From: Planctomycetota bacterium
Lineage (GTDB): Bacteria; Planctomycetota; UBA1135; GCA-002748355
Direction: 5' to 3'
Length of the DNA stretch: 64,000 nt
Assembly (NCBI GenBank): GCA_011321845.1
Contig: DROQ01000081.1
Span: 3,237 to 67,236 of the forward strand
The translations under genes and the position numbers were made by a program. The notes below the pieces were generated by a model that saw only the letters and a list, made by a program, of their open reading frames with translations, had not been told where the DNA came from and did not search any database. This document shows, piece by piece, positions 1 to 64,000 of the stretch; positions within the stretch are counted from its first letter, which is position 1; each line of letters opens with the position of its first letter.

Positions 1-51
1 GGACGTAGGCCACCGCCGGCCCCTCCCCTTCTCGCGCCAGCAACTTGGCGA

Positions 52-1308
52 TCAAGGTTCTTCTCCCACAACGAGGAGGGCGTCCTCTCTCCCAGGTGCA
101 AAAAAAGCCCCGAGCAGGCAGAGCCCCAGCGCAATGACCCCGACCCAAAAGAAGATCCCCTGGATTCCGCTACCATCCGAAAAGACCAGCGGAAAACCCA
201 GTGCGAAACTGAGGCGCGCCCCGAAGGAGAGCACAGAGAGGGCGAGGGCCCGATCCCGTGAGGGGATGCGGTGGTTGGCATAGCTTTGCACCAGGGGCCA
301 GTGCAGCCCAAAAGAGACCTGCTGCAAGAAGAAAAGCGGGATCAGCAATGCGTTCGTTTCGATCGAGAGCCCCAAAAAGGAGAGCGCCATCAGGACCGGT
401 AGCCATAGGAGAGTGCGAACTTCGCCGAAGCGGTGGCTGATCCCCGGTGCCAGCTTGGTGAAGGGCAAGGCTACCAGCGCGAAGCTGAAGTAGAGACCGC
501 CCACAAAGAGCGCTCCATTCTTCTTGGCCTCCTCCAGCCAGGGTTGGTTGGTGTGAAAACCGAAACGCAGCAAGAAAAAGAGAAGGATGTAGAGGATCAG
601 GAGCCAGCGCACCTGCCTGTTACGAAAGACGGTCAGGATCCTCGAGAGGGTGTTCCTCGTGGCGGCCTGGTCTCCGCTTGTTTGCTGTGAGTCTGTCGGC
701 TCCGGCTCCCGCGGGGCTTCCCGGAGCCCCAGCGCCGCCCCAGCTCCGAGCAGGCAGAGCAGGGAGGTGGCCAGGGCGACCGCGGGGAGCCCCAGAACCG
801 CTCCGATGATCCCGCCCGCGAGAAAACTGAGAGCGGTGCCCAGGGTCCGCCACATCGACATGCTCGATTCGAGCCGAAGGTATTCTTCTCGCCTTCCCTC
901 CGACAGCAGGGTGTCGTAGAGGAGGGCCGAGGGAGTACCGGAGAGCAGGGCGTGTCCCGCTCCCTGTAAAAGCTCCGCGATCGCGAAGGTCTGGTAATCC
1001 GTCGCCACGAACATCAAGAAGAACCCCCCGGAAAAAAAGAGCGGCCCCAGGACCAGGGGAATCTTGCGTCCGATGCGGTCCGCCAGCCAACCCGTGGGGA
1101 GCTCCAGCGCCACCATGGAGAAGTAGTAGATCGACTGAAGGGTCGCATAGTCCCCCCGGCTCAGGCCCCTCTCCCGCACCAGAAAATAGAGCAGGGGAAT
1201 GATGGCGAGGGGGAAGGTGAAAAAGGAGAAAAAGGCGAAGCGCAGATGACTCGCCCGTCCCAATCCCTTGTTTCCACCGCCTTGGCTCATCACCCAAGGG
1301 CTACCCAT
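52..1308 (-). CDS. MFS-type multi-pass transporter
   Basis: The distal ~415 codons of track ORF 52..1812 encode a hydrophobic multi-helix protein with an MFS-like loop motif (ELPTGWLADRIGRK). The upstream ~170 codons are antisense to mobB, so I moved the start to ATG 1308 (alternative ATG 1290). Confidence 0.75.
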   Translation of the reverse strand: MGSPWVMSQGGGNKGLGRASHLRFAFFSFFTFPLAIIPLLYFLVRERGLSRGDYATLQSIYYFSMVALELPTGWLADRIGRKIPLVLGPLFFSGGFFLMFVATDYQTFAIAELLQGAGHALLSGTPSALLYDTLLSEGRREEYLRLESSMSMWRTLGTALSFLAGGIIGAVLGLPAVALATSLLCLLGAGAALGLREAPREPEPTDSQQTSGDQAATRNTLSRILTVFRNRQVRWLLILYILLFFLLRFGFHTNQPWLEEAKKNGALFVGGLYFSFALVALPFTKLAPGISHRFGEVRTLLWLPVLMALSFLGLSIETNALLIPLFFLQQVSFGLHWPLVQSYANHRIPSRDRALALSVLSFGARLSFALGFPLVFSDGSGIQGIFFWVGVIALGLCLLGAFFAPGREDALLVVGEEP

Positions 1309-1380
1309 CCCCCCGCCGACTTTCCAGCCCTTTTCCCTTTCCTCCCTTTTTCCGCTCCCATCCTCTAAGATCCTCCCCGC

Positions 1381-1947
1381 ATGAAGAACGACCGCAAGCC
1401 GCCGACCGTCCTGTCCTTCGTCGCCCCCTCGGGAACGGGCAAGACCACCCTCCTTTCCCAGGTCATCCAACTCCTTTGCGAAGAGGGGGCCAAGGTTGCC
1501 GCTCTCAAGGGGACACACCACCAGATCTACCTCGACAAACCCGGCAAGGACTCCTACAGGTTCAAGGCCGCGGGTGCTCGGGCCGTAGGACTCCTTGGCC
1601 CCGGGACTTCGACCCTTTTTCTCGAACCCAGCGACGGAGGTGCCGGTGATGAGCGGAAAAAGGTTCTCGAGATGGTCCATTGGCTCTCTCTCTACCCCTT
1701 CGCCCCCTTCGACTACATCCTCTGCGAGGGTTTCGCCCATGTCCCTGAGCTTCCCAAGCTCCGTGTTGTCCGCGATGAATGGCCCATCGCCTACTTCGCC
1801 GAGAGAGGACATGTCGCAGATCTGACAGCCATCGCCTGGGGGAAGGGGGAGAAACCTCCTTCGGAGCTTCCGGCCGGCGTCGCTCTCCTTCCGCTCGATG
1901 CGGAAGCTGTTGCCAAGTGGCTGGTCAAAAGGAGAGAGGCCCAGTGA
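1381..1947 (+). CDS. mobB: Molybdopterin-guanine dinucleotide biosynthesis adapter protein MobB-like P-loop GTPase
   Basis: Walker A APSGTGKTT is followed by THHxxxLDKPGKDSYRFKAAGA and LCEGF blocks. These line up with E. coli MobB as I recall it. 188 aa. Confidence 0.85.
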   Translation: MKNDRKPPTVLSFVAPSGTGKTTLLSQVIQLLCEEGAKVAALKGTHHQIYLDKPGKDSYRFKAAGARAVGLLGPGTSTLFLEPSDGGAGDERKKVLEMVHWLSLYPFAPFDYILCEGFAHVPELPKLRVVRDEWPIAYFAERGHVADLTAIAWGKGEKPPSELPAGVALLPLDAEAVAKWLVKRREAQ

Positions 1948-2819
1948 TCCAAGCTCTGTTCGAGGCCATGCGACCCTACCAATGGGTCAAAAACCTCCTG
2001 GTCTTCGCTCCCCTGATCTTCGCCCAGAAGCTCTATGACCGGCCTTCGCAGATGGGGGCCCTTGTCGCCTTTGCCGCCTTCTGCTGCGTCGCGAGCGGGA
2101 TCTACCTTCTCAACGATCTCATGGACCTGGAGCGGGATCGTCGGCATCCCAAAAAGAAAAACCGCCCCCTCCCATCGGGGAGGTTGTCTCCTGCTGTTGC
2201 AGGGATCGCGGTTTTTGTCCTCGTGGGGTCGGGCCTCGGCTTGGCCCAGTGGCGGGGTTTCCTCATCCTTCCCCTCGTTTATTTCCTGATCAACGTCGCC
2301 TACTCGCTCAAGCTCAAGCACCTCGTGATCCTCGACGCGATGTGCATCGCCATCGGTTTCCTCCTGCGGGTCTACGCGGGAGGTGTCGCCATCCATGTTC
2401 CCGTCTCTTCGTGGTTGGTCCTTTGCACCTTTTTCGTAGCCTTGCTGCTGGCCTTTTGTAAAAGGCGCCACGAACTTTTCGTCTTGGGGGAGGAGGAAGC
2501 TTCCGGACACCGCAAGTCCCTCGAGCATTACTCCTTCGCGTTCCTGGACCAGATGATCGCTCCTCTGGGCGCTCTGACAGTGATGGCCTACGCGGCCTAC
2601 ACCACATCTCCCGCCGCTGTCGCCAACTTCGGGCCGAAGCGGGCGCACCTACTGGTCTGGACCGTTCCCTTTGTCGTCTATGGGATTTTTCGCTATCTCT
2701 TCCTGGTCCACATGCGTTCGGAGGGCGGGGACCCGACACGTCTTCTTCTCAAGGATCTTCCCACCCTCTTGAACATCCTCGGATGGATGGGCACGAGCCT
2801 TTGGATCGTCTACTTCTGA
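1944..2819 (+). CDS. UbiA-family prenyltransferase, decaprenyl-phosphate phosphoribosyltransferase (DPPR synthase)-like
   Basis: GTG 1944 overlaps the mobB stop (GTGA). Multi-TM protein with YQWVKNLLVF and NDLMDLERDRRHPKKKNRPLPSG motifs typical of the Rv3806c-type UbiA subgroup. I discarded the track ORF's first ~55 aa because they overlap mobB. Confidence 0.8.
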   Translation: MIQALFEAMRPYQWVKNLLVFAPLIFAQKLYDRPSQMGALVAFAAFCCVASGIYLLNDLMDLERDRRHPKKKNRPLPSGRLSPAVAGIAVFVLVGSGLGLAQWRGFLILPLVYFLINVAYSLKLKHLVILDAMCIAIGFLLRVYAGGVAIHVPVSSWLVLCTFFVALLLAFCKRRHELFVLGEEEASGHRKSLEHYSFAFLDQMIAPLGALTVMAYAAYTTSPAAVANFGPKRAHLLVWTVPFVVYGIFRYLFLVHMRSEGGDPTRLLLKDLPTLLNILGWMGTSLWIVYF

Positions 2820-4174
2820 GAGCCAGGCCTGCGGCGGCCGCCGCCCTCCTCCTCACCGCTTTCCTGGGAGCGGGTCTCCGGCTTTGGCAGGCCCTCTGCA
2901 TTTGGGTTCCCTCCAATGACGGCGCGAGCTACCTCTCCATGGTCCAGGACTTCGCCCATGGAGAATTCTCAAGAGGCTTTGGCTATGTCTTTCCCCCGGG
3001 GACAGGCATCGTGGTCGCTCCCCTTTCGGCCCTTTTGGGGGACAGCCTACTCGCCTTCTCCTTGATGGGATCCCTTGCCGCCTTTTTTGGGATCCTGGCC
3101 CTGGGCAAGGCGGCTGGGCGTTGGCTCAACCCGAGGGCGGGTCTCATGGCCGGGCTCCTCCTCTCCCTGCTTTCTCTGTCGGTCCGTTCCGTGGGTGAGG
3201 CCTATTCGGAGAGTTTCTTCGTCCCCTTGCTTTGCGCCCTGCTTTACTTCCAGTCCAAGGGAAGGACCATGCTCGCGGGGATCTGTCTGGGGCTTGGGTT
3301 CTGGTTTCGTCCCGAAGGGCTGGCAATGTTCCCCCTGCTCCTTGCGCCCTCCGCCAAGGAGGAAAGGGCGGGGGGATGCCCCTGGAAGCCCATGACTCTT
3401 GCTTTGGCCCTGGCTCTCCTCCTCCCCCTCGCCCGGCTCGCCTGGGGACTTCCTCTCTTTCCCAAATTCGAGTTGATGCGCCCCATGGGCCCCTTGGGAG
3501 AAGAAGGGTTCCAGGGGGTTCTTTTGGCCCTGGGGGCCAATCTCCTCAAAGTCCCCGGAGCCGCGTTGGAGGGGCTGGATTTCGGACTTCCTCTTCTCGT
3601 CGTCCCAGGTGGTCTCCTGTTGTTCAAGCGTTCTCCGGGCCTCGCCAAAGCCCTTTTCCTTGCCATCGTCCTCGCCACCGCCGCGCAGCTCCTCTTTCAG
3701 GTCAAAGCTCGGTTTTTTGTGGACCAGGCTCCCCTCTGGATCCTCGCCGGAACGAGTGTCCTCCTTTTGCAGAGAGGGGTCGGAATGTTGCTCTGTCTCC
3801 TCGCCCTGCTCGTTTCCGGAATCCGCGTCGGCCATGACCTCCTCCAGCCACCCAGGTTGGACAAGCGACCGGAACTGGTCCTAGGAGCCAAACTCCGAGA
3901 GGCGGGACTCAAGCAGGGTGAGCTGCTTACCGACATGCCCCGAGTGGCCTGGGCTGCCGGCCTCGTCCCTCCCCCTCCCCTGGTCTGGACGCCTGCGAAA
4001 CTCAGGGCCGCGATGAAGGCGAACAGGCCCCGTTACATCGCCCTCGGCGCAAGACGGGAGGGGAGACTTTCCTTCGCCAGGGAAATCAGCGAGATCTATG
4101 CCCCCTCTCCTCTCCCCGAGGAACTCTCGGGCAGGGAGGGAGCCAAGCGCCTGCTCCTCCTGGTCCGTCGCTAG
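2783..4174 (+). CDS. GT-C fold membrane glycosyltransferase (ArnT/PMT, GT39/83-like)
   Basis: About 460 aa polytopic membrane protein. It has an early loop NDGASYLSMVQDFAHGEF and many helices, then a soluble C-terminal part. It overlaps the UbiA CDS by 37 nt and sits directly after a lipid-linked sugar donor enzyme. The start is uncertain. Confidence 0.6.
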   Translation: MDGHEPLDRLLLRARPAAAAALLLTAFLGAGLRLWQALCIWVPSNDGASYLSMVQDFAHGEFSRGFGYVFPPGTGIVVAPLSALLGDSLLAFSLMGSLAAFFGILALGKAAGRWLNPRAGLMAGLLLSLLSLSVRSVGEAYSESFFVPLLCALLYFQSKGRTMLAGICLGLGFWFRPEGLAMFPLLLAPSAKEERAGGCPWKPMTLALALALLLPLARLAWGLPLFPKFELMRPMGPLGEEGFQGVLLALGANLLKVPGAALEGLDFGLPLLVVPGGLLLFKRSPGLAKALFLAIVLATAAQLLFQVKARFFVDQAPLWILAGTSVLLLQRGVGMLLCLLALLVSGIRVGHDLLQPPRLDKRPELVLGAKLREAGLKQGELLTDMPRVAWAAGLVPPPPLVWTPAKLRAAMKANRPRYIALGARREGRLSFAREISEIYAPSPLPEELSGREGAKRLLLLVRR

Positions 4175-4385
4175 GGCGCTCGAGGAAGGTGGAAATCAAC
4201 CAAAGTGTTCCACCCTTGTCAGAGAACTCCCCTGATCAAGTGGGAGGAAGGAGGGGGTCGATAGAACTCTTGATCCATCGAGTTTTTACAGCTTCGAGCC
4301 AGGTTGATGTTCCGAGAGATGTTCCGCAATTGTTCTCGATCCTGGACCCCTCCCTTCGGTTCCCACGTGGGAGCCGGGTTATAGG

Positions 4386-6017
4386 GTGCCGGTTTTCCAA
4401 AAGAGCCTGATTCCCAAGATCATCGCTCCGATGATGTTGATCTCCGGTGGTGTGTTGGCTCTTTTCATCCTTTTCTCCGTAACGGTCGTGGAGCATAGCT
4501 TTCGCCTCGCAGAAAGGGCCCGAGGGAAGGAATTGGCCCGGGCCATGGCCTGGGATAGTCGAGTCTCCCGATCGCTCGCGAAGATGGATTCTTCGGAATC
4601 CGAGGACGCGGCGAGGGATCTCTTTCACCTTGCTCCCTCTGTCATGAGGGTTCAGGTGACCAACCTACGGGCTGGGCCTACGGGGCGGGTTCTGATGGAC
4701 CTGAGGCGGGGAGGAAAGCCAGTGGACGGGGCCCATCTGGAAAAGGAGCTGGACTGGGAAGTCGTCCGGGTTCCCATCTTTGAATACCGCAGAAATCCGG
4801 TAGGCAAGAAGAGGCTCGAATGGTTCCCTCGGGAAGGGGGAAAGGGTGTCCCTCCAAGAAAAAAGATGGGAGTGTTGACCCTCTGGGTGGACCCTTCCAT
4901 CTACGCGACGGCTCTCTCCCATGTGAACATCCAGTTTATTTTGCTTGGATTGCTCTCCTACATTCTTTCCGGGTGGATGGTGGGGTGGATGATCCGCAAG
5001 CAGCTCCGCAGGCTCTCGGTTCTGGCGGGTTACGCCGAAGAATTGGGAAGGGGAGAGGGTGTCGGTTCTGAACGGGACCCAGAGACCCGCCCGATCGTGA
5101 TCGAGGAGAGCGAGGATGAGATTGGGAGGCTTTTCCAGAGCTTTCTCAAGATGAAGGAGCAGCTGCGCCAATCCTGGGACAGGATCGAGGAGCAGAACGC
5201 CGGCTTGGAGCGAACCGTCGAGGAACGTACCCGAGAGCTTCAAGGAGCGATCGAGGAACTGAAGAGTCTCGACAAGATGAAGGACAGGCTCCTCTCCTCG
5301 GTCAGCCACGAGATGCGCACCCCGCTTACGAGCATTCGTTCGTTTTCGGAGATCCTTCTGGAATACGGGGAGGACGAGAGTTTGGAGACCCGTCGGGAGT
5401 TCCTTGCCATCATCAAGGCGGAGTCGGAGCGGCTCTCTCGCTTGATCTCGGACATCCTGGACATGGCCCAGATCGAGGCCGGCAAGCTTCGCTGGAAGCG
5501 GGAGACCTTTGACCTAAGGGAACTCGTCCTGGAGGCCACTCGGGCGGCGAAGGGGCTGGGACTGGAAAAGAATGTTTTCTTCACGACCGATCTCCCCATG
5601 AAACCTCTGCTGTTCCATGGGGACCGGGACAGGATCCAACAGGTCCTCTTCAACCTCCTCTCGAATGCCTGGAAATTTTCGCCTTTGGACGACGAGGTCG
5701 AGACCTCGCTGAGGAGGGAAGGGAGCGTGGTCGTCCTCGAAATCCGGGACCGGGGGCCGGGGTTTTCGAGCGAGGATGAAAAGCTGCTCATCTTCGAACG
5801 CTTCCAACAGGGAGGGGGACATCTGACGAGCAAGCCCGATGGGACCGGGCTTGGGCTTTCGATTTCCAAGGGGATCGTTGAGATGCACGGGGGGCGGATC
5901 CTGGCCTTGGATCGCCCTGGAGGAGGGGCGGTTTTTCGCGTAGAGCTGCCCCTGGAGGACGCTGGAGATGGCCGGCAAAGCGAAAAAGAGGAGAATGCGA
6001 GGGTGGGGCAGGCATAA
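4386..6017 (+). CDS. Sensor histidine kinase (TM - periplasmic loop - HAMP - HisKA - HATPase_c)
   Basis: H-box SHEMRTPLTSI, N-box FNLLSNAWKFS, G-boxes DRGPGF and GTGLGLSI, plus two TM segments and a HAMP-like linker. GTG start at 4386; an internal Met pair 15 codons later is possible. No response regulator is adjacent. Confidence 0.85.
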   Translation: MPVFQKSLIPKIIAPMMLISGGVLALFILFSVTVVEHSFRLAERARGKELARAMAWDSRVSRSLAKMDSSESEDAARDLFHLAPSVMRVQVTNLRAGPTGRVLMDLRRGGKPVDGAHLEKELDWEVVRVPIFEYRRNPVGKKRLEWFPREGGKGVPPRKKMGVLTLWVDPSIYATALSHVNIQFILLGLLSYILSGWMVGWMIRKQLRRLSVLAGYAEELGRGEGVGSERDPETRPIVIEESEDEIGRLFQSFLKMKEQLRQSWDRIEEQNAGLERTVEERTRELQGAIEELKSLDKMKDRLLSSVSHEMRTPLTSIRSFSEILLEYGEDESLETRREFLAIIKAESERLSRLISDILDMAQIEAGKLRWKRETFDLRELVLEATRAAKGLGLEKNVFFTTDLPMKPLLFHGDRDRIQQVLFNLLSNAWKFSPLDDEVETSLRREGSVVVLEIRDRGPGFSSEDEKLLIFERFQQGGGHLTSKPDGTGLGLSISKGIVEMHGGRILALDRPGGGAVFRVELPLEDAGDGRQSEKEENARVGQA

Positions 6018-6085
6018 ATTCCCGAAACATGCTATCCTTCCAGGCTCTCTTTCTCCTTTTTCTTTGACGGCAAGTGGGTTTTTCG

Positions 6086-7666
6086 ATGCGCAGGTCCTTT
6101 CTCTCCTTCCTTCCCCCTCTCCTTGGATTCCTGGTTTCGCTGGCCGGTTCCCTTCCCGCTCAGAAGCAGCTTCAACTCATTCGGGTTCCGAACCAACCCA
6201 GAATCGGGACCTTCGGAGAGAGCACCGCGATCTCGGGAAACCTGATGGCCGTCGGGGCGAGTGATGAGCGGGTTACAGGGAATTACGCGGGCGCGGTCTA
6301 TGTCTACAAAAAGGTTGGGACCTCTTGGGTTCTGGACGCGAGGTTGACAGCCCCTGTCCCCACGGCTCTGGACCGGTTCGGGTCCACGGTTGCCCTCTCG
6401 GGTTCTGTCCTTGTGGTTGGGGCGCCAGCGATTCTTTCCAAGGTCCACAATGGAAGGATCCATATCTTCCGGAGGAAGAATGGGAAATGGACCCATGAAG
6501 CCCAGTTCGAGAGGGGGCGTTGGTTTGGGGTTTCGATCTCCATTTCCGGTAACCGGGTGGTGAGCGGGGCGCCGGGGACACGCCATTCCCGGGTGAACTG
6601 GGGAGGGAACAACTACGCGGGAGCGGTCTGGGTCTTTCGATTCAACGGAACCAAGTGGGTGGAAGAAGCCAAACTGCTCGCCGGCGATCCCGGCTATAGC
6701 GACCACTTCGGGTCGGCGGTCGCGATCCAGGGGAACAGCCTCCTGATCGGTGCCTCGGGGGACAGCGACGAGGCCCAGAGGCGGTACGGCATCGGCTCGG
6801 TCTACGCCTTCGACTGGAATGGCAGCGCTTGGGTCCAGTCCCAGAAGTTCCGTGCGCTCAAGTTCGCCGACCAGTCCTTTTTCGGCGCTGCGATCTCCTG
6901 GGATGGAAACGAAGCCTTGATCGGGTCGCCCGGAAAAAAAGCCAACGGAACCTGGGGAGCCGGTGCGGCCTACCTCTTCCACAAGGGAACCGGAGGCTGG
7001 GTCGAACAACAGAAGTGGACTTCGCCCTGGCCGAGCACCTCCGCCGCTTTTGGGAGGAGGGTTGTGCTCAAGGGTGGCCTGGCCCTGATCGGTCATCAGG
7101 GGCGTGACGCCGAAGGAAACAAGCGCGGAGCGATTCATGTTTGGCGCAGGTCGCCCACCAACAAATGGATCCCGGAGCCCCCCTTCCAGGGCAGGGGCCT
7201 CGTGGGCAAGTACTCGGATTTCAACGGGGGCCTCGCCTTGGATGGCAACACCCTGGTCGCGGGGGGATACATCGAGGACAACAGCTCCTGGAGTGGTGGG
7301 GCCGCCTGGGTTTTTGACATGAGCCCGGCCTTTCACCTCATGGTTCTTCCTCTTCCGGTCGTGACCAAGGACACGGCCAAGTTCGAGCTTCGTTTCGCCC
7401 CCAAGAACGCAGTGGGGATCCTGATGTTCGGGTTCACCGGGACCACGAAGCTTCCCCTTCCCTGGCCGGGGACCGTTCTTCGTCTCAACGCGCCCATGAT
7501 CATCGGCGCGATGTCGACCGGGACCAAGGGGAAGGCCCTCTGGGAATTCAACATCCCCGCGGTTGCTCAGGGGGTCAGGCTGTGGACTCAGGCCCTCGAG
7601 ATCGAGAGCTTCAGCAAGGCCAAGACCAGCAACCTGATTTACACTCGGATCAGGGCTCCGTTTTAG
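6086..7666 (+). CDS. Secreted FG-GAP (integrin-alpha-like) repeat protein with distinct C-terminal module
   Basis: Signal peptide MRRSFLSFLPPLLGFLVSLAGSLPAQ. Repeated FG-x-[AS]-V/I-A-x-x-G-x-x-L-x-[IV]-GAP units (FGSTVALSGSVLVVGAP, FGSAVAIQGNSLLIGAS, FGAAISWDGNEALIGSP). ATG 6086 lies inside the track ORF that starts at GTG 6074. Confidence 0.7.
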   Translation: MRRSFLSFLPPLLGFLVSLAGSLPAQKQLQLIRVPNQPRIGTFGESTAISGNLMAVGASDERVTGNYAGAVYVYKKVGTSWVLDARLTAPVPTALDRFGSTVALSGSVLVVGAPAILSKVHNGRIHIFRRKNGKWTHEAQFERGRWFGVSISISGNRVVSGAPGTRHSRVNWGGNNYAGAVWVFRFNGTKWVEEAKLLAGDPGYSDHFGSAVAIQGNSLLIGASGDSDEAQRRYGIGSVYAFDWNGSAWVQSQKFRALKFADQSFFGAAISWDGNEALIGSPGKKANGTWGAGAAYLFHKGTGGWVEQQKWTSPWPSTSAAFGRRVVLKGGLALIGHQGRDAEGNKRGAIHVWRRSPTNKWIPEPPFQGRGLVGKYSDFNGGLALDGNTLVAGGYIEDNSSWSGGAAWVFDMSPAFHLMVLPLPVVTKDTAKFELRFAPKNAVGILMFGFTGTTKLPLPWPGTVLRLNAPMIIGAMSTGTKGKALWEFNIPAVAQGVRLWTQALEIESFSKAKTSNLIYTRIRAPF

Positions 7667-8939
7667 TCGGGAAGGTTGGACCGGCCGGGTCCCCAGGGTT
7701 TTTCCCCCACGATCGCAGGCAGGCCCAGAGGACGAAGAGGGCGCCGAGGGTGACCGTGTAGTAGGACTGCATCAGGTTTTTGCCGAGCTTGCCCAGGATT
7801 TCCTGAGAGAGGAGGTCGTTTACGAAGAAGTAGAGGGCGAGGGCGATCCAGAGGGGGAGACTGCGCTGGTCCCTTGCCTGGGCGGCGAGATAGTAGAAAG
7901 CGGGAAGGAGGGCGACGTGGTGGGCCTTCCAGGTGATGGGAGAGAGCAGGAGGGTCAGGGCGAAGAGGGCTGAGGCAGCGGGAAGCCAGTGGAGGCGCTG
8001 CTGTAGGCCGCTCATGGCCTGCTTGCCGATCCTGCGGGCCGTGAGCCCGACGAGGAAAAGGGCGAGGAGGCGGTAGATCCAGTGGATGATGCTGGGGGAG
8101 AGGCCGGCTCCCTGGAAGAAGAGGGGAGAGGGGAGGATCTGTTCCTTTGGGACCGTTCCAAGGAAGCGGGCCAGCATGTAGGGGAGGGACTGGTGCATCC
8201 AGGTAAAGGGGGGAAAGCCGTGGCTGGGTTGGGCGAAGACATCGGCCCTGCTCCCGTAGGCGAGGACTCCTTCGAGCCAGTGGCCATAGGCCTGGGCCCA
8301 GCCGCTGGGGCCTAAAAAGAGCATGGGGCTGAGGTGGAGGGCGAGGGCGACCCCGATCGCGGAGACGAAGGCACGGCCCCTCCCCTGCAGGAGGAGGAGG
8401 GGGAGGAAGAGGATGGGGGTGGGCTTGGCCGCGAGGACGAGGCCGAGGAGGGCTCCACGGAAGAGGCGCCCCTCCTTTCCGCTCTCGAGGGGGAGGCAGG
8501 CGCTGAGGACGAGAGTGGCGAAGACGAGGTTGCCTCCTCCGCCTGCTGTGTCGCGGAGGAAGAAGCGGGAGACGAGGAGGAGGGCGACGATGGGGAGCCA
8601 GGCGGGAGGTGCGCGGCCTTGGTGGGTTCTCCTGTACCATTGGGTGAGCTGGCCGAACATGAGCCCCAGCATCCCGACCTGGAACAGGACCCAGAGGACC
8701 CGGGCCGCGGGCAGGGGGACGAGGAGGAGGGGCGCCATGACGACCCCATAGGAGGGGGGATAGGGTGCGTGGACTGGTCGGGGGTCCCTGGCCTGGGGCT
8801 TGTAGGGGAATCTGCCCTGCAAAACCTGGGAGGCAAAAACCCGATTCCGGAGGAGAGAGCCATGTTTTTTCCGGAGGGCTCGCAGGGAGAGCGGGAGGGC
8901 GAGAAGCAGAAGGAGGGCGATGGCCGGGGATCGTTTCAT
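7650..8939 (-). CDS. Polytopic membrane glycosyltransferase, GT87/DUF2029-like
   Basis: 429 aa with more than 10 hydrophobic helices and an N-terminal loop with the YPPSYGVVMAPLLL pattern typical of DUF2029/GT87 mannosyltransferase-like proteins. Its 3' end overlaps the convergent FG-GAP gene by 17 nt. Confidence 0.6.
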   Translation of the reverse strand: MKRSPAIALLLLLALPLSLRALRKKHGSLLRNRVFASQVLQGRFPYKPQARDPRPVHAPYPPSYGVVMAPLLLVPLPAARVLWVLFQVGMLGLMFGQLTQWYRRTHQGRAPPAWLPIVALLLVSRFFLRDTAGGGGNLVFATLVLSACLPLESGKEGRLFRGALLGLVLAAKPTPILFLPLLLLQGRGRAFVSAIGVALALHLSPMLFLGPSGWAQAYGHWLEGVLAYGSRADVFAQPSHGFPPFTWMHQSLPYMLARFLGTVPKEQILPSPLFFQGAGLSPSIIHWIYRLLALFLVGLTARRIGKQAMSGLQQRLHWLPAASALFALTLLLSPITWKAHHVALLPAFYYLAAQARDQRSLPLWIALALYFFVNDLLSQEILGKLGKNLMQSYYTVTLGALFVLWACLRSWGKNPGDPAGPTFPTKTEP

Positions 8940-9589
8940 AGGGGCTCCTCCTCTCCCAGGAGAAGGGCGAGATCGGAGTCCAGGTAGCGGAGATCCCTCC
9001 GGCGAAGACGGGGAGAGCGGCTCCGTCCAAACCTTGGCTGGTCGAGGACGACGATTTTTTCGGGTGAGGGGCTGCCCTCCCGAGGGACCAGGAAGTTGCG
9101 GAAGCGAACGCCCCCGAAGACGAAGCCCTTATCATGGGTGTCCCGGATGAGGCGGCGCAGGGCTTTTGCCCATGCGCGGGCGCGCTCGGGGGGGCCGGAG
9201 AAGTGGGCGAGGTCGACATGACCTGGAACCTCGCGGGTGAGGAGGAGGGCGGCCCGGGGCCAGAGGAGTCCCGGGATATGGCCGGTCGCGGCGAGAATGG
9301 GTGTCCTGATTCGAAGGGCCTGGAGGAGGGGGTAGCTGCGGGCCTCGCGGAGGATGGGCGAGCTGTGGAGGATGTAGCTGGCCCACTTGCGGAGCGGAAG
9401 CGAGGCCTCGCGGAGGTCCTGGGTCTTGAGGTAATACGTTACGCCTCCCAGTTGCAGCCGCCGGCAGCTCCGGGTCCGCGCCCGGCTAACCGGGACACCC
9501 TCCTTCAGGGCGAGAAGGTCCTGGAGGCAGCGGTAGCCCTTGTCCTCGAAGCGTTTGCGGGAGTCGGAGTCGAACCAGTCGAGGGGCAT
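8936..9589 (-). CDS. Lipopolysaccharide kinase (Kdo/WaaP/InaA) family protein
   Basis: 217 aa small kinase-fold protein. Contains YYLKTQD..., a REARSYPLLQALRIRTP block and a FVFGGVRFRNFLV catalytic-loop-like block typical of the LPS kinase family. Its stop overlaps the start of the GT87-like gene (ATGA). Confidence 0.65.
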   Translation of the reverse strand: MPLDWFDSDSRKRFEDKGYRCLQDLLALKEGVPVSRARTRSCRRLQLGGVTYYLKTQDLREASLPLRKWASYILHSSPILREARSYPLLQALRIRTPILAATGHIPGLLWPRAALLLTREVPGHVDLAHFSGPPERARAWAKALRRLIRDTHDKGFVFGGVRFRNFLVPREGSPSPEKIVVLDQPRFGRSRSPRLRRRDLRYLDSDLALLLGEEEPL

Positions 9590-9592
9590 GGC

Positions 9593-10264
9593 TCACGAAT
9601 CAGGGAGGAGGAGGGCGATGCTCTGGCCCGAGAAGAGGCCGGAGAGGGACCAGGTCTTGGCGAGTTGGAACCCCGCATCGGCGGCCTCCTCGCGCAGTTC
9701 TTGGACTTCGAGGAGGGTTCGCCGGCTCTGTCGCCCCCCTAGGGCGAGGCGGGTCCGGTGGAACCACTGCTTGGGACTGCCTCCATCCAGGAAACTGAGA
9801 ATGACCGGTCCGCGACAGACCCGGCGGAGTTGGGCGAGGATCTTTGCCCGGTCCTCCCGCTGGGGGAAGTGGTGGAGGAGCCTGAGACAGCAGCAGAGGT
9901 CTACAGCCTTGGAACGGAGGCCGAGGGCCCTGGCGTCGCTGCGGAAAAAGCCGAGGGATGGGTGTCCCGCTTCGGAGAGGCTCTGGTGGCAGAGGTGGAT
10001 CATGTGGGGGGAATGGTCGGCGCCCAGGTAACGGACGCCGAAGGAGGCGAGGAGGGGGGCGAAGCGTCCCGCTCCGCAGGGGATGTCCAAGAGAGTGGGA
10101 GTGGGAATGGCCGGAGCCAACTCTTGCAGGGCCGCCCGCATGGCTTTTTGGACCAGCCGCTTTTCCCGCCAGGAGCTGAGCCGCCGGATGGGGCTGCGCT
10201 CGAATTTTCCCCGGTACCGGAGCGCTTCTTGGGGGTCGAGGTGTCGACTGGAATAGCTGGCCAT
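9593..10264 (-). CDS. Class I SAM-dependent methyltransferase
   Basis: Motif I LLDIPCGAGRFAPLL, an acidic post-I residue (YLGADHS), and a motif II-like AVDLCCCLRLLHH. Confidence 0.8.
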   Translation of the reverse strand: MASYSSRHLDPQEALRYRGKFERSPIRRLSSWREKRLVQKAMRAALQELAPAIPTPTLLDIPCGAGRFAPLLASFGVRYLGADHSPHMIHLCHQSLSEAGHPSLGFFRSDARALGLRSKAVDLCCCLRLLHHFPQREDRAKILAQLRRVCRGPVILSFLDGGSPKQWFHRTRLALGGRQSRRTLLEVQELREEAADAGFQLAKTWSLSGLFSGQSIALLLPDS

Positions 10265-10290
10265 GCCGCCAGCTTATCCGGGGGGGCAAG

Positions 10291-10476
10291 CTAATGCCGC
10301 TTCGTCTTCTGGTACCTGGATTTCAAGTATTCCCCGGATTTGTTCCATTTGACCCCGCTCTTGGCGCGGCCATCGCCCATCTTCGCTTTGATGAGGTAGG
10401 CGGTCCCGGCCAGGGCGAGGATGGTGCCGATGGCGATCAGGATCTTGAGGCTCGGGTCTTTTTTGGAGTCAGGCAT
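10291..10476 (-). CDS. Small single-pass membrane protein (61 aa), Lys-rich tail
   Basis: One clear TM helix (LKILIAIGTILALAGTAYLI) followed by a basic tail. It fits the gap between the methyltransferase and ugd on the same strand. No recognisable family. Confidence 0.4.
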   Translation of the reverse strand: MPDSKKDPSLKILIAIGTILALAGTAYLIKAKMGDGRAKSGVKWNKSGEYLKSRYQKTKRH

Positions 10477-10513
10477 CGAAGCTTTCTCTCACCCGGGCCG
10501 AACATGGACCGGG

Positions 10514-11821
10514 TTATCCCTTATCGACACCCACCCCGTAGTAGGTGAAGCCCTGCTTCCGAACCTTCGATGGGGGGTAGATATTGCGGCCATCGAAGAT
10601 CACATTGCCGCGCATCTTCTTCTTGATGGCATCGAAGTCGGGGTTGCGGAATTCGCTCCACTCGGTGACGAGCACCAGTGCGTCCGCCCCATCGAGGGCG
10701 TCCATGGGCCGTTTCACATATTCGATGCGGTCCCCGAGGATCTTCTTCGCTTCCTGGATGGCCTCGGGGTCGGTGGCGGTGACGGTGGCTCCCCGATCCA
10801 GGAGGTTCTGGATGATGGTCAGGCTGGGAGCTTCGCGCATGTCATCGGTTCTCGGCTTGAACGAGAGGCCCCAAATGGCGAAATGCTTTCCTTTGAGATC
10901 TTTGTCGAAGTGTTGGTCGATCTTCTCGACCAAGTAAACCTTCTGCTTCTCGTTGACGCGCTCCACTGCGTCGAGAATCTCGAAACGATGTCCATGGTCC
11001 TCGGCTGTCTTCATGATGGCGCGGACGTCTTTGGGAAAGCAGGAGCCGCCGTACCCGACTCCGGCGAACAAAAAGGCGTAGCCGATCCGGTTGTCCGTTC
11101 CGATCCCCTCCCGAACCCGGGAGAAGTTGGCGCCGACCTTGTCGCAGATCTGGGCGATTTCGTTCATGAAGGAGATCCGGGTCGCCAGCATGGCGTTGGC
11201 CGCGTACTTGGTCAGTTCCGCGCTCTCGGGGTCCATGACGAGAATGGGCTTGCCCGTCCGGACGAAGGGGGCATACAGCTCCTTCATGATTTCGGTGGCC
11301 CGCGGGTCGTCGGCCCCGATGACGACCCGGTCGGGCTTCATGAAGTCCTCGATCGCGGTTCCTTCCTTGAGAAACTCGGGGTTGGAGACCACGTCGAAGG
11401 GGTGCTCGCTGTGTTTTTTGATCTCGGCCGCAACCTTGCGGGAGGTGCCGACCGGGACCGTGGACTTGTCCACGACGAGACGGTAACCGGTCATGTGGGT
11501 TCCGATACTCTCAGCCACCTTGAGGACATACTGGAGATCCGCGCTTCCGTCCTCACCGGGGGGGGTCCCCACCGCGATGAAGATCACCGTCGCGTCCTGG
11601 ATGGCCTTCTTGATGTCGGTCGTGAAGCGCAGACGCTCCTCCTCGGAGTTGCGCCGGATCAGCTCTTCGAGACCGGGTTCGTAGATGGGGACGATTCCGT
11701 GATTCAAGCCTTTGATCTTTTCGGCGTCGATGTCTACGCAGGCCACCTCATTGCCCGTCTCGGCAAAGCAGGTTCCCACAACGAGGCCGACATAACCGGT
11801 TCCAATTACAGCGATCTTCAT
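10514..11821 (-). CDS. ugd: UDP-glucose 6-dehydrogenase
   Basis: N-terminal Rossmann MKIAVIGTGYVGLV, catalytic GGSCFPKD, and full-length collinearity with the UDP-glucose/GDP-mannose dehydrogenase family. 435 aa. Confidence 0.92.
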   Translation of the reverse strand: MKIAVIGTGYVGLVVGTCFAETGNEVACVDIDAEKIKGLNHGIVPIYEPGLEELIRRNSEEERLRFTTDIKKAIQDATVIFIAVGTPPGEDGSADLQYVLKVAESIGTHMTGYRLVVDKSTVPVGTSRKVAAEIKKHSEHPFDVVSNPEFLKEGTAIEDFMKPDRVVIGADDPRATEIMKELYAPFVRTGKPILVMDPESAELTKYAANAMLATRISFMNEIAQICDKVGANFSRVREGIGTDNRIGYAFLFAGVGYGGSCFPKDVRAIMKTAEDHGHRFEILDAVERVNEKQKVYLVEKIDQHFDKDLKGKHFAIWGLSFKPRTDDMREAPSLTIIQNLLDRGATVTATDPEAIQEAKKILGDRIEYVKRPMDALDGADALVLVTEWSEFRNPDFDAIKKKMRGNVIFDGRNIYPPSKVRKQGFTYYGVGVDKG

Positions 11822-11921
11822 GTTGTTCGGATTCCTGGGGGGGTAAAGAGAGAGGTTGCTCCCTGAGGAAGGTTCGGTTTTCAGCCCGGGAAGGATAGCG
11901 GGGAGAGGGAAGGAAGGGAAG

Positions 11922-12920
11922 CTAGCGGCGATTCTGCGCCCTCCGGAAGGCGCGCCTGGCCTTCAAGCGTTCCCTCCTCTTTCTCATCCGGTGCAGAAGG
12001 TTCGCCCCCCATATGGCGGCTTTGAGATGGGGGGGGATGTAGACGCGCTTGGGAGAAAAAATCTTTTCCGGACTGGTGATGGCAGGGGTCGGCTTGCGCT
12101 CCAGGCGGAGCTGGAAGGGGGGGCGGAGGGGGTCGGGGCTGGTCTTGGCCCTGAGGAACATCTTTTGGATCAGGCTTGTATCCTTGTCGATCCAAAGATC
12201 GAATTCCCCTTCCGAATGGGAGAGCCCGGCCAGGGGATGCCCCTGAAAGAAGGCGGGGAAGCGAAAAACCCCCTGGATGTGGATCCGATCTCCTTCGAAG
12301 CTGTGGGTGAGGGGTTTGGAATCGGGATCCAGAACGGACTCCAGAAGGGGGCGGACCTCGAGGTAGCTGAGGTTGCTCCCGATCCCCAGGAGAGGAAAGC
12401 TGTCCTTGGGAAGAAAGGGGAGATCGATGGCGACCTTGTGCCTGGACCGGATCCAATAGCTGTTCCCGTCGGAGCCGAGGGTGATGCTGCCGAAGGGGCG
12501 GAAAATTTCGAGGGCGAAGGCTTTGTTGGGGCCGAAGTAGGCCTCGAAGGACCTCCGGATCCTGCGTCCACGGGGAGCGGCGGAAAAGCTTCCCTCGAAG
12601 TAATGGATCCCCTGGCGGCTCTTTTTGAGGGTGTTGGAGAGAAGTTCGGCCTCGAGGACTTGGGGGTCCCCCGAGAGGAAGAGGAACTTGCCAGCGAAGA
12701 GGATGGCGAGGACGCTCGCGGCAACAAGCAGAATCCTCTTGGCCAGGGGGATCGGGGCGGGAACGCTGGACTCGCGGATGGCGGCCAGAATGCGGTTGAT
12801 TCGTTCCTCTTTTTGGACCTTGCTCTCCTTGCTGGCGCGGAATCGAAGAAGCCCATGGACGAAGAGCTGCTTGGCTTCTTGCTGGATAGCGGCCAGGTCC
12901 TTTTTCTCCTGCTGGGTCAT
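11922..12920 (-). CDS. Putative anti-sigma factor / membrane-anchored periplasmic protein
   Basis: Its start ATG overlaps the ECF sigma stop (ATGA at 12917-12920). About 60 aa cytoplasmic N-terminus, one TM (ILLVAASVLAILFAG), and a ~240 aa extracytoplasmic domain. The call rests on position and topology only. Confidence 0.5.
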   Translation of the reverse strand: MTQQEKKDLAAIQQEAKQLFVHGLLRFRASKESKVQKEERINRILAAIRESSVPAPIPLAKRILLVAASVLAILFAGKFLFLSGDPQVLEAELLSNTLKKSRQGIHYFEGSFSAAPRGRRIRRSFEAYFGPNKAFALEIFRPFGSITLGSDGNSYWIRSRHKVAIDLPFLPKDSFPLLGIGSNLSYLEVRPLLESVLDPDSKPLTHSFEGDRIHIQGVFRFPAFFQGHPLAGLSHSEGEFDLWIDKDTSLIQKMFLRAKTSPDPLRPPFQLRLERKPTPAITSPEKIFSPKRVYIPPHLKAAIWGANLLHRMRKRRERLKARRAFRRAQNRR

Positions 12921-13522
12921 CCCTCACCTCTCAGGGTCTGCTCACCTCTCACGGTATATCGCACCGGCTCGATGCCCAGGGCCGAGAGTCTCTGCTGGAT
13001 ACAGTCCCCTAGCCAGGAGCGCCCGCGCTGAAGGATTTTTTTGACCCCTTCGCGGGTCCTGCCGAGGAACTCCGCGATCTGCCGGGTGTCCAGGTTTTCC
13101 TCGTAATGGAGGTCGATGATCCTTCGCTGGTGGTCGGGGAGCTTCTCCAGGCATTGCTCCAGGCTCTTGACCTGGTCCTCAAAATTGTCTCCCGGGGCCT
13201 GGTCCAGGGAGGAATAGAGGAGGGAAAGGTGGTCGATGATCTCCTCTCCGGGGAAGGCGTGCTTGTCGCGCTGGACTTTGCGGAAGTGGCTGCGGGCCAG
13301 GTTTTTCGCGATCCCCCGGAGCCATGGGCCGAAGGGGAGGGTGCGGTCATACTTGGAGAGATTCTTCCAGGCGATGAGGAAGGCTTCCTGGACGAGGTCG
13401 TTGACGCTCTCGGGGTCCGAGACCATGCTGCCGATGAAGGCTCGGAGGCGGCTCTCTTGTTCCCGGACGAGGATCTCGAAGAGTTCCGTCGCGTCAATAC
13501 CGGGTTTGGGGGGGGATGCCAT
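12917..13522 (-). CDS. ECF-type RNA polymerase sigma-70 family factor
   Basis: Region 2 (DLVQEAFLIAWKNLSKYD, PFGPWLRGIAKN) and region 4 HTH (LDTRQIAEFLGRTREGVKKILQRGRSWL). Start placed at ATG 13522 (MASPPKPG), which gives ~200 aa. The track ORF extends to 13612. Confidence 0.85.
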   Translation of the reverse strand: MASPPKPGIDATELFEILVREQESRLRAFIGSMVSDPESVNDLVQEAFLIAWKNLSKYDRTLPFGPWLRGIAKNLARSHFRKVQRDKHAFPGEEIIDHLSLLYSSLDQAPGDNFEDQVKSLEQCLEKLPDHQRRIIDLHYEENLDTRQIAEFLGRTREGVKKILQRGRSWLGDCIQQRLSALGIEPVRYTVRGEQTLRGEG

Positions 13523-13643
13523 GGCTGTCCTTGTCTTTCTCCCTGCTTTCGGGGACGGCGAATCTTCGAGAAATTCTTCTCGCCCATGTACCAGCAATCC
13601 ATTCTGGCCCAAATCCCCCTTATGGGCTAGCCTTCGGGGCCTG

Positions 13644-13720
13644 GGGCGATTAGCTCAGTTGGTTAGAGCATCTGCTTTACACGCAGAGGGTCGGGGGTTC
13701 GAATCCCTCATCGCCCACCA
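13644..13720 (+). tRNA. tRNA-Val (anticodon TAC), CCA encoded
   Basis: Hand-folded cloverleaf. Acceptor GGGCGAT/ATCGCCC, D arm GCTC..GAGC, anticodon stem TCTGC/GCAGA with loop TTTACAC, T arm GGGGG-TTCGAAT-CCCTC, then A-CCA. Confidence 0.9.
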
Positions 13721-13742
13721 CAGTCATTCGAAAAGGCATTTT

Positions 13743-13824
13743 CATAGCCATCCCATAGCCATCCCATAGCCATCCCATAGCTATCCCAGGAGTCCTTCCC
13801 GGAGTCCTTTCCGCAGTCCTCCCC
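13743..13824 (+). repeat. Two adjacent short tandem repeats (11 bp x4, then 12 bp x3) opening a C+T-rich tract
   Basis: CATAGCCATCC x4 at 13743-13786 (the last copy has one change). GGAGTCCTTCCC / GGAGTCCTTTCC / GCAGTCCTCCCC at 13789-13824. The + strand stays strongly pyrimidine-rich to about 13910. Confidence 0.85.
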
Positions 13825-14010
13825 ACAATTCTTCCTCTTTCCACCTTTTTCCCACGGCCATCCCCAGCATCCTTCCCATCCTCTTTCTGCTCATGCGCCC
13901 AATTCCCCATGCCATGGAATTCAAGGCCAGGCCTCCAAAAACCGATGAGGGGAGACCGGAAAGTGTTTCCGGGCCTTCCCCTGATTCGACGATTTGATGG
14001 AGTTCGCAAC

Positions 14011-14730
14011 ATGGCTGCAGAGCGCTGCCCCCAAGCGATGATTTTGGCCGGTGGGTTCGGGACGCGGCTTCAGCCCGCCCTCCAGGGTCTGCCCAAATGC
14101 CTGGCCCCTGTGGCAGGGCGTCCCTTTCTCTCCTACCTCCTCGACCGGCTCGCCGAAGCGGGCTGCAAGCGGGTCGTCCTCTGCACTGGCTACCTGGCCT
14201 CCCAGGTGGAGCAGGCTTTTGGCGATTCCTACTCCGGTATGACGCTGCAGTATTCCGTGGAGGATGGCCCTCTTGGAACGGCGGGGGCCGCCAGAAACGC
14301 CCTCCCCTTGATGGAGGGGGAGGAGTTCCTCCTCCTGAACGGGGATTCCTTCTGCCCCTGGGAAGCCCTCCCCTTCCTGGGAAACCCCTTGGACACGGCC
14401 CTGGCCTCCTTGCTTCTGGTGGAGGTCGATGATGTGCGGCGGTTTGGGACCGTCTCCCTCCAGGAGGACGGTCGGATCCTCCATTTCTTCGAAAAGGGGG
14501 TCAAAGGGGGGGCCGGCCTCATCAACGCAGGCGTCTACAGGATCCACCGCGATCTCCTGCTCCGGGTCCCCCGGGGCGAAAACCTTTCCCTGGAGAACCA
14601 GGTCTTTCCCAGCCTTGCCCGCGCGGGCCGGCTGACGGGGCAGGTCCAATACCTGCCGTTCATCGATATCGGAACGCCTGAGAGCTACGCCCAGGCCGAA
14701 TCCTTCTTCTCTCCGGAGCCCAGGGTATGA
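14011..14730 (+). CDS. hddC: Sugar-1-phosphate nucleotidyltransferase, D-glycero-alpha-D-manno-heptose-1-phosphate guanylyltransferase (HddC)-like
   Basis: N-terminal ILAGGFGTRL...P..LAPVAGRPFL signature and a LGTAGA block. About 240 aa from ATG 14011; the track ORF starts earlier, in the pyrimidine tract. It sits directly upstream of gmhB- and hddA-like genes. Confidence 0.75.
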   Translation: MAAERCPQAMILAGGFGTRLQPALQGLPKCLAPVAGRPFLSYLLDRLAEAGCKRVVLCTGYLASQVEQAFGDSYSGMTLQYSVEDGPLGTAGAARNALPLMEGEEFLLLNGDSFCPWEALPFLGNPLDTALASLLLVEVDDVRRFGTVSLQEDGRILHFFEKGVKGGAGLINAGVYRIHRDLLLRVPRGENLSLENQVFPSLARAGRLTGQVQYLPFIDIGTPESYAQAESFFSPEPRV

Positions 14731-15314
14731 ATCTCCCGAGCTGCATTGTTTTGGACCGCGACGGGACCTTGATCCACGAGCGGCACTATCTCTCCCATCC
14801 CGACCAGGTAGAGCTGCTCCCTGGAGTGCTGGAGGGCTTGAGCAGGATCCGCTCCCTTGGTCTTCGCCTGGTCGTCGTTACGAACCAGTCGGGGATCGGG
14901 AGGGGATATTTCTCCCCTGCGGATCTCGAGGCTGTGCATGATCGCCTCCACTCCCTCCTCGCCGAGGGGGGTGTGGAATTGGACGCGATCTACCACTGTC
15001 CCCACACCCCCGAAGAGACTTGTCCTTGCCGCAAGCCGGGGACCGGAATGATCGAGCAGGCCGGCAGAGACCTGGGCTTCGACCCCAAGAACTCGGTGGT
15101 GGTGGGGGACAAGCCCTGCGACATCCAACTCGGCAAGAATGTGGGGGCAGTCACCGCCCTCGTTCGGAGCGGTTATGGGGCGCGGCGGACAACCCTCGGT
15201 GGTTGCGAGCCCGATCTCGTCATCGATGGGATCGCGGATCTTGCGCTGATCCTGGCGGCTGCCCAGGGACAGCCCTCGGGGGCCCTCTCGGGGCCTGGTG
15301 GTGCCTGGTCATGA
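14727..15314 (+). CDS. gmhB: D-glycero-D-manno-heptose 1,7-bisphosphate phosphatase (HAD, histidinol-phosphatase-like)
   Basis: HAD motif I LDRDGTL, VVVTNQSGIGRGYF, the zinc-finger-like CPHxPxxxCxCRKP insert, and GDKxxD. ATGA overlap with hddC. Confidence 0.85.
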   Translation: MNLPSCIVLDRDGTLIHERHYLSHPDQVELLPGVLEGLSRIRSLGLRLVVVTNQSGIGRGYFSPADLEAVHDRLHSLLAEGGVELDAIYHCPHTPEETCPCRKPGTGMIEQAGRDLGFDPKNSVVVGDKPCDIQLGKNVGAVTALVRSGYGARRTTLGGCEPDLVIDGIADLALILAAAQGQPSGALSGPGGAWS

Positions 15315-16432
15315 TCATTTCCAGGACACCCTTTCGCATTTCCTTCTTCGGGGGTGGTACCGATTATCCCGAATGGTACAGGTTGCATGGAGGCAAGGTC
15401 CTCGCAACGACCATCGACAAGTACTGCTATCTTTCCTGCCGCTATTTCCCTCCATTCTTCGACTTCAAGTACAGAATCGTCTGGTCCCAGGTGGAGAACC
15501 GCAAGCAGCGGGAGGACATCGAACATCCCGTGGTGCGCGAGGCGCTGCAATTCCTGGGGATCGACCGTGGGATCGAGATCCACCATGTAGGGGATCTTCC
15601 CGCGCGGAGCGGCATGGGCTCTAGCTCGGCCTTTACGGTCGGGATCCTGCACGCTCTGCACGCGCTCGAAGGACGCATGGTGGGCAAGCGCCGTCTGATG
15701 AGGGAGGGCATCCACGTCGAGCAAAAGCTGCTGCGTGAGGTGGTCGGTTCCCAGGACCAGGTGTCGGCGGCCATGGGGGGGTTCAATCTCATCACCTTCG
15801 AAAAAAACGAGGAGATCGGGGTCCATCCCGTTCTCCTCCCCAAACCCAGGCTGGAGGAGTTGGAGGGGAGCCTCATGCTGTTTTACACCGGCATCCTTCG
15901 GACCGCGTCGACGGTGGCCTCGGCCTATGTGACGGATCTGGACGCCAAAAAGAGACAGCTCCGCATCCTCAAGGATTTGGTGGACGAGGCCATGGAGATC
16001 CTCACAAATGACCGGGGCCTGGATGAGTTCGGGGCCCTGCTGGACGAGTCCTGGCGCATCAAGAAGAGTCTGGGGGGAGGGATCAGCAACCCCGAGGTGG
16101 ACGGGCTTTACGAAAAGGCTCTCCAGGCGGGTGCCCTGGGAGGCAAACTGACGGGAGCGGGAGGGGGAGGCTTCCTCCTCTTCTTCGTTCCTCCCGCCAG
16201 GCAGGCCGCGGTCAAGGCCGCACTCAAGGATCTCGTCCATGTCCCCTTCAAGTTCGAGTCCTCGGGGACTCAGATCATCTTTCACGAATCCGAAGAGGAC
16301 TACGAGGAAGTGGAGCGCCTTATCGATTCCCAGGGTATCCGCGAATACCGGGAACTCGAAGACCTGGACCTCCTCCCATACGCCCCTGGGAGCAAGGTGA
16401 AGAGAATCCCGGAAACACAGAAGGTGGACTAG
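15311..16432 (+). CDS. hddA: GHMP-family sugar kinase, D-glycero-alpha-D-manno-heptose-7-phosphate kinase (HddA)-like
   Basis: RTPFRISFFGGGTDYPEW, GHMP motif PARSGMGSSSA, GSQDQVSAAMGGFN, and GAGGGGFLLFF. ATG 15311 overlaps the gmhB stop (ATGA). The track ORF's first ~97 aa are out of context. Confidence 0.8.
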   Translation: MIISRTPFRISFFGGGTDYPEWYRLHGGKVLATTIDKYCYLSCRYFPPFFDFKYRIVWSQVENRKQREDIEHPVVREALQFLGIDRGIEIHHVGDLPARSGMGSSSAFTVGILHALHALEGRMVGKRRLMREGIHVEQKLLREVVGSQDQVSAAMGGFNLITFEKNEEIGVHPVLLPKPRLEELEGSLMLFYTGILRTASTVASAYVTDLDAKKRQLRILKDLVDEAMEILTNDRGLDEFGALLDESWRIKKSLGGGISNPEVDGLYEKALQAGALGGKLTGAGGGGFLLFFVPPARQAAVKAALKDLVHVPFKFESSGTQIIFHESEEDYEEVERLIDSQGIREYRELEDLDLLPYAPGSKVKRIPETQKVD

Positions 16433-16436
16433 CGAA

Positions 16437-17384
16437 ATGATGGAAAACGCTCAAATCAAACCGGCCGAGGGTCTGGATCTCTACGAGAGGATGCTCCGGA
16501 TCCGCCTGCTCTCGGAGCATATTCTCGAGGTCTACCGGGACGACGTCATGGAGACCCCCGTTCATCTGACCCTGGGTCAGGAGGCGGTGGCTGTGGGGGT
16601 CTGCGCGCACCTGCGGGACGAGGACGTGCTCTCCCTCGGGCACCGGACCCACGCCGGCGCCCTCGCCAAGGGCCTCCCCCTGAAGTCCCTCCTCGCCGAA
16701 CTCTACGGTCGCAGCACCGGCTGCTCCGGCTCCTATGGCGGTTCCATGCATGTCTACGACCCGGAGCACGGCATTCACGGGTCTTCCGCCATTGTTGGAG
16801 GCAACATCGCCCTCGGCGTCGGGGCCGCCCTCTCCTTCAAACTCCAGTCCAAGGAAGGTGTCGCCGTTTCCATGTTCGGGGACGGTGCCTGCGATGCCGG
16901 AGTCTTTTGGGAGTCGATGAACTACGCGGCTCTTGCCGGCTTGCCGGTCCTCTTCCTTCTCGAGGACAACCAGCTCTCCAACGTCATGCCCAAGAGCAAG
17001 CATCTCTACCCCGATCCCCGTGCCATCGCCGCCAATTTTATGCCGACCTACTTCGCCGATGGAACCGACGCCATCTCGGTCTTCCTCTCCGCCAAGGAGG
17101 CGATCTCCGAGATTCGCCGGACCGGGCGCCCCGCCTTTCTCCACTGCCCCACCAAGCGCTGGATGAAGCACCAGGGGGTCGAGGAGGAGGACCTCCCTTT
17201 CATCCACATCGACCGGGAGAAGGATTGTCCCATCCAAAAACTCGAGTCCTTCCTCCTGGGTGCGCGCATGGCGACACCTGGAGAACTCAAGCAGGTTCGC
17301 GCCCATCTGGAAGAGGAGCTGGAGGCCGCGATCCACTACGCCCGGCAATCCCCCTATCCCCCTGTTCAAGCCTTGGAGGTCTGA
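16437..17384 (+). CDS. Thiamine-diphosphate-dependent dehydrogenase E1 component, alpha subunit
   Basis: E1-alpha collinearity. TPP-binding motif FGDGACDAGVFWESMNYAALAGLPVLFLLEDNQ (GDG...N). An SD-like GAAGGTGG lies ~10 nt upstream. Confidence 0.85.
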   Translation: MMENAQIKPAEGLDLYERMLRIRLLSEHILEVYRDDVMETPVHLTLGQEAVAVGVCAHLRDEDVLSLGHRTHAGALAKGLPLKSLLAELYGRSTGCSGSYGGSMHVYDPEHGIHGSSAIVGGNIALGVGAALSFKLQSKEGVAVSMFGDGACDAGVFWESMNYAALAGLPVLFLLEDNQLSNVMPKSKHLYPDPRAIAANFMPTYFADGTDAISVFLSAKEAISEIRRTGRPAFLHCPTKRWMKHQGVEEEDLPFIHIDREKDCPIQKLESFLLGARMATPGELKQVRAHLEEELEAAIHYARQSPYPPVQALEV

Positions 17385-17385
17385 G

Positions 17386-18414
17386 ATGCCTTGGAGCCGA
17401 TTCGAGAAGCAATGGTCCATCCAGGAGGAGGGACGGATCCTCAGTTACAAGGACGCGTTGCGCGAGGCCATCGACCAGGCCATGTGCCTCGATCCCAAGG
17501 TCTTCGCCATCGGACTCGACGCCGACGACTGCTACGGGGTCTATGGGAGCATGCTGAATCTCAGCCACCCCGAGCGGGTTCTGGGGACACCCATTTCCGA
17601 GAACGCCATGACCGGGGTCGCCCTCGGCGCCGCCCTCACAGGGATGCGACCCATCCACATCCACATGCGGGTGGATTTCCTCCCGGTGGCCATGGACCAG
17701 ATCACCAACTATGTCTCCAAGTGGAAGGCCATGTTCGGAGGCAAACCCAAGGTCCCTCTCGTGATTCGCGCCGTCGTCGGGCGGGGCTGGGGCTGCGGAG
17801 CCCAGCACTCCCAGACCCTGCATGGGATGTTCGCGCACCTCCCCGGGCTCAGCGTGGTGACGCCGGCCACACCGAGAGACGCCAAGGGCCTCCTCCTCCA
17901 GGCGATTGCCTTGGACGAGCCCGTCCTCTTTCTCGAGCATCGCTGGCTCTACAAGAACGAGGGGGCAGTCCCCGAGGAGATGTACACCATCCCCCTGGGC
18001 AAGGGGCAATATCTCAGGCGGGGGGATTCCCTGACCATCGTGGCTCCTTCCCTTGCGGCGATTCACTCTCTCCAAGCCTGCGAGGAGCACGACCTGGATG
18101 TGGACCTCATCGATCCTAGGACGATCAAACCCCTCGACAGGGAGTTGATCCTGGACTCCGTGCGCAGGACGGGCCGGCTGCTGGTCGTGGACTATGACTC
18201 CCCAGTCTGCGGCTTCGCCTCCGAAGTCCTCGCCCTCGTGGCCGAGGAGGCCCCCGAAGCGCTCCTTGCCGGGGCGCAAAAGATGACCTTTCCCGATGTC
18301 CCCATGCCCGCGAGCGGCGTCCTCGAGCGACGCTACTATCCTGACCCCGATCGCATCGCCGCCAAGGCCAAGGCGATGATCTCCAGGGTCAAGGGAGAAG
18401 GAGCCCTGGTATGA
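17386..18414 (+). CDS. Thiamine-diphosphate-dependent dehydrogenase E1 component, beta subunit (transketolase-like Pyr + C-terminal domains)
   Basis: ATG 17386 lies 1 nt after the alpha stop. Contains GTPISENAMTGVALGAALTGMRP, HSQ and IDPRTIKPLD blocks typical of E1-beta. Confidence 0.85.
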   Translation: MPWSRFEKQWSIQEEGRILSYKDALREAIDQAMCLDPKVFAIGLDADDCYGVYGSMLNLSHPERVLGTPISENAMTGVALGAALTGMRPIHIHMRVDFLPVAMDQITNYVSKWKAMFGGKPKVPLVIRAVVGRGWGCGAQHSQTLHGMFAHLPGLSVVTPATPRDAKGLLLQAIALDEPVLFLEHRWLYKNEGAVPEEMYTIPLGKGQYLRRGDSLTIVAPSLAAIHSLQACEEHDLDVDLIDPRTIKPLDRELILDSVRRTGRLLVVDYDSPVCGFASEVLALVAEEAPEALLAGAQKMTFPDVPMPASGVLERRYYPDPDRIAAKAKAMISRVKGEGALV

Positions 18415-19919
18415 GCACAGCATTGGATGTCCTGATCGTGAATCCCGGCGGTAGGGACAAGGCCTACCAGAAGCTGGGCGGCGAACTCGCGGCGATGGAG
18501 CCCCCCATCTGGGCGGGGCTCCTCGCAAGTTTTCTGCGCGGCAAGGGCCTGCGGGTCGAGATCCTCGACACCGACGCCCTGGGCTTGGGGCCCGAGGCGG
18601 CGAGCAAGTGGATCGAGGAGCGGGACCCTCTCCTGACAGCGGTGGTGGTCTACGGTCACAACCCCAACGCCTCCACCTGGGTCATGCCCGGGGTCCGTTC
18701 CCTCTGCGGGGCGATCAAAGCCCGGAATCGAAACCGCCGGCTCCTTCTCCTGGGGGGGCATGTCTCAGCCCTCCCCGAACGAACCCTGCGCGAGGAGGAG
18801 GCCGACTATGTCTGCGACGGGGAGGGGACCTACACCCTCCTGGATCTTGTGCGGGAGTTGAAGAGCGGGTCGCCCGATCTCCACAGGGTCCGAGGAATCC
18901 TCTTCTTCCAGGACGGCGAAATCCAGCGCAGCGAACCTGCGCCCTTTGTCGTCGACCTGGACCGGGAGATGCCGGGAATGGCGTGGGACCTGCTCCCCAT
19001 GGACCGCTACCGGGCACACAACTGGCACTGCTTCGGGGAGGAGGAACGCAGTCCCTACGCGGCCATCTACACCACCCTGGGCTGCCCCTTCCGCTGCAGC
19101 TTCTGCTGCATCCAGGCTCCCTTCAAACAGGGGGAAAAAGCCCTGGGCTACAAACCGCAGGTCAACAGCTACCGAAAGTGGAGTCCTCAGCGGATCGGCC
19201 GGCAGATCGAGATCCTCGTGGAGAATTACGGCGTGCGGCATCTCAAGATCGCGGACGAGATCTTCCTGCTCGACAAGGAGCACGTGGAAGGAGTCTGCGA
19301 CGAGATCCTCCGCCGGGGTTACGACCTGAACATCTGGGCCTACGCCCGGGTGGACACAGTGCGGGACCAGGCCTTGCTCCATAAGATGCGCCGGGCGGGG
19401 TTCCGCTGGCTCGCCCTGGGGATCGAGTCGGCCAACAGGGAGGTTCGCAAGGATGTTTCCAAAGGATACAGAGAGGAGAAAATCGAAGAGACCGTTCAGA
19501 AGATCCAGGCCGCGGGCATCCACATCATCGGAAACTACATCTTCGGTCTGCCCGAGGACGATCTGGACTCGATGCGGGAGACCCTGGAGCTGGCCAAGTC
19601 CCTGAACACCGAATACGCCAATTTCAACTCGGCCATGGCCTACCCTGGCTCCGCCCTCTACCGGGAGGCCTTGGAGCGGGGCTGGCCGCTGCCAAAAACT
19701 TGGGATGGGTATTCGCAGCACTCCAAGGCGAGTCTCCCTCTTCCGACGCGACACATCTCCTCGCGAGAGGTCCTGGCGTTTCGGGACCAGGCGTTTCGGG
19801 AGTACTTCGAGCGGGAGGAATACTTGGAGCGGGTGGAAAAGGCCTTTGGGCCCAAGGTCCGGGAACAGGTCCGGGAGATGACCAGCAAGTCCCTCGAGAG
19901 GGACCTGCTGGAAACCTGA
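18411..19919 (+). CDS. B12-binding-domain radical SAM enzyme (class B rSAM, methyltransferase-like)
   Basis: N-terminal Rossmann-like B12-binding region (VLIVNPGG..., LLLLGGHVSALP). The radical SAM cluster motif CPFRCSFC lies ~230 aa in. ATGA overlap with E1-beta. 502 aa. Confidence 0.85.
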   Translation: MSTALDVLIVNPGGRDKAYQKLGGELAAMEPPIWAGLLASFLRGKGLRVEILDTDALGLGPEAASKWIEERDPLLTAVVVYGHNPNASTWVMPGVRSLCGAIKARNRNRRLLLLGGHVSALPERTLREEEADYVCDGEGTYTLLDLVRELKSGSPDLHRVRGILFFQDGEIQRSEPAPFVVDLDREMPGMAWDLLPMDRYRAHNWHCFGEEERSPYAAIYTTLGCPFRCSFCCIQAPFKQGEKALGYKPQVNSYRKWSPQRIGRQIEILVENYGVRHLKIADEIFLLDKEHVEGVCDEILRRGYDLNIWAYARVDTVRDQALLHKMRRAGFRWLALGIESANREVRKDVSKGYREEKIEETVQKIQAAGIHIIGNYIFGLPEDDLDSMRETLELAKSLNTEYANFNSAMAYPGSALYREALERGWPLPKTWDGYSQHSKASLPLPTRHISSREVLAFRDQAFREYFEREEYLERVEKAFGPKVREQVREMTSKSLERDLLET

Positions 19920-19977
19920 GTTCTCTCCTTTCAGGAGAGCGGGTTCTCCCTCGTTGCCGGTTTTTTCGCCGGTTCTC

Positions 19978-20454
19978 CTATTTGGCGAAGTCGAGGCAGA
20001 TCTTGGTGAGGGCGTTGATGACCCCAGGGTTGTCCTGGTACATCGGAGCGGGGGCCATCAGGGGACTCAGGCCCGCGGCGGCTCCACCTTTTTTGATGAC
20101 GGTGTGGACCCTCTCCCATGTGGCTTTTTTCCTCCACTCAGCGTCGTGGAAGTTGCGGGGCTTGGGGTTGAGAGCCTTGCCCGCGGGTCCGTCGCCCATG
20201 CCCTCTTTGCCGTGGCAGGTGGAGCAGTAGGTTCCGAAGTATTCCTTGGCGGTTTTCATGTCCGCGTCGGAGATTTTGGGCATGGCCGTGGTTCCCCCCG
20301 AAGGAGCGGAGGCCGGAGGTGCCGAGGCCGGAGGCGCGGACTTGGGAGCCGGTCCCTTCTTGGGGGTTTCTTTTTTGTCTCCGCAACCTCCGAGGAGGAG
20401 GCTCGCGGCCGCGAGGAAAACAAAGGAAATACTCAGATGTTTGGAAGTGTTCAT
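19978..20454 (-). CDS. Lipoprotein c-type cytochrome (class I, monohaem)
   Basis: Lipobox LLLGG-C, a Lys/Pro/Ala/Ser linker (KKETPKKGPAPKSAPPASAPPASAPS), haem motif CSTCHG, and a distal Met region. Confidence 0.8.
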   Translation of the reverse strand: MNTSKHLSISFVFLAAASLLLGGCGDKKETPKKGPAPKSAPPASAPPASAPSGGTTAMPKISDADMKTAKEYFGTYCSTCHGKEGMGDGPAGKALNPKPRNFHDAEWRKKATWERVHTVIKKGGAAAGLSPLMAPAPMYQDNPGVINALTKICLDFAK

Positions 20455-20506
20455 TGGTTCCGTTGCCTTTTGTTAGGACCTTCTCCGGAAAACCCTCCGG
20501 GAGGGA

Positions 20507-21748
20507 TCAGGGATAGGAGATCTCGTACAGGTGCACTTCATAGGGGCCGAACTGGTCGTACGCACGCCCAAAACGTAGGACAAGTTGGCGGTTCTCGTCA
20601 AGGACCGTGGCTTGCCTGGTCCCGCGGGAGCCGCGAATGGAGATCGCGACCTTGCTGGGCTGGGAGCTGATGTTGGCCGCGAAGAGATAGAGCTTGGACC
20701 CCAGGAGCCGGGTGGTCCACTTCAGCCTGGTCTTCTTGTTGCTTGGTTTCAGGCTCGCGCCCTTCTTCTTGGGGGGGGTGTTGAGGACTTTGGCGAGGGA
20801 TTGGACGCGTTTGTTGATCTTGGAGATGGCGGCGCTCATGGTCTTGTCCTGGAGCATGGCCGCTTCACGGAATCTCGGTTTGAACTCGTGGCAGAAATAG
20901 CCGAAGCCCTTGACTCCCGAGATGAGGGCGATCCAGACCAGGCTGCGGACTTGGGCCGGAGTCGGTTTGACCTTGGGGTTGTTGATGTGGGTGCATTCGA
21001 TCCAGGTGAAGGTGGGTTTTTTGTTCTTTCCCGCCTTCAGGAGGCGTTCGACCCCGATGGAGATGTATTCGAGGCGTCCGGAGACATGGGGGTAGGGCGA
21101 GGTGACAGGATAGATGTCGAAGGAAAGGATGTCGGCTCCTTTGGCGTAGAGAGGGTAGTCCTCCAGTTTGCCGGTCCGGCTCCCCCGCCCCTTGAAGGAC
21201 TCGTTCGCGATCCCCTGTCCGAAGTTGATAAAGATGGGGCGCGTCTTGTCCTTGGCCCGCATTTTCCGGTAGTCGTCCACGATCCTGTCGGGAGGGATGG
21301 GAGGGCCGTAGCCTGCCCCCTTGATGGCTTGGGCATTGTCGGGCTCGTCCTTCTGGAGCCAGCCCACGATCTGCTTGCGATTCTTGTCTTTGAGGGCAAG
21401 GGCGTTTTGCTGGCAGATGACGGGCATTTTGGCCTTGGCGAGAGCCGCGAGCTGCGCGCTGGTGGGGCCTTTCCAAAGTCCGATGTAGAGGTTGATCCCG
21501 ATGGCTTTGTAGGCAACGGCTCTGCGGGGATCCTGGAGCCAGACGGCGATGGGGAAGGAATCCGTCCGCTTGGAGGGACCGTTCTTCCAGGCTTTCCAAG
21601 GGGACTCCGGCCGGTTCCTTTGCACTTCGGGAATCCTGTGGGCAGGATGGGAGCGGCGTGGGAGGCGGGGCTCGAGGCGGGGCTCGGCGACGGTGGAGAC
21701 TTGGGACAGGCCTGAAAGGGCCAAGGCGAAGATGGTGAATAAGAGCAT
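20507..21748 (-). CDS. Secreted hypothetical protein, possibly TIM-barrel glycoside-hydrolase-like
   Basis: Signal peptide MLLFTIFALALSGLSQVS from ATG 21748. The GWLQKDEPDN and FDIYP patterns recall GH clan-A beta-4/beta-7 regions. No firm family assignment. Confidence 0.45.
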   Translation of the reverse strand: MLLFTIFALALSGLSQVSTVAEPRLEPRLPRRSHPAHRIPEVQRNRPESPWKAWKNGPSKRTDSFPIAVWLQDPRRAVAYKAIGINLYIGLWKGPTSAQLAALAKAKMPVICQQNALALKDKNRKQIVGWLQKDEPDNAQAIKGAGYGPPIPPDRIVDDYRKMRAKDKTRPIFINFGQGIANESFKGRGSRTGKLEDYPLYAKGADILSFDIYPVTSPYPHVSGRLEYISIGVERLLKAGKNKKPTFTWIECTHINNPKVKPTPAQVRSLVWIALISGVKGFGYFCHEFKPRFREAAMLQDKTMSAAISKINKRVQSLAKVLNTPPKKKGASLKPSNKKTRLKWTTRLLGSKLYLFAANISSQPSKVAISIRGSRGTRQATVLDENRQLVLRFGRAYDQFGPYEVHLYEISYP

Positions 21749-23546
21749 GGCCGAAGGATACGGGATTTGCGTTCCCGATGGGAGCGCTCTCACTCCTTGG
21801 GCCAGGCTCGGGCTCTCGGGGCTCCTGGTCCTTTTGCTCTTCCTCCTCTGGTATCCCGCCCTGGGAGGGAACTTTGTCTTCGATGACGAGGTGCTGATTG
21901 TTCGAAACCCTCTTGTCACGGGCCCGCTGGACCTGGGGGGGATCTTCGGGGGCAGGTTCCTTGGCGCTTCGGTGGGGCAGGAGGCGGTTCCCTACTGGCG
22001 CCCTCTCTCCGTTCTTCTGTTCTGGGGTCTCTGGCATCTGGGGGCTGGGGCGCCCTGGGTTTTTCATGCCTTCGCCTTGGGGTTGCATCTCCTGAGCGCT
22101 GTCCTGGGGATGAGGTTGTTCTTTCGCTGGGGACTGGTCCCTTGGCTCGCCTTTTTGGCGGCTCTTGGCTTTGGGGCCCACCCCAGCCAGGTAGAAGGGG
22201 TGGCTTGGGTTTCGGCGGGCAGCTGGCCGCTCATGGCTCTCCTGCTCCTGGGCTTTCTCCATGCATGGGATCGGTTCAGGAGGAAAGGCGCGCCATTTTG
22301 GGGGATGCTGGGGGGGGTGGCCCTTGGGCTTGCCCTGCTCGCCCAAGAGGCCGCAGTCCTCGGGTTCCTGCTCGCTGGGCTCCTGGAGTTTTTCGCGCCG
22401 GGGGATTCCGAGCGACGCTCGGGAGCATGGAAGCGGCTGGCCTGCTTGGGGGGAGTCCTCCTCCTTTGGTTTCTCGCGAGGAGCTGGGTCCTGGGAAAGG
22501 TCCCGACTCCGGAGCAGGGGCCGGGCCGGGAGGTCGGAGAGGCCTTGGTTCTCCGGCTCCACATCCTCGGGGTCCATCTCAGGGACCTTGTTCTCCCCCG
22601 GGCTCCGAATGTGCTGCGACCGCTGCCGCTGCATCTCTTCGGCCCTGGTTCGGGGCTGGGGCTTTCGCTCGCCTGGGCGGGGGGCTTCCTTGCCCTCCTC
22701 CTCGGCCTCCTGTTTTGGAGGAGGGGCCGGAGGCTGCGCCTTGGGCGCGGGCTCTTTTGGATCGCTTGCTGCCTGGCTCCGCTGCTATGGATCGGCGAGG
22801 GGACTGGGGTGACTCCGCTTGCGGACCGCTACCACGCCTTCGCGGCGTTGGGCCTGGTCCTGTTCCTCGCGGATCTCCGGAGCCTGCCCTGGGGGGGGTG
22901 GCTGGGTCCGTTTCTTTTGTCGGCTCTTGCGCTGGGCTCAGCGTGGATCTCCCGCGCTGCCCTGCCGCCCTGGAAGGACGCGAGGAGTTTTTGGGAGCAT
23001 GCCTGCCTCCAAAACAAGGACTCTGTCCTGGCGGCCTATTCGTTGGGGCGGCAGCGCCTCATGGATTTCGAACGGGGAGGGAAGCCCCGGGACCTGGAGG
23101 GGGCGGCCGAGGAATTGGACCGGGCTTTGGCGCTGCGGCGGAGTTTGGGGAGTTCGGGCAAAGCGGAGAAGGTTCAAGAGTTGGCGATCGAAACGGCCAG
23201 GGCCTGGGTGCAGCTCACTCGGGCGATGCGATCCAAGCGGGTAGCCCCGCGGGGGGTGCGGGAGGCTTTCGAGCGGATTCTCGAGAAAGCACCGAGGAGC
23301 GCCGACGCCTGGGTGGGCCTCGGGGTGTCCCTGGTCCTCGAGCAGCGGGTCGGGGACGCCGAGCAGGCCTTCCGGCGGGCGGTGGACCTGGACCCAGCAC
23401 ATCCCCAAGCGCGATTCAACCTGGCCAGGCTCCTCTACTCCCGGGGTGATCGGAGGGAGGCCGCCGAACAGCTGAGAGAGGTTCTGAGGCTCCAACCGGG
23501 CAACCGCCCCGCCCGGGACCTTTGGCGCAGGCTCAAGGGCTGGTAA
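21747..23546 (+). CDS. TMTC-like (DUF1736-type) polytopic membrane protein with C-terminal TPR repeats; putative GT-C O-mannosyltransferase-like
   Basis: After TM1 comes the motif GGNFVFDDEVLIVRNPLV, which resembles the FVFDD..I..N motif of TMTC/TPR-GT-C proteins. About 10 further helices follow, then ~200 aa of TPR-like repeats (AWVGLGVSLVLEQRVGDAEQAFRRAVDLDPAHPQARFNLARLLY). The start is either ATG 21747 or ATG 21732. Confidence 0.65.
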   Translation: MAEGYGICVPDGSALTPWARLGLSGLLVLLLFLLWYPALGGNFVFDDEVLIVRNPLVTGPLDLGGIFGGRFLGASVGQEAVPYWRPLSVLLFWGLWHLGAGAPWVFHAFALGLHLLSAVLGMRLFFRWGLVPWLAFLAALGFGAHPSQVEGVAWVSAGSWPLMALLLLGFLHAWDRFRRKGAPFWGMLGGVALGLALLAQEAAVLGFLLAGLLEFFAPGDSERRSGAWKRLACLGGVLLLWFLARSWVLGKVPTPEQGPGREVGEALVLRLHILGVHLRDLVLPRAPNVLRPLPLHLFGPGSGLGLSLAWAGGFLALLLGLLFWRRGRRLRLGRGLFWIACCLAPLLWIGEGTGVTPLADRYHAFAALGLVLFLADLRSLPWGGWLGPFLLSALALGSAWISRAALPPWKDARSFWEHACLQNKDSVLAAYSLGRQRLMDFERGGKPRDLEGAAEELDRALALRRSLGSSGKAEKVQELAIETARAWVQLTRAMRSKRVAPRGVREAFERILEKAPRSADAWVGLGVSLVLEQRVGDAEQAFRRAVDLDPAHPQARFNLARLLYSRGDRREAAEQLREVLRLQPGNRPARDLWRRLKGW

Positions 23547-23571
23547 GGCTCCCGCCTTTTCCCTATCGTCT

Positions 23572-24435
23572 TTGCCCATGTTTTCCTCTCTGGGTCGCTT
23601 GCTGCTGTTGGCCTTGGCTCTTCTTGCCGCATGCGGGAAGAGCGGTGAGAACGCCCCATCGATTCTTGTCTTCGCCGGCTCCGCCAGTCGCCCGGCCCTC
23701 CTCCAGGCCGCCAAGGTTTTCGAGCAACGGAGCGGGACCGAGGTGGACGTCGTCTTCGGAGGCTCGGGGCAGGTGCTCTCCCAGATGATCCTCGCCAAAA
23801 AGGGGGATCTCTACTTTCCCGGCTCCTCCGATTACATGGAGATCGCCAAGAAGAAGGGTGTAGTCCTTGCCGAGAGCGAGACCCGCCTGGCCTATCTGGT
23901 CCCGGCCATCGCCGTCGCCAGGGGGAATCCCAAAGGCGTCCAGAACCTTGAGGATCTCCTGCGAGAGGATGTCCGCGTGGCCATCGCCAATCCCGAGTCG
24001 GTCTGTGTGGGTTCCTACGCGGTCGAGATCCTCGAAAAGAGCCTCTCCGCCGCCCAGTTGGCCGCGCTGAGAAAAAAACTCGTGACCTACACGGGGAGCT
24101 GCGCCAAGACCGCTTCCGCCGTCTCGCTGGGAGCAGCCGACGCGGTGATGGGTTGGAGGATCTTCGCCTCCTGGGATCCCAAGCGGATCGAGGTGGTCCC
24201 CCTGCACCAGGAACAGATCGTCCGGGTGGGATACCTCCCCGTCGCCCTTTCCCGGTTCGGGAGGAACCCCGAGGGAGGACGCGCCTTCATCCGTTTCCTG
24301 GCTTCCCGAGAGGGGCGTGACATCTTTCGAGCCGCCGGTTATTTCATGACAGAGAGAGAAGCCTTCGATTGGATCGGATCCAGGAAACCGGTCGGGGGAC
24401 TCTATCGGCTGCCAGAGGATTGGATCTCTCGTTGA
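23572..24435 (+). CDS. ABC transporter substrate-binding lipoprotein, molybdate/tungstate (ModA/WtpA)-like
   Basis: Lipobox LLAA-C. Class II PBP pattern with LVFAGSASRPAL...VVFGGSGQVLSQ...GDLYFPGSSDYM and VAIANPESVCVGSYA. Followed by a permease and an ATPase with a TOBE-like tail. Confidence 0.7.
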   Translation: MPMFSSLGRLLLLALALLAACGKSGENAPSILVFAGSASRPALLQAAKVFEQRSGTEVDVVFGGSGQVLSQMILAKKGDLYFPGSSDYMEIAKKKGVVLAESETRLAYLVPAIAVARGNPKGVQNLEDLLREDVRVAIANPESVCVGSYAVEILEKSLSAAQLAALRKKLVTYTGSCAKTASAVSLGAADAVMGWRIFASWDPKRIEVVPLHQEQIVRVGYLPVALSRFGRNPEGGRAFIRFLASREGRDIFRAAGYFMTEREAFDWIGSRKPVGGLYRLPEDWISR

Positions 24436-25208
24436 AGTTTCGTCGCCTCGCCCTCCTGTCCGCCTTCGGGATTGTCTCTCTCTACGGCCTCCTCGTTCTC
24501 TCCCTCCTGGGTTTTGTAGGGGGTGCGGATTTCTGGGGGACGCTGTGGTCGTCCGACACTCTCTCGGCGGTCCGTCTCAGCCTCTTGGCAGCGACCGCTT
24601 CGGCCATCCTCGCGATGCTCGTCGCTCTGCCCGCGGCCTGGGCCCTTTCCCGCTTCCGCTTTCCCGGCAGCTCCTGGGTGGACATGTTCCTCGAGTTTCC
24701 CATGATCGTCTCCCCCGCGGCCCTGGGGGCGATGATCCTGATGTTTTTCCGGACCACCCCGGGCGAGTGGGTGCAGGGGCTCGGGGTCGATGTGGTCTTC
24801 GCCTTTTCGGGGATCGTCCTCGCCCAGTTCCTGACCACGGTGGGGATCGCCGTCCGGCTCATCAAGGCCGTCCTCGACGAGATCCCGGTCCGTTACGAGA
24901 ATGTCGCTCGCTCTCTGGGCGCAAGCTCCTTCCAGAGCTTTCGCTCGGTGGTTCTACCCCTGTCCGCGCGGGGCCTCTTGGCCTCCGGGATCCTGGTCTG
25001 GGCCAAGGCCCTGGGCGAGTTTGGGGCCACGATAACCGTAGCCGGTTCCCTGCCCGGAAAGACCGAGACTCTCCCCATCGCCATCTTCCTGGAGCTGGGC
25101 AAGGCCAATCTCGAGGGGGCCTCGGTCCTGATCCTGATCCTTCTTTTTTTCGGAGTGAGCGTTCTGGCGCTCACTCGCCTCCTGGTCCGGAGAAGGAACC
25201 TTGCTTGA
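24369..25208 (+). CDS. ABC transporter permease (ModB/CysTW-type)
   Basis: Six hydrophobic helices and an EAA-like loop (RSLGASSFQSFRSVVLPLSARGL). The real start may be TTG 24432, which overlaps the preceding stop. Confidence 0.8.
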   Translation: MDRIQETGRGTLSAARGLDLSLKFRRLALLSAFGIVSLYGLLVLSLLGFVGGADFWGTLWSSDTLSAVRLSLLAATASAILAMLVALPAAWALSRFRFPGSSWVDMFLEFPMIVSPAALGAMILMFFRTTPGEWVQGLGVDVVFAFSGIVLAQFLTTVGIAVRLIKAVLDEIPVRYENVARSLGASSFQSFRSVVLPLSARGLLASGILVWAKALGEFGATITVAGSLPGKTETLPIAIFLELGKANLEGASVLILILLFFGVSVLALTRLLVRRRNLA

Positions 25209-26262
25209 GGTGCGCGATCTCTGGTTGGAGGCGGGAGATTTCCGGCTCTCCGGGGTGGACCTGGGAGTGGAGCGCGGGGAGTGCCACGTTCTGATCGGCC
25301 CCACCGGGGCGGGCAAGACTCTTCTGCTCGAAGGAATCGCAGGTCTCCTCCCTGCGGCGAAAGGGACGGTTCTCGTGGATGGAGGCGACGTGACCTCGCT
25401 CAGCCCCGAAGGAAGGGGGATTGCCTATGTGCCCCAAGATCTCGCCCTCTTTCCCCACCTGGATGTCGAGGAGAACCTCCGTTTCGGGCTGCGTTATTCC
25501 AGGGCCCGAGAGGAAGGGGAGAGGGTCCTGCGCGACTTGATCTCCTTCTTGGAGCTGGGGCCTCTTCTGAAACGTCGCATCGCCGGACTGAGCGGAGGGG
25601 AGCGGCAGCGGGTGGCGCTGGTGCGCGCCCTGGCCGCGGGGAGGCGGCTGCTCCTCCTGGATGAGCCCTTTTCGGCGATTCACGCCGGGCTCAGGCGCGA
25701 GCTTTGGCGGGTCCTGAGGGAACTGATCGCCCGACTCTCCCCTGGAGTGCTTCTGGTGACCCACGACGTGGAGGAGGCTTTCTTTTTAGGGGACCGCGTG
25801 TCGGTTCTGCTGGATGGAAAGATCCGCCAGTCTGGAGGTCGGGAAGAAGTCTACCGGAACCCTGCTGACAGGGAGGTCGCCCGCCTGCTGGGGGTTCGCA
25901 ATCTATTTCCTGCCGAGCTCAGGTCCCAGGAGGGAGAGCGCGCGGTGTTGCACTGTCCGGGTCTGGGCAGGATCCAGGCCAGGGTGCGGGGCAGGATCCA
26001 GGGGCCTTGCCTCCTGGGGTTCCGAGGCGAAGAGGTCCAAGTGGGGGGAGAGCCTCGACCTGGGAACGAGGGGCGAGGCGTGGTGCGGGAGTGTTTCCCC
26101 GGTGGGGGCAAGACTCTCCTCCTTCTCGGGTTGCAAGGCTCCGACCAAATCTGCGAGATCCAGGTTCCGGGGGGCGAGGAATTCGCGGTGGGCGAAGAAC
26201 TCAGATTCTGGATTCCGGAGGAGAAGGCTTTTGTCGTTCCATCTGGTGAGATCAGGTCTTGA
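25201..26262 (+). CDS. ABC transporter ATP-binding protein with C-terminal TOBE-like domain (ModC-like)
   Basis: Walker A GPTGAGKT, signature LSGGERQRV, Walker B LLLLDEP, H-loop VTHD. TTG start overlaps the permease end. The 3' end overlaps the convergent MCP gene by 11 nt. Confidence 0.85.
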
Positions 26263-27787
26263 GTTTGAATGCCTTGACCCTCCCCTCGATTTCGTCGAAG
26301 TCCTTGCGGGAGGTTTCGGTGAAGGCTGCAAGTTCCTCGGATCTCGCGGCGTTGTCCTGCCCCATTTGATCGAGGGTGGAGAGTGCCGCCTTGATCTGGT
26401 TCAGGTTGCCCGCCTGTTCCCCCGATTGAGCCTTGATCTCATGGAGGATTTTGCTGACCTCCTCTGTGCCCTCCTGGATCCTCTTGAAGAATTCGCGCAC
26501 CTCGGAGGTGATGAGGACCCCACGGTCCGCTCGGTTCGCCGCCTCGGTGATCATGGAGGAGGAGTTCTGGGCGGCTTCGGCGCTCCTTTGTGCAAGACTT
26601 CGGACCTCTTCGGCCACAACAGCGAAACCTTTGCCCGCCTCACCCGCGCGGGCCGCTTCGACCGCTGCGTTGAGGGCGAGCAAATTGGTCTGGAACGCGA
26701 TCTCGTCGATGATATTGATCACCTTGCCGATCTCCTCACCCGACTCCTTGATCTGCTGCATGGCCTGGTCCAGGTCCTTCATCCGCAGGTTGCCGGTCTT
26801 GGCCGTCCCCGCGTTCTCGCTCGCGATGTTGTTGGCCTGGATGGAGATCTTGGCCGTACTCTCCGTCCGCTGGCTGAGTTCTCGAAGGGTGGCGTTGAGT
26901 TCTTCGAGGGAGGCCGCCTGGGTCGAGGCGTCCTGGGCCAGGTGGGTACTGCAATCGACCACCTCCTTGGACTGGCTTTTGAGCCTCTCCACGGATTGCC
27001 GGATCCCCAGAATGGATTCGTTGAGCCGGTCGCAGAAGACGTTGAAGGAGTATCCGAGTCTGCCGACTTCGTCCCGCTCATGGGCCTCGACTCTCTGGCT
27101 CAGATCCCCGTCGCCCTCCGCGATCTCATGCAGGCGTTCCGCCAGGTTTCTGATGGGATGAATCATGGACTTTTTGAGGAAGAGGGTGGCCGCGACCAGG
27201 GCGCCCAGACCAAGGAGGATGGCTCCCCATTGGACCCTGGCGAGCAGAACCTTTCCCTCGTCTCCTTTCTTTTGGAGGCCTTGGGTTGCCTTGTTCATCA
27301 GGCGAAGGAGGTCCAAGTTCTTCGCGCTTAGCATGGCGAGCGCGGCGTGGAGCGCCTCCCTGGGGGCATTCTTGGCGAGGGCTTTTTCCAGGGCGTTGTG
27401 GATGGGTTCCCATACCTTGAGACCCTCTTGGAGGGCCGCCTGAGCCTCGGGATCCTTTACGGCTGGGAGAGTGCAGGGCTTTGAGGCCGCGTCCAAGGTT
27501 TCGCCACCCAGCAAGAGGGCTCTCAGGGTCTTGTGGAAAAGACTGCTCGTCTTCTTCAGTTGGGCGCGCTGGTGCCCGCGGCCTTCGGGACTTTTCGCCT
27601 GGGCGAGGAACTGCGCTTCCTTGGTCATCTTCTGGGACAGCATCCGCTGTCGCCCCGCGAGGTTGATCAGAAGGCCCATGGCCTTCTGTTCCCCTAAGAA
27701 GACAAAGGATTGGGTCGCCGTCCCCACAATGATCACGGTGAAGAGACCAAGCACGAGGAGGAGCTTGGTTTGGACGGAAAAATTCAT
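26252..27787 (-). CDS. Methyl-accepting chemotaxis protein with PilJ/NarX-type N-terminal sensor, HAMP and MA domains
   Basis: Start at ATG 27787 ([16 protein letters not shown]). Sensor motif [17 protein letters not shown], a HAMP region, and the conserved hairpin [38 protein letters not shown]. No che genes in the window. Confidence 0.9.
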
Positions 27788-27898
27788 AATGCACTCTTTC
27801 CCTTTCTGTGGGTTCTCCCCCTGGGATAGGATCCATGCCCCCCTTGAGCAGGGGAAGGTCCACCCGATGACTCTTTTTCGTCCAGACTCCGAAAACAA

Positions 27899-29392
27899 AT
27901 GAAACTTTTCTTCCTCCCTTTTGCCCTTCTTTTGGGAGTATCGCTACCCTCCCAGGTTTCCCGATCCATGGCCTCCAAGATCCAGAAGGAGGGGCTCGAA
28001 AACAGCCATGTCATGGAACATTTGGATATGCTCACCAACGGGATCGGGCCTCGGTTGACCGGGTCGAGAAACTTCGAGCTTGCTTGCAAGTGGGCAAAGC
28101 GCCGCTTCGAGAGCTATGGGCTCGAAGCGAAATTGGAGAAGTGGACCGAATGGCCTCGAGGCTGGGACAGGGGGCAATGGCAGGGACGGATCACGGCTCC
28201 CGAATCCATGGACCTCCAGATTGCGACTCCGGCTTGGACAGCGGGGACCAAGGGACGACTCCTGGGTGAGTTGACCCTTCTCCCCCGGAGCAAGCTCAGG
28301 CTCATGAAGGAGAGGAGACGTTTAAAGGGCAAGATCCTTTTCGGGCCGATTCCTTCGCGGAGGTCCGCCTATGGGCGCCAGTTCCTGGACCTGCTTTCGG
28401 AGATCGGGGCCAAGGCGATTCTCTCGCCTTCGAAGGGGGACAAGGCCTTTCCCAACCGAATCCGCGTTTTCGGCTCCTTCCGGACGGTGTTCGCCAAACC
28501 AGACCGTCTCCCAAAGGTTCCCGTCATGGTCGTCCGGGCAGACCAGGGGAAAAAGATCGAAGCCTGGCTCAAGGCCAGGAAAAAGGTCGAAGGAGAATTC
28601 GAGATCCGCAATCGGTGGCGGGAAGGCCCCATCCCCATCCACAACGTTGTGGCCGAACTCAAGGGAAGCCAAAAGCCGGAAGAGGTGGTGATCGTCTGCG
28701 GGCACCTGGACTCCTGGCATCAGGCGACAGGAACCACCGACAACGGGACGGGCTCAGCGACCACCATCGAGGCTGCCCGGATCCTCGCGGCCGTGGGGGC
28801 GAAACCCAAGAGGACCATCCGCTTTATTCTCTGGGGTGGGGAGGAGCAGGGGCTCCTTGGATCCATCGCCTATGTGAGAAGGCACCGGCAGGAATTGAAG
28901 CGGGTGTCCTGTGTCCTCAACCATGACACGGGAACCAACTGGGCTCATCGCTTGTCGGTCACGGAGGCCCAATTTCCCCTTATGGAAAAGGTGTTCGCTC
29001 CAGTGATGAAGCTCCCCCCGCCCGACAAGGATCGGAAGGGACCGGTCTTCCTCCTGAAAAAGGTCAAAACTCTGGGCCGGGGAGGGGGGAGCGACCACGC
29101 TTCCTTTTTGAGGGCCGGGGTCCCTGCTTTTCCCTGGGGCTTGACGGGACGGAGCAATTACTTTGGGCGCACCTGGCACAGCCAATGGGATACCTATGAC
29201 GCTGCGATTCCCGAGTACCAGCGCCATACGGCGACGGTGATCGCCTTGACCGCCCTGGGGGTGGCCAACCTCCCCAGCCTCCTTCCCCGCAACCGGAAGG
29301 GAAAGACGGCCCCGAAGAAGGCCCGGAAGGCGGACAAAAAGCAGGAGGCCAAAAGCTCCAAGAAGAAGCCCCAGGCAAGCACCGGCCGGTAG
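27899..29392 (+). CDS. Secreted M28-family metallo-aminopeptidase with Lys-rich C-terminal tail
   Basis: Signal peptide. M28 metal-ligand blocks [21 protein letters not shown] and [13 protein letters not shown]-domain-like insert. The tail is [26 protein letters not shown]. Confidence 0.85.
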
Positions 29393-29433
29393 ACCCGGAC
29401 TCGGGAATCCTTGGAGTCGGGGGGCCCCAGGGT

Positions 29434-32400
29434 TTATTTGCGCTGACTCCTTCGGATGAGTTTGGGGCGGGGCTTGGCCTTCCAGACGGCGACCTCGTCC
29501 ATACCGACTTGGATGGCCTTGAGGAGTTGCGGGTCGATTCCCTGCTGTTCGGCCAAGGGGCCGGTCGGGACCCTGAAATCGGGCATGCACCCGTTCAGCT
29601 CCATATCCTGTCCGGTCGGAGCGATGAACCATCCACGGAAGGGGAGCCGGATGAAACTGCCATCCATGAGCAGGGTGCCGCCTGTGGAGATGACTCCGCC
29701 GGCGGTCCGCTCACCGACGATCTTTCCTCGCTTCAGAGTCTTAACCGCGTGGGAGATGATCTCCGCGTTGGAAAAGCTGTATTCGTTGCAGAGCAGGACA
29801 ATGGGTTTGTTCCAAGTCGCGTAGATTCTGCGGTCCTGGGGATAGCCCGGTTTGTTCCCTCCGCGTGGGATCGTGAGCGCGTGGGATGGTTGGCAGAGGA
29901 TGGTGAGAATGTGATCGGCAGTGAACCCCCCGCCATTGTCCCTCACGTCGATCAGAAGGCCGTCTTTGCCCGCGCCGGCCGAGAACAGCTCCTTTTCCAA
30001 ACGATGAAAACTGCTCCAGTTCATTCCTCGGATATGGACATAACCAAGGGTTCCTCCACTGCTTTCCTCCACTTCCCTGCGCCGCCGTCGAACGAGATCG
30101 TCGTAGAGCAGGGATGCGATCACGACCTTGGGCCTGGGAGTGATGCTCAGGGTCCGGGTCCCTCCCGACAGATCCCGGATCTTGACCTGGATCGGTTTTG
30201 CCTGATCGAAGCTAAGGAGCGCCTCGATGTCGCTGTCGGGGCCGACAGCTCTTCCCTGGATTTCCAGGAGACGTTCGCCGGTGAGGATCTTTGAGCGCCT
30301 CAGCCAGGCGGGGCTCTTGTAGATCACACGGTCGACGAGGAGGCCGGGTCCTCCGGCCTTGCGATTGAAGCGGAGGCCGAGGTCGTAGGTCTGCTTTCGC
30401 CAGGTCTTGGAGCTGGGAGCGGCCAGGCCGGCCGGGGTCCGGGCGCCCCTGTAACCGAGATGGGAACCATTCAGTTCTCCCAGCATTTCGTTGACAAGGA
30501 TGGAAAACTGGTTGGCGGAGAGGCAGTAGGGGGCGACTTCCGCGTAGCGATCTCCCACTTCCTTCCAATCTCTATTGTTCAGGGCTGGATCATAAAAACC
30601 GGCTCCGATGGTGTACCAGGCCTGTCGGAAGACAGCCACACGGCGCTCACGCCAATCCCATGTGAGGCGCACTTGGAAGGGGTAGGTCTTTGTTTTGAGG
30701 GTCTTGGGGGCGACCAGGGCAGGGACTCCGGATTGGTTGCCCACGAAGAAGCCGTTCTTGAGGCGATGCGAAAGCCGCGGGAGGCTGCGGGCCACTTGTT
30801 TCGGCTTGCCGAGCTTGGGGAAGCCGAGAGAGTAATAGCCGGAACGACCCTCTCCCTTGGAGTGGAAGAAGAGGGTTTTGCCATCCTTGGAAAAAAACAG
30901 GCCACTCTCTCTGCTCCCACGGAGGGAAATGCGGTGGACGCGCTCCCAGGCTCCTGGGATATCGAGGACCGGTTGGGGATCCTGACTCTTCTTCGATGCG
31001 TTCTCTCTTTTGGGAGTGGATTTCTTTGAGGCGGGGCTGCCCTTTTTGCCCTGTTTGTTTTTCTTCTTCTTTTCAAAGGCCTTGAGGGCTTTTTCGACCT
31101 TGCGGTCCCTCTCGGTCTCTTCTTCGATCCTGGGGGAGAGGTTGGCGTAGAAGATGTCGCGTTCCCCCTCTTCGCGTTTTCCGATCCAGGCGATTCTGGT
31201 CCCGTCGGGGGACCAGCTCGGCCCTGTGTCGAGATCCGGATGGCGGGAGAGATTGACGAGGACTCCTCCGCCATCGGCCCGGATCACCCGGACATCACGG
31301 TTGAAGTCCTGGTCGTTTCGCGTGATGACAAAGTATTTGCCATCGGGGGACCATTCGAACTCGGGCCGATCCCAACCTCTCTCCACGAGAACCATTCCCT
31401 TGCCATCCAGGTCCGTGTGGATCAGGTCTCCCTTGCGGACGTAGGCGAGGCGCTTCCCGTCGGGAGAAAAGCTCAGGGAAGTTTCGATGGCCAGGTCGTT
31501 TGTAAGCCGTTTGAAGTCGAATCCCTTCTGGAGGAACCAGGGTTTTTCTGGATCCTTTCGCGTGGCATACCAGATGTCTGGATGGTAACCCTCCCTGTCG
31601 GAGATGAAATAAAGCCGTTTGCCATCGGGGCTGAAGCGTGGTTCCCGCTCTTCGACCGCGTCGTGGGTCAGCCGGATCGGCTCGGAGAGGATGAGATCCA
31701 TGATCCAGAGGTCGCCACCCGCTTCGAAGACGCATTCCTTGCCGTCGGGGGTGAAGTCGACGGCCGAGGCGGTCTTCTCTTCTCTCCGTTCCAGGGCGAT
31801 GGCTTCGACATCCAGAGGGCATTCGATCTTGATTCTTTCCAGGTCGCTCTCCTTTGAGGGATCCCAGCGGAACAGGTCGAAGCCATGGCGGAAGACGACG
31901 ATCCCCGATTCCCTCGCCCGGACGGGGTTGAGAATGCCGCTGTAGTCTTTTTGGATCGAGTAATGGGTGAGCTGTTTGGCATTCCCCAAGCGCCCGTCTT
32001 CATGCAACTGCATAGAGAAGAGGTTGCGGGTCCCCTCTCTCTCGGCAACGAAGAGGAAGGTGCGAGGGTCCACCCAGAGGGGCCAGAGATGATCCACGTT
32101 CATCCCGTCCTGGTGATCGGGAGAGATTCGCTCGAAGCGGGGAGGGGTCTCGTTCAAAAAGGCCATCCAGAGCTGGCTGGCGGCCGGCCCCACATAGCCC
32201 TTTCGTTTTGTATGGACCCGCCCCCGGGAAAAGAGGAGGCGGCTCCCGTCAGGGGAGAGCCTCCCGTCGCCGGCGTAAACGTCGACGATGGGATCCTTGA
32301 CAAAGGCGAGCTTGCCCGGTTCCGGGATGGGCAGCAAAAAAAGCCGGGTGCCTCGGTAGGGACCCGTGGCCCTCCGGTCGCTCACGAGGAGCGATTTGCC

Positions 32401-32808
32401 ATCGGCGCTCCACTGCCGGGGAAAAAGCGTGCGAGTCGCTCCGCAGATCTGCCGTGGGGCGCCTCCCTCCCTCGAGACCAACCAGATCGTCCTGCCATCG
32501 GCCGAGCGATTGCTGGAAAAGGCGATCCACTTGCCATCGGGGGAGAACCGTGGGCTGCTGTCCGACCAGGTTCCCAGGGTGAGGCGCCGGGCGGTTCCAC
32601 CCTTGGCATCGACCGTCCATAGGTTCCCCAAAAAGGAGAAGACAAGGGTGTCCCCGGAGGGGCTGAGGTCATAGGAGCTGAGGACGCGGGCTTGGATGCT
32701 GGACGACCCTGAGGGTGCCGGCTTTTTCGAGGTTCCTCCTTGGGTCCAAGCCGGAAGAAGGGGGAAGAGGGCGGCAGTCGGTATTGTCAGGAAATGGCAC
32801 AGTCTCAT
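29434..32808 (-). CDS. Tricorn-protease-like S41 peptidase (beta-propellers + PDZ + S41 catalytic domain)
   Basis: 1124 aa. Signal peptide. Repeated TolB/WD40-like SPDGxxxAF units (at least 6). A PDZ-like region and a C-terminal S41 block (DVRDNGGGF...NEYSFSNAEI...GERTAGG). A Lys-rich insert (KKKKNKQGKKGSPASKKSTPKRENASKKSQ) lies between the propeller and protease parts. Confidence 0.85.
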   Translation of the reverse strand: MRLCHFLTIPTAALFPLLPAWTQGGTSKKPAPSGSSSIQARVLSSYDLSPSGDTLVFSFLGNLWTVDAKGGTARRLTLGTWSDSSPRFSPDGKWIAFSSNRSADGRTIWLVSREGGAPRQICGATRTLFPRQWSADGKSLLVSDRRATGPYRGTRLFLLPIPEPGKLAFVKDPIVDVYAGDGRLSPDGSRLLFSRGRVHTKRKGYVGPAASQLWMAFLNETPPRFERISPDHQDGMNVDHLWPLWVDPRTFLFVAEREGTRNLFSMQLHEDGRLGNAKQLTHYSIQKDYSGILNPVRARESGIVVFRHGFDLFRWDPSKESDLERIKIECPLDVEAIALERREEKTASAVDFTPDGKECVFEAGGDLWIMDLILSEPIRLTHDAVEEREPRFSPDGKRLYFISDREGYHPDIWYATRKDPEKPWFLQKGFDFKRLTNDLAIETSLSFSPDGKRLAYVRKGDLIHTDLDGKGMVLVERGWDRPEFEWSPDGKYFVITRNDQDFNRDVRVIRADGGGVLVNLSRHPDLDTGPSWSPDGTRIAWIGKREEGERDIFYANLSPRIEEETERDRKVEKALKAFEKKKKNKQGKKGSPASKKSTPKRENASKKSQDPQPVLDIPGAWERVHRISLRGSRESGLFFSKDGKTLFFHSKGEGRSGYYSLGFPKLGKPKQVARSLPRLSHRLKNGFFVGNQSGVPALVAPKTLKTKTYPFQVRLTWDWRERRVAVFRQAWYTIGAGFYDPALNNRDWKEVGDRYAEVAPYCLSANQFSILVNEMLGELNGSHLGYRGARTPAGLAAPSSKTWRKQTYDLGLRFNRKAGGPGLLVDRVIYKSPAWLRRSKILTGERLLEIQGRAVGPDSDIEALLSFDQAKPIQVKIRDLSGGTRTLSITPRPKVVIASLLYDDLVRRRRREVEESSGGTLGYVHIRGMNWSSFHRLEKELFSAGAGKDGLLIDVRDNGGGFTADHILTILCQPSHALTIPRGGNKPGYPQDRRIYATWNKPIVLLCNEYSFSNAEIISHAVKTLKRGKIVGERTAGGVISTGGTLLMDGSFIRLPFRGWFIAPTGQDMELNGCMPDFRVPTGPLAEQQGIDPQLLKAIQVGMDEVAVWKAKPRPKLIRRSQRK

Positions 32809-32888
32809 TTGGTCTGGACCCTGTATTCTTGGTTTGCGGCTTTTTTCAAAGCGCTGTTCTACGAGTTTTTCCCTCTTCCTGCGAGTCT

Positions 32889-33743
32889 ATGCCCAAGGCA
32901 TCTGTTTCCCTGATTATCCCGGTCTACCAGAGTGCTCACTTCCTCGAGGACTCGGTCGGCCGCTGCGTGGCCTGGCTCGACGGCCTCCCGGAGGATACCG
33001 AGCTGCTCCTGATCGATGACGCGAGCAAGGACGGGAGTTGGGAGCTGATGAAGAATCTGGTGGAGAAACACCGCGGGTGCAAAACCAGGCTGAGGGCCCT
33101 GAGAAACCTGGAGAACAGAGGGAAGGGCTTTTCGGTTCGACGGGGAATGCTCCTGGCCGAAGGGGACTTCCGGATCTTTACCGACGCGGACCTGACCTAC
33201 CCGGTGGAGGACGCCGCCAACCTCCTGCGAGCCCTCCAGGACGGGGCGGATGTCGCCATCGGGAGCCGCATGCATCCGGACAGCCGCTATATCGTCGCTC
33301 CCGATTTCCTCCGCTACATCTATTCGCGCCATCTCTTTGGCCGGATTTTCAATCTGCTCGTCCGCATCCTGGTGGTTCCGGGGATCTACGACACGCAGGC
33401 AGGCCTCAAGGGGGTTCGCAAGGAAGTGGCACCGGATCTCTTTCCTCGGGGCCGTCTCCAGCGCTTTTCCTTCGACGTGGAGTTCCTGTTCCTCGCTCGC
33501 TTGCTCGGCTACCGCATCCAACAGTGCCCCCTCCAGTTCTACTACCGCAAAGAACCGAGCACCGTGCACTTCGTCCGTGACAGTTTCCGCATGCTCATGG
33601 ACATGCTCCGCATCCGATGGCGCTCCTTCCGTGGCCGTTACAGGACCCCCACCCCTCCCCAGGCCATTCTCGACGACCCCGCCTGCGGCCCCGAGTTTCC
33701 TGCGGCTCCTGAAGGAACCGGCGAGCGTTCTGTCGAACTTTGA
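32889..33743 (+). CDS. GT2 polyprenyl-phosphate glycosyltransferase (DPM1/ALG5/GtrB-like)
   Basis: ATG 32889 (MPKASVSLIIPVYQ). LIDDASKDGS, NRGKGFSVRRG, FTDADL and the DTQAGLKG motif typical of dolichyl/undecaprenyl-phosphate sugar synthases. Confidence 0.8.
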   Translation: MPKASVSLIIPVYQSAHFLEDSVGRCVAWLDGLPEDTELLLIDDASKDGSWELMKNLVEKHRGCKTRLRALRNLENRGKGFSVRRGMLLAEGDFRIFTDADLTYPVEDAANLLRALQDGADVAIGSRMHPDSRYIVAPDFLRYIYSRHLFGRIFNLLVRILVVPGIYDTQAGLKGVRKEVAPDLFPRGRLQRFSFDVEFLFLARLLGYRIQQCPLQFYYRKEPSTVHFVRDSFRMLMDMLRIRWRSFRGRYRTPTPPQAILDDPACGPEFPAAPEGTGERSVEL

Positions 33744-33859
33744 CCCGGCCCTTCTCCTCCCGCTAGGCTTCCCTCTTTCTCCGCCAGGTTCGGAATCCTC
33801 CATGGGGAATCAGAAGTTTTGGTGAAAGCCACTCAAGAAAGATTCGGGGCTGAACTCGG

Positions 33860-33922
33860 AATCCTCCAAGGGCTTTGGCCGACTTTGCCGAAGGCGCCTG
33901 AGGCCAAAGCCCTTGGAGGATT
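33860..33922. repeat. Perfect 21-bp-arm inverted repeat (long hairpin) between convergent genes
   Basis: AATCCTCCAAGGGCTTTGGCC (33860-33880) and its exact reverse complement (33902-33922) are separated by 21 nt. A third, direct partial copy TCGGAATCCTCCATGGGG lies near 33792. Confidence 0.85.
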
Positions 33923-34019
33923 TCGAGCGGGGCGGGGGAAGAAAGAACCTTGTGGGAAGAGGACCCTGTGGGGAGGAGAAGGCGCGAGTCAAGGTCGAGC
34001 GGCGAAGTCTTCTGGGCTC

Positions 34020-34910
34020 CTAGGCGATCTCTCCGAAGCGGCTGGGGCGCACCCCCATGGCGAGGACCAGGTCCACGAATTCGGGATCGGTGAGGGTCGC
34101 AAGCTCTTTTCCGAAGTTCGGGAACTGTCCAGGTCCCAGGTGATCCAGGTGCGCGAAGTCCTGATCCTCCAGGCGGGGGTGGACCATCCATTCGGCCCGG
34201 TTGGAGCGGAGCTGTCTCAGTTGCTTGAGAAAGAAGCCACGGTAATCCGACTTGTCAAAGCCCGAGAGGCCCAAAAAGGAGGTCTCGCCACGGGGGAGGT
34301 GGAGGGCTCTCGCGCGCCGACGAAACCCCCGGGTGAAGAGCGCAAGGAGGTTTCTTCGGGGGGAGAAGAGGTTCCAGAGATGGGCTTCTTCGATGGGGAG
34401 ACGGATCCAGGGGATGTTGTGCTTTTGCAGGGCACGAACCAGGGCGTCGCGGATTTGGGGGAATACGTGGACGTGGTGGTGCCCATTGAGATGGGTGAGG
34501 AGGAGGTCCCCGGATCGCGCTCGCTCGAGCTGGGCAAGGATCTCCCCCTCGATCGCCTCCTGGTCCAGTTTTTTCAGGAGGCAGGCGCGCAGGACCCGGG
34601 GCAGAGGATAGAACCTCCCCTTCTCGTCGGTCAGCTCCGGAATCGGCCCCTTCAGCGCCGTTCCCAGGGTAAAACTGAGATGGAGCCCCATCCCCAGCTC
34701 GGGGTGCAGCTCTCGGACGAGGGCGATCCCCTCTTCGCAGGCCTTTCCGGTGACGCAGAGGCTCGTTTCCCGGACGAGTCCCGCCTCGAAAGCCCTCAAG
34801 ATCCCCTCGTTGGTCCCCTTGGAGATCCCCAGGTCATCCGCGCAGAAGACGATCCATTTTCTCGGGGGACCCATCGGGGGGAAGATAGCTGGTTTCCCCC
34901 GATGATTCAT
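34020..34910 (-). CDS. ChbG/HpnK (YdjC) family carbohydrate deacetylase
   Basis: N-terminal FCADDLGISKGTNEGI (the family's D-D motif), HLNGHHHVH, ~296 aa. Confidence 0.8.
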   Translation of the reverse strand: MNHRGKPAIFPPMGPPRKWIVFCADDLGISKGTNEGILRAFEAGLVRETSLCVTGKACEEGIALVRELHPELGMGLHLSFTLGTALKGPIPELTDEKGRFYPLPRVLRACLLKKLDQEAIEGEILAQLERARSGDLLLTHLNGHHHVHVFPQIRDALVRALQKHNIPWIRLPIEEAHLWNLFSPRRNLLALFTRGFRRRARALHLPRGETSFLGLSGFDKSDYRGFFLKQLRQLRSNRAEWMVHPRLEDQDFAHLDHLGPGQFPNFGKELATLTDPEFVDLVLAMGVRPSRFGEIA

Positions 34911-34940
34911 GGGCTTGTGGTTGAAAAGAAAGGGAAAGGC

Positions 34941-34968
34941 TTGACGGCCCCACTCTTAGGAATAGAAT
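34941..34968 (+). promoter_or_regulatory. Sigma-70-type promoter candidate for tRNA-Asp
   Basis: TTGACG (34941-34946), a 16 nt spacer, then TAGAAT (34963-34968), about 37 nt upstream of the tRNA 5' end. Confidence 0.5.
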
Positions 34969-35004
34969 CCCTCGCCCTGTCCCTTGTGGGCAGGGCTCCT
35001 GCGA

Positions 35005-35082
<78 letters not shown>

Positions 35083-35123
35083 TCGGTCTTGATTCGATAA
35101 GGATCTGTTGCGACCAAAGTTAT

Positions 35124-35168
35124 AAAAGCCAAAGGCCTTCGGTGTTGTGCCGAAGGCCTTTGGCTTTT
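35124..35168. terminator. Bidirectional rho-independent terminator
   Basis: AAAAGCCAAAGGCCTTCGG - TGTTGTG - CCGAAGGCCTTTGGCTTTT. A perfect 15-bp GC-rich stem flanked by A4/T4. It sits between tRNA-Asp (+) and the end of the 35210..37012 gene (-). Confidence 0.75.
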
Positions 35169-35209
35169 ACGGCCGCTTCCCAGTCGGACCGCTTCACCGT
35201 GGGGCTGAC

Positions 35210-37012
35210 TCACATGTCCATTTGAACCGTGAGGGGGAGTGGGCGGCCGAGCACCCCTCTCTCCCGGTGGGACTTGCTGGCGGGATCGTTCATGTCCTCC
35301 TTTTGTCCGGGGGCGGTGTTTCCCGAGACCAGGAGGTCGTAATTCCCTGAGCCTTCGAAGCACCATAGGGAAAACTCGCCCTTGGGACCGGTCTTGGTCT
35401 GACGGGGAAACTTCTTGGCGGGGAAGAGTTCTTCCCAGATGGTTTCCAGGACCAGGTCACTCCACCTTGTACTCATGCCTTGCTGCCCGTCGGCCGAGCC
35501 CGCGACGAGCCTGATCTCCCGGTCGACCACCGGGAGGTTCCCCGGATCCACGACGACCCCATAGATTCTCTTGGGGGGGGAGAGGATCAGGCTGATGTTG
35601 TAATCGGTGGGTTGCTTGTCGTTACGAAGGACCTGGAGGACCTTGCGGGCGAAGCCCATCTTTTTGGAGATGGAGAGGATCATATAGGTCCCCTCGGGGA
35701 GGGAGGGGCTGTTCCAGATGCCGTTCTCTCCTTTCGCCAGCTTGACGTAGGCATCGGGGAGCCCGGACTCCTTGGGGCCATAGGCCCGGATCTCGAGGTC
35801 GAAGTCACCGGATTCCCGGGGAGCCTTGACGCGGACGTGGACTCTCCCTCCATCCACGTTGAGGGTGCCCAGGTTGACTGTGGTGCCCTCCTGGGAGGCG
35901 GGGACATCCAGGATGGGGCAGACCTCTCCGCTGGGGAGGATGGCCATGACCTCGTAGTAGGTATGGGGGTCGAGGAGGCTGCAGTCGATCTTGCCTTCCG
36001 CGTCTGTGGTGAGAAGAGTCGTAAAGTCGCCAAAGGAGATTCCGGAGGGGTGCATGCGCCCACGGAAGAAGATCTGGATGCCGCTGACGGGTTTCTTGTT
36101 GCGGTCGATGAACCTCCCCTGGACCCGGCGCCCGGGGCGGAGTTGGAGATGGATCTGGGGAGCGGGATCACGAGGGGAGAGCCCGGGCTCCAGGTCGATC
36201 AGGGCCTTGGGAAAGCCCTTGCCCTCCACCAGGAGGGTCGCTCCAGGCCCGTACTCGAGCCCGTCCAGGATGAAGTTGCCGTTCAGGTCGGACATGGTCT
36301 GGCTGTGCAGAGCCGCTCCGAGGACCTCGATCCGGGCGGCTGGAACCGGTTTTCCATAGGTCCCGCCGGACTTGACTTCCCCTTTGAGCTGGATTCCCCG
36401 GACAAGCGGGATCCTGGCGGGGGCGGCTCCCGGCTTGAGGGAGAAAGGTTTCCGCATCCGAAGAGGGCCTCCCGCAAGCTGGATGTCCCAGTTTCCCGGG
36501 GGGACATTGGCGATCTCGAAGGAGCCCGTCTCATCGCTGATCCCTTGGAACCGGTAGGGGACCCCCTCTGGGGCCAGGGGATAGCGAGTGGCGTAGAAGG
36601 CCAGCTTGGTTTTGGGCGCTTTGCCACGGTAGACAAAGCTCCCTTTGAGGGACTTGGCCGGTTTCAACTCGATGCGCAGGTTGTTGTCCGGGGGGGAAAC
36701 AAGGTCCTGGATACGGCTGACGCTGTTTCCGTTCCTTGCCAGGACGGAGTAGAGGCGACCCGGGGGGACCTGGAGATGGAACCTTCCACCGGGGTCGGTC
36801 TTGACCGTCCTTGTCACCGTTTTGATGGACGAGAAGGAGATGCCCCCGTAGCTGGGGAGGGCTCGGTTCCGAACCAGGACTTCGGCTCCCGGGACTGGTT
36901 TCCCGTTCTCGAGGACGACCCCGGAGAGGGAAAAGGCGGCCAGGTCCTTGGGGGTTCTCCCCGGAGCTTGGGGAGAGAGGAGGACAAGGAGAAGGGGGAG
37001 ACTTGTTAGCAT
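35210..37012 (-). CDS. Secreted multi-domain protein with carboxypeptidase-regulatory-like (CarboxypepD_reg) beta-sandwich repeats
   Basis: Signal peptide MLTSLPLLLVLLSPQAPG. Several units of the type G-V/R-V-x-x-x-G-K-P-V-x-G-A-x-V/I...D-x-x-G-x-F (GVVLENGKPVPGAEVLV...DPGGRFHL; GRFIDRNKKPVSGIQIFF...DAEGKI). Confidence 0.6.
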   Translation of the reverse strand: MLTSLPLLLVLLSPQAPGRTPKDLAAFSLSGVVLENGKPVPGAEVLVRNRALPSYGGISFSSIKTVTRTVKTDPGGRFHLQVPPGRLYSVLARNGNSVSRIQDLVSPPDNNLRIELKPAKSLKGSFVYRGKAPKTKLAFYATRYPLAPEGVPYRFQGISDETGSFEIANVPPGNWDIQLAGGPLRMRKPFSLKPGAAPARIPLVRGIQLKGEVKSGGTYGKPVPAARIEVLGAALHSQTMSDLNGNFILDGLEYGPGATLLVEGKGFPKALIDLEPGLSPRDPAPQIHLQLRPGRRVQGRFIDRNKKPVSGIQIFFRGRMHPSGISFGDFTTLLTTDAEGKIDCSLLDPHTYYEVMAILPSGEVCPILDVPASQEGTTVNLGTLNVDGGRVHVRVKAPRESGDFDLEIRAYGPKESGLPDAYVKLAKGENGIWNSPSLPEGTYMILSISKKMGFARKVLQVLRNDKQPTDYNISLILSPPKRIYGVVVDPGNLPVVDREIRLVAGSADGQQGMSTRWSDLVLETIWEELFPAKKFPRQTKTGPKGEFSLWCFEGSGNYDLLVSGNTAPGQKEDMNDPASKSHRERGVLGRPLPLTVQMDM

Positions 37013-37327
37013 GATGCACTTTCCGACTGAGACTGAGGCTCAAGGGCGCGAAACCCTGGGAAGAACTCCCCGGGAAGAGCCATTGGAACGAAATCGATAG
37101 AGAAAAACTCTAGCCCGGATCCAAGACGAACTCGAATTCTAGCCCGGATAATTCGGGGATCGGGTCGGATGATTCGAGGTCGTGACTCCTACGGGTTGCC
37201 CGGAACATCCATGAGATCGGATTGGTATGGGTCCCATGGCCGGTCCAAGCTTTTTCCCCCGCATTCCAGCGCGGAGAGTCGAGTTTCGCTTTCTTCCCCA
37301 TCGGCAGATTGGTTAGGATCCCTTCCC

Positions 37328-38476
37328 ATGGACATGGAAAGGATTCCGCTCCCGATCCTTGTTGCGGACGAGGAGAGCCTCGACCGTTTGCTGGTCTGTG
37401 TGGATGCTTGCGACCGAATCGCGGTGGACACCGAAGCCAATCCCATGCACTCCTATCGGGAGGAGGTCTGCCTGATCCAGGTCACGGCCGCCGGCAAGGA
37501 TTTTTTGGTGGACCCTCTTTCGGACTTGGATCTCGAGCCGCTCTTCGAAGAGTTCGAAGACCCGAAACTCACCAAGGTCTTTCATGACGCAGGCTACGAC
37601 TTGATCATGCTTCGCCGGGATTTCGATGTTCAGCTCCGAGGTCTGGCGGATACCCGGGTCCTCGCTTTGACCCTGGGGGAGGAGGCGACAGGGTTGGCCG
37701 CCTTGGTCGAGTCCCGCCTGGGAGTCAAACTGGACAAGGGCCAGACCCTCAGCAATTGGGGGAGCCGCCCTCTCAGCGAATCCCAGATGCGCTACGCCCA
37801 GATGGATACTCATTTTCTTCTGGATCTCCTGGACTGCCTGGAAGGGGAGCTGGAGGAGCGGGATGAGCTGGCAAAACTCGAAGTTGAGAGCGAACTCCGG
37901 CGGATTCAGAACGAGACCGGGGATCCAACCCATAAAACCCCCGAGACGGATTGGGCCAAGATCAAGGGTGCCCATCGACTGGATGGAAAGGGGAGGAGGC
38001 GCCTTCGGGAGCTCTACCTCTGGAGGGAGGGAGTGGCCGAGAAGCGCAACGTCCCCCCCTTCAAGGTGATCGGAAACAAGGAGTTGCTCTTCCTCGCCAG
38101 GACTCCTCCCCGAAACGAGCAAGAAATGCGTGGCAAGGGGAGGCTCCCCGACAAATTGGCCAACCGTTATGGCAAGGCCATCTTCGAAGTTCTTGGGGAG
38201 GCTTCCAAGATGGAGGACATCCCGCCCAAAAAACGTGTCCGGCAACCCGAAGAGTTTCGAAGGGCCATGGAGGTTCTCAAAGCCTGGCGCAAGCAAAAGG
38301 CCGGGCAGCGGGGAACGGATCCCTCCCATATCCTCAATCGCAAGGTCCTCGAGGAATTGGCAAATCTCCATCCCTACCCCAAGACCCTGGACGAACTCAG
38401 AGATTCGGGCATCCTCGAGGGTTGGAAGTGCGATGCCTACGGGGAAGAGATCCTCAAGGCTTTCCAGAGAGCGTAG
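37328..38476 (+). CDS. rnd: Ribonuclease D (DEDD 3'-5' exonuclease + HRDC)
   Basis: Start at ATG 37328. Exo motifs IAVDTEAN (DxE), KVFHDAGYDL, and YAQMDTHFLL. A C-terminal HRDC-like region (RRLRELYLWREGVAEKRNVPPFKV). Confidence 0.85.
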   Translation: MDMERIPLPILVADEESLDRLLVCVDACDRIAVDTEANPMHSYREEVCLIQVTAAGKDFLVDPLSDLDLEPLFEEFEDPKLTKVFHDAGYDLIMLRRDFDVQLRGLADTRVLALTLGEEATGLAALVESRLGVKLDKGQTLSNWGSRPLSESQMRYAQMDTHFLLDLLDCLEGELEERDELAKLEVESELRRIQNETGDPTHKTPETDWAKIKGAHRLDGKGRRRLRELYLWREGVAEKRNVPPFKVIGNKELLFLARTPPRNEQEMRGKGRLPDKLANRYGKAIFEVLGEASKMEDIPPKKRVRQPEEFRRAMEVLKAWRKQKAGQRGTDPSHILNRKVLEELANLHPYPKTLDELRDSGILEGWKCDAYGEEILKAFQRA

Positions 38477-38537
38477 TCCGCATGGTTCTTTTTCCTCTCA
38501 TGCGGGTTGCTGGTGCTGGTCCGACAGGAGGTTGCCG

Positions 38538-39578
38538 ATGAAGTCCGTCAAAGAGATCGTGGTCGCCTCCTTGCTTCTTGGTCTGTCCTCCCTGCATTCC
38601 CAGGGAGTGGCTCCGGGGAGCGAGGCCTTCGACAAGTACTGGCGCCAGGGGAAGGCGGAGTTGAACCGCTTCAAGCTGAGCCAGAACCGGTACGGCGAAA
38701 CCCGGGAGGGGGACGCAGTCCTCATTTTCGTGGTCGAAGACTTCCTCCCTGGCAAGCAGGTCAAGTACGAAGGCCGGGATCCCCGAGGGGCTGGGGCCGT
38801 CCCCGTTCTCAAGCTGAATCAGCTCCGGAAGTTCCAGACCGGAATCTATGACTACTCCATGATGCTCAGCGTTTTCAGCCCCCTGGACCTCGTGAGCAGG
38901 CACCTCACCCTCAAAGCGAGCGCTTCCGTCCAGGACTGGTGCGGCCATGTCTGGCAGCAGGTCAACCTGAGGAAGAATGGCTACGAGGTCCAGCTCCACT
39001 CCTACTTCCAGAAGGAGGCCGACAAGAGGAGCCTCGTTCCCAAGGCCTTCCTCGTGGACGAGGTCTGGACTCGGATCCGCCTGGATCCCAGGTCCCTGCC
39101 TACCGGAGGATTCGATGTTCTCCCCTCTCTTTTCCAGGCCCGCCTCTTGCATCTCCCCCTGAAGCCGGCAAAAGCCCTGGGAAAGCGGACGGATCTCTTT
39201 GATGGGATGTCGAGCTACGAGCTGCGGATTCCCTCCCAGGGGCGCAGCCTGAAGATCACCTACGAGACCCAGTTCCCTCATCGGATCGACTCCTTCTTCG
39301 AACGCTGGAAGGGGAAGGACGGCAAGGTCCATGAGACCAAGGGTGTTCGGACGCATTTGGTCCTCCTGGACTATTGGACCAGGCACGGGAAAAAGGATAA
39401 CCCCCTCCGGCGCAGGCTCGGGCTCGATGTCGAGCGGGGTTCAAAATCCGGCCCCAAAGAAAAGGGATCTGGAATAGGGGGAGCTGGAGGAAAGGGATCT
39501 GGTGGCAGGGGAGCGGGGTCCAATAAAGACGGGAACAAGGGAACCCCGGGCCAGGGAGCCGAGGGAAAAAAGGGTTGA
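38538..39578 (+). CDS. Secreted conserved hypothetical protein with Gly/Lys-rich tail
   Basis: ATG 38538, signal peptide MKSVKEIVVASLLLGLSSLHSQG. The YWRQGKAELNRFKLSQNRYGETREGDAVLIFV and QDWCGH blocks resemble an uncharacterised family I recall from Bacteroidota, but I could not verify this. The C-terminal ~45 aa are low-complexity G/K/S. Confidence 0.6.
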   Translation: MKSVKEIVVASLLLGLSSLHSQGVAPGSEAFDKYWRQGKAELNRFKLSQNRYGETREGDAVLIFVVEDFLPGKQVKYEGRDPRGAGAVPVLKLNQLRKFQTGIYDYSMMLSVFSPLDLVSRHLTLKASASVQDWCGHVWQQVNLRKNGYEVQLHSYFQKEADKRSLVPKAFLVDEVWTRIRLDPRSLPTGGFDVLPSLFQARLLHLPLKPAKALGKRTDLFDGMSSYELRIPSQGRSLKITYETQFPHRIDSFFERWKGKDGKVHETKGVRTHLVLLDYWTRHGKKDNPLRRRLGLDVERGSKSGPKEKGSGIGGAGGKGSGGRGAGSNKDGNKGTPGQGAEGKKG

Positions 39579-39760
39579 TGTCGGCACACAAGGAACAGGA
39601 AAGCCCGGGCGCGGTTCCCCCCGTCCAGCCCCAGGAGCCAGAAAAGAGGCACCGTTTCCTCCGCTATCTGGTGATCTTCTTCGTCATTCTTTTCGTTGTG
39701 ATCCCCGCCTTGATCGGCTTCATCGGCTTCTTCAGTCTCCCTTTCATCCCCAAGAAATGA
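39578..39760 (+). CDS. Small membrane protein (~60 aa)
   Basis: The ATG overlaps the preceding stop (TGATG). Pro/Glu-rich N-terminus, then one long hydrophobic stretch LRYLVIFFVILFVVIPALIGFIGFF. Confidence 0.4.
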   Translation: MSAHKEQESPGAVPPVQPQEPEKRHRFLRYLVIFFVILFVVIPALIGFIGFFSLPFIPKK

Positions 39761-40179
39761 AGCCGCTTTCTTTCTCTTTGGCCTAGGCTCCTCGCGAACC
39801 GACTTTTCCAGGCAGGTTACTAAGGGCAGAAGATTCCCTTCGAGAGACATACCAGAAAACCGCACCTCGTTCAGACTTTTCGAACAGGTTACTGTGAGAG
39901 CCGGGATCCGGTTTGGGAGAGCTTCTCGTGAGCAGAGATTCCAAGAGCTACAAGATCCGGAAATACTTGGGGAGCAGTGCTGTCCAAGATCATCCGGCTC
40001 TCTTCTCAAAACCTCTTCCATTCCCGCTGAAACCTGCATCCTAAGCCCAAAACCCGACCTTTCGAAATCAGGTCCCCCTTGTCTACTTTCCAGGTATTTG
40101 GTTTTGAGGCTTACGTTTGGAAGATTTTGGAAAAGCTAACTTGGACAGTCCTGCTTGGGGAGGGACTCTGCTTGGACTC

Positions 40180-40797
40180 CTAGTTCCTCGTGAGTAGGTT
40201 CTCCAGGAGTTGCAAGCGTCGCAAGACCTCCGGCTCGGCGAAGATGTTTTGCTTTTCCTGAAAACCCAGGGGAGCGCCGAGCATGATCCGATCGATCAGG
40301 CCCGCGGGATCCAGAGAGCGAAGCTTGGGGATTTCACTCTCCTCGATGGCCTGGAATCTGAGGAGGAGTTTCTCGATGCGGGGAAAGAGATTCTCTTCGG
40401 CGGGAATGTCCGGCAGTTCCCTGGCTCGAACCATCCGGAAGGGCTGCAGGCTGGGCAATTCCTCCAGGATTTCCATCCTGGCCACCCCTTCCAAGACGAT
40501 GTCCAGGGTTCCATCCCGGTTCTCCTGCAGCTTGACGAGGCGACCCAGGCCGAGGATGGGGTGGATGGGCGGGGCCCATTCCTCGGCCACCGAGCGACCC
40601 TCCAGAGGCAGGGCCATCCCGATGTGTCGGCCCTCCTCCCGGACGTGGGCGAGCATCTTGAGGTAGCGCTCCTCGAAGATGTGCAGCGGCAAGAGGATTC
40701 CGCGGGGGAGGATGACGCGGTCCAGGGGGAAGACCGGAAAGGTGGTCGGCAAGGCTTCGGACAAGGACAGCTCCAGGAATCGGTCCAGCAAATCCAT
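40180..40797 (-). CDS. LON substrate-binding (Lon N-terminal) domain protein
   Basis: FPVFPLDRVILPRGILLPLHIFEERYLKM matches the Lon N-domain signature. About 205 aa, stand-alone, with no AAA+ or protease part. Confidence 0.8.
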   Translation of the reverse strand: MDLLDRFLELSLSEALPTTFPVFPLDRVILPRGILLPLHIFEERYLKMLAHVREEGRHIGMALPLEGRSVAEEWAPPIHPILGLGRLVKLQENRDGTLDIVLEGVARMEILEELPSLQPFRMVRARELPDIPAEENLFPRIEKLLLRFQAIEESEIPKLRSLDPAGLIDRIMLGAPLGFQEKQNIFAEPEVLRRLQLLENLLTRN

Positions 40798-40852
40798 TCA
40801 ATCGGGTTCCGGGCTCCTGTAGGATCTTTCCCCCGACAAAACCGGAGGCTAC

Positions 40853-42031
40853 ATGACTGAAGTCGTCATCACAAACGCTCTGAGAACCCCCATCGGCAAG
40901 TTCCTCGGGGATCTTTCCAGCCTGAAGGCGGTGGACCTCGGAGTGGATATTGTCCGGGCCCTTCTCGAAGAATCCAAGCTCGACCCCGCCGAAGTGGACG
41001 AAGTCCTCATGGGCCAGGGGAGGCAGCTCGGATCTGGCCCCAACCCCGGGAGGCAGGTCAGCATCGGGGCGGGGATCCCCCACTCGGTTCCTGCCATGAC
41101 CCTCAACAAGGCCTGCGGGAGCAGTCTCAAGGCCATCAGCCAAGGCCGTGACTCCATCCTCCTCGGGAATGCCAAGATCATCATCGCCGGGGGCATGGAA
41201 TCCATGTCCACGATCCCCTTCCTCCTCCCGGGGATGCGCCAGGGCTATCGCCTCGGGCACAGGAAGGCCCTGGACGGGAACTACGAGGATGGATTCAACT
41301 GTCCCCTCGTCGGGGCTCCGATGGGCCTCACCGCAGAGTTCCTCGCGGACCGCTACGAGATCTCGCGGGAGGAACAGGACGCTTACGCCCTGCAGAGCTT
41401 CCACAAGCTCCAGGCCGCCGAGGAAGCAGGGAAGTTGTTCGATGAACGGGTTCCCGTGGAGGTCAAGGGCCGAAAGGGAGAGGTGAAGCTGGTCGAGACC
41501 GACGGGCACGCGCGCAAAGATCTCAAGATGGAGGACCTGGCCAAGCTCAGGCCGGTGTTCCGGGAGAATGGCACGGTCCACGCGGGAAACTCTTCGGGGA
41601 TCACCGATGGAGCCTCCGCCGTCCTGATGATGACCCGTGAAGAGGCCGAAAAGCGGGGGCTGGAGATCCTGGCCCGGGTGGGACCGGCCAAGGTGGCCGG
41701 GGTGGATCCCAGGTACATGGGGATCGGCCCGGTGCCGGCCGTCCGCAAGCTCTGCGCCCAGCTCGAGAAGACGGTGGACGACTTCGACCTCATCGAACTC
41801 AACGAGGCCTTCGCCGCCCAGGTCATCGCCTGCGACCGGGAGCTGCATCTCCCCATGGAGCGGGTGAACGTGAACGGGGGGGCGATTGCTCTGGGGCATC
41901 CCATCGGAGCGACCGGGGCGCGGATCGTGGCGACCCTCCTCCACGAGATGAAGCGGCGGGACGCCAAGCTGGGCATGGCCACCCTCTGCATGTCCGGGGG
42001 GATGGGGATGGCGGTCGCCTTCGAGCGCTAG
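40853..42031 (+). CDS. Acetyl-CoA C-acetyltransferase (thiolase II)
   Basis: Active-site Cys region TLNKACGSSLKAI, a C-terminal NVNGGAIALGHPIGATGAR and a CxSGGMG-type end. 392 aa. Confidence 0.92.
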   Translation: MTEVVITNALRTPIGKFLGDLSSLKAVDLGVDIVRALLEESKLDPAEVDEVLMGQGRQLGSGPNPGRQVSIGAGIPHSVPAMTLNKACGSSLKAISQGRDSILLGNAKIIIAGGMESMSTIPFLLPGMRQGYRLGHRKALDGNYEDGFNCPLVGAPMGLTAEFLADRYEISREEQDAYALQSFHKLQAAEEAGKLFDERVPVEVKGRKGEVKLVETDGHARKDLKMEDLAKLRPVFRENGTVHAGNSSGITDGASAVLMMTREEAEKRGLEILARVGPAKVAGVDPRYMGIGPVPAVRKLCAQLEKTVDDFDLIELNEAFAAQVIACDRELHLPMERVNVNGGAIALGHPIGATGARIVATLLHEMKRRDAKLGMATLCMSGGMGMAVAFER

Positions 42032-42118
42032 GCAGCGGGGCCTTGGACCTCATTCCCTGAAAAAGCCCTGCCGGCATGATCCGCGGTCGCCTTCGGGCGC
42101 AAGGCGGCGGGGCCTTGG
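42011..42118 (+). repeat. 36-bp imperfect direct repeat duplicating the thiolase stop region
   Basis: GCGGTCGCCTTCGAGCGCTAGGCAGCGGGGCCTTGG (42011-42046) versus GCGGTCGCCTTCGGGCGCAAGGCGGCGGGGCCTTGG (42083-42118). 33 of 36 positions are identical and the period is 72 bp. Confidence 0.85.
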
Positions 42119-42127
42119 GGCTGGTCT

Positions 42128-42745
42128 TCAGCCCTTCTTCGCCGCCTTTTGGGGTTCCTTCTTTGTCGGAGTCTTCCTTTGGTTCTCTTTTTTGGGTGAG
42201 GCCTTCTTTTGGTTCTTCTCCACAAGGTTCTTGAGGGTTCCGAGGCTTGCCTTCAATTGGGTTTGAATCGATTTGCTGGCAAAAGCCCAGAATTGAAATC
42301 TTGCGAAGAGGTTGTTGCCAACGTTCAATTGATCGAGCCAGGTCACCCTGGTTTTTCCCTCCTTGCCGGGAGTCAAGATGAGGGCGCCGTAGGCCTTGGC
42401 TCCGTTGTCCGCGGTAAGGATGTATTCGATGCTCTTGTTCGGCTCCGCCTTGGTGATCTCGATGCTTCCACCCCTCTGCTTGGGATCCTTCCAGTGCATG
42501 ACCGCCCCCTCGCCTTGCTCGGGTCCGGAGTAGGTGAACTCGATCTTGTAGGCCCCTTTTCTTTGGTCTTTCCAAGGGGCCCAGAGACTCCAGTTTTTCA
42601 AGTTCGCTACATAGGGGTAGATCTTGGACGCGGGAGCGTGTACTTCGACACTCCCGCGGATCTTGACCTCGCTCGGAAGAAGGAAGAGCAGGCCGATGAT
42701 GATGGGGATGAGGATGGCGAAGGCGATCAGGAATTTTTTAAGCAT
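42128..42745 (-). CDS. Membrane-anchored SRPBCC (polyketide cyclase/START-like) family protein with Lys-rich tail
   Basis: N-terminal TM (FLIAFAILIPIIIGLLFLL), an SRPBCC-like YVANLKNWSLWAPW region, and a tail KNQKKASPKKENQRKTPTKKEPQKAAKKG. Confidence 0.6.
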   Translation of the reverse strand: MLKKFLIAFAILIPIIIGLLFLLPSEVKIRGSVEVHAPASKIYPYVANLKNWSLWAPWKDQRKGAYKIEFTYSGPEQGEGAVMHWKDPKQRGGSIEITKAEPNKSIEYILTADNGAKAYGALILTPGKEGKTRVTWLDQLNVGNNLFARFQFWAFASKSIQTQLKASLGTLKNLVEKNQKKASPKKENQRKTPTKKEPQKAAKKG

Positions 42746-42822
42746 CTAAGGACTCCCGGAGGCGGCTTTTTGGAAAAACGGAGAAGAAAGATAGCTTTGG
42801 AGGGGGCTCATTTCCGCCCAAT

Positions 42823-43581
42823 TCAGGCCTTTCCGATGTTTTTCCGCAGGGCCATGAGGAGATTGTGGCTGTCTTGGAGGGCGGTGGCGCTGTGGGCGAG
42901 CCGGTCCCTGAGATCTCGCATGGGGATCAGCAGGATGGGGCGGGGGGCGAGGAAGAGGTCTCCCTCGAGGAGTTCGAGGTCCACGGCGTGGAAGGGGGGG
43001 CAGGAGAGGAGGAGACCTTCGGGCTCGCGGGTGCGAAGATCCTCCTCGTCGACCGGGAGGCTGGCTTCGGCCCGGTCCTCGTAGATGTTGGTCGCGCCGC
43101 AGGCAGTGAGGAGGCTGTGTTCGTAGCTTGTCGAGCCGGCGGCGAGCCAGGGGTCCTTGGAGAGGAGGAGGGCGACACGCAGAGGGGGGAGGGTGGCGAT
43201 TTCGGCCTCGATGGCCAGCTCCTGGGCTTCGATGGCGAGGATGAGGGCTTGGGCCTGCTCGACGACGTCCAGGGTTTCTCCCAGCCTGCGAAGCGCCTCC
43301 TTGGAGGCGGCGAGGGAGGGAGCGGGCAGCTCCAGGACCTTGCAGCTCGCGGAGAGGCTCTCCAGGTCCTGGGCCTTGTTCCAGAGGGGGTCGGCGAGGC
43401 AGAGGTCGGGCTGGAGGGCGAGGATGGCTGGGATGTCCAGGGCTTCGGGAGTTCCGATTTCGGTCCGATCCCCGGGAGCCAGACCAAGGACGGTTCCGCT
43501 TGCGGCTCCTAGGCAGTCTTGGCTCAGGCCTAGAGCGTCGATGGTGGGGCCCAACGAGGGAGCCAGGCAGCAGAATCGCAT
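42823..43581 (-). CDS. Periplasmic-binding-protein fold (BtuF/TroA-like, cobalamin-binding-protein-like), no signal peptide
   Basis: N-terminus MRFCCLAPSLGPTIDALGL..., then LQPDLCLA and a long backbone-helix region. This matches the PBP type 2 / cobalamin-binding family. No signal peptide is seen. Confidence 0.55.
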   Translation of the reverse strand: MRFCCLAPSLGPTIDALGLSQDCLGAASGTVLGLAPGDRTEIGTPEALDIPAILALQPDLCLADPLWNKAQDLESLSASCKVLELPAPSLAASKEALRRLGETLDVVEQAQALILAIEAQELAIEAEIATLPPLRVALLLSKDPWLAAGSTSYEHSLLTACGATNIYEDRAEASLPVDEEDLRTREPEGLLLSCPPFHAVDLELLEGDLFLAPRPILLIPMRDLRDRLAHSATALQDSHNLLMALRKNIGKA

Positions 43582-43607
43582 ATGAATCTAAGGAATTCCT
43601 TGGAGGG

Positions 43608-44516
43608 TCAAATCAAGTTCTTCGAGGCCTCGCGGGGGTTTTCGAAATCCAAGGTTTCTTCGCGGACCGAGGTCCCGTCAAAGAACAGCTCGCTGATCCC
43701 TGTGATCCCCTTGGAGTTTGCTCTGAGGGAGAAACAGTGGTGCGTCTTTGGTTCTCTTCCTCTCTCTTGGAAGATGCGGGGGACTCTCGCAGTGTTCAGC
43801 ACAAAGGTGTCGAACATCCAGGCCGATTTCTTACGGATGGCCCCGCGAGGTTTTTGGCAACGATGGTGCATGTGCCCGGCGATGAGGAGGGGGATCTCGA
43901 AACCCTCCTCCTCGAGAAGGTCCATGGCCAGGCGGAGGTCGGCATCGCCCCAGTCGCCTCCGGGGTTCCCGAAATCCTTGCCGAAGATATCGGTGGATTT
44001 TTTCGAAAGGCCCTGGGGGCCGTTGTGGGCAAGGATCCAGAGGCGCCTGGTGGGAGCGCCGCGGGCGGCTTCCACGATTCTATGAGCGGATTCCTGCATG
44101 CTCTCGACGTCATAGAGGGCCTTGTAGACGGCTCTGCTTCGGAGCTTGGGGCCGCCCCAGGAAAAGGGCCGGGCTCCCACGATGGAGAGGTCGAGGGATG
44201 GGAGGTCGATGCGGCGGTAGGCGAGGTGGCGGTTGCCCAGCTTGCCCAGACAGGCGGCGAGGTCGGCTGTGACCCGATCTTCCCGGAAGCTACGCCAGGC
44301 GTCATGGTTCCCAAGGAGACCGAAGGTGGGGACCCTCGCCTCGAGGACCTTGTCTACCATGCGAGGATCCTCGTCTCCAAGATCGCCGACGAAGAGGCAG
44401 AGAAGGGGGTGACGGGTTTCGAGAAAGCGCCGGTCCACTTCGTCGAACTGGCCGTGCAGGTCCCCTAATACCAGGATTTCTACCGATCCGGAATCCACTC
44501 CCTTTCCCATGGTCAC
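43608..44516 (-). CDS. Calcineurin-like metallophosphoesterase
   Basis: Motifs LVLGDLHG, GDLGDE, GNHD and AGHMH, in the canonical order. Confidence 0.8.
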   Translation of the reverse strand: MTMGKGVDSGSVEILVLGDLHGQFDEVDRRFLETRHPLLCLFVGDLGDEDPRMVDKVLEARVPTFGLLGNHDAWRSFREDRVTADLAACLGKLGNRHLAYRRIDLPSLDLSIVGARPFSWGGPKLRSRAVYKALYDVESMQESAHRIVEAARGAPTRRLWILAHNGPQGLSKKSTDIFGKDFGNPGGDWGDADLRLAMDLLEEEGFEIPLLIAGHMHHRCQKPRGAIRKKSAWMFDTFVLNTARVPRIFQERGREPKTHHCFSLRANSKGITGISELFFDGTSVREETLDFENPREASKNLI

Positions 44517-44576
44517 TTTTTACCCCAGGGAGGGTGAAGAGCAAAGGCTGAGACTCGGGCTAATGACCCGAATGGC

Positions 44577-45701
44577 TCAGGCGCGGGAGCCTCCCCCTTG
44601 TTCCAGGCTTTGCTGGAAGCGGGCGAGGGTCTTGCGAGTCACGGTGCTGAGAGGAAGGGAGCCGTTCCGGGGGAACCATGCGAAGGGTTCTTGGACCGGG
44701 CCATGGAGCTGGAGGGGGTGGACGTGGACCGTGATCTTGTACCTTGTGATGGAGTGGTTGAAACTGCCCAGGGGCGGGCCTGCTTGGGCTCCCGCTCCCA
44801 GGTTCTCGCGGATGTATTCCTCGAGGCTCCGTTTTTGTGGGAGGGGGAGGCCGAGCCCGGGGAGCCCGATCTGGCCCTGGTTGACCTCGCCTTTGGGGAT
44901 GCGCCTTCCCAGGAAACAGGATCCGTGGAGGGCGAGGAGGAGGTGGGTCTCGACGGGGGTGGGCCTTGGCCTGGGAGGGAGGACGGGGAAGAGGGAGGAG
45001 GTCCCTTCCTGTCGGGCGCGGCAGGGAGATTGGAGGGGGCAGAGGTGACACTCGGGGTTTTTCGGGGAGCAGGGACCCGCACCGAGGTCCATCAGGGCCT
45101 GGTTGATGACGCGGGGGGAGCGATGCCGGAGCATGGCCAGGACGAAGGCTTCGATCCGTTGTCGCCCCGGTTTTTTCCTGGCTGGCTCTTCGAGGGCGAG
45201 GAGGCGGGCGATGACGCGCTCGGCGTTGCCGTCGATGGCGGGGAGGGGGAGGTCGAAGGCGAGGGAATAGACTGCCCCCTTGGTGTAGGGGCCGACCCCG
45301 GGAAGCTCGGCGAAGGCCTCGGGTTCCTCGGGGAGCCTCCCGCCGTGTCGCTCGACAAGGGTTCTGGCCGCTTCGCGGAGTTGTCGGACGCGGCGGTAGT
45401 AACCCAGGCCCTCCCAGGCTGCGAGCAGGCTGTCGTCATCCGAGGCTGCCAGCTCTCTCGGGCTTGGAAACCGGGCCAAAAACGCTTCCCAACGCTCCCG
45501 CACGACCGGCACACGTGTTTGTTGCAGCATGACTTCGCTGATCCAGATCCCGTAGGGATCCTGGATGCCCCGCCAGGGGAGGTCCCGGGCCCGCCGAGCG
45601 AACCATTCGGCCAGGAGCTTCGCGCAGGCCTCGGGGCAGGGTGGATCCGCGGTTTCTCCTGTTCTGTTCGGAATATTCCTCTCCTTCTTCATCTCCATCA
45701 T
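44577..45701 (-). CDS. mutY: A/G-specific adenine DNA glycosylase
   Basis: Start at the ATG pair 45701/45698. The HhH-GPD core has WISEVMLQQTRV and LPGVGPYTKGAV. The FeS loop is C-x6-C-x2-C-x5-C (CSPKNPECHLCPLQSPC). A C-terminal Nudix-like domain follows. The track ORF's first 176 aa are an Arg/Pro-rich shadow. Confidence 0.85.
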   Translation of the reverse strand: MMEMKKERNIPNRTGETADPPCPEACAKLLAEWFARRARDLPWRGIQDPYGIWISEVMLQQTRVPVVRERWEAFLARFPSPRELAASDDDSLLAAWEGLGYYRRVRQLREAARTLVERHGGRLPEEPEAFAELPGVGPYTKGAVYSLAFDLPLPAIDGNAERVIARLLALEEPARKKPGRQRIEAFVLAMLRHRSPRVINQALMDLGAGPCSPKNPECHLCPLQSPCRARQEGTSSLFPVLPPRPRPTPVETHLLLALHGSCFLGRRIPKGEVNQGQIGLPGLGLPLPQKRSLEEYIRENLGAGAQAGPPLGSFNHSITRYKITVHVHPLQLHGPVQEPFAWFPRNGSLPLSTVTRKTLARFQQSLEQGGGSRA

Positions 45702-45748
45702 CCGGGTTGAGGCTTTTCCAGGGGCCTGCCACCGGCTTAGATAACCCC

Positions 45749-47410
45749 ATGCGGATTGCGATCGCCCAGTTGAACCTGACCATAGGGGCCTTCGACGCCA
45801 TCTTCCACAAGATCGAAGCGGCGGCGGAGAAGGCCCAAGCCGGCGGAGCCTCCCTCCTCTGCCTGAGCGAGCTGGTGACCTGTGGCTACCCACCGAGGGA
45901 CCTTCTCCTTCGCACAGACTTTGTCCAGGCCAACCTGAAGCTGCTGGCCAGGGTCGCCGCCCTGAGCAGCGAGGACTTTGCCATCCTCCTCGGCTACGCG
46001 GAACCCCGTAAGCCGGGACCGGGCAAGGATCTCTACAACGCAGCGGCACTCTGTCTCGGTGGGTCGGCCATCCAAAGCACCCATAAATCCCTGCTCCCCA
46101 CCTACGACGTTTTTGACGAATCCCGTTATTTCGAGCCGGGGGAGGAGCCCGAACCCATGGAACTCTTTGGGCGAAAGCTCGGGGTGACTCTCTGCGAGGA
46201 CATCTGGAACGAGCCCGGCTTTGTTCCACAGGGCGGCTACGACAAGGATCCCGTCGAAGTATTGGTGCGAAAAGGAGCCGACCTCCTCATCAATCTCTCC
46301 GCCAGTCCCTTCCATCTGGGCAAACGGGCGGAGAGGCAAAGTCTGCTCAAGACTCAGTGCCTCAAACACCAGCTTCCCCTTGTCTATGCCAACCAGGTAG
46401 GAGCCAATGACGAACTCATCTTCGATGGTTGCTCCCTCGTCCTGAATGAGGAGGGAGAAGTGATGGCGAGGGCCCTCTCCTTTGAGGAGGACCTCCTCCT
46501 GGTGGACCTTCCCTCCCCCGGGAAAGCCATGGTTCCTCAGCGCATGGAGCCGATTTACGACCACCCACCGGCCGAAGCGGTCCATGCCCTTACCCTTGGC
46601 CTCCGGGACTATGTGGAAAAGTGTGGCTTCGAAAAGGTCCTTCTCGGTCTCAGCGGCGGGATCGACTCTGCATTGACCGCCGCGATCGCAGTCCGCGCCC
46701 TCTCCAAGGAGCAGGTCCTCGGCGTGGGGATGCCCGGCCCCTATTCCTCCCAGGGGAGCGTCGATGACGCCCGGGCCTTGGCCCGCCACCTCGGAATCGC
46801 CTTTGAGTTGCTCCCCATCGACGAGCCTTTTTCGGCCTTTCTCCAGACCCTTTCTCCCCTCTTCGCGGGGCTGGCCGAGGACGTCACCGAAGAGAACTTG
46901 CAGGCCAGGATTCGCGGAGTTCTGCTCATGGCCCTTTCCAACAAATTTGGGCATCTTCTCCTGACGACCGGGAACAAGAGCGAGACCTCGGTGGGATATT
47001 GCACCCTCTACGGGGATATGAATGGGGGCCTGGCCGTGATCTCCGATGTTCCCAAGACGCTGGTCTACGACTGCGCTCGCTGGCTCAACCGGGAGAGGGA
47101 GGTCATCCCCGAAGCCACCATTCAAAAACCTCCGAGTGCCGAGCTTCGTCCCGGGCAGACGGACCAGGACAGCCTCCCGCCCTACGATGTGCTGGATCCC
47201 ATCCTCGAGGCCTTTGTCGAAGAAGGGAAGAGCGCCAAGGAGATCGTGGACCGGGGATTTGATGAGGGGCTCGTTGCGCGAGTGATCGGGATGGTGACGC
47301 GGGCCGAATACAAGAGGCGACAGGCTGCTCCGGGTTTGCGGATTACATCCAAGGCTTTTGGGGTGGGGCGCCGCTATCCCATCGCCGCTTCGACGAAGTC
47401 GTTGTTGTAG
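45749..47410 (+). CDS. nadE: Glutamine-dependent NAD+ synthetase (CN-hydrolase + NAD synthetase domains)
   Basis: Start at ATG 45749 (MRIAIAQLN). A nitrilase-like N-domain (LSELVTCGYPP, CEDIW) and the ATP-PPase motif GLSGGIDS. Confidence 0.9.
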   Translation: MRIAIAQLNLTIGAFDAIFHKIEAAAEKAQAGGASLLCLSELVTCGYPPRDLLLRTDFVQANLKLLARVAALSSEDFAILLGYAEPRKPGPGKDLYNAAALCLGGSAIQSTHKSLLPTYDVFDESRYFEPGEEPEPMELFGRKLGVTLCEDIWNEPGFVPQGGYDKDPVEVLVRKGADLLINLSASPFHLGKRAERQSLLKTQCLKHQLPLVYANQVGANDELIFDGCSLVLNEEGEVMARALSFEEDLLLVDLPSPGKAMVPQRMEPIYDHPPAEAVHALTLGLRDYVEKCGFEKVLLGLSGGIDSALTAAIAVRALSKEQVLGVGMPGPYSSQGSVDDARALARHLGIAFELLPIDEPFSAFLQTLSPLFAGLAEDVTEENLQARIRGVLLMALSNKFGHLLLTTGNKSETSVGYCTLYGDMNGGLAVISDVPKTLVYDCARWLNREREVIPEATIQKPPSAELRPGQTDQDSLPPYDVLDPILEAFVEEGKSAKEIVDRGFDEGLVARVIGMVTRAEYKRRQAAPGLRITSKAFGVGRRYPIAASTKSLL

Positions 47411-47547
47411 GGAACGCCTCCAGGCGTTTCGTGTAGAAAACGTCTCCAGACGTTTTTTGTAGGAAACGCCTCTGGCGTTTCTTTGAAACACCTGGAGGCG
47501 TTCCCTACCGGTGTTTCCTACATGAAACGCCTGGAGGCGTTCCCTAC
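47407..47547. repeat. REP/BIME-like mosaic: 5.5 copies of a GTAG + GC-rich palindrome unit, 3 forward then 2.5 inverted
   Basis: Forward units: GTAG-GGAACGCCTCCAGGCGTTTC (47407), GTAG-AAAACGTCTCCAGACGTTTT (47433), GTAG-GAAACGCCTCTGGCGTTTC (47459). Inverted units: GAAACACCTGGAGGCGTTCC-CTAC (47485), half unit GGTGTTTC-CTAC (47510), GAAACGCCTGGAGGCGTTCC-CTAC (47524). The last full unit is the exact reverse complement of the first. Confidence 0.8.
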
Positions 47548-48080
47548 CGGGAATAGCCGAAGGGGGGTGGGGTGGAGTCGCCATCGGAGTCGCTGTTGGG
47601 CAGTGGGGCACCAAGCTCCTCGTCCTCACGGGCGAAGGGGCCCTCTTCTCCTTCCTCCTCCCGTTCCGCCTCCTCCCGTTCCGCCTCCTCCGGTTCCGCC
47701 TCCTCTTGGCTTGGCAGCGGCTGGATCTTCGAGTGGCTGGTTTCTCTTTCGAAACCCTCCTCGGTGTTCTCCTTCTCCGCTTCCGCCTCTTCTTCGCCCA
47801 GGCTCTCCTGCCGATCTTCTAGTTCCTCGTCGGGGACATCCAGGAGGTTGTAGTGAGCCTGGGTGAGTTGCCCCAGGTCCTTTTGGAGATCACTACGGAG
47901 ATCGCTTACTTCGTCGAGGCCGATGTCTTTTTTCAAATCCCGGAGACCCTTGCGGAATTCGATCAGGGTTTTCCCCACCGACTTGCCTACGTCGGGGAGC
48001 CTCCCTCCGAAGAGAAGGAGCCCCACGATGAGGATCACGATGAATTCAGGACCCCCTAGCATGTTGAAAATGGCGAGCAT
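47544..48080 (-). CDS. tatA: Twin-arginine translocase TatA/TatB-family protein with long acidic C-terminal extension
   Basis: N-terminus GGPEFIVILIVGLLLFGGRLPDVGKSVGKTLIEFRKGL (TM + hinge FGG + amphipathic helix). The remaining ~110 aa are Glu/Asp-rich with EAERE repeats. Either the first or the second Met could be the start. Confidence 0.75.
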   Translation of the reverse strand: MLAIFNMLGGPEFIVILIVGLLLFGGRLPDVGKSVGKTLIEFRKGLRDLKKDIGLDEVSDLRSDLQKDLGQLTQAHYNLLDVPDEELEDRQESLGEEEAEAEKENTEEGFERETSHSKIQPLPSQEEAEPEEAEREEAEREEEGEEGPFAREDEELGAPLPNSDSDGDSTPPPFGYSR

Positions 48081-48229
48081 TCTTGGATCTTCCGCCTTGT
48101 CCCCCGGACTGTCAATCCTGGGAACTTGGACTTCGCAACATCCTTGTCTGGATCTCGTTCGGATCTTCCGTCCCCTTTTGCAATGAAAAAGTGGGGGAAG
48201 GCAAAAGCCCGAAAGACTGTCCGGTCATG

Positions 48230-48262
48230 AAAAAGTGGGGGAAGGCCCAGGCCTTCCCCCAC
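48230..48262 (-). terminator. Intrinsic-terminator-like palindrome (minus-strand orientation)
   Basis: GTGGGGGAAGGCC (48235-48247) and GGCCTTCCCCCAC (48250-48262) form the arms. An A5 run at 48230-34 gives T5 after the hairpin on the minus strand. No annotated minus-strand gene ends here. Confidence 0.4.
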
Positions 48263-48789
48263 TGATTGTCACTCAATTTTCCCTCTCCTTGGAGGAGGGT
48301 CATGCTCGCTTGGGAGGTGGGCGCTCCGCTTGCGAATCGTGTTCTATCCGCGGGACCCACCTGGGGGCCTTGGGGCCCCCTTTCTCCCTCAAAATCCATG
48401 AACATTGGGTCAAAGTAAAAGCCTCCGTTTCGATCTACTTTCTGCCTTGTGGCCTCGCCACAGGAACCTCTTCGTCCGGGGGCCCCGGGGAGAGGATCCA
48501 CTGGCGGAGTTTTGTCCAGAACCTGCCCATGGGATGGAGGGAAAAAAAACTGGGTCCAGACTCAAGCCCCTCCCGAATGCAGATTCATGGGAGGGATCCA
48601 GGGGGACAGAGCCTCCTTTTTCTGGTGATTTTTCCTTGAAACTTCGGTCTCCCCCCTGTTTTCAGGCGACAATATCAGGGAGAATCCTTGGGTTCGTCTC
48701 TCCCTCGTTAGCTTTTTACTCGGTCTCTCTGGGCCTTTTGAAAGACCCGGGGGGATGCCTCCCATATTTCGCGTTCTCAGAGCGTCAGG

Positions 48790-51345
48790 ATGAATTTTCG
48801 ATCTACACCCATTTTTGTTGCCGCCTGCACCTTGCTTCTCTCGGTGTACTCCTGTGGAGGAGGGGGGGGAGCCCCCGCAGGGGCTTTGGGGATTGTTCGA
48901 GGCAAGCTGGTCCTCCAGACGGGAGTGCCTGGGAGTCCCACTCCTTCGCAATGGGAGCCTGGCACCAGGGAGGGAAGCTCCGGAGCGATGTCGGAAGAAG
49001 AGCCCAATGATCAGCTCTTCTCCGCCCAGGATCTCGGGAGGCAGCCTTTCCAGATGAAGGTCTCGGGGCGTGTCGGGGGGAGCGGAGATCCGAGGGATCT
49101 CTTTCGTTGGGGACCCTTGGATGCCAAGGGGCGGTTGGGACTCGGCCTCTCGGGGGCCCCGGGGCTCAGGCTGAGGGTCTACCGCTGGGAACAGGGAAGC
49201 GCCCAGCCAGAGGTCTTCGAGGGGGATGGGAGCCGGAGCGCCTCGCTTTCCTACTCGCCGGGACAGGAACTCTTGGTCGAGGTCCATGGGTTGGACCTGG
49301 GACAGGAGAGGGGCTATTCCCTCCAATTCAGGAAAGAGTCGGTGGAGACCCTCCTTCCGGGCTCCCAGTCCAACCCTGGACTCGTCCCCTTGAGCCACAA
49401 GGTGGGAATGGAACGGTTCCGGCTGGCCTTGGACCAGCAAAAGCCGGAACGTTTCCTCCCCGAACTGGTCGTGGAACTCTCCTCCCAAGAAGCCCTAAGG
49501 GAGCGGCAGCGCCGGGCTCTCAGGGCAATGGGCCTTTCGCTGGTCTCGGTGGGCGGCAACGTGGAACGTTGGCGGGATCCTTCCCTGGCGGCGTGGAAGG
49601 GGACTGGAGCCCTTGGACTCCATTCCTCCCTGGCGGTCGCCGATCTCTGCCGCAGGGCGCGAAGGACCCTGGGAGAGGGGGCCAAGGTCAGCCCGAACAT
49701 CCAGATTCCACTCCGCAGCCTCGCCTCGACCATGGGCCCCCCTCTGCTGCTTCAAGGAGCAGAGATGCCAGGATCCGGGGGGATCCTTTCGGGGAACGGT
49801 CCCAACGATCCTCTCTATTCCTCCTCGCAGTGGAACATGCCCTTGGCCGGTTTCCCCGCAGCCTGGGGCCTGACCCACGGAAGCCCCAGAGTCACGATCG
49901 CGGTTTTGGATACCGGGGTGATGATTCGTCATCCCGACCTTTCCCCCCGAGTGTCCAAGTGGAGTTTCGATTTCGTTTCGGACGCCTTTTCCGCAGGGGA
50001 TGGCGACGGAGTGGACCCCGACCCCTCGGAGCCTCCGAGTTTCGAAACCCTGAGTCTCTTCCATGGGACCTATGTCTCGGGGATCGCGGCGGCTCAGACG
50101 GACAATAAGCAGGGAGTGGCAGGGGGGACCTGGGTCGGCAAGCTCCTCGGCCTTCGCATCTTCGGAAAGAAGGGGAGCAACAGTTTCGATCGCGTCCAGG
50201 CCCTCCGTTACATCCTCGGAAAGACGAACAGCTCCGGCAAGATCCTTCCCAAGGACGAGCGGCCCCAGGTCGTCAACATGAGTTATATCGAGCTTTTCCC
50301 CACCCAGGTCGAAGTGGGTTTGATTCGGGAGATGGCCTGCCAAAACATCTTGATGGCCGCCGCCTTGGGGAACGAAGGGCAAAAACTGACGCAGCCCCAC
50401 TACCCCGCTTCCTGGCCGGAGGTGATCGGGGTGGTCGCGGTCGGCCCCGACGGAAAGCGGGCTCCCTACTCCAACATGGCGAGCTTCGCCGACCTCGCTG
50501 CTCCGGGGGGGCTCGAGATCTCCGGTCCCAAGGGGGTCGTCTCCACTTGGGCGGCGACGCGGCAAGGGAAGTTCCAATTCGGTTACAACTCTTTCCTGGG
50601 GACTTCGGTCGCGACCCCGCATGTGACCGCGGCCCTTGCCCTGCTCCGAAGCGTCTATCCGGCCATCACCAAGCAGAAGGCCTTGGACTTTTTGGCCCGA
50701 ACTGCGGTGGACAAGGGACCCAAGGGCAAGGACCAGGAATACGGCTATGGGCTGATCGACGTGGGAAAAGCCGTAGCCCTCGCCAAATCCAAATGGAGCG
50801 CGCCTCTCGCGGGGCTGGACCGGGCGGGGATCGACCTGGGCACGCAGGTGTCGACGACCAGCATGACTCTCCAGAATCGGGGAGGAGGTGTCCTTCAGCT
50901 GGACGCGATCCGCCCCATCGGGCAGCACAGTGGAGGGCTGCGCCTCTACGCTTCCTGTATCGTCGCCCCGGCGCCCATCACCATCGAAGTGGATCGGAGC
51001 AAGGTTCTTCCGGGTCGCTACAACGAGCGCTTCGAGTTGGACACGAATGGGGGAACGGTCGCAATCGACATTTCCTATTCCAAGGAGATTCCCGCGCCGA
51101 AGGGACCGCTCCTGGTGCGTGTTCTGGACGGAGACCGGGTCCTGGGGGAGACGACCGCAACTCGGGACGGGAGCTTCGAAATCCGTGGGTTGCCTTTGGG
51201 GAGCTTTCGGCTGGAGGCCGGGATCGACCAGAACAACAACGGGAAGCTCGGTGACAGCCAGGAGTGGTACCTCAACATTCCGATCCAGGTTCGCCAGGAT
51301 CCACCCCCTGGGCTCTCCGGGCTCAAGGTGCCCTGGAAACGCTAA
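48790..51345 (+). CDS. Lipoprotein subtilisin-like serine peptidase (S8) with N- and C-terminal extra domains
   Basis: Lipobox LLSVYS-C, then GGGGG. Catalytic triad blocks AVLDTGV (D), HGTYVSGIAAA (H) and GTSVATPHVTAALALL (S). A C-terminal CarboxypepD_reg-like segment (RVLDGDRVLGETTATRDGSFEIRGLPLGSF). Confidence 0.85.
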   Translation: MNFRSTPIFVAACTLLLSVYSCGGGGGAPAGALGIVRGKLVLQTGVPGSPTPSQWEPGTREGSSGAMSEEEPNDQLFSAQDLGRQPFQMKVSGRVGGSGDPRDLFRWGPLDAKGRLGLGLSGAPGLRLRVYRWEQGSAQPEVFEGDGSRSASLSYSPGQELLVEVHGLDLGQERGYSLQFRKESVETLLPGSQSNPGLVPLSHKVGMERFRLALDQQKPERFLPELVVELSSQEALRERQRRALRAMGLSLVSVGGNVERWRDPSLAAWKGTGALGLHSSLAVADLCRRARRTLGEGAKVSPNIQIPLRSLASTMGPPLLLQGAEMPGSGGILSGNGPNDPLYSSSQWNMPLAGFPAAWGLTHGSPRVTIAVLDTGVMIRHPDLSPRVSKWSFDFVSDAFSAGDGDGVDPDPSEPPSFETLSLFHGTYVSGIAAAQTDNKQGVAGGTWVGKLLGLRIFGKKGSNSFDRVQALRYILGKTNSSGKILPKDERPQVVNMSYIELFPTQVEVGLIREMACQNILMAAALGNEGQKLTQPHYPASWPEVIGVVAVGPDGKRAPYSNMASFADLAAPGGLEISGPKGVVSTWAATRQGKFQFGYNSFLGTSVATPHVTAALALLRSVYPAITKQKALDFLARTAVDKGPKGKDQEYGYGLIDVGKAVALAKSKWSAPLAGLDRAGIDLGTQVSTTSMTLQNRGGGVLQLDAIRPIGQHSGGLRLYASCIVAPAPITIEVDRSKVLPGRYNERFELDTNGGTVAIDISYSKEIPAPKGPLLVRVLDGDRVLGETTATRDGSFEIRGLPLGSFRLEAGIDQNNNGKLGDSQEWYLNIPIQVRQDPPPGLSGLKVPWKR

Positions 51346-51408
51346 ACAGCCTTTCGATCGGGATTTGGAACTGCAAGGGGATTCCGCCCGTTTCCGGGAT
51401 CCAGGCTC

Positions 51409-52200
51409 CTACGGGTCGACGAGTCTCCGGATCGCGAGGACCTGGCCTGGGTCCAGACATGCACCCTGGTCCAGTCGGATCCCCTGGGGCCCCAGGGACT
51501 CGAGCCTTCCGTGGATCCCCCCCTCCCCTGTTTCGACGACGACCTCTTCCCCCAGATAGCGGAAGCCTTGGGCGTAGGAATGGAGGACCCTGGACCAGTC
51601 TCCCTTCTCTGCCTCGCTCAGCATCCTCGCAAGCTCCAGGAGAAGAACCTCCAGGAGTTGGGGATAAGAGGTTTGCTCCAGCCCCTCGAGTCGAAGGCTG
51701 CTCGCGCGGCCCCGCAGCTCCTCGGGGAAGCTCCGACGACCCACGTTGCAGCCGATCCCGCACAGATAGGCTCCTGACCCGTCCCCTTCGATCAGGACTC
51801 CCGCGATTTTTTTCTCGTCCAGCAGGAGGTCGTTGGGCCATTTGATCCTCAGTTTCTGTCGGGGGACAGCCATGGTTCCGAGCGCCTCGTAGAGAGCGGC
51901 GGGGAGGAGAAAAGGGAGGAGGAGGGGGGGATATCGCCCGGCTGGGCGAAGCAGGACACTCAGGGCCAGGTCCTCCTCGGGCTCCTGGTTCCAACTCCGC
52001 CCGTGGCGGCCCCGCCCCCCCGTTTGGATCCCCGCACTCAAGGCAAGGTGCTCAGGCTCTCCCTGCTCCAAGGCTTCCCGCAGGCTGTCCTGGGTGGAGA
52101 CCACCCGGTCCAAATGCCAGAGTCGCCAGCCCTCGAAGGGCTCGAGCCGTGCCTGGATTCGGGCCAGGGATTCATCGCTCATTCTGCCGGGTCCTTCCAT
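51409..52200 (-). CDS. birA: Biotin--[acetyl-CoA-carboxylase] ligase (no N-terminal HTH, group I type)
   Basis: Start at ATG 52200 (alternative 52182). Biotin-binding motif TGGRGRHGRSW, a KWPNDLLL block, ~260 aa. Confidence 0.8.
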   Translation of the reverse strand: MEGPGRMSDESLARIQARLEPFEGWRLWHLDRVVSTQDSLREALEQGEPEHLALSAGIQTGGRGRHGRSWNQEPEEDLALSVLLRPAGRYPPLLLPFLLPAALYEALGTMAVPRQKLRIKWPNDLLLDEKKIAGVLIEGDGSGAYLCGIGCNVGRRSFPEELRGRASSLRLEGLEQTSYPQLLEVLLLELARMLSEAEKGDWSRVLHSYAQGFRYLGEEVVVETGEGGIHGRLESLGPQGIRLDQGACLDPGQVLAIRRLVDP

Positions 52201-52498
52201 TCCTCCAGCATGCCCCCTTCTCCGACTTGAGCAAATCACCACGACTGTCGGGTTTTTCGCCGATTTCCCCTCCAGTGCATGGGACTCCCTGCCGATAAGG
52301 GATCGAAGACCCCCGATAGGAAGGGCCGTTGCCCTCCCCCCGAAAAAAAACGTGAAGATCCCCCAAAAAAAGACTGAAGAAACCAAAGTTCCCGTCCTCC
52401 CCTCCTCCGAGGACGGCCTGCGGGACGATCTCCCCCTCCTTCATGGCTTTGGTTCCCCCATCTCCCAAACCCGCGATTGGCTCCGTAGGGGGACACCC

Positions 52499-54973
52499 AT
52501 GGTTCTACCCCTGGGTCTGGGGGGAGAGAACTGCTCCCAAGCTCCTGTTCCCCAAGGGCCTAGAGCGCCGGGCGTGGACTTGGAGCCCGGCTCGACTTCG
52601 GTCCTGGTGGACTCCTGGCCGGAACGCTTCGGCTCCCTCGAAGACGGGCTCGCCTCCCTGGCCGCCAAGATCCCCGAGGGTGGGGAGCTGGTGCTCGACC
52701 TCCTCAACCTCCAGTCGCCTTCGATGCAGCGGCGCTCCTTCGAGGGGCGGACCTCCTCCTTCGATCCTGTTCCCGGGTTGGTGGACACCGAGATTCCCTT
52801 CGAGTGTGCGCGGGTCGTAGGCTCGCTTCAGCGGGCTGGTTTCATCCCCCGCGATTGCATCCAGGTCCCCTTCTTCGGCCACAAGCATCCGATCAAGTCC
52901 ATCCAAGCATTGCTGGAATGCGGGTTCTCGTCCACGCGCTCCTTCTACGCGATCCCCGCCGAGCGCCTCTGGTTCCGCTGCGAGCGCGGAGCCCCAAGGG
53001 TCGGTTCCGTCCTGATCGCCCAAGGCAAGGACCAAGCGGCGGTGGAGCGCACCCTCGCCCGACTCGAAACCTTCCTCCCAGGTTCCTGGGAAATCCTGGT
53101 CGGACCGGAGACCTCCACCGAAGCCGAATCCTGGAACCGGGCTGTGACCGAGGCCAAGGGTGAAATCCTCTGGCTGCTCCGTGGGGGAGACCTACCGGAT
53201 CCGGGGATCTTCGACCTTCTCCGGGCGAGTCTGGGGTCGAGACCCCTCCTTGCCCAGGATCCCGACGGCAGTCTGCGGCATGGCCTCGCAGGCTTGATGC
53301 TCTCCCGGGAGGCCTGCTTTACGGTCGGACCCTTTCCCCAGGAGCTTCAAACCGACCAGGTCGCGGGCGAGGAATGGCTCCTGCGGGCCTCGGCAGCCGG
53401 GAGAGAAGTCGAACAGCTTCCAGCGCCCAATCCCTGGCAAGGCCCAGGCGTTCCTGTCCCCGCACCTCTGGTATTGGAAGAGGAGGCCGCCGCCTTCTTC
53501 GAGCGCTGGGAGGGAGTGGAGACCCTCCAACTTCCGGGTCAAAACCTCGCCGCTCTCGTTCCCACGCCCCCCTGGGTCGAAGAAGCCCGTCCTCCTCGCA
53601 TCTCCCTCTGCATGATCACCCGAAACGAGGAGCGTTTCCTGGGGAACTGCCTGGCTCGGGTTCGTGGAGTCGTGGACGAAATCGTCCTGGTCGACACAGG
53701 TTCCACCGACCGGACTGTTGAGATTGCCAAGAGCTTTGGGGCCAAGGTCCTTCACATGCCCTGGGAGGAGGACTTCGCCACTCCCCGCAACCTCGGCCTG
53801 AGCCACGCGGAAGGAGACTGGATCCTCGTCCTCGACGCCGACGAGCTGGTGGAGGAGGACAGCGTCCCCCTCATTCGCGAGATGGCCCTGAACGAGCGAG
53901 CGAGTGGCTACCACATCCACTTTGTCAACGACTACGAAAAGGGCCGGACGCATGGGCTGACCATGGTCCGGATGTTCCGCAAACTCGAAGGGATCCACTA
54001 CCAATACCGGATCCACGAACAAGTGATCCCCTCTCTGATGAAGGCCGCCGAACCCCTCCACCTGGGTCTCCACCCTTGCGAGGTCAAGGTGATCCACTAC
54101 GGGTACTCGGCTCAGGTCGTCAAGGACCGCTCCAAGATGGAGCGTAATGCCCGCATCTTCCGTGAAGAGCTGGAGAAGAACCCCAATGACTCCTACATCC
54201 TCTACAAGTACGGGGATTCTCTTCGGCAAGGCGGCCATCCGAGCGACGAGATCATCCCCGTCTTCGAGCGGGCGATGAAGCGAATGCTTGCCCATCCCCC
54301 CCAGAGCTGGGTTCAGATGCCCTACGCCGCGGAGACGGCGGCTCTCTTGGGCCTGGAATACGCCAAAGTGGAACGCTACCAGGAGGCCGACCGTGTGCTC
54401 CGCACCGCGTTGGGTCGATTTATTCCGACTCCCAACCTCTTCTACCTGGGGGCAAGCCTCGCCACCCATTTCGAGCGCTGGGACGAGGGGTTGGAGATGT
54501 ACCAACGCCTTCTCGACTATCGAGGCAAGGTCCTGGTGGTCCCCATCCAGGAGGGCATCGACAGCTGGATCGCCTACGCCGGAATGGCCGCATGCTGGAT
54601 GGGCAAGGGTGATCTGGGTCGCGCCGAAGAACTCCTCGAGCGCGCCCGCATCGCCAAGCCGGACTGGGAGGTCAGCTACCTTCTCTCCTCAGGCCTCAAG
54701 CTTCGCCAGTCCGATCCCGAGGGGGCGCTGGCCGTCCTCATCGAGTACCTGGAGAGCCACGGGGAGTCTTCTCCCATTCGTTTCCAGGGAGGGCTCCTCC
54801 TCGAACGAATGGGGCTTGAGGAACAAGCGACCCAATGGTTGCAAAAGGCGAAGCAGGGCAAGGGAGTCGATCCCGCCCTCGTCGCGGAGACTCTCTCTCG
54901 GATCCAAGGCGAGGGATCCCAGTCAGAACAAAGCAAGGAATTCTCTTTTTCCCGGACGACAGTCCAAACTTAG
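52499..54973 (+). CDS. Multi-module glycosyltransferase: N-terminal methyltransferase-like and degenerate GT-like regions + GT2 catalytic domain + TPR repeats
   Basis: The GT2 core has ISLCMITRNEERFLGNCL, LVDTGSTDRT and VLDADE. A C-terminal ~350 aa is TPR-like. The start is uncertain: I chose ATG 52499 to avoid overlap with birA, while the track ORF begins at 52094. Confidence 0.7.
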   Translation: MVLPLGLGGENCSQAPVPQGPRAPGVDLEPGSTSVLVDSWPERFGSLEDGLASLAAKIPEGGELVLDLLNLQSPSMQRRSFEGRTSSFDPVPGLVDTEIPFECARVVGSLQRAGFIPRDCIQVPFFGHKHPIKSIQALLECGFSSTRSFYAIPAERLWFRCERGAPRVGSVLIAQGKDQAAVERTLARLETFLPGSWEILVGPETSTEAESWNRAVTEAKGEILWLLRGGDLPDPGIFDLLRASLGSRPLLAQDPDGSLRHGLAGLMLSREACFTVGPFPQELQTDQVAGEEWLLRASAAGREVEQLPAPNPWQGPGVPVPAPLVLEEEAAAFFERWEGVETLQLPGQNLAALVPTPPWVEEARPPRISLCMITRNEERFLGNCLARVRGVVDEIVLVDTGSTDRTVEIAKSFGAKVLHMPWEEDFATPRNLGLSHAEGDWILVLDADELVEEDSVPLIREMALNERASGYHIHFVNDYEKGRTHGLTMVRMFRKLEGIHYQYRIHEQVIPSLMKAAEPLHLGLHPCEVKVIHYGYSAQVVKDRSKMERNARIFREELEKNPNDSYILYKYGDSLRQGGHPSDEIIPVFERAMKRMLAHPPQSWVQMPYAAETAALLGLEYAKVERYQEADRVLRTALGRFIPTPNLFYLGASLATHFERWDEGLEMYQRLLDYRGKVLVVPIQEGIDSWIAYAGMAACWMGKGDLGRAEELLERARIAKPDWEVSYLLSSGLKLRQSDPEGALAVLIEYLESHGESSPIRFQGGLLLERMGLEEQATQWLQKAKQGKGVDPALVAETLSRIQGEGSQSEQSKEFSFSRTTVQT

Positions 54974-54989
54974 CAAACCGAGGTAAATC

Positions 54990-55616
54990 ATGACCACGAC
55001 CAAACTCTTTCCTGGTGCAGGCATTCAACGGGTACCCGAAGTGGGGCCCAACAAGATTCCTACGCGGATTGGAGAGCAGACGATGAACTCCGACACGCAA
55101 ACCAACCAAGGACAGGTCCAGGCAGATCCCCAGGAGGTATTGAGGAGGCTCGTCGTCCTCGGCGCAGGACTCGCTTCCATCCATCGCCTGGCGAGCGAAG
55201 CCTATGCCTCCATCAATGACTACGAGTCTGCCCTGGCCCATCAAGAGGCGGCAGTCCGTTTCGAACCCCAGGAGCTGGAGTATCGGAATCAGCTCGGATT
55301 CCTTCGGTATGTCTGCGGAGATGACGGTGCGGCGGAGGACTTCCAGTATGTCATCGAGAACGACCCCGAGAACGCGGAGGCCTACTTCAATCTCGCCATG
55401 ATCTACTTCGGTCAGGGGCGTTACTATGATGCGGAACAGCTCTTCATGAAGGCTGCCGAGAACAATCCCCAGGACGCCGAAACCTGGAACAATTTGGGGG
55501 TGGCCAGGTTCCACCAGGGACGCCTCGCGGACGCCCGCGCCAGTTTCGAAGAAGCCCTCCGGGTGGATCCCAACAACCAGGACTCCATCCAGAACCTGCA
55601 GGACCTGCAGGGCTGA
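54990..55616 (+). CDS. TPR repeat protein
   Basis: An SD-like GAGGT lies 6 nt upstream of the ATG. There are 3-4 TPR units (AEAYFNLAMIYFGQGRYYDAEQLFMKAAENNPQDAETWNNLGVARFHQGRLADARASFEEALRVDPNN). Confidence 0.75.
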   Translation: MTTTKLFPGAGIQRVPEVGPNKIPTRIGEQTMNSDTQTNQGQVQADPQEVLRRLVVLGAGLASIHRLASEAYASINDYESALAHQEAAVRFEPQELEYRNQLGFLRYVCGDDGAAEDFQYVIENDPENAEAYFNLAMIYFGQGRYYDAEQLFMKAAENNPQDAETWNNLGVARFHQGRLADARASFEEALRVDPNNQDSIQNLQDLQG

Positions 55617-55673
55617 ATCACCGCCGCGCCCTTCTCACGCATCCACCGAGGGAGGGTGGCGATGGTCCGGGAT

Positions 55674-55706
55674 AAAAAAAGCCAGGGAGGCCTCTGCCCC
55701 CCTGGC
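55674..55706 (-). terminator. Rho-independent terminator of the Cys-rich protein gene
   Basis: On the minus strand: GCCAGGG-(12 nt)-CCCTGGC followed by T7 (A7 at 55674-55680 on the plus strand). It lies 23 nt after the stop at 55729. Confidence 0.7.
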
Positions 55707-55728
55707 TGCTACACGTTCCCCGTGTGCT

Positions 55729-57042
55729 CTAGTTGGTGATCTTGAACTCGACTGCGTTGGAGATCCCGCCGAAGCCGCTCCCGCTCGCGTTCTTGCAGTA
55801 AACGAGCCACTGAGCGCAGAGCGGTTTGCCGCAGATGGCACTCGCGATGGAGGGAGAGGACGGGAGAGGAACGGGGATGGCGGCGTTTCCGGTGCATCCG
55901 CCGGAGCCTCCCATGAAGGTCGCGCTCACGAAGATGGTCGGCCCATTGAGCGCGTAGAACCGTCCGCAGAGGAAGGGGAGGCCCACAGTGTGGCAAGGAC
56001 CCCCTCGCAGGATCACGATGCCGATGCCGCCGCTGGGAGCATTGTTGAGAGTGAGCTTGAAGTTCTGGTTCCCCAGGACCGGATCGCCGCCTGCCCAGGA
56101 GGCGAACATGTTGTTGCAGGTCGGGCAAGGCTTTTGCGAGCAGGACTTGCCTTTGACCCCAGGTTTGAAGCCGGGGATGACGGCCAGACCGCGGTATTTC
56201 GAGGGGATTTGCTTTTTGCAGCACTTTCCGATCTTGATTTTGCAGGGGTTCTGGCTGGAGACGAAGTGCATCTGGGTGACTTGTCCATCCGTCGCGTAAA
56301 GTTCCCGCTTGCAGTTGTCATAGGCCAACCCGGTTACCAGCTTCTGGGAGCAGGTCATGATCCTGGCCTTGCAGATCGGCTTGCAGGGGGAGGAGGCTGG
56401 TGAAACAAAGACCATGTGGTTGTAACCACCGACCGCATTGATGTAGGAGATGGAAATGAACAGCCGGTCGTTCGGTTCGTCGTAGGCAATCCCGGCTGCC
56501 AAGGGGCGACCGATTCCTCCCGTTGTTGGGAATTTATAGGCGCATCTTGCAATCGCCCTGGGGCACTTGCGAAGGTCATAGGTGACCACTTCGAAGTAGT
56601 AGTACGTGGTCGAGAGTTGGAAGAGTCTGGGTTTCTTCTGGGCGATGGCCAAACCGCTCACGTAGGCGTTTTTATTCAATTGAATCGCTTTGAAGGGTTT
56701 GCATCGAGGTTTGCAACCCCTCACGGCGTACTCCGCGAGGAGTTTCCCATCACTGACCCAGACGGTCCGATAGCGGGCGTCGTAGGCCGTCCCCCCCGAG
56801 TATGCGTTGTAGGCTTGGGGACGGAGCGGGAGGTTTCCTGGGTATTTGCAAACGGTTATGGCCTTCTGGCAATTGTTGTCGACATCCTGGATGTCCAGAT
56901 AGCTGGCATTGTTGGGGGCGGGGAGATCCGACCAACCCACGACTCTCTTGCTTGGGAAGAGAGGAAATTGAGCCATTGCCGCCGATGTCAGAAGAAGGGC
57001 GCAGGCAGCCTTTCCGGCGAGGTGACTTGAGAGGTAACGCAT
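55729..57042 (-). CDS. Secreted cysteine-rich protein with YWTD/NHL-like propeller repeats and a C-terminal beta-rich module
   Basis: Start at ATG 57042 with GGAG 8 nt upstream. Signal peptide ...LLLTSAAMAQ. At least four blade-like units (GTAYDARYRTVWVSDG, GLAIAQKKPRLFQL, GIAYDEPNDRLFISI, GLAYDNCKRELYATDG), each followed by a CxnC pair. I count about 22 Cys in the mature ~410 aa. Confidence 0.7.
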   Translation of the reverse strand: MRYLSSHLAGKAACALLLTSAAMAQFPLFPSKRVVGWSDLPAPNNASYLDIQDVDNNCQKAITVCKYPGNLPLRPQAYNAYSGGTAYDARYRTVWVSDGKLLAEYAVRGCKPRCKPFKAIQLNKNAYVSGLAIAQKKPRLFQLSTTYYYFEVVTYDLRKCPRAIARCAYKFPTTGGIGRPLAAGIAYDEPNDRLFISISYINAVGGYNHMVFVSPASSPCKPICKARIMTCSQKLVTGLAYDNCKRELYATDGQVTQMHFVSSQNPCKIKIGKCCKKQIPSKYRGLAVIPGFKPGVKGKSCSQKPCPTCNNMFASWAGGDPVLGNQNFKLTLNNAPSGGIGIVILRGGPCHTVGLPFLCGRFYALNGPTIFVSATFMGGSGGCTGNAAIPVPLPSSPSIASAICGKPLCAQWLVYCKNASGSGFGGISNAVEFKITN

Positions 57043-57315
57043 TTTTTCTCCTTTTGAGGGTTCCCTTTTGCTGTAGCCCGAGCCCGAACCCAAGGGGAGA
57101 GAGTCCTCTCCTTGGGAAAGCGGTCTGGAGCGAGGCAGAGAAAGGGAAAACAACGGATAGGAAACAAAGAGATGCAAAACCCCGAAGCGCCTTGGGTGGA
57201 ACGACTGCCCCAAGGACCGCACCGGAGCCTTGCCCGGCGGTGGTGACCCAGGCATTTTTGAGGGAAACTAGAGGAAGGTCACCACAACTGGGATCTTTGA
57301 CGCGGTGATGCCTCG

Positions 57316-58695
57316 CTAGGGTTCCCTTTTTTTTGGTTCTTGCGGGAAACTCAGGCGGTGGAGGGAATATGCATGCCAGCGCGGCTTGTTTCCATTCTGG
57401 ATCCTGGCCTCCAGTTCCTTGAGCCGGACTCCTACCTTCCCCACATTCTTTTCGAGCGCTTTGAGCCGTTCTTGGATCGCACGATGGTCCGGGCTGTTCG
57501 ATTGGCCTTTTTGTTTGGATCGGGCGAGCATTCGTCGGGCTTCCCAGATGTCACGGATCCCCGTCCGTACTAGCCCTCCCCGCTCCGCGTTCCAGGCGAC
57601 GCACTGCTCGGCTTGGATCCAATCGGGATGGTCTGTTTCGAGGGCGAGGTCTACTCCCTTGGCCCATTCTTTGGCTGTTGCGGTCAAAAGAGCCATCCCA
57701 TCCACGCGCAATTCATAGTCTCCCGGTGGAAGATCCTTGGCCTGAAGGAGAAAACGATTGAAGAGCAGGTAGCCGGCTTCCAAGACCGCTGCCCCTCTGG
57801 CCTCCTCCGGAAGAACCCAGGGAAGCGCGTCCGCCCGGAGCTGGAATTGGAAACCGTCCGAAGTGCGGACCAGGCCTCGAAGTCTCCCTCCCTCGATTTC
57901 GGGACGGTTTCCTTGGATGCCCACGCTCAGGCGGGGTTTTTGTTCACCAAGGGATTTGAGAATCGTGATGGCGATGAGGGCGCTCCCGACATTGCCAGGG
58001 TGGATTCCATCCGGGGAGAGGCTTTCCGCTGGGTTCCTGAACTTGAGGCGTTTCTGGTATTGCAGGAGCGGGTTGTGCAAATCCACGAAGGGAATCTTTC
58101 TCTTCGCGGCTTCGGTCTGCAGCCAGGAGCCGAAGCGCTTCAATACGAGGTTGTACCCCCTGAGGGTCTCTTCCACGGGGGGCGGGGATCCGAACCGCAA
58201 GAACACATGAGGATCCACCGGAGGGGGTGAGAGGAGGATCGCCTGTGCTCCCAGGCCCCGGATTCCTCCTAGGATTCCCCGGATGTTCCTCTGGAATTCG
58301 GGGAGAGCCTTGATTCCATCCCTGGAGAAGGCGCCGTCGTTCATCCCAAGGCAGACGAAGACCTTGGTGGGTTTCCAGGGTGCCACGTCCAGGTCCAAGC
58401 GGGCGAGGGCGTCCGCGCTGCGATCCCCATTGACGCCGCAATTGACGAACAACTGTTTGCGGAGGGGGTAGCGTGAAAAGAAGAAGTCCTCGACAAAGCG
58501 GCTGTAGAGGCCTTGGTGGGTGATGCTGTCCCCCAACCAGACGATCCTGGAAGTAGGCGGGAAGGATCCCTGCTTTTGCCCGTCCAGGGGGGACGCAACC
58601 ATGAGGGCTCCCCATCCCAGGAGTAAGGCGAGGAGCCGGGGCGATGGTCTTCGGCGCGCGTTTTCCCTGGGGCCGGAGTGCACCGGGAGTCCCAT
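57316..58695 (-). CDS. Secreted SGNH/GDSL-family hydrolase with C-terminal extension
   Basis: Start at ATG 58695 (MGLPVH..., signal-like LLALLLGWGALMVASP). Block I WLGDSITHQG, block II NCGVNGDRS, block III CLGMNDG. Confidence 0.75.
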   Translation of the reverse strand: MGLPVHSGPRENARRRPSPRLLALLLGWGALMVASPLDGQKQGSFPPTSRIVWLGDSITHQGLYSRFVEDFFFSRYPLRKQLFVNCGVNGDRSADALARLDLDVAPWKPTKVFVCLGMNDGAFSRDGIKALPEFQRNIRGILGGIRGLGAQAILLSPPPVDPHVFLRFGSPPPVEETLRGYNLVLKRFGSWLQTEAAKRKIPFVDLHNPLLQYQKRLKFRNPAESLSPDGIHPGNVGSALIAITILKSLGEQKPRLSVGIQGNRPEIEGGRLRGLVRTSDGFQFQLRADALPWVLPEEARGAAVLEAGYLLFNRFLLQAKDLPPGDYELRVDGMALLTATAKEWAKGVDLALETDHPDWIQAEQCVAWNAERGGLVRTGIRDIWEARRMLARSKQKGQSNSPDHRAIQERLKALEKNVGKVGVRLKELEARIQNGNKPRWHAYSLHRLSFPQEPKKREP

Positions 58696-58774
58696 GGGGA
58701 AAAACCTTGAAATGTGCGGAGAGCTTCCCGAGAAGCTCTTCTTCGACCCAGGAAAGGACGGGTAGACTGTAGCG

Positions 58775-61210
58775 ATGCTTTTCCTCCCTCTTTGTTTCGC
58801 TTTTGGAAGTCTCGTTCTCCAGCAGCCTAGCCAGGCTGGTCTTCCAAAGAAGGGCGATCCTGGTTTCAAGAGGCAAAAAACACTCGGACGAGTCCTCGAT
58901 AAGGAGGGAAAACCTTGGGCCGGAGTCCGGGTGCAGTTGCGGTCCTATCCTGTCTTCGACCAACCTTTTCTGGGAAAAACCGATCGTATCGAGGTGGTTT
59001 CGGACGCCAGGGGCCGCTTCCGGGCTTCTCTGATCCCCGGACGACGGTATTTGGCCTGGGGGATCGGAGGCAAAGGCAAGAATGGGCTCCGAACGGCCTC
59101 CCTCTTGGACATGGTTTTTGCCCGTGGGCACCTCCAGTTGAAAGAGGGGGATTGGGAGGCTCGCTCCTACCAATTCCAATTGGGTGGACGCGAGCGCTGG
59201 AAGGGAGATCTCCTCGTCTTGGGAAACTTGCAGGGGCAGGACTCTCTCGCTCGCATCCTCACCCCCGATGAGAGGGGGGTCTACGAGACCCCGCTTTGGC
59301 CTGGAAAGGTCCTGGTTCGGGTCTTTACCAAGGCAGGCTTGAAAGTGGGGCAATGGTCCTTTCCGCTCGATGAAAGGGAGAAAGGGAGCGCATCCAAGGG
59401 GACTGCCCCGACGGGCTTGGTCCGAAATGTCCAGGTCCTGAAGATCATTCAAAGGGCCAAGGCTCTCAAGAAAGGAAAAGGCAACGAGCCCAAGCCCAAA
59501 GAACCTGAAAAGCCCAAAAAAACATCCAAGAAGAGTTCCAAGAAGCAGGACCAGAACAAGGGAGCCGCGAAAAAACAGGATTCGAAAAAGAATGCTTCGA
59601 CAGGAAGCTCTCCAAGGAATTTCCCGGCAGAGGCCCCGGTGAGAGCGGTACAGAAGCATCCGGCGCCAAAAGATCTGACCCCGAAAAGCCCGGCGCTGAA
59701 AAGCCCCGTGCCGAAAAGCCCGGTGCCGAAAGAAGGGAGGTTGAAACCGGAGGGGGGCGGCAAGAAGCCTGGCAAGGAGAGTGAGGAGAACGGGGAAGAA
59801 AAAGCCGAGGCTGCCCCTCCGGTTCCCGGAATCCCGGTCCTGGAATTGTATTGGCACGCCCTCATCAAGCTCAAGGTTCGCAAGCGGGAGGATGGAAAGC
59901 AGTCGTACTCGGCCGCCCCCAAGGTTCGCTTGCGGGTCCTGCCCCCCGACAAGACCCTTGGCCTCTTTGACTGGATCCATGTTCCTCCGCTTACGGTGAC
60001 CGATGAAGAAGGAATGGGATTGTTGGACATGGCTGTCCCGCCTGGAAAGAACGGTCAGGTGAGCCAATCATGGAGAATGATCGCGGAAAGCGAGGGCTAT
60101 TGCTGGGTGTTCCCCAGTCTCTACCGAAAGCTGGAATACCCCAAGGATTCCAAGGATAAAACGATCAAGGACAAGTCTCCTCCTCTCACCATGAACCTCT
60201 TCTCGAGGAAGAGTTTCTCTCTCAAGGGGCGCCTCCTGGGCCGCGAAGGAAAGCCCATCGCCCATCGCCCCCTTCTCCTCTACACCTCCCGGCCTAGTTC
60301 TGCCAATGGCTGGAGCCATGGGAGAGATCCTCTTTTTGTTGGGACCACGGGAGCGAACGGGAGTTTCGAGCTGAACAACTTGGACCCCAGGTCCACCCAG
60401 GTTGTGACCGTCCTGCTCAGTGAAGAGGAGCGGGCGTCCCTGGGCGGAGGTTCTCCCTGGATGGACGCCCGGGCCGTGATTTTTTTTCGGCAGGACGGCC
60501 GAAAAAAGGTGGATGAGGTGGACCTCGAGGACTTCTCCTTGAAGGATCTGCATCGCCTGGAATTGAAAGTGGCCTTTTTGGACAACTCTCCCGCACCCTT
60601 CTCCCGCGTGCTGATTGCCGAGACCCAGATGCACCCCAATGGTTTGATCGGAATCTACTATCCCCTCCAGGGATTCACGGATCGGAGGGGCCGCTTCGCC
60701 ATGCTTCTCCCCGATTGCGAAGCGACCATCGGAGTCATCGGGCAGATGCGCCGCATGGCTTCACAGAGGTTGGTCCTCAAGGGGAAGAAGGGCGGGAAGA
60801 GAGAACTTCTCTTCACCCTGGGCCAGGGGAAGCTCCTCCGGGGAGTGGTCGTCGACAGTGATGGGAAACCCTTTTCAGGGGCCAGCATCTATGTGAATCT
60901 CTACAACACGGGAAGGAACCAGTCCGGGTGGATTTTCTCGACCTTCCGGCAGAACAACAGCACAAAGGCTGACGAAAAGGGCCGGTTCCAAGTGAGAGCC
61001 CCAGTGGGGAGCCGGATTTATCTTTCCGCCCGGTACAAGGTGGGGCCACGTTGGTTCTATTCACGCGGCGTTCAGATCCAAGTGGAGGAGGACATCGACC
61101 CGGATCCCCTGGAACTGCAGATTCCCACCGAAGCGCCCAAACCTCCAAAAAAGCCCAAGTCCCCTAAGAAGAAGGAGAAACCGGCTCCCTCCCGGGAAAA
61201 GGGAAGGTAG
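58775..61210 (+). CDS. Secreted CarboxypepD_reg-repeat protein with internal and C-terminal Lys/Pro/Ser-rich regions
   Basis: Signal peptide MLFLPLCFAFGSLVLQQPSQAG. Units GRVLDKEGKPWAGVRVQL...DARGRFRA, GRLLGREGKPIAHRPLLLY...GANGSFEL and GVVVDSDGKPFSGASIYV...DEKGRFQV. A ~120 aa K-rich insert and a tail APKPPKKPKSPKKKEKP. Confidence 0.6.
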   Translation: MLFLPLCFAFGSLVLQQPSQAGLPKKGDPGFKRQKTLGRVLDKEGKPWAGVRVQLRSYPVFDQPFLGKTDRIEVVSDARGRFRASLIPGRRYLAWGIGGKGKNGLRTASLLDMVFARGHLQLKEGDWEARSYQFQLGGRERWKGDLLVLGNLQGQDSLARILTPDERGVYETPLWPGKVLVRVFTKAGLKVGQWSFPLDEREKGSASKGTAPTGLVRNVQVLKIIQRAKALKKGKGNEPKPKEPEKPKKTSKKSSKKQDQNKGAAKKQDSKKNASTGSSPRNFPAEAPVRAVQKHPAPKDLTPKSPALKSPVPKSPVPKEGRLKPEGGGKKPGKESEENGEEKAEAAPPVPGIPVLELYWHALIKLKVRKREDGKQSYSAAPKVRLRVLPPDKTLGLFDWIHVPPLTVTDEEGMGLLDMAVPPGKNGQVSQSWRMIAESEGYCWVFPSLYRKLEYPKDSKDKTIKDKSPPLTMNLFSRKSFSLKGRLLGREGKPIAHRPLLLYTSRPSSANGWSHGRDPLFVGTTGANGSFELNNLDPRSTQVVTVLLSEEERASLGGGSPWMDARAVIFFRQDGRKKVDEVDLEDFSLKDLHRLELKVAFLDNSPAPFSRVLIAETQMHPNGLIGIYYPLQGFTDRRGRFAMLLPDCEATIGVIGQMRRMASQRLVLKGKKGGKRELLFTLGQGKLLRGVVVDSDGKPFSGASIYVNLYNTGRNQSGWIFSTFRQNNSTKADEKGRFQVRAPVGSRIYLSARYKVGPRWFYSRGVQIQVEEDIDPDPLELQIPTEAPKPPKKPKSPKKKEKPAPSREKGR

Positions 61211-61424
61211 GAAGGCGGAACACGGAGGGGACAGGTCGATTCCGCATCCCAGTTGGCACAATTTCTCCGTGTTTGCACAGATTTTCCGCAAAATTTTCAG
61301 TTTCCCGTCAAGCCCGCCACATCCTTCCCTCGAAAACAAGGGGGAGAACTCTCAAGGGCAGGATCCATGGATGCAGCCCAACGTTCTTTCTCCGCTGTGT
61401 AACAACAACTGGGATATTGCCTTC

Positions 61425-62021
61425 ATGAAGAACAGAAAAATGGGATGGCTGGGCTCCACAGCCCAACGGGGTTTTACCTTTATCGAGCTGGTGGTCGTCA
61501 TCGCGGTGATCGCCCTCCTGGCTGGGGTCTTGATCCCCAACGTCACCAGTGTGACGAAGGACGCCAAGGCTTCCAAAATCCTCCAGCTCTATGATTCGAT
61601 GCGGACAGCCTGTGAGCGGTACTACATTGACATGGGCTCCCTCCCCATCGAGTACTCGGGTTCCAGCTACAACTCTGCCAGCTACCATCTCCTCTCCCTG
61701 ACCCAGTCCAGTTCCAACTGGAAGGGGCCGTACATCGACCATCCCTTGTCGACAGGGGACAACCCCTTCGACTCCACCGTCTACCTCTATAACTCGATTG
61801 GATCCCACGCCTCGAACGGCTTCGATCTCAATGGCGATGGGACGGACGATGCCACCGGAACGGGGAATTACCTGGTCCTCTGGGGGATCCCCTCGGACAC
61901 GGCCCAATTCGTGGATTCGGCGCTGGACAAGGGCAACCTCGGTTCCGACTGGAAGACCTCCGGCCGGGTCGAATACGTGAGTTCGGAAAAGAAACTCGCC
62001 ATCCTCATCCTGGACGCATAA
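61425..62021 (+). CDS. Prepilin-type N-terminal cleavage/methylation domain protein, GspG-like pseudopilin
   Basis: The leader ends ...AQRG / FTFIELVVVIAVIALLAGV (G-F-T-x-x-E). It has WKGPY and an Asp-rich DLNGDGTDD loop like T2SS major pseudopilins. The start is ATG 61425 or 61440. Confidence 0.8.
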   Translation: MKNRKMGWLGSTAQRGFTFIELVVVIAVIALLAGVLIPNVTSVTKDAKASKILQLYDSMRTACERYYIDMGSLPIEYSGSSYNSASYHLLSLTQSSSNWKGPYIDHPLSTGDNPFDSTVYLYNSIGSHASNGFDLNGDGTDDATGTGNYLVLWGIPSDTAQFVDSALDKGNLGSDWKTSGRVEYVSSEKKLAILILDA

Positions 62022-62097
62022 GCCTGAGGGCCACGAGGACTCGGATCCTTTGGGCTGGAGGCATGCCTCGAAGGAGGTTTGAGGCTATCCTCCCTGC

Positions 62098-62751
62098 ATG
62101 TGGATGATCACCGCGGGGCCGACCCGGGAATACCTGGACGACGTTCGATTCCTCTCCAACGCCTCCTCCGGGCGGATGGCGTATTGCCTGGCCGAAGCGG
62201 CAAGAGAGCGGGGGGCCGAGGTCGTCCTCGTCAGCGGTCCGGTTTCTCTCCAAGCTCCCAAGGGGGTGGAGCTTGTGCCTGTGGTCTCGGCCGAGGAGAT
62301 GTTGGCGGCCGGTCGGGGAGTCCTCGAAAAGCGCGAGGCGGAGGTTCTCCTCGGGGTGGCGGCGGTTTGCGATTTCCGTCCCAGGTCCCGGATCCTCGGC
62401 AAACCCCCCAAGGAACGGGGGAGCTTCGAGCTGGAGCTTGTGGAGAACCCTGATGTTCTCTCCTCCCTGGTCGCCCTGGGGAGGTCCCGGCTCAACTTGG
62501 GCTTCGCCCTCGAAGACTTCGAGGGCGCCGGCGGACCCAGTTTTGAGCGGGCAGTCCAGCGTGCCCGTATCAAGCTTTATAGAAAGGGGTTAGATGCGAT
62601 TATTCTGAACCCCATTCCCCAGATGGAGGCGGAGGCGGGGACGGCGTACTGGGTCACCCAGGAGGGGGAGCCACGCTTCCTCGGTGCGGGCCCCAAGCCG
62701 GAATTGGCGGGCCGGATCGTCGAGGCCGTTTTTTCGCTGACACGAGGATAA
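62098..62751 (+). CDS. coaB: Phosphopantothenate--cysteine ligase (CoaB domain only)
   Basis: ITAGPTREYLDDVRFLSNASSGRMA, LVSGPVSL and AAVCDFRP are collinear with the C-terminal half of E. coli Dfp. An in-frame stop 18 nt upstream excludes a fused CoaC. Confidence 0.8.
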   Translation: MWMITAGPTREYLDDVRFLSNASSGRMAYCLAEAARERGAEVVLVSGPVSLQAPKGVELVPVVSAEEMLAAGRGVLEKREAEVLLGVAAVCDFRPRSRILGKPPKERGSFELELVENPDVLSSLVALGRSRLNLGFALEDFEGAGGPSFERAVQRARIKLYRKGLDAIILNPIPQMEAEAGTAYWVTQEGEPRFLGAGPKPELAGRIVEAVFSLTRG

Positions 62752-62893
62752 CCCCGAAGTCCCTGTTTCAAGGGGTCTTCGCCCGTTATCATGCGCCCTG
62801 CCTGTATGGACGGACCTCCGGCCTCTTGGCCGGCCGGAGTTTTCCAGGGAAGCAGGCGGCGGTGACCACAATGGTTCCTGGGAGGGAGCTTCG

Positions 62894-64000
62894 ATGCCAA
62901 AGGCGGAACGAAAAGGGCGGAAGGCTGCTCGCGCGGCGAGGGGGGGCTCCGGAACCAGGGAGGAGGGACCGTTCCGGGACCGATTCCGCGAGAGCCTCGG
63001 CATTCTTCTGATCGGCCTGTCCCTGTTTCTCGTCGTCTCCGGGATGAGTTACCGCTTTGGAAGCAGCCAGGATCCGCTGCTCTCCGGCGCCAGCGAGAAC
63101 TGGGGAGGGTACGTCGGGCATTTCCTTGGGGGCTTTTTCATGCAGGCTTTCGGGCTGGCGAGCTTTATCGCATTTGCCTTTGTCCTCTTCTGGGGGTTGC
63201 TCCTGCTCCTGGGCAAACCTCTTCAGCACATCTGGCCCAGGGTCTTCGGCGTCCTCGCCCTGGTTCTGGTGTTTTGCATTTTTCTCTCGGGACCGGGTCC
63301 CGACCCAAGCGGGATCCGGATGGTGACTCCCCATGGAGCGGGTGGGATCCTGGGTGCCTTTCTCTCGCCCAGGTTGCATCAGAGTTTCGGCTGGTTCGGG
63401 ACCTGGTTGCTCCTTGCCCTTACTGGTTCCATCGCGTTTTTCATTGCGACGGATTGGGCCTTGACCCAGGTTTTCGCCGACCTCAGGGCGTTCGCGGGGA
63501 AGGAGCGCCCGGAAGGGGGAGCCTTCCACAAGCTTCGCTTGGCCTTTGCGGGCAAGATCGGTGGGGTTGTGGAACGGATGAGGGCGGGTTCCAAGGCTGG
63601 AGAGGCCAAGGTCGAGGAGAGCGGGATTGGGGAGGCCGAGGTTGGGGAAGCCGAGGTGGAGGATCGAGAGTCCATGCCTGAAGAGGCGCGGCTGGAGGTG
63701 GAGGAGAGCGAGGAGGCTGCGCCTGAGCCGCGAAGAAGGCGCCGCCGCCGGAGAACCATCGAAGCCGAGCAGCCGGTAGGGGGGGAACTCCTGGAACAAG
63801 GGCTGGTGGCGAGCGAGGAAGTTCCCGAGGAGGCCCAGGGCGATGAGCCGGTCCAGCAAGAGGCGAGGAAGGGAAGAACTCCGAAAAAGGACCTTCCGAT
63901 TCAGATCTCGGGGCAAAGCAAAAAGCGGAGACGTAGGCGGAAAAAGACCGCGCGCAAACCGAGGGATGGGTGGATCTTTCCTCCTCTGGATCTCTTGGAT
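62894..64000 (+). CDS. ftsK: DNA translocase FtsK/SpoIIIE, N-terminal membrane domain and linker (truncated by window end)
   Basis: This frame is not in the ORF track because no stop is reached. My own translation from ATG 62894 gives a basic N-terminus. Four or five TM helices follow (ILLIGLSLFLVVSG, FGLASFIAFAFVLFWGLLLLL, VFGVLALVLVFCIFL, WLLLALTGSIAFFIA). Next come an acidic/basic linker and the motif W-IFPPLDLLD at the window edge, which precedes the motor domain in FtsK. Confidence 0.8.
   Translation, partial: MPKAERKGRKAARAARGGSGTREEGPFRDRFRESLGILLIGLSLFLVVSGMSYRFGSSQDPLLSGASENWGGYVGHFLGGFFMQAFGLASFIAFAFVLFWGLLLLLGKPLQHIWPRVFGVLALVLVFCIFLSGPGPDPSGIRMVTPHGAGGILGAFLSPRLHQSFGWFGTWLLLALTGSIAFFIATDWALTQVFADLRAFAGKERPEGGAFHKLRLAFAGKIGGVVERMRAGSKAGEAKVEESGIGEAEVGEAEVEDRESMPEEARLEVEESEEAAPEPRRRRRRRRTIEAEQPVGGELLEQGLVASEEVPEEAQGDEPVQQEARKGRTPKKDLPIQISGQSKKRRRRRKKTARKPRDGWIFPPLDLLD

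Follow-up and report, generated by a model that had tools for sequence, protein, structure and literature searches.

What does an operon make that places genes for activating heptose next to a pair of E1 subunits and a radical SAM enzyme? The question is raised by positions 14011-19919 of a 64,000-nucleotide stretch of Planctomycetota DNA (hereafter the window), for which the original prediction proposed a pathway to a C-branched and/or C-methylated heptose nucleotide. Our analysis largely supports the sugar part of that proposal, whereas methylation turns out to be only one option. The six-gene operon is a stripped-down form of a cassette that hundreds of bacterial species and one archaeon carry, and we consider it fairly probable that it specifies the central steps of a route to a modified GDP-heptose for a cell-envelope glycan. 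The cassette most likely builds a two-carbon-branched, radical-enzyme-modified seven-carbon cell-surface sugar.

Results

An ORF check of the window found six intact, closely packed and co-directional ORFs on the + strand, as originally described (14011-14730, 14727-15314, 15311-16432, 16437-17384, 17386-18414 and 18411-19919). The ATGA start/stop overlaps at 14727, 15311 and 18411 and the gaps of 4 nt (16433-16436) and 1 nt (17385) are present in the sequence, and the motifs claimed for genes 2, 3, 4 and 6 can all be read directly in the translations. The longest ORF for gene 1 starts at 13909; a start at 14011 gives 239 aa, the length called in the relative L089. A tRNA-Val(TAC) predicted by ARAGORN at 13644-13720 on the + strand is the left boundary marker and lies outside the pathway, upstream of the operon and separated from it by a spacer of 290 nt. 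Between the tRNA and gene 1, TRF detected two short arrays of tandem repeats (11 nt x 4.2 and 12 nt x 3.3; 13743-13824, unstranded) that probably fall in the promoter region; a promoter scan of the spacer returned no sigma-70-like promoter. The operon end is probably marked by terminator-like hairpins (19938-19973, + strand) that a pattern scan detected, by consensus match only, just past the final stop codon. Relatives at 83-84% identity have identical synteny, and strong purifying selection acts on each of the six genes, with dN/dS of 0.04-0.09 against the 84%-identical relative at a dS near saturation.

A search for the radical SAM gene gave pattern-positive hits in 593 species genomes; at least 80 of these carry full-length orthologs with 53-62% identity (53-60% for the best 80), spread over about 19 phylum-level groups. 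Over 120 protein clusters match the radical SAM protein with no less than 57% identity. Almost all orthologs adjoin the same kinase and a thiamine-dependent enzyme, and the radical SAM gene keeps its place alongside the sugar genes, a test that the original prediction had set beforehand. Of 56 well-flanked loci, 52 have a GHMP kinase within 9 kb (orthologs of gene 3 with 56-70% identity), at least 52 a ThDP enzyme and 51 an SDR. Cultured carriers include Solidesulfovibrio magneticus RS-1, Azospirillum lipoferum 4B and Floridaenema fluviatile. In most relatives the cassette is fuller: GmhA, reductases and two dehydratases, one a Gmd-like 4,6-dehydratase and the other a ColD-like 3-dehydratase, are also present. 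One SDR of these full cassettes is Gmd-like and another is annotated as GDP-L-fucose synthase, while their 'DegT' gene is ColD-like (PDB 2GMS, E 4e-50) with a His replacing the catalytic Lys. We found no description of this gene combination in the literature searched.

The window belongs to a monophyletic 'minimal' variant, which is a coherent lineage. Unlike the commoner full cassette, this variant lacks the ColD-like 3-dehydratase and the reductases, and its product should therefore keep the 3-hydroxyl. Minimal-type radical SAM proteins are monophyletic in the tree, and the minimal-type E1 subclade (at least 55% identity for alpha, at least 64% for beta) occurs only at loci without ColD (8 of 8). 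The six genes had been read as a whole unit but are a reduced version of one: distant relatives of the minimal type, in the same sub-lineage, keep a conserved GT2(-GT4) glycosyltransferase, a cupin epimerase and a Gmd-like dehydratase (SDR) downstream. In the window lineage, no cupin epimerase or Gmd-like dehydratase lies within 64 kb and no glycosyltransferase adjoins the operon. A scan of about 50 large ORFs across the window showed neither a gmhA nor an SDR gene, as the original prediction had noted for GmhA and a keto-forming enzyme, and likewise no DegT gene. Since gmhA, a keto-forming SDR and an adjacent glycosyltransferase are absent, the proposed pathway depends on genes outside the window.

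HMM and structure searches recovered the domains originally claimed, and none of the six enzymes reaches an NCBIfam equivalog cutoff; all substrate assignments therefore rest on family resemblance. Gene 1 (14011-14730, + strand; Pfam NTP_transferase, 92 bits) is a sugar-1-phosphate nucleotidyltransferase of the HddC type, probably a guanylyltransferase. Its NCBIfam scores for Man-1-P guanylyltransferase (174 bits) and HddC (142 bits, cutoff 300) are both below cutoff, and its best PDB match is Yersinia HddC (6JQ8/5XHW, E 5e-36). Gene 2 (14727-15314, + strand; Pfam Hydrolase_like/HAD_2) is a HAD-IIIA phosphatase of the GmhB type (heptose 1,7-bisphosphate 7-phosphatase), with 172.8 bits for PRK08942 GmhB against a cutoff of 178 and 126.7 bits for TIGR00213. 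Its translation contains CPHTPEETCPCRKP, the Zn-binding CxHx(n)CxC motif, and in many relatives this type of phosphatase is fused to the nucleotidyltransferase. Gene 3 (15311-16432, + strand; Pfam GHMP_kinases_N and GHMP_kinases_C) encodes a GHMP sugar kinase of the HddA/WcbL type, predicted to be an anomeric kinase acting on heptose 7-phosphate. It carries the motifs GGGTD, PARSGMGSSSA and GAGGGGF, and its best PDB matches are heptose kinases (3K85, E 2.5e-40; WcbL 4USM; 4N3O), while the HddA profile gives 138 bits against a cutoff of 600. The HddC/GmhB/HddA reading of the trio is supported by these best solved relatives, by the near-cutoff GmhB score and by a GmhA-like SIS gene in many orthologous cassettes (195.8 bits against 209 for TIGR00441).

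Those HddA and HddC scores lie far below cutoff, however, and would also suit a trio that activates or reactivates a non-heptose sugar, such as a free branched or hexose-derived one released by a NUDIX enzyme, leading to a yersiniose-like octose. A NUDIX gene recurs beside the kinase and the radical SAM gene in many cassettes. Type-III loci have a second, separate SIS/NTP-HAD/GHMP set, and their window-like kinase (56-59% identity), which adjoins the radical SAM gene, has neither a HAD nor a SIS partner there; in L006 and L043 a second complete heptose gene set adjoins the cassette, and thus the cassette kinase could act on a different sugar. An unidentified 174.09-Da residue in the S-layer glycan of Kuenenia and a yersiniose-type octose are isobaric (PMC5088730), and the cassette occurs in a Kuenenia MAG (L079). 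We nonetheless regard a non-heptose substrate as improbable. At most loci, the window included, a GmhB-type phosphatase flanks the kinase or is coupled to it, and such a phosphatase is needed only for a bisphosphate intermediate. GmhA-like genes are frequent in the cassettes, and heptose enzymes are the best solved relatives of both kinase and transferase.

Gene 4 (16437-17384, + strand; Pfam E1_dh, 125 bits) encodes a ThDP-binding E1 alpha subunit of the alphaKADH2 type, with the motif GDG...EDNQ, and is proposed to be a sugar C2-branching carboligase. Gene 5 (17386-18414, + strand) encodes the E1 beta subunit, with pyrimidine-binding and C-terminal domains (Pfam Transket_pyr and Transketolase_C). 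Might the pair be an ordinary pyruvate or acetoin dehydrogenase E1 with its E2 and E3 elsewhere, placed beside sugar genes by chance? Its best families are indeed PDH E1 alpha (TIGR03182, 229 bits; human PDH E1 alpha, E 1.4e-40) and beta (PRK09212, 260.6 bits; PDB 1IK6, E 2e-57), but both subunits stay under the equivalog or subfamily cutoffs (394 and 321). The catalytic histidines for lipoamide acylation, at positions corresponding to human alpha-His263 and to the beta 'HSQ' motif, are kept, as would be expected of a dehydrogenase E1; their retention fails to separate the pair from complex-bound E1s. A lipoate/biotin ligase-family gene lies in the window at 51409-52386, yet the scan of large ORFs confirmed that it holds no E2, E3 or lipoyl domain.

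The linkage of the pair to the kinase and radical SAM gene spans about 19 phylum-level groups, and the E1 subclade tracks whether a ColD-like dehydratase is present. The ThDP slot holds an E1 pair at most loci, an ALS/YerE-type enzyme at the same position in L008, L064 and L086, and a split transketolase in L035 and L065; these three architectures are unrelated. Keto-sugar branching has been shown for YerE types and E1 pairs and proposed for split transketolases (PMC12247030, PMC9306805). With all three classes linked to this reaction, a catabolic role is very unlikely, and we give the dehydrogenase reading hardly any credence. The pair is thus better read as a sugar enzyme than as a component of a dehydrogenase complex, as originally claimed. 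Such pairs had been described as "implicated" in sugar branching; the role stands and is better established than that wording implied, alphaKADH2 being a recognised class of sugar-branching E1 pairs with in-vitro data for KbDH (PMC12247030).

Gene 6 (18411-19919, + strand) encodes a member of a radical SAM subfamily that is strongly conserved and uncharacterised; its Pfam domains are B12-binding (50 bits) and Radical_SAM (71 bits). Its N-terminal domain is predicted to be a B12-binding-like Rossmann domain, and its motif CPFRCSFC is part of a CPFxCSFCC that is invariant among orthologs. The earlier assignment as a methylase is not established: every NCBIfam profile hit lies far under its cutoff, the best being the non-methylases HpnJ (152 bits, cutoff 578) and BchE (134 bits, cutoff 481), and the best fold match of the AF2 model (pLDDT 86) is AprD4 (TMq 0.70, TMt 0.77). 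AprD4 is a sugar 1,2-diol dehydratase, matched here in a structure with its sugar substrate bound. It also appears in sequence searches (E 3.5e-11; NCBIfam profile, 56 bits).

Discussion

Homology suggests that the first three steps would run from D-glycero-D-manno-heptose 7-phosphate, phosphorylated at O-1 by the HddA-like kinase and relieved of its 7-phosphate by the GmhB-like phosphatase, to GDP-heptose formed by the HddC-like transferase, with the isomerase GmhA supplied from elsewhere in the genome. Judging from relatives, a Gmd/WcbK-like SDR, absent from the window and present in sister cassettes, would then turn GDP-heptose into a 4-keto(-6-deoxy) intermediate. Synteny, enzyme replacement and precedent point to a fifth step in which the E1 pair alone, without E2/E3, acts as a ThDP carboligase. 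Pyruvate would be decarboxylated and its two-carbon unit added to the sugar ketone, giving a C-acetyl or 1-hydroxyethyl branch and hence a nine-carbon branched sugar.

Another source of the ketone is conceivable. Were the radical SAM enzyme an AprD4-like 1,2-diol dehydratase converting GDP-heptose to a deoxy-keto-heptose (for example 3-deoxy-4-keto), whose ketone the E1 pair then acetylates, the six genes would need no outside oxidoreductase. The AprD4 matches and the lack of a keto-forming SDR in the window fit this self-contained route. So does the GDP-fucose-synthase-like SDR gene that abuts or overlaps the radical SAM gene at type-III loci L059, L072 and L081, an arrangement recalling the AprD4/AprD3 dehydratase-reductase pair. 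In Azospirillum (L091) and an Acidobacteriota (L047) the radical SAM gene, kinase, NUDIX and SDR genes occur with no ThDP enzyme nearby, so that the radical step has no strict requirement for the branch. It is exactly the radical SAM gene and the GDP-fucose-synthase-like SDR that these loci retain, again in line with the self-contained route. However, full cassettes whose Gmd-like and ColD-like enzymes lead to a 3,6-dideoxy-4-keto sugar retain the radical SAM protein at 55-60% identity, and sister minimal-type loci carry a Gmd-like SDR. True cobalamin methylases score only slightly lower (TM 0.60-0.66), AprD4 being favoured by its closest length, and the HpnJ and BchE profiles score far above that of AprD4. 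We hold this route to be rather unlikely.

In the preferred pathway through an external SDR, the radical SAM enzyme would perform one further radical step on the GDP-linked branched sugar. C-methylation and a deoxygenation or rearrangement of the AprD4 type are equally plausible, neither of them commanding a majority of our confidence; C-C ring formation is distinctly less likely, as is some other reaction. A more specific proposal is that the enzyme is a C-C cyclase of the HpnJ/BchE kind, joining the C2 branch to the heptose side chain in a caryose-type carbocyclic nonose. HpnJ is genetically linked to the conversion of a sugar to a cyclopentitol, BchE is a ring-forming enzyme, and these are the two best profiles. 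The carbon count fits (heptose C7 and a C2 unit make C9): the 4,8-cyclo-3,9-dideoxy-nonose caryose may be viewed as a heptose with a branch at C4, the branch carbon forming a further bond to C7. Yet both scores are far under the family cutoffs, full cassettes with a 4,6-dehydratase lead to a 6-deoxy sugar, which caryose is not, and the whole basis of the proposal is carbon counting and background chemistry. We find it very improbable as an account of the operon; the biosynthesis of caryose itself is stated to be unknown (PMC9092360).

A branched, radical-enzyme-modified heptose thus remains our reading of the product; we see the combination of genes as a variation on known nucleotide-sugar tailoring that offers a good lead for experiments.

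Organization and boundaries of the operon

The operon consists of six co-directional open reading frames, all on the forward strand and located exactly where the original prediction had placed them: gene 1 (14011-14730; Pfam NTP_transferase), gene 2 (14727-15314; HAD), gene 3 (15311-16432; GHMP kinase N- and C-terminal domains), gene 4 (16437-17384; E1_dh), gene 5 (17386-18414; Transket_pyr and Transketolase_C) and gene 6 (18411-19919; B12-binding and Radical_SAM). The reading frames are joined by ATGA overlaps at 14727, 15311 and 18411 or separated by gaps of 4 nt and 1 nt, and every motif quoted for these genes was recovered from their translations. Upstream, the operon is bounded by a tRNA-Val gene (13644-13720), followed by a 290-nt repeat-rich spacer that holds tandem repeats at 13743-13824 (CATAGCCATCC x 4.2 adjoining TCCCGGAGTCCT x 3.3) and in which no sigma-70-like promoter was found. 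Terminator-like hairpins (19938-19973) form the downstream boundary, and a convergent cytochrome c gene lies downstream of the operon. A tRNA-linked island was considered as an origin of the operon and rejected: the GC content is unremarkable, and relatives at 83-84% identity share both flanks.

All six genes have a dN/dS of 0.04-0.09 relative to L089, a locus of 84% identity and identical synteny, with dS near saturation. In a second close relative (L090, 83% identical; 5837-8030), the nucleotidyltransferase (163 aa) and the GHMP kinase (244 aa, C-terminal domain only) are both called as fragments separated by a short antisense ORF, and the genes for the E1 pair and the radical SAM enzyme are intact there. 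Frameshifts or assembly errors could account for these fragments, as could an incipient decay of the activation genes.

Distribution of the gene cassette

The protein encoded by the radical SAM gene has more than 120 clusters with at least 57% identity, and 593 species-representative genomes were positive for the pattern of the gene, the best 80 of these 593 being full-length with 53-60% identity. Carriers include Planctomycetota (Kuenenia and Brocadiaceae among them), Cyanobacteria, Acidobacteriota, Chloroflexota, Nitrospirota, Myxococcota, Binatia, Omnitrophota, Verrucomicrobiota, Poribacteria, Elusimicrobiota, Methylomirabilis, Spirochaetales, Zixibacteria and the archaeon Ca. Methanoperedens. 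For 56 well-flanked loci, we surveyed by tblastn and HMM searches which gene classes lie no more than 9 kb from the radical SAM gene. A GHMP kinase was found in 52 of the 56, as expected if the radical SAM gene stays next to sugar genes in relatives; an SDR was present in 51 and a 'DegT' gene in 43. ThDP enzymes (at least 52 of 56) and nucleotidyltransferases (at least 40 of 56) are given as lower bounds, cross-checked against the tblastn table, since the ORF-based HMM census under-counts E1 and nucleotidyltransferase genes at overlapping ORFs; the whole census rests on MAG contigs.

The archaeal locus (L086; JAPZAO010000029.1, 4140-13814) encodes an ALS-type ThDP enzyme, a radical SAM protein at 56% identity and a GHMP kinase, together with NTP, DegT-like, SIS and HAD genes, which suggests inter-domain transfer, or else contamination of the MAG bin. 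Two cassettes are plasmid-borne in cultured, sequenced strains, and Floridaenema fluviatile BLCC-F154 is a further cultured carrier. On pDMC1 of Solidesulfovibrio magneticus RS-1 (L092; 22514-35407 of the record, cassette at 24342-33320), the order is GT2, GT2, radical SAM, NUDIX, kinase, E1 alpha, E1 beta, GFS-like SDR, DegT, SDR, NTP and a PMT-like glycosyltransferase, with adjoining IS66 elements. Plasmid p6 of Azospirillum lipoferum 4B (L091; 20.2-24.9 kb) carries only a GFS-like SDR, the radical SAM gene, a kinase, a NUDIX gene and a gene for a 1127-aa protein without a Pfam domain.

Genes for heptose activation

The substrates of all operon enzymes are assigned here by resemblance. None of the six proteins reaches an NCBIfam equivalog cutoff, so none can be called a textbook ortholog. 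The proposed HddC/GmhB/HddA trio stands insofar as heptose-pathway enzymes are the closest solved relatives or best profiles of genes 1-3, and falls short at the level of the HddC, GmhB and HddA profiles, whose scores are all below cutoff. Gene 1 scores 142 bits against the HddC profile NF049965 (cutoff 300), its top NCBIfam match is a Man-1-P guanylyltransferase (174 bits, cutoff 440), and its closest solved structure is Yersinia HddC (6JQ8/5XHW, E 5e-36). Gene 2 has the Zn-binding Cys/His loop motif CPHxPxxxCxCRKP and lies just under the GmhB cutoff of PRK08942 (172.8 versus 178 bits), with 126.7 bits for TIGR00213 (cutoff 149.6). For gene 3, the HddA-type kinase profile NF049969 gives 138 bits against a cutoff of 600, and the top four PDB matches are all heptose kinases (3K85, Burkholderia WcbL and 4N3O among them; E 2.5e-40 to 4.5e-33).

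As the original prediction had noted, GmhA and a keto-forming oxidoreductase are missing: the 64-kb window holds no SIS gene and no SDR or dehydratase that might supply the E1 pair with a keto-sugar acceptor. A GmhA-like SIS gene is found in many orthologous cassettes (that of L005 scores 195.8 bits for TIGR00441, cutoff 209). Two cassette loci (L006:14580-20532 and L043:16359-21005) additionally contain a second, separate heptose-type gene set, comprising SIS, NTP-HAD, SDR, cupin, a GHMP kinase at 37-38% identity, another SDR and a ribulose-phosphate 3-epimerase. Glycan clusters of this kind may therefore make two distinct heptose-derived sugars.

The E1 pair as a candidate sugar carboligase

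Genes 4 and 5 encode an adjacent E1 alpha/E1 beta pair with the GDG...N ThDP motif. The subunits resemble the mitochondrial/alphaproteobacterial type of pyruvate dehydrogenase E1, and both the equivalent of human alpha-His263 and, in E1 beta, the sequence 'AQHSQ' are retained in alignments. We take these to be the residues for lipoamide acylation. Carboligases may keep these histidines too, so their retention cannot separate a complex-bound from a stand-alone E1. Scores against the dehydrogenase families are below the cutoffs: 229.5 bits for E1 alpha with TIGR03182 (cutoff 393.85), and 260.6 and 234 bits for E1 beta with PRK09212 (cutoff 321) and PRK11892 (cutoff 454); E1 proteins from the other cassette types are likewise under the curated family cutoffs. 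No E2, E3 or lipoyl domain was found anywhere in the 64-kb window, in agreement with the original prediction.

What bears most on the role of the pair is its replacement in orthologous cassettes. An ALS/YerE-type enzyme takes its place in two Chloroflexota loci and in Methanoperedens (L008, L064 and L086). A Nitrospira MAG (L035:7996-9970) and a Methylomirabilis MAG (L065:7301-9136) have a split transketolase, and not an E1 pair, directly upstream of the radical SAM gene, one half with Transketolase_N and the other with Transket_pyr and Transketolase_C. All three architectures have been linked to keto-sugar branching: YerE-like enzymes in LPS, alphaKADH2 E1 pairs in antibiotics (KbDH in vitro) and, as proposed for miharamycin, split transketolases (PMC12247030). 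The same 2025 review of sugar-branching ThDP enzymes counts about 120 E1-type clusters and 13 split transketolases, the latter all from Streptomycetes (PMC12247030). The swapping of three ThDP architectures effectively excludes a catabolic dehydrogenase role, which we consider very unlikely despite the resemblance to pyruvate dehydrogenase. By analogy with the enzymes that replace it, the pair would be a pyruvate-dependent carboligase acting on a sugar ketone. The idea of a stand-alone sugar enzyme is supported by these replacements, by the near-constant presence of a ThDP enzyme in the census and by the lack of E2 and E3 genes in the window.

Full and minimal cassettes

In its commonest order, the full cassette reads SDR, NTP(-HAD), GmhA-like SIS, GHMP kinase, Gmd-like SDR, E1 alpha, E1 beta, 'DegT', (NUDIX) and radical SAM. 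We rejected an aminotransferase role for the 'DegT' gene: a His occupies the position of the catalytic Lys, aligned with His188 of ColD, and the closest solved relative is ColD itself, a GDP-4-keto-6-deoxymannose 3-dehydratase (2GMS, E 4e-50). Together with the Gmd-like dehydratase and with SDRs annotated as GDP-L-fucose synthase, which also occur in the cassettes, the ColD-like gene points to GDP-linked 4-keto-3,6-dideoxy sugar chemistry. A 4-keto-3,6-dideoxy sugar is the acceptor type of yersiniose biosynthesis (PMC9306805).

The minimal type, to which the window belongs, comprises NTP, HAD, GHMP, E1 alpha, E1 beta and radical SAM genes, and has neither a ColD-like gene nor an SDR. In a neighbour-joining tree, the radical SAM proteins of this type form a monophyletic group, and its E1 subclade (alpha 55-59%, beta 64-68% identity) is confined to ColD-free loci (8 of 8); E1 alpha of ColD-containing loci is at 33-43% identity. 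Judging from this tree and these identities, the minimal type is a coherent lineage and not a decayed cluster. The six-gene order is conserved in the identical synteny of L089. More distant minimal loci have a conserved GT2(-GT4) glycosyltransferase directly 3' of the radical SAM gene (47-79% identity), and four of them (L001, L009, L046 and L078) a cupin epimerase and a Gmd-like SDR further downstream (65-79% identity). None of these genes lies within reach in the window lineage (the window, L089 and L090). Acceptor-making dehydratases are thus present in full cassettes (Gmd-like and ColD-like) and in sister minimal loci. In the simplest reading, the 4-keto intermediate of the window lineage would be made by an SDR encoded elsewhere, and the E1 acceptor would be GDP-4-keto(-6-deoxy)heptose instead of the 3,6-dideoxy form, which would also explain the distinct E1 subclade.

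The radical SAM enzyme

Gene 6 matches Pfam Radical_SAM (70.8 bits) and, at its N-terminus, the Rossmann-type B12-binding domain PF02310 (50.1 bits, cutoff 32.1); the cluster motif CPFRCSFC is invariant in 28 orthologs. NCBIfam holds no model for its family. PDB sequence searches returned remote matches only, of 53 bits or less (MgmA, CysS, AprD4 and OxsB), and are uninformative on the reaction. The AF2 model is confident (pLDDT 86), and its top solved fold match is AprD4, a radical SAM 1,2-diol dehydratase, in a structure bound to its aminosugar substrate (TM 0.70/0.77), with the cobalamin enzymes CysS, TsrM, OxsB, MgmA and TokK close behind (TM 0.60-0.66). Cobalamin binding by gene 6 is putative, as AprD4 has the same domain yet works without cobalamin. 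We looked in the literature for a sequence criterion that marks true cobalamin binders and found none (PMC13331322, PMC12931638).

Several reactions can be considered for this enzyme. Whether they come from minimal, full, YerE-type or transketolase-type cassettes, its orthologs remain about 57% identical, and so probably all perform the same one. A first candidate is a dehydratase-reductase pair like AprD4/AprD3, which carry out the C3' deoxygenation of apramycin: AprD4 is the closest in fold, has a B12-like N-terminal domain as well and acts on a sugar diol, and an SDR abuts the radical SAM gene in several relatives (a GFS-like SDR in the type-III loci). Such a pair would fit the loci that have no ThDP enzyme and keep the radical SAM gene, the kinase, the NUDIX gene and the GFS-like SDR (Azospirillum L091 and L047). 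However, sequence identity to AprD4 is about 19%, and AprD4 acts on a pseudodisaccharide instead of a nucleotide sugar. Full cassettes already supply a ketone, a mild argument against a role in generating one and in favour of tailoring. A C-methylase is one option among several. GenK, GenD1 and Fom3 have the same domain architecture, and Fom3 belongs to a class able to act on a nucleotide-activated hydroxyethyl group, but there is no close sequence relationship and all NCBIfam methylase profiles give 90 bits or less. The highest curated profiles are those of two non-methylases, HpnJ (151.6 bits, cutoff 577.6), which functions in hopanoid cyclitol ether formation and is thought to act on a sugar ring, and BchE (134 bits, cutoff 481). 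On this likeness, the ThDP enzyme would add C2 to the heptose and an HpnJ/BchE-like enzyme would then make a C-C bond, giving a carbocyclic or bicyclic C9 sugar of the caryose type, a kind of sugar for which genes have yet to be assigned. About 19 phylum-level groups would then have such sugars as common constituents of the envelope, and no earlier radical SAM cyclase is known to act on a nucleotide sugar. The scores are about a quarter of the family cutoffs, and the entirely different genomic context has no hopanoid (hpn) or chlorophyll genes. We regard this reading as very improbable.

Comparison with known pathways

The closest parallel to the full cassettes is yersiniose A biosynthesis in Yersinia pseudotuberculosis (4,6-dehydratase, 3-dehydrase, YerE and YerF). 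The logic is the same: a nucleotide sugar undergoes 4,6-dehydration and 3-deoxygenation, a ThDP enzyme adds a C2 unit from pyruvate at the C4 ketone, and the product is reduced; a YerE-like ALS-type enzyme is actually used in the cassettes of L008, L064 and L086. Unlike in yersiniose A, the carrier here is apparently GDP and not CDP, the sugar a heptose and not glucose, the 3-dehydratase ColD-like and not of the E1/E3 kind, and the radical SAM step is extra; in the window, moreover, the ThDP enzyme is an E1 heterodimer and a 3-dehydratase is absent altogether. The second parallel, one of gene organization, is with the alphaKADH2 pairs (KbDH alpha/beta of kibdelomycin, and those of aldgamycin, paulomycin, avilamycin and trioxacarcin), stand-alone E1 alpha/beta genes among sugar genes without E2 or E3. 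These pairs are located among deoxysugar genes, and the acetaldehyde equivalent that they transfer to a keto-sugar comes from pyruvate (PMC12247030, PMC4753412). They belong to TDP-deoxyhexose pathways of actinobacterial secondary-metabolite clusters, whereas the cassette is found in envelope-glycan loci, in Planctomycetota as in many other phyla, and apparently uses a heptose scaffold.

Genes 1-3 find their best matches in the GDP-heptose routes of capsules and S-layers (GmhA/HddA/GmhB/HddC; Burkholderia WcbL). In the 6-deoxyheptose route of C. jejuni, a dehydratase (WcbK/DdahA), a cupin epimerase (Cj1430) and a reductase (Cj1428) take part, and the cupin epimerase and Gmd-like SDR of the sister minimal loci resemble this route. 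To our knowledge, GDP-heptose tailoring stops at epimerization and reduction, and we know of no described route with a carbon branch or a radical SAM enzyme. Each kind of enzyme in the operon is already known, as is nucleotide-sugar tailoring with ThDP branching. A B12 radical SAM enzyme combined with heptose genes and an E1 pair was not found described in a literature search that covered few subscription papers, so that this absence is not proof; the original prediction likewise knew of no characterised pathway of this kind.

Envelope glycans and the Kuenenia residue

The window contains other candidate genes for envelope glycans. Divergent from the operon, and conserved in L089 and L090, is a cluster at 6074-13612 with an ECF sigma factor (12917-13612, -), a 332-aa protein without a Pfam match that is probably an anti-sigma factor (11922-12920, -), a UDP-glucose dehydrogenase (10514-11821, -), a methyltransferase (9593-10264, -), a Kdo/WaaP-like kinase (8936-9589, -), a GT87 glycosyltransferase (7650-8939, -) and an FG-GAP repeat protein on the opposite strand (6074-7666, +). 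Under ECF control, this cluster may serve as a second module for envelope glycans. A UbiA-family prenyltransferase gene (1779-2819) overlaps one for a PMT_2/GT-C-like membrane protein (2783-4174); with the GT87 gene, these resemble polyprenyl-phosphate-sugar-dependent periplasmic glycosylation systems. Further away, 31 kb from the E1 pair, a gene of the lipoate/biotin protein ligase family (BPL_LplA_LipB; 51409-52386, -) overlaps the 5' end of a 959-aa GT2+TPR ORF (52094-54973, +) by about 290 nt, probably owing to an over-long start call. Pfam gives no match for four large ORFs whose GC3 is coding-like (20507-21919, -; 38130-39578, +; 44598-45710, +; 55729-57255, -).

Another question regards the product. 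A Ca. Kuenenia stuttgartiensis MAG carries a full cassette (L079, 4593-13285), and the S-layer O-glycan of Kuenenia contains an unassigned 174.09-Da residue, proposed to be a dimethyl-deoxyhexose (PMC5088730). This mass corresponds to C8H14O4 and is isobaric with a yersiniose-type branched octose, a C-methyl-dideoxyheptose and a dimethyl-deoxyhexose. A heptose plus C2 product does not fit, as its 3,6-dideoxy form would have 204 Da. We consider the cassette as a gene set for the Kuenenia residue a lead only.

Given the breadth and conservation of the cassette and a product that is undescribed, we consider the finding of real interest, and the existence of cultured carriers makes the idea directly testable. 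If it is true, a new, very conserved radical SAM subfamily would probably act on a GDP-sugar, and the cassettes would offer a natural three-way comparison of ThDP carboligase architectures with one job. Candidate genes would also become available for glycoproteomics residues still without identity, such as the Kuenenia 174-Da unit. ThDP sugar branching, seen so far in a few LPS antigens and in antibiotics of actinomycetes, would gain a widespread primary pathway of the envelope that uses a heptose scaffold. Many bacteria across phyla, including anammox bacteria, Nitrospira, Methylomirabilis, cyanobacteria, Azospirillum and a magnetotactic relative of Desulfovibrio, together with one Methanoperedens archaeon, would then carry a hitherto undescribed surface sugar that is branched, radical-modified and of higher carbon number.

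Follow-up and report, generated by a model that had tools for sequence, protein, structure and literature searches.

What kind of protein is encoded at positions 55729 to 57042 of this Planctomycetota contig, and what holds it together? The earlier note on the window, by which we mean the whole stretch of 64,000 nucleotides that was analysed, had described a secreted, repeat-built and cysteine-rich protein, possibly a propeller, with expression signals of its own. The open reading frame on the minus strand carries 23 cysteines, 22 of them past the signal peptide, and is flanked by the following elements:

55729..57042, minus strand: coding sequence, 437 amino acids and stop codon, of an unnamed Planctomycetota protein family
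57048..57053, minus strand: Shine-Dalgarno sequence AAGGAG, five bases 5' of the ATG at 57042, conserved in L016, L017 and L001
55673..55707, minus strand: intrinsic terminator, a 12-bp G+C-rich stem (55680-55707) followed by T7
57089..57116, minus strand: imperfect leader hairpin CCCAAGG...CCTTGGG, folding no better than shuffles, not conserved and with no Rfam match

The Shine-Dalgarno sequence noted before the ATG at 57042 is indeed present and forms, together with this ATG, the sole well conserved block when the upstream region is compared with three relatives (L016, L017, L001). This favours the ATG at 57042 as start over a longer open reading frame of 508 amino acids from 57255, which was rejected. 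The T7 terminator is likewise borne out, its folding energy of -34.7 kcal/mol (z = -4.5) being matched by none of 200 shuffles. The leader hairpin exists, about 10 nt from where it had been placed, but the strength ascribed to it does not hold up against shuffles (z = -1.1 for a 56-nt piece, +0.08 for the entire leader). As shuffles fold equally well, as it is not conserved in the relatives compared and as an Rfam search of the leader gave no match, a role as regulatory RNA was rejected; the hairpin is probably incidental. A GDSL gene on the same strand ends 273 nt upstream of the coding sequence, and neither a terminator-like nor a promoter-like site was seen in the stretch between the two; a sigma-70-like promoter sought for the gene was not found. 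A monocistronic gene is plausible.

The protein begins with an export signal:

56968..57042, minus strand: Sec signal peptide of SPase I type, residues 1-25, ending AMA/Q, its n, h and c regions read from the sequence

The claimed secretion agrees with this tripartite signal and with the +1 glutamine (Q25), which is kept in 85% of 150 homologues; residues 1-23 have a pLDDT below 50 in the AF2 model. A lipoprotein was rejected, as a lipobox is missing and homologues do not conserve C14. Judged from its sequence, the protein is thus Sec-exported, and the signal peptide points to an extracytoplasmic location.

For the mature part, the AF2 model (pLDDT 91.8, pTM 0.88) comprises 20 propeller strands and a sandwich. 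We read these strands as five blades, four of them full YWTD/NHL-like units and the fifth split in the model:

56833..56961, minus strand: N-terminal three strands, residues 28-70, predicted strands B-D of blade 5, carrying C58 and C65
56680..56808, minus strand: predicted blade 1, residues 79-121, GGTAYD...VWVSDG...C110KPRC114, from the AF2 model and blade profiles
56527..56673, minus strand: predicted blade 2, residues 124-172, GLAIAQ...RLFQLS...C160PRAIARC167, from the same two sources
56356..56511, minus strand: predicted blade 3, residues 178-229, GIAYDE...RLFISIS...C220KPIC224, likewise
56206..56349, minus strand: predicted blade 4, residues 232-279, GLAYDNC244...LYATDG...C267KIKIGKC274C275, likewise
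56167..56190, minus strand: predicted strand A of blade 5, residues 285-292, GLAVIPGF, the fifth G-L-A motif (strand 287-289)

The full repeat units start at G83, G130, G184 and G238. The split fifth would combine GLAVIP (285-290), in which G285 and L286 are conserved in 98% and 91% of the 150 homologues, with the strands between residues 33 and 68 (33-39, 46-52 and 62-68 by DSSP), where VVGWSD is similar to the LYxTD strand-B motif. The ring is accordingly predicted to close by a 1+3 'velcro', in which one C-terminal strand joins three N-terminal strands. That the repeats are real is substantiated by family blade profiles, which match blades other than their own: the b2 profile finds blade 4 (E = 1.6e-7), blade 3 (9e-6) and blade 1 (1.9e-4) of the window protein, and the b4 profile finds blade 1 (8e-7). 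By this profile evidence, the blades are mutually homologous.

The model and its top Foldseek matches, the YWTD propellers of ROS1, Sevenless and LRP2 (E 4.5e-8 to 1e-5), agree with the proposed YWTD/NHL-like beta-propeller; the likeness holds for the blade motif, but not for the number of blades, as YWTD and NHL propellers have six. Foldseek also retrieves GH43/GH32 enzymes with a sandwich (7bys, 5jow, 6ms3 and 8bes; E 1e-6 to 1e-4). Matches to solved propellers are generic, with about 10% identity and a TM of about 0.3 whatever the propeller class, and this includes the best-matching YWTD structures. In YWTD propellers (LDLR, LRP2/megalin, ROS1/Sevenless), GLAVDW...LYWTD parallels the motif GLAxD(x4-5)LYxTDG of the window protein, and they serve as extracellular ligand-binding scaffolds with Cys-rich modules, as we propose here. 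However, their six blades compare with five G-L-A strand-A motifs, they have no inter-blade disulfide ring, and they are followed by EGF domains where the bacterial protein has an Ig-like sandwich; PF00058 found no match in the window protein (E <= 10) or in 33 family members (E <= 1). NHL propellers (PF01436; SOQ1, NHLRC2) are alike in the strand A/B motif, yet count six blades and are without the cysteine pattern of the window family. They supply the sole sequence-level hints, both below threshold: a PDB sequence-profile search with the family profile gave no match, the SOQ1 NHL domain coming closest (E = 0.69), and the family member P0121 has an NHL hit of 14.3 bits where the cut-off is 20 (E = 0.044). 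The window protein itself has no PF01436 match.

A match to SMP-30 or to a lectin family, which would have contradicted a family without description, was looked for and is absent. For PF08450 (SMP-30/gluconolactonase/LRE-like) there is no Pfam or NCBIfam match, its blades number six rather than five, and lactonase-type structures occur among the Foldseek matches merely as generic propellers. Olfactomedin domains belong to a family of multicellular organisms, and to our knowledge a chain of inter-blade disulfides is not among their features. Like the structure proposed for the window protein, they are secreted propellers of five blades with disulfide bonds (PMC4463452, PMC4488277), but neither a sequence nor a Foldseek relationship to it was found. 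The claim that no described bacterial family fits is upheld by Pfam, NCBIfam and PDB sequence searches, none of which gave a usable match. In the window protein, Pfam yields only a chance-level zinc-finger match (304-316, E = 0.23) and NCBIfam nothing, and when 33 relatives are included, propeller and sandwich still remain without a match. Nor did literature searches turn up any account of such a family. The family is undescribed, while the fold itself, a beta-propeller, is of a known type.

What might such a propeller do? With moderate confidence, we favour a Sec-exported five-bladed propeller with sandwich and inter-blade disulfides that acts as a rigid scaffold with ligand-binding loops, the ligand probably being a glycan. 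After cleavage at AMA/Q, the product would consist of the five-bladed beta-propeller, a Cys-rich linker and an Ig/FN3-like sandwich, together a rigid two-domain scaffold that is covalently braced; its variable loops, rather than a conserved active site, would most likely bind the external ligand. Three observations argue for a binding scaffold: family-wide conservation is limited to scaffold residues of the repeats (Gly, Ala, Asp, Trp, Pro and Cys); five genomes hold at least two copies of the family; and CBM_4_9 matches the N-terminal extension of a long-form subfamily, in 11 of 33 members (27.7 bits for P0014, with a cut-off of 25.9). Fusion to a CBM would be no less typical of an enzyme. 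In blades 1, 3 and 4, strand A ends in a conserved aspartate (D88 in 90%, D188 in 85% and D242 in about 70% of homologues), and these residues could form a central metal or catalytic site instead of belonging to the scaffold.

It is less probable that the protein is an enzyme, either a catalytic propeller of the GH43/GH32/GH62 kind or, as with NHL/SGL-type propellers, a hydrolase, lyase or lactonase that depends on Ca2+, with disulfides for stability only. GH43/GH32 enzymes have the same two-domain architecture of a five-bladed propeller and a C-terminal sandwich, CBMs are mostly attached to carbohydrate-active enzymes and one is fused in the subfamily, and the three aspartates would line the central cavity, acting in catalysis or as metal ligands. 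However, the GH matches, at TM about 0.3 and 10% identity, are equalled by those of non-enzymatic propellers, and searches of Pfam, NCBIfam and PDB sequences link the protein to no GH or SGL family, even at E <= 10. There is no sequence relationship to GH43/GH32 and no HMM match; the blade motif is YWTD/NHL-like and not GH-like, and the catalytic Asp/Asp/Glu triad of these enzymes cannot be identified in the window protein sequence. Moreover, the conserved aspartates are part of the GLAxD repeat motif, which in YWTD and NHL blades is structural, no conserved His, Glu or Arg was seen outside the repeat scaffold in 150 homologues, and no polysaccharide-utilisation genes were seen nearby.

Behind the propeller lie a linker and the sandwich, which has a relative elsewhere in the window:

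56092..56166, minus strand: Cys-rich linker, residues 293-317, with near-invariant C301-x4-C306-x2-C309; C306 is co-lost with C416
55732..56091, minus strand: C-terminal Ig/FN3-like beta-sandwich, residues 318-437, with C350, C359, C383, C404, C409 and C416
7316..7663, plus strand: cysteine-free copy of the sandwich module at the C-terminal end of an FG-GAP_2 propeller protein (6074-7666)

Modelled as a separate domain, the sandwich reaches a pLDDT of 90.5, and among solved structures Foldseek finds only generic Ig/FN3 folds (E >= 0.1). The module said to be common to this protein and the FG-GAP protein, which carries six PF14312 repeats, is a remote likeness that lies above chance: the two C-termini match in BLASTP with E = 0.004, and the family C-terminal HMM gives the FG-GAP end 13.0 bits, compared with a maximum of 7.2 among 2000 shuffles. 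As searches of a big database were nearly empty, with a single fragment returned for the C-terminal domain profile and nothing for the FG-GAP C-terminus, the shared module was settled locally by HMM and shuffles. Related end domains also occur in a Laminin_G_3 protein (L018, 3597-5204; E = 3.7e-5), in a 632-aa protein adjoining a family member (L006, 1912-3807; E = 7e-8) and in several unannotated proteins, usually without cysteines.

This distribution could mean that the sandwich is mainly a lineage-specific sorting or anchoring module like the C-terminal domain (CTD) of T9SS substrates, one that would bring this and further exoproteins to the cell surface, the propeller then being a surface adhesin or receptor, a proposal we regard as doubtful. 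Proteins that otherwise have nothing in common (FG-GAP_2, Laminin_G_3, the 632-aa protein and others) carry the related domains at or close to their C-terminus. The T9SS CTD is likewise a small Ig-like sandwich, with which diverse secreted proteins end, and the Ig/FN3-like fold is common to both. However, the T9SS CTD belongs to a different phylum and shows no sequence or significant structural match; T9SS CTD models in Pfam and NCBIfam do not match the window protein. We know of no T9SS in Planctomycetota, nor was a partner machinery recognised. Weaker end-domain matches are marginal (E 0.003 to 0.2), two of them with extra residues after the domain, and the search of the big database with the domain profile was almost empty. 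Furthermore, the co-loss of C244 with C404 and of C306 with C416 ties the sandwich to the propeller, and a domain apparently disulfide-bonded to its passenger argues against a cleavable tag. A sorting or anchoring role is compatible with the binding scaffold, for which it would supply a mechanism of localisation.

All five cysteine strings quoted from the sequence are found (CKPRC at 110-114, CPRAIARC at 160-167, CKPIC at 220-224, CKIKIGKCC at 267-275 and CSQKPCPTC at 301-309). The disulfide map builds on cysteine co-loss across 150 homologues, with Fisher p-values that ignore phylogeny. Both cysteines, as opposed to only one, are lost in 20 versus 5 homologues for 224-267 (15 divergent groups), 17 versus 9 for 244-404 (16 groups), 15 versus 8 for 231-274 (8 groups), 10 versus 7 for 65-110 (6 groups), 6 versus 7 for 167-220 (5 groups) and 5 versus 4 for 306-416 (2 groups); for 114-160 co-loss is weaker, in only two independent groups. 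Each CxnC cysteine co-varies with one that lies in a neighbouring blade or in the C-terminal domain. By comparison, co-losses inside a CxnC pair number zero for 110/114, two for 58/65 and three for 267/274. The earlier picture of blades each closed by their own CxnC pair must therefore be revised: since pair members are almost never co-lost, the staples would run between blades, and disulfides within a hairpin were rejected on co-variation.

In an oxidising extracytoplasmic compartment, the 22 cysteines would form disulfides as follows. The paired cysteines at the C-D hairpin of each blade would not bond to each other; instead, a disulfide would link the D-strand cysteine in one blade with the C-D-loop cysteine in the following one (65-110, 114-160, 167-220, 224-267), so that neighbouring blades are riveted to each other. 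A 231-274 bond would brace blade 4, while 244-404 and 306-416 would hold the sandwich on the propeller. Cysteines 58, 275, 301, 309, 359 and 383 are invariant and cannot be paired by co-loss; for 58-275, we infer a disulfide that closes the ring. C409 and Cys430 never occur in the same homologue (0 co-occurrences) and C350 is retained with either, a swap of partners typical of a disulfide, so that C350 would be bonded to C409 or else to the cysteine at position 430. Of the two kinds of staple suggested before, pairwise loss favours disulfides, S-S bonding being the chemistry we infer, and disfavours metal. That some or all cysteines bind Zn or Fe, for example in a Cys4 site of C275, C301, C306 and C309 or between CxnC pairs of adjacent blades, is very improbable, for while CxxC-like spacings, the chance-level zinc-finger match and the (nearly) invariant C275, C301 and C309, unpaired by co-variation, would suit it, Sec export into an oxidising compartment, losses two by two with a specific partner and never as fours, the exchange of 409 for 430 by C350 and the co-variation of C306 with C416 of another domain speak against it.

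Taken furthest, the data would allow a tentative scenario in which one disulfide per interface (58-275, 65-110, 114-160, 167-220 and 224-267) chains all five blades into a closed ring and the sandwich is an undescribed, Planctomycetota-specific sorting domain by which FG-GAP, ConA-like and further exoproteins are targeted or anchored. We know of no description of a beta-propeller stabilised by one disulfide per blade interface. If true, the predicted chain would be a new way of making propellers rigid, relevant to protein design and to propeller evolution. The shared sandwich suggests that exoproteins of Planctomycetota may be handled along a common route. A blade type best known from animal receptors is here joined with an unusual count of five. 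The immediate impact is modest.

The family is sizeable and absent from the curated databases: a first search gave 39 homologues, and a larger one about 236 clusters at 50% identity. All 15 genome loci come from MAGs, none from outside Planctomycetota, and the family is apparently restricted to uncultured members of this phylum. Genomic context is not conserved among the homologues and offers no functional hint. In the neighbourhoods of six of them, no polysaccharide-utilisation neighbours were seen, and no conserved partner was found beyond close relatives, which alone keep the order GDSL - target - TPR - GT2. Near two distant homologues, a Ser/Thr kinase and an ECF sigma factor are encoded, an arrangement that is not general.

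In an AlphaFold2 model of the cysteine-rich exported protein encoded at window 55729-57042 (-), which was built with a 33-sequence alignment, disorder is confined to the signal peptide (pLDDT 91.8, pTM 0.88), and the chain is divided as follows.

Elements of the predicted fold (AlphaFold2 model, residue numbers of this protein)
33-68: three N-terminal strands
Starts at G83, G130, G184 and G238: four sets of four strands
287-289: a single strand
Between strand 287-289 and the sandwich: a short Cys-rich segment
About 313-435: a beta-sandwich

With 20 propeller strands and a strand-A motif G-L-A that occurs five times (the last as GLAVIP at 285-290), the model indicates a five-bladed propeller, predicted to be closed by one C-terminal and three N-terminal strands. 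The blades are homologous, since single-blade profiles across the family match the other blades of the protein (E down to 1.6e-7); their signature, G-L-A-x-D followed by [LV]-[YFW]-x-[ST]-D-G, is the motif that the earlier note had likened to YWTD and NHL propellers, a likeness that has held up. In the PDB, Foldseek ranks the YWTD propellers of ROS1, Sevenless and LRP2 first (E 4.5e-8 to 1e-5); next come YncE, lactonases, WD40 proteins and the five-bladed GH43/GH32 enzymes. At about 10% identity and a TM of about 0.3 in all matches, the model and these structures agree in fold only. Modelled alone (pLDDT 90.5), the C-terminal domain forms an Ig/FN3-like sandwich, to which no solved structure is significantly related (best E about 0.1).

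As had been suspected from the sequence, no described family accommodates the protein: the sole Pfam match is a zinc finger at chance level (E 0.23), NCBIfam gives no match at E <= 10, and the PDB offers only generic fold matches, the sole hit of a sequence-profile search being the NHL domain of SOQ1 (E 0.69). The protein varies a well-known fold in a new way. A word-indexed search retrieved 39 homologues, every one unnamed, while exhaustive searching among 1.84 billion cluster representatives gave 236 at E <= 1e-3 and 82 at E <= 1e-30, mostly of 400-450 aa. All 15 family loci from species-representative genomes originate from MAGs, most bearing the label Planctomycetota or that of a planctomycete lineage, a single pair just 'uncultured bacterium'; with one search pattern, five genomes yielded two paralogues each. 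Roughly a third of the nearer relatives possess an extra N-terminal domain of ~200 aa; in 11 of 33 members it gives a match to the carbohydrate-binding module CBM_4_9, in P0014 above the curated cut-off. A few other members have different additions: a Peptidase_M64 tail in P0050 (residues 15-56), probably a fused gene call; a Lys-rich/TPR/PEGA region in P0121 (residues 1-390); and an unannotated region of ~560 aa in P0083 (residues 1-560), which keeps just the last blades and the sandwich of the family part.

The description as a secreted protein with 22 mature cysteines proved accurate. The chain begins with a standard Sec signal that ends in AMA|Q, with Gln at +1 kept in 85% of 150 homologues, and of 23 cysteines only the non-conserved C14 lies in the signal peptide. 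Across an alignment of 150 near-full-length homologues, we asked which cysteines are lost together.

Cysteine pairs by co-loss (Fisher p ignores shared ancestry; divergent groups are <45% identical to each other)
224-267, blade 3 to 4: both lost 20, only one lost 5, p 1e-19, 15 divergent groups
231-274: both lost 15, only one lost 8, p 2e-14, 8 divergent groups
244-404: both lost 17, only one lost 9, p 1e-14, 16 divergent groups
65-110, blade 5 to 1: both lost 10, only one lost 7, p 7e-11, 6 divergent groups
167-220, blade 2 to 3: both lost 6, only one lost 7, p 4e-7, 5 divergent groups
306-416: both lost 5, only one lost 4, p 7e-7, two divergent groups
114-160, blade 1 to 2: both lost 3, only one lost 6, p 1.5e-4, two divergent groups

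The partners within a CxnC motif are essentially never co-lost (110/114 in no case, 58/65 in 2, 267/274 in 3, apparent losses of C58 being alignment shifts). The earlier proposal that each CxnC pair closes its own blade therefore did not survive; on the strand map, the D-strand cysteine of one blade pairs by co-loss with the C-D-loop cysteine of the next, which would rivet neighbouring blades together. By extrapolation, the ring would be closed by C275 (blade 4 D strand) and C58 (blade 5 C-D loop), both invariant and hence at positions to which co-variation is blind. Pairs 244-404 and 306-416 link the sandwich and linker to blade 4 by co-loss, and would thereby make propeller and sandwich one rigid body. 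C409, present in just 45% of members, is usually replaced by a cysteine at position 430 where it is absent and C350 is kept, and the two never co-occur (0 cases, p 1e-18); Cys430 thus seems to take over as partner of C350, which is the behaviour of a disulfide and not of a metal site. Of the disulfide or metal stapling originally envisaged, the former is supported, whereas metal stapling is unlikely given the pairwise losses, this exchange of partners and the export signal. Extra subfamily cysteines occur at the positions of A287 (41/150) and A430 (51/150), Cys287 co-occurring with Cys430 (p 1.5e-7), though not always.

The C-terminal module said to be shared with the window's FG-GAP_2 protein (6074-7666 (+)) is indeed common to both, if remotely: the C-terminus of the latter scores 13.0 bits against the family C-terminal HMM (maximum of 2000 shuffles 7.2) and matches by BLASTP at E 0.004. 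Run on the ORFs of all fetched loci, the HMM detects the module in several proteins that are otherwise unrelated, each time at or near the C-terminus.

Carriers of the module outside the family (family C-terminal HMM; L numbers are fetched loci)
Window about 7316-7663 (+): FG-GAP_2 protein, also by BLASTP
L006 1912-3807: 632-aa protein adjoining a paralogue, E 7e-8
L018 3597-5204: Laminin_G_3/ConA-like protein, E 3.7e-5
L018 10441-13335, L005 11774-12247, L015 10809-12548: further module-bearing loci

The carriers include a DUF4082-like protein and larger unannotated proteins. The module, an Ig-like sandwich of ~115 aa covered by no Pfam model, mostly lacks cysteines outside the family. As a lineage-specific C-terminal sandwich common to different exoproteins, it may serve in sorting, anchoring or as a stalk; within the family, the fact that it is apparently joined to the propeller by disulfides speaks instead for a lasting structural part of the protein.

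A rugged extracytoplasmic scaffold that binds through diversifying loops would be the best fit to four observations: genomes hold several paralogues, the protein is exported, it is apparently braced by many disulfides, and one subfamily bears a CBM. The most reasonable guess at its ligand is a glycan. The protein could also be an enzyme, either GH-like, in keeping with an architecture of five blades, sandwich and CBM, or a Ca2+-dependent NHL/SGL-like hydrolase, which would use the A-strand aspartates D88, D188 and D242. Among the 150 homologues, the residues conserved to at least 80% are just scaffold Gly, Ala, Asp, Trp, Thr, Pro and Cys and a few sandwich positions, with no conserved His, Glu or Arg constellation outside the repeats.

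The ORF, Shine-Dalgarno sequence and terminator of the earlier note were all recovered. For the minus-strand ORF ending at 55729 there are two possible starts, 57255 (508 aa) and ATG 57042 (437 aa), with AAGGAG five bases 5' of the latter. As this block is the exact onset of conservation in L016, L017 and L001, the remaining upstream sequence being poorly conserved, the true product is most probably the 437-aa protein. The public gene calls of the closest relatives, P0001 and P0003 (508-509 aa), begin at an ATG further upstream, for a gain of ~71 residues (cf. window 57043-57255 (-)); the conserved block indicates that they are over-extended. Downstream, a 12-bp stem at 55680-55707 and the T7 after it make up a convincing intrinsic terminator (z = -4.5). 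The leader hairpin exists as well, at 57089-57116 and thus shifted from its first placement, and we regard it as incidental: its predicted folding is no stronger than that of shuffled sequence, relatives do not conserve it, and Rfam gives no match. The gene is only likely to be monocistronic, because nothing resembling a terminator separates it from a GDSL-hydrolase gene on the same strand, the end of which lies 273 nt upstream.

The order GDSL - propeller gene - TPR - GT2 is kept among close relatives only, and distant family loci have no consistent shared neighbours. In full, the synteny runs from a GDSL/SGNH hydrolase through the propeller gene, a TPR protein, a GT2 glycosyltransferase with TPR and a biotin-protein ligase to an S8 subtilase; it is kept in an 81%-identical relative (L016), not in more distant homologues.

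Genes listed for this synteny (window)
57316-58869 (-)
54990-55616 (+)
52094-54973 (+)
51409-52386 (-)

Two distant paralogues adjoin a PF07638-type ECF sigma factor and a Ser/Thr protein kinase, which in one case is fused to an FGE-sulfatase domain (L018/L019 2916-7839; L020 9932-13396); this proximity is possibly coincidental, as such neighbours are absent at the window locus and three others. Large predicted exoproteins abound in the window (29434-32808 (-), 35210-37012 (-), 48790-51345 (+), 58775-61210 (+)), namely a tricorn-like protease (PD40 + Tricorn_C1 + Peptidase_S41), two proteins with CarboxypepD_reg domains and an S8 subtilase; the product of 58775-61210 (+) contains a long Lys/Pro-rich low-complexity stretch.
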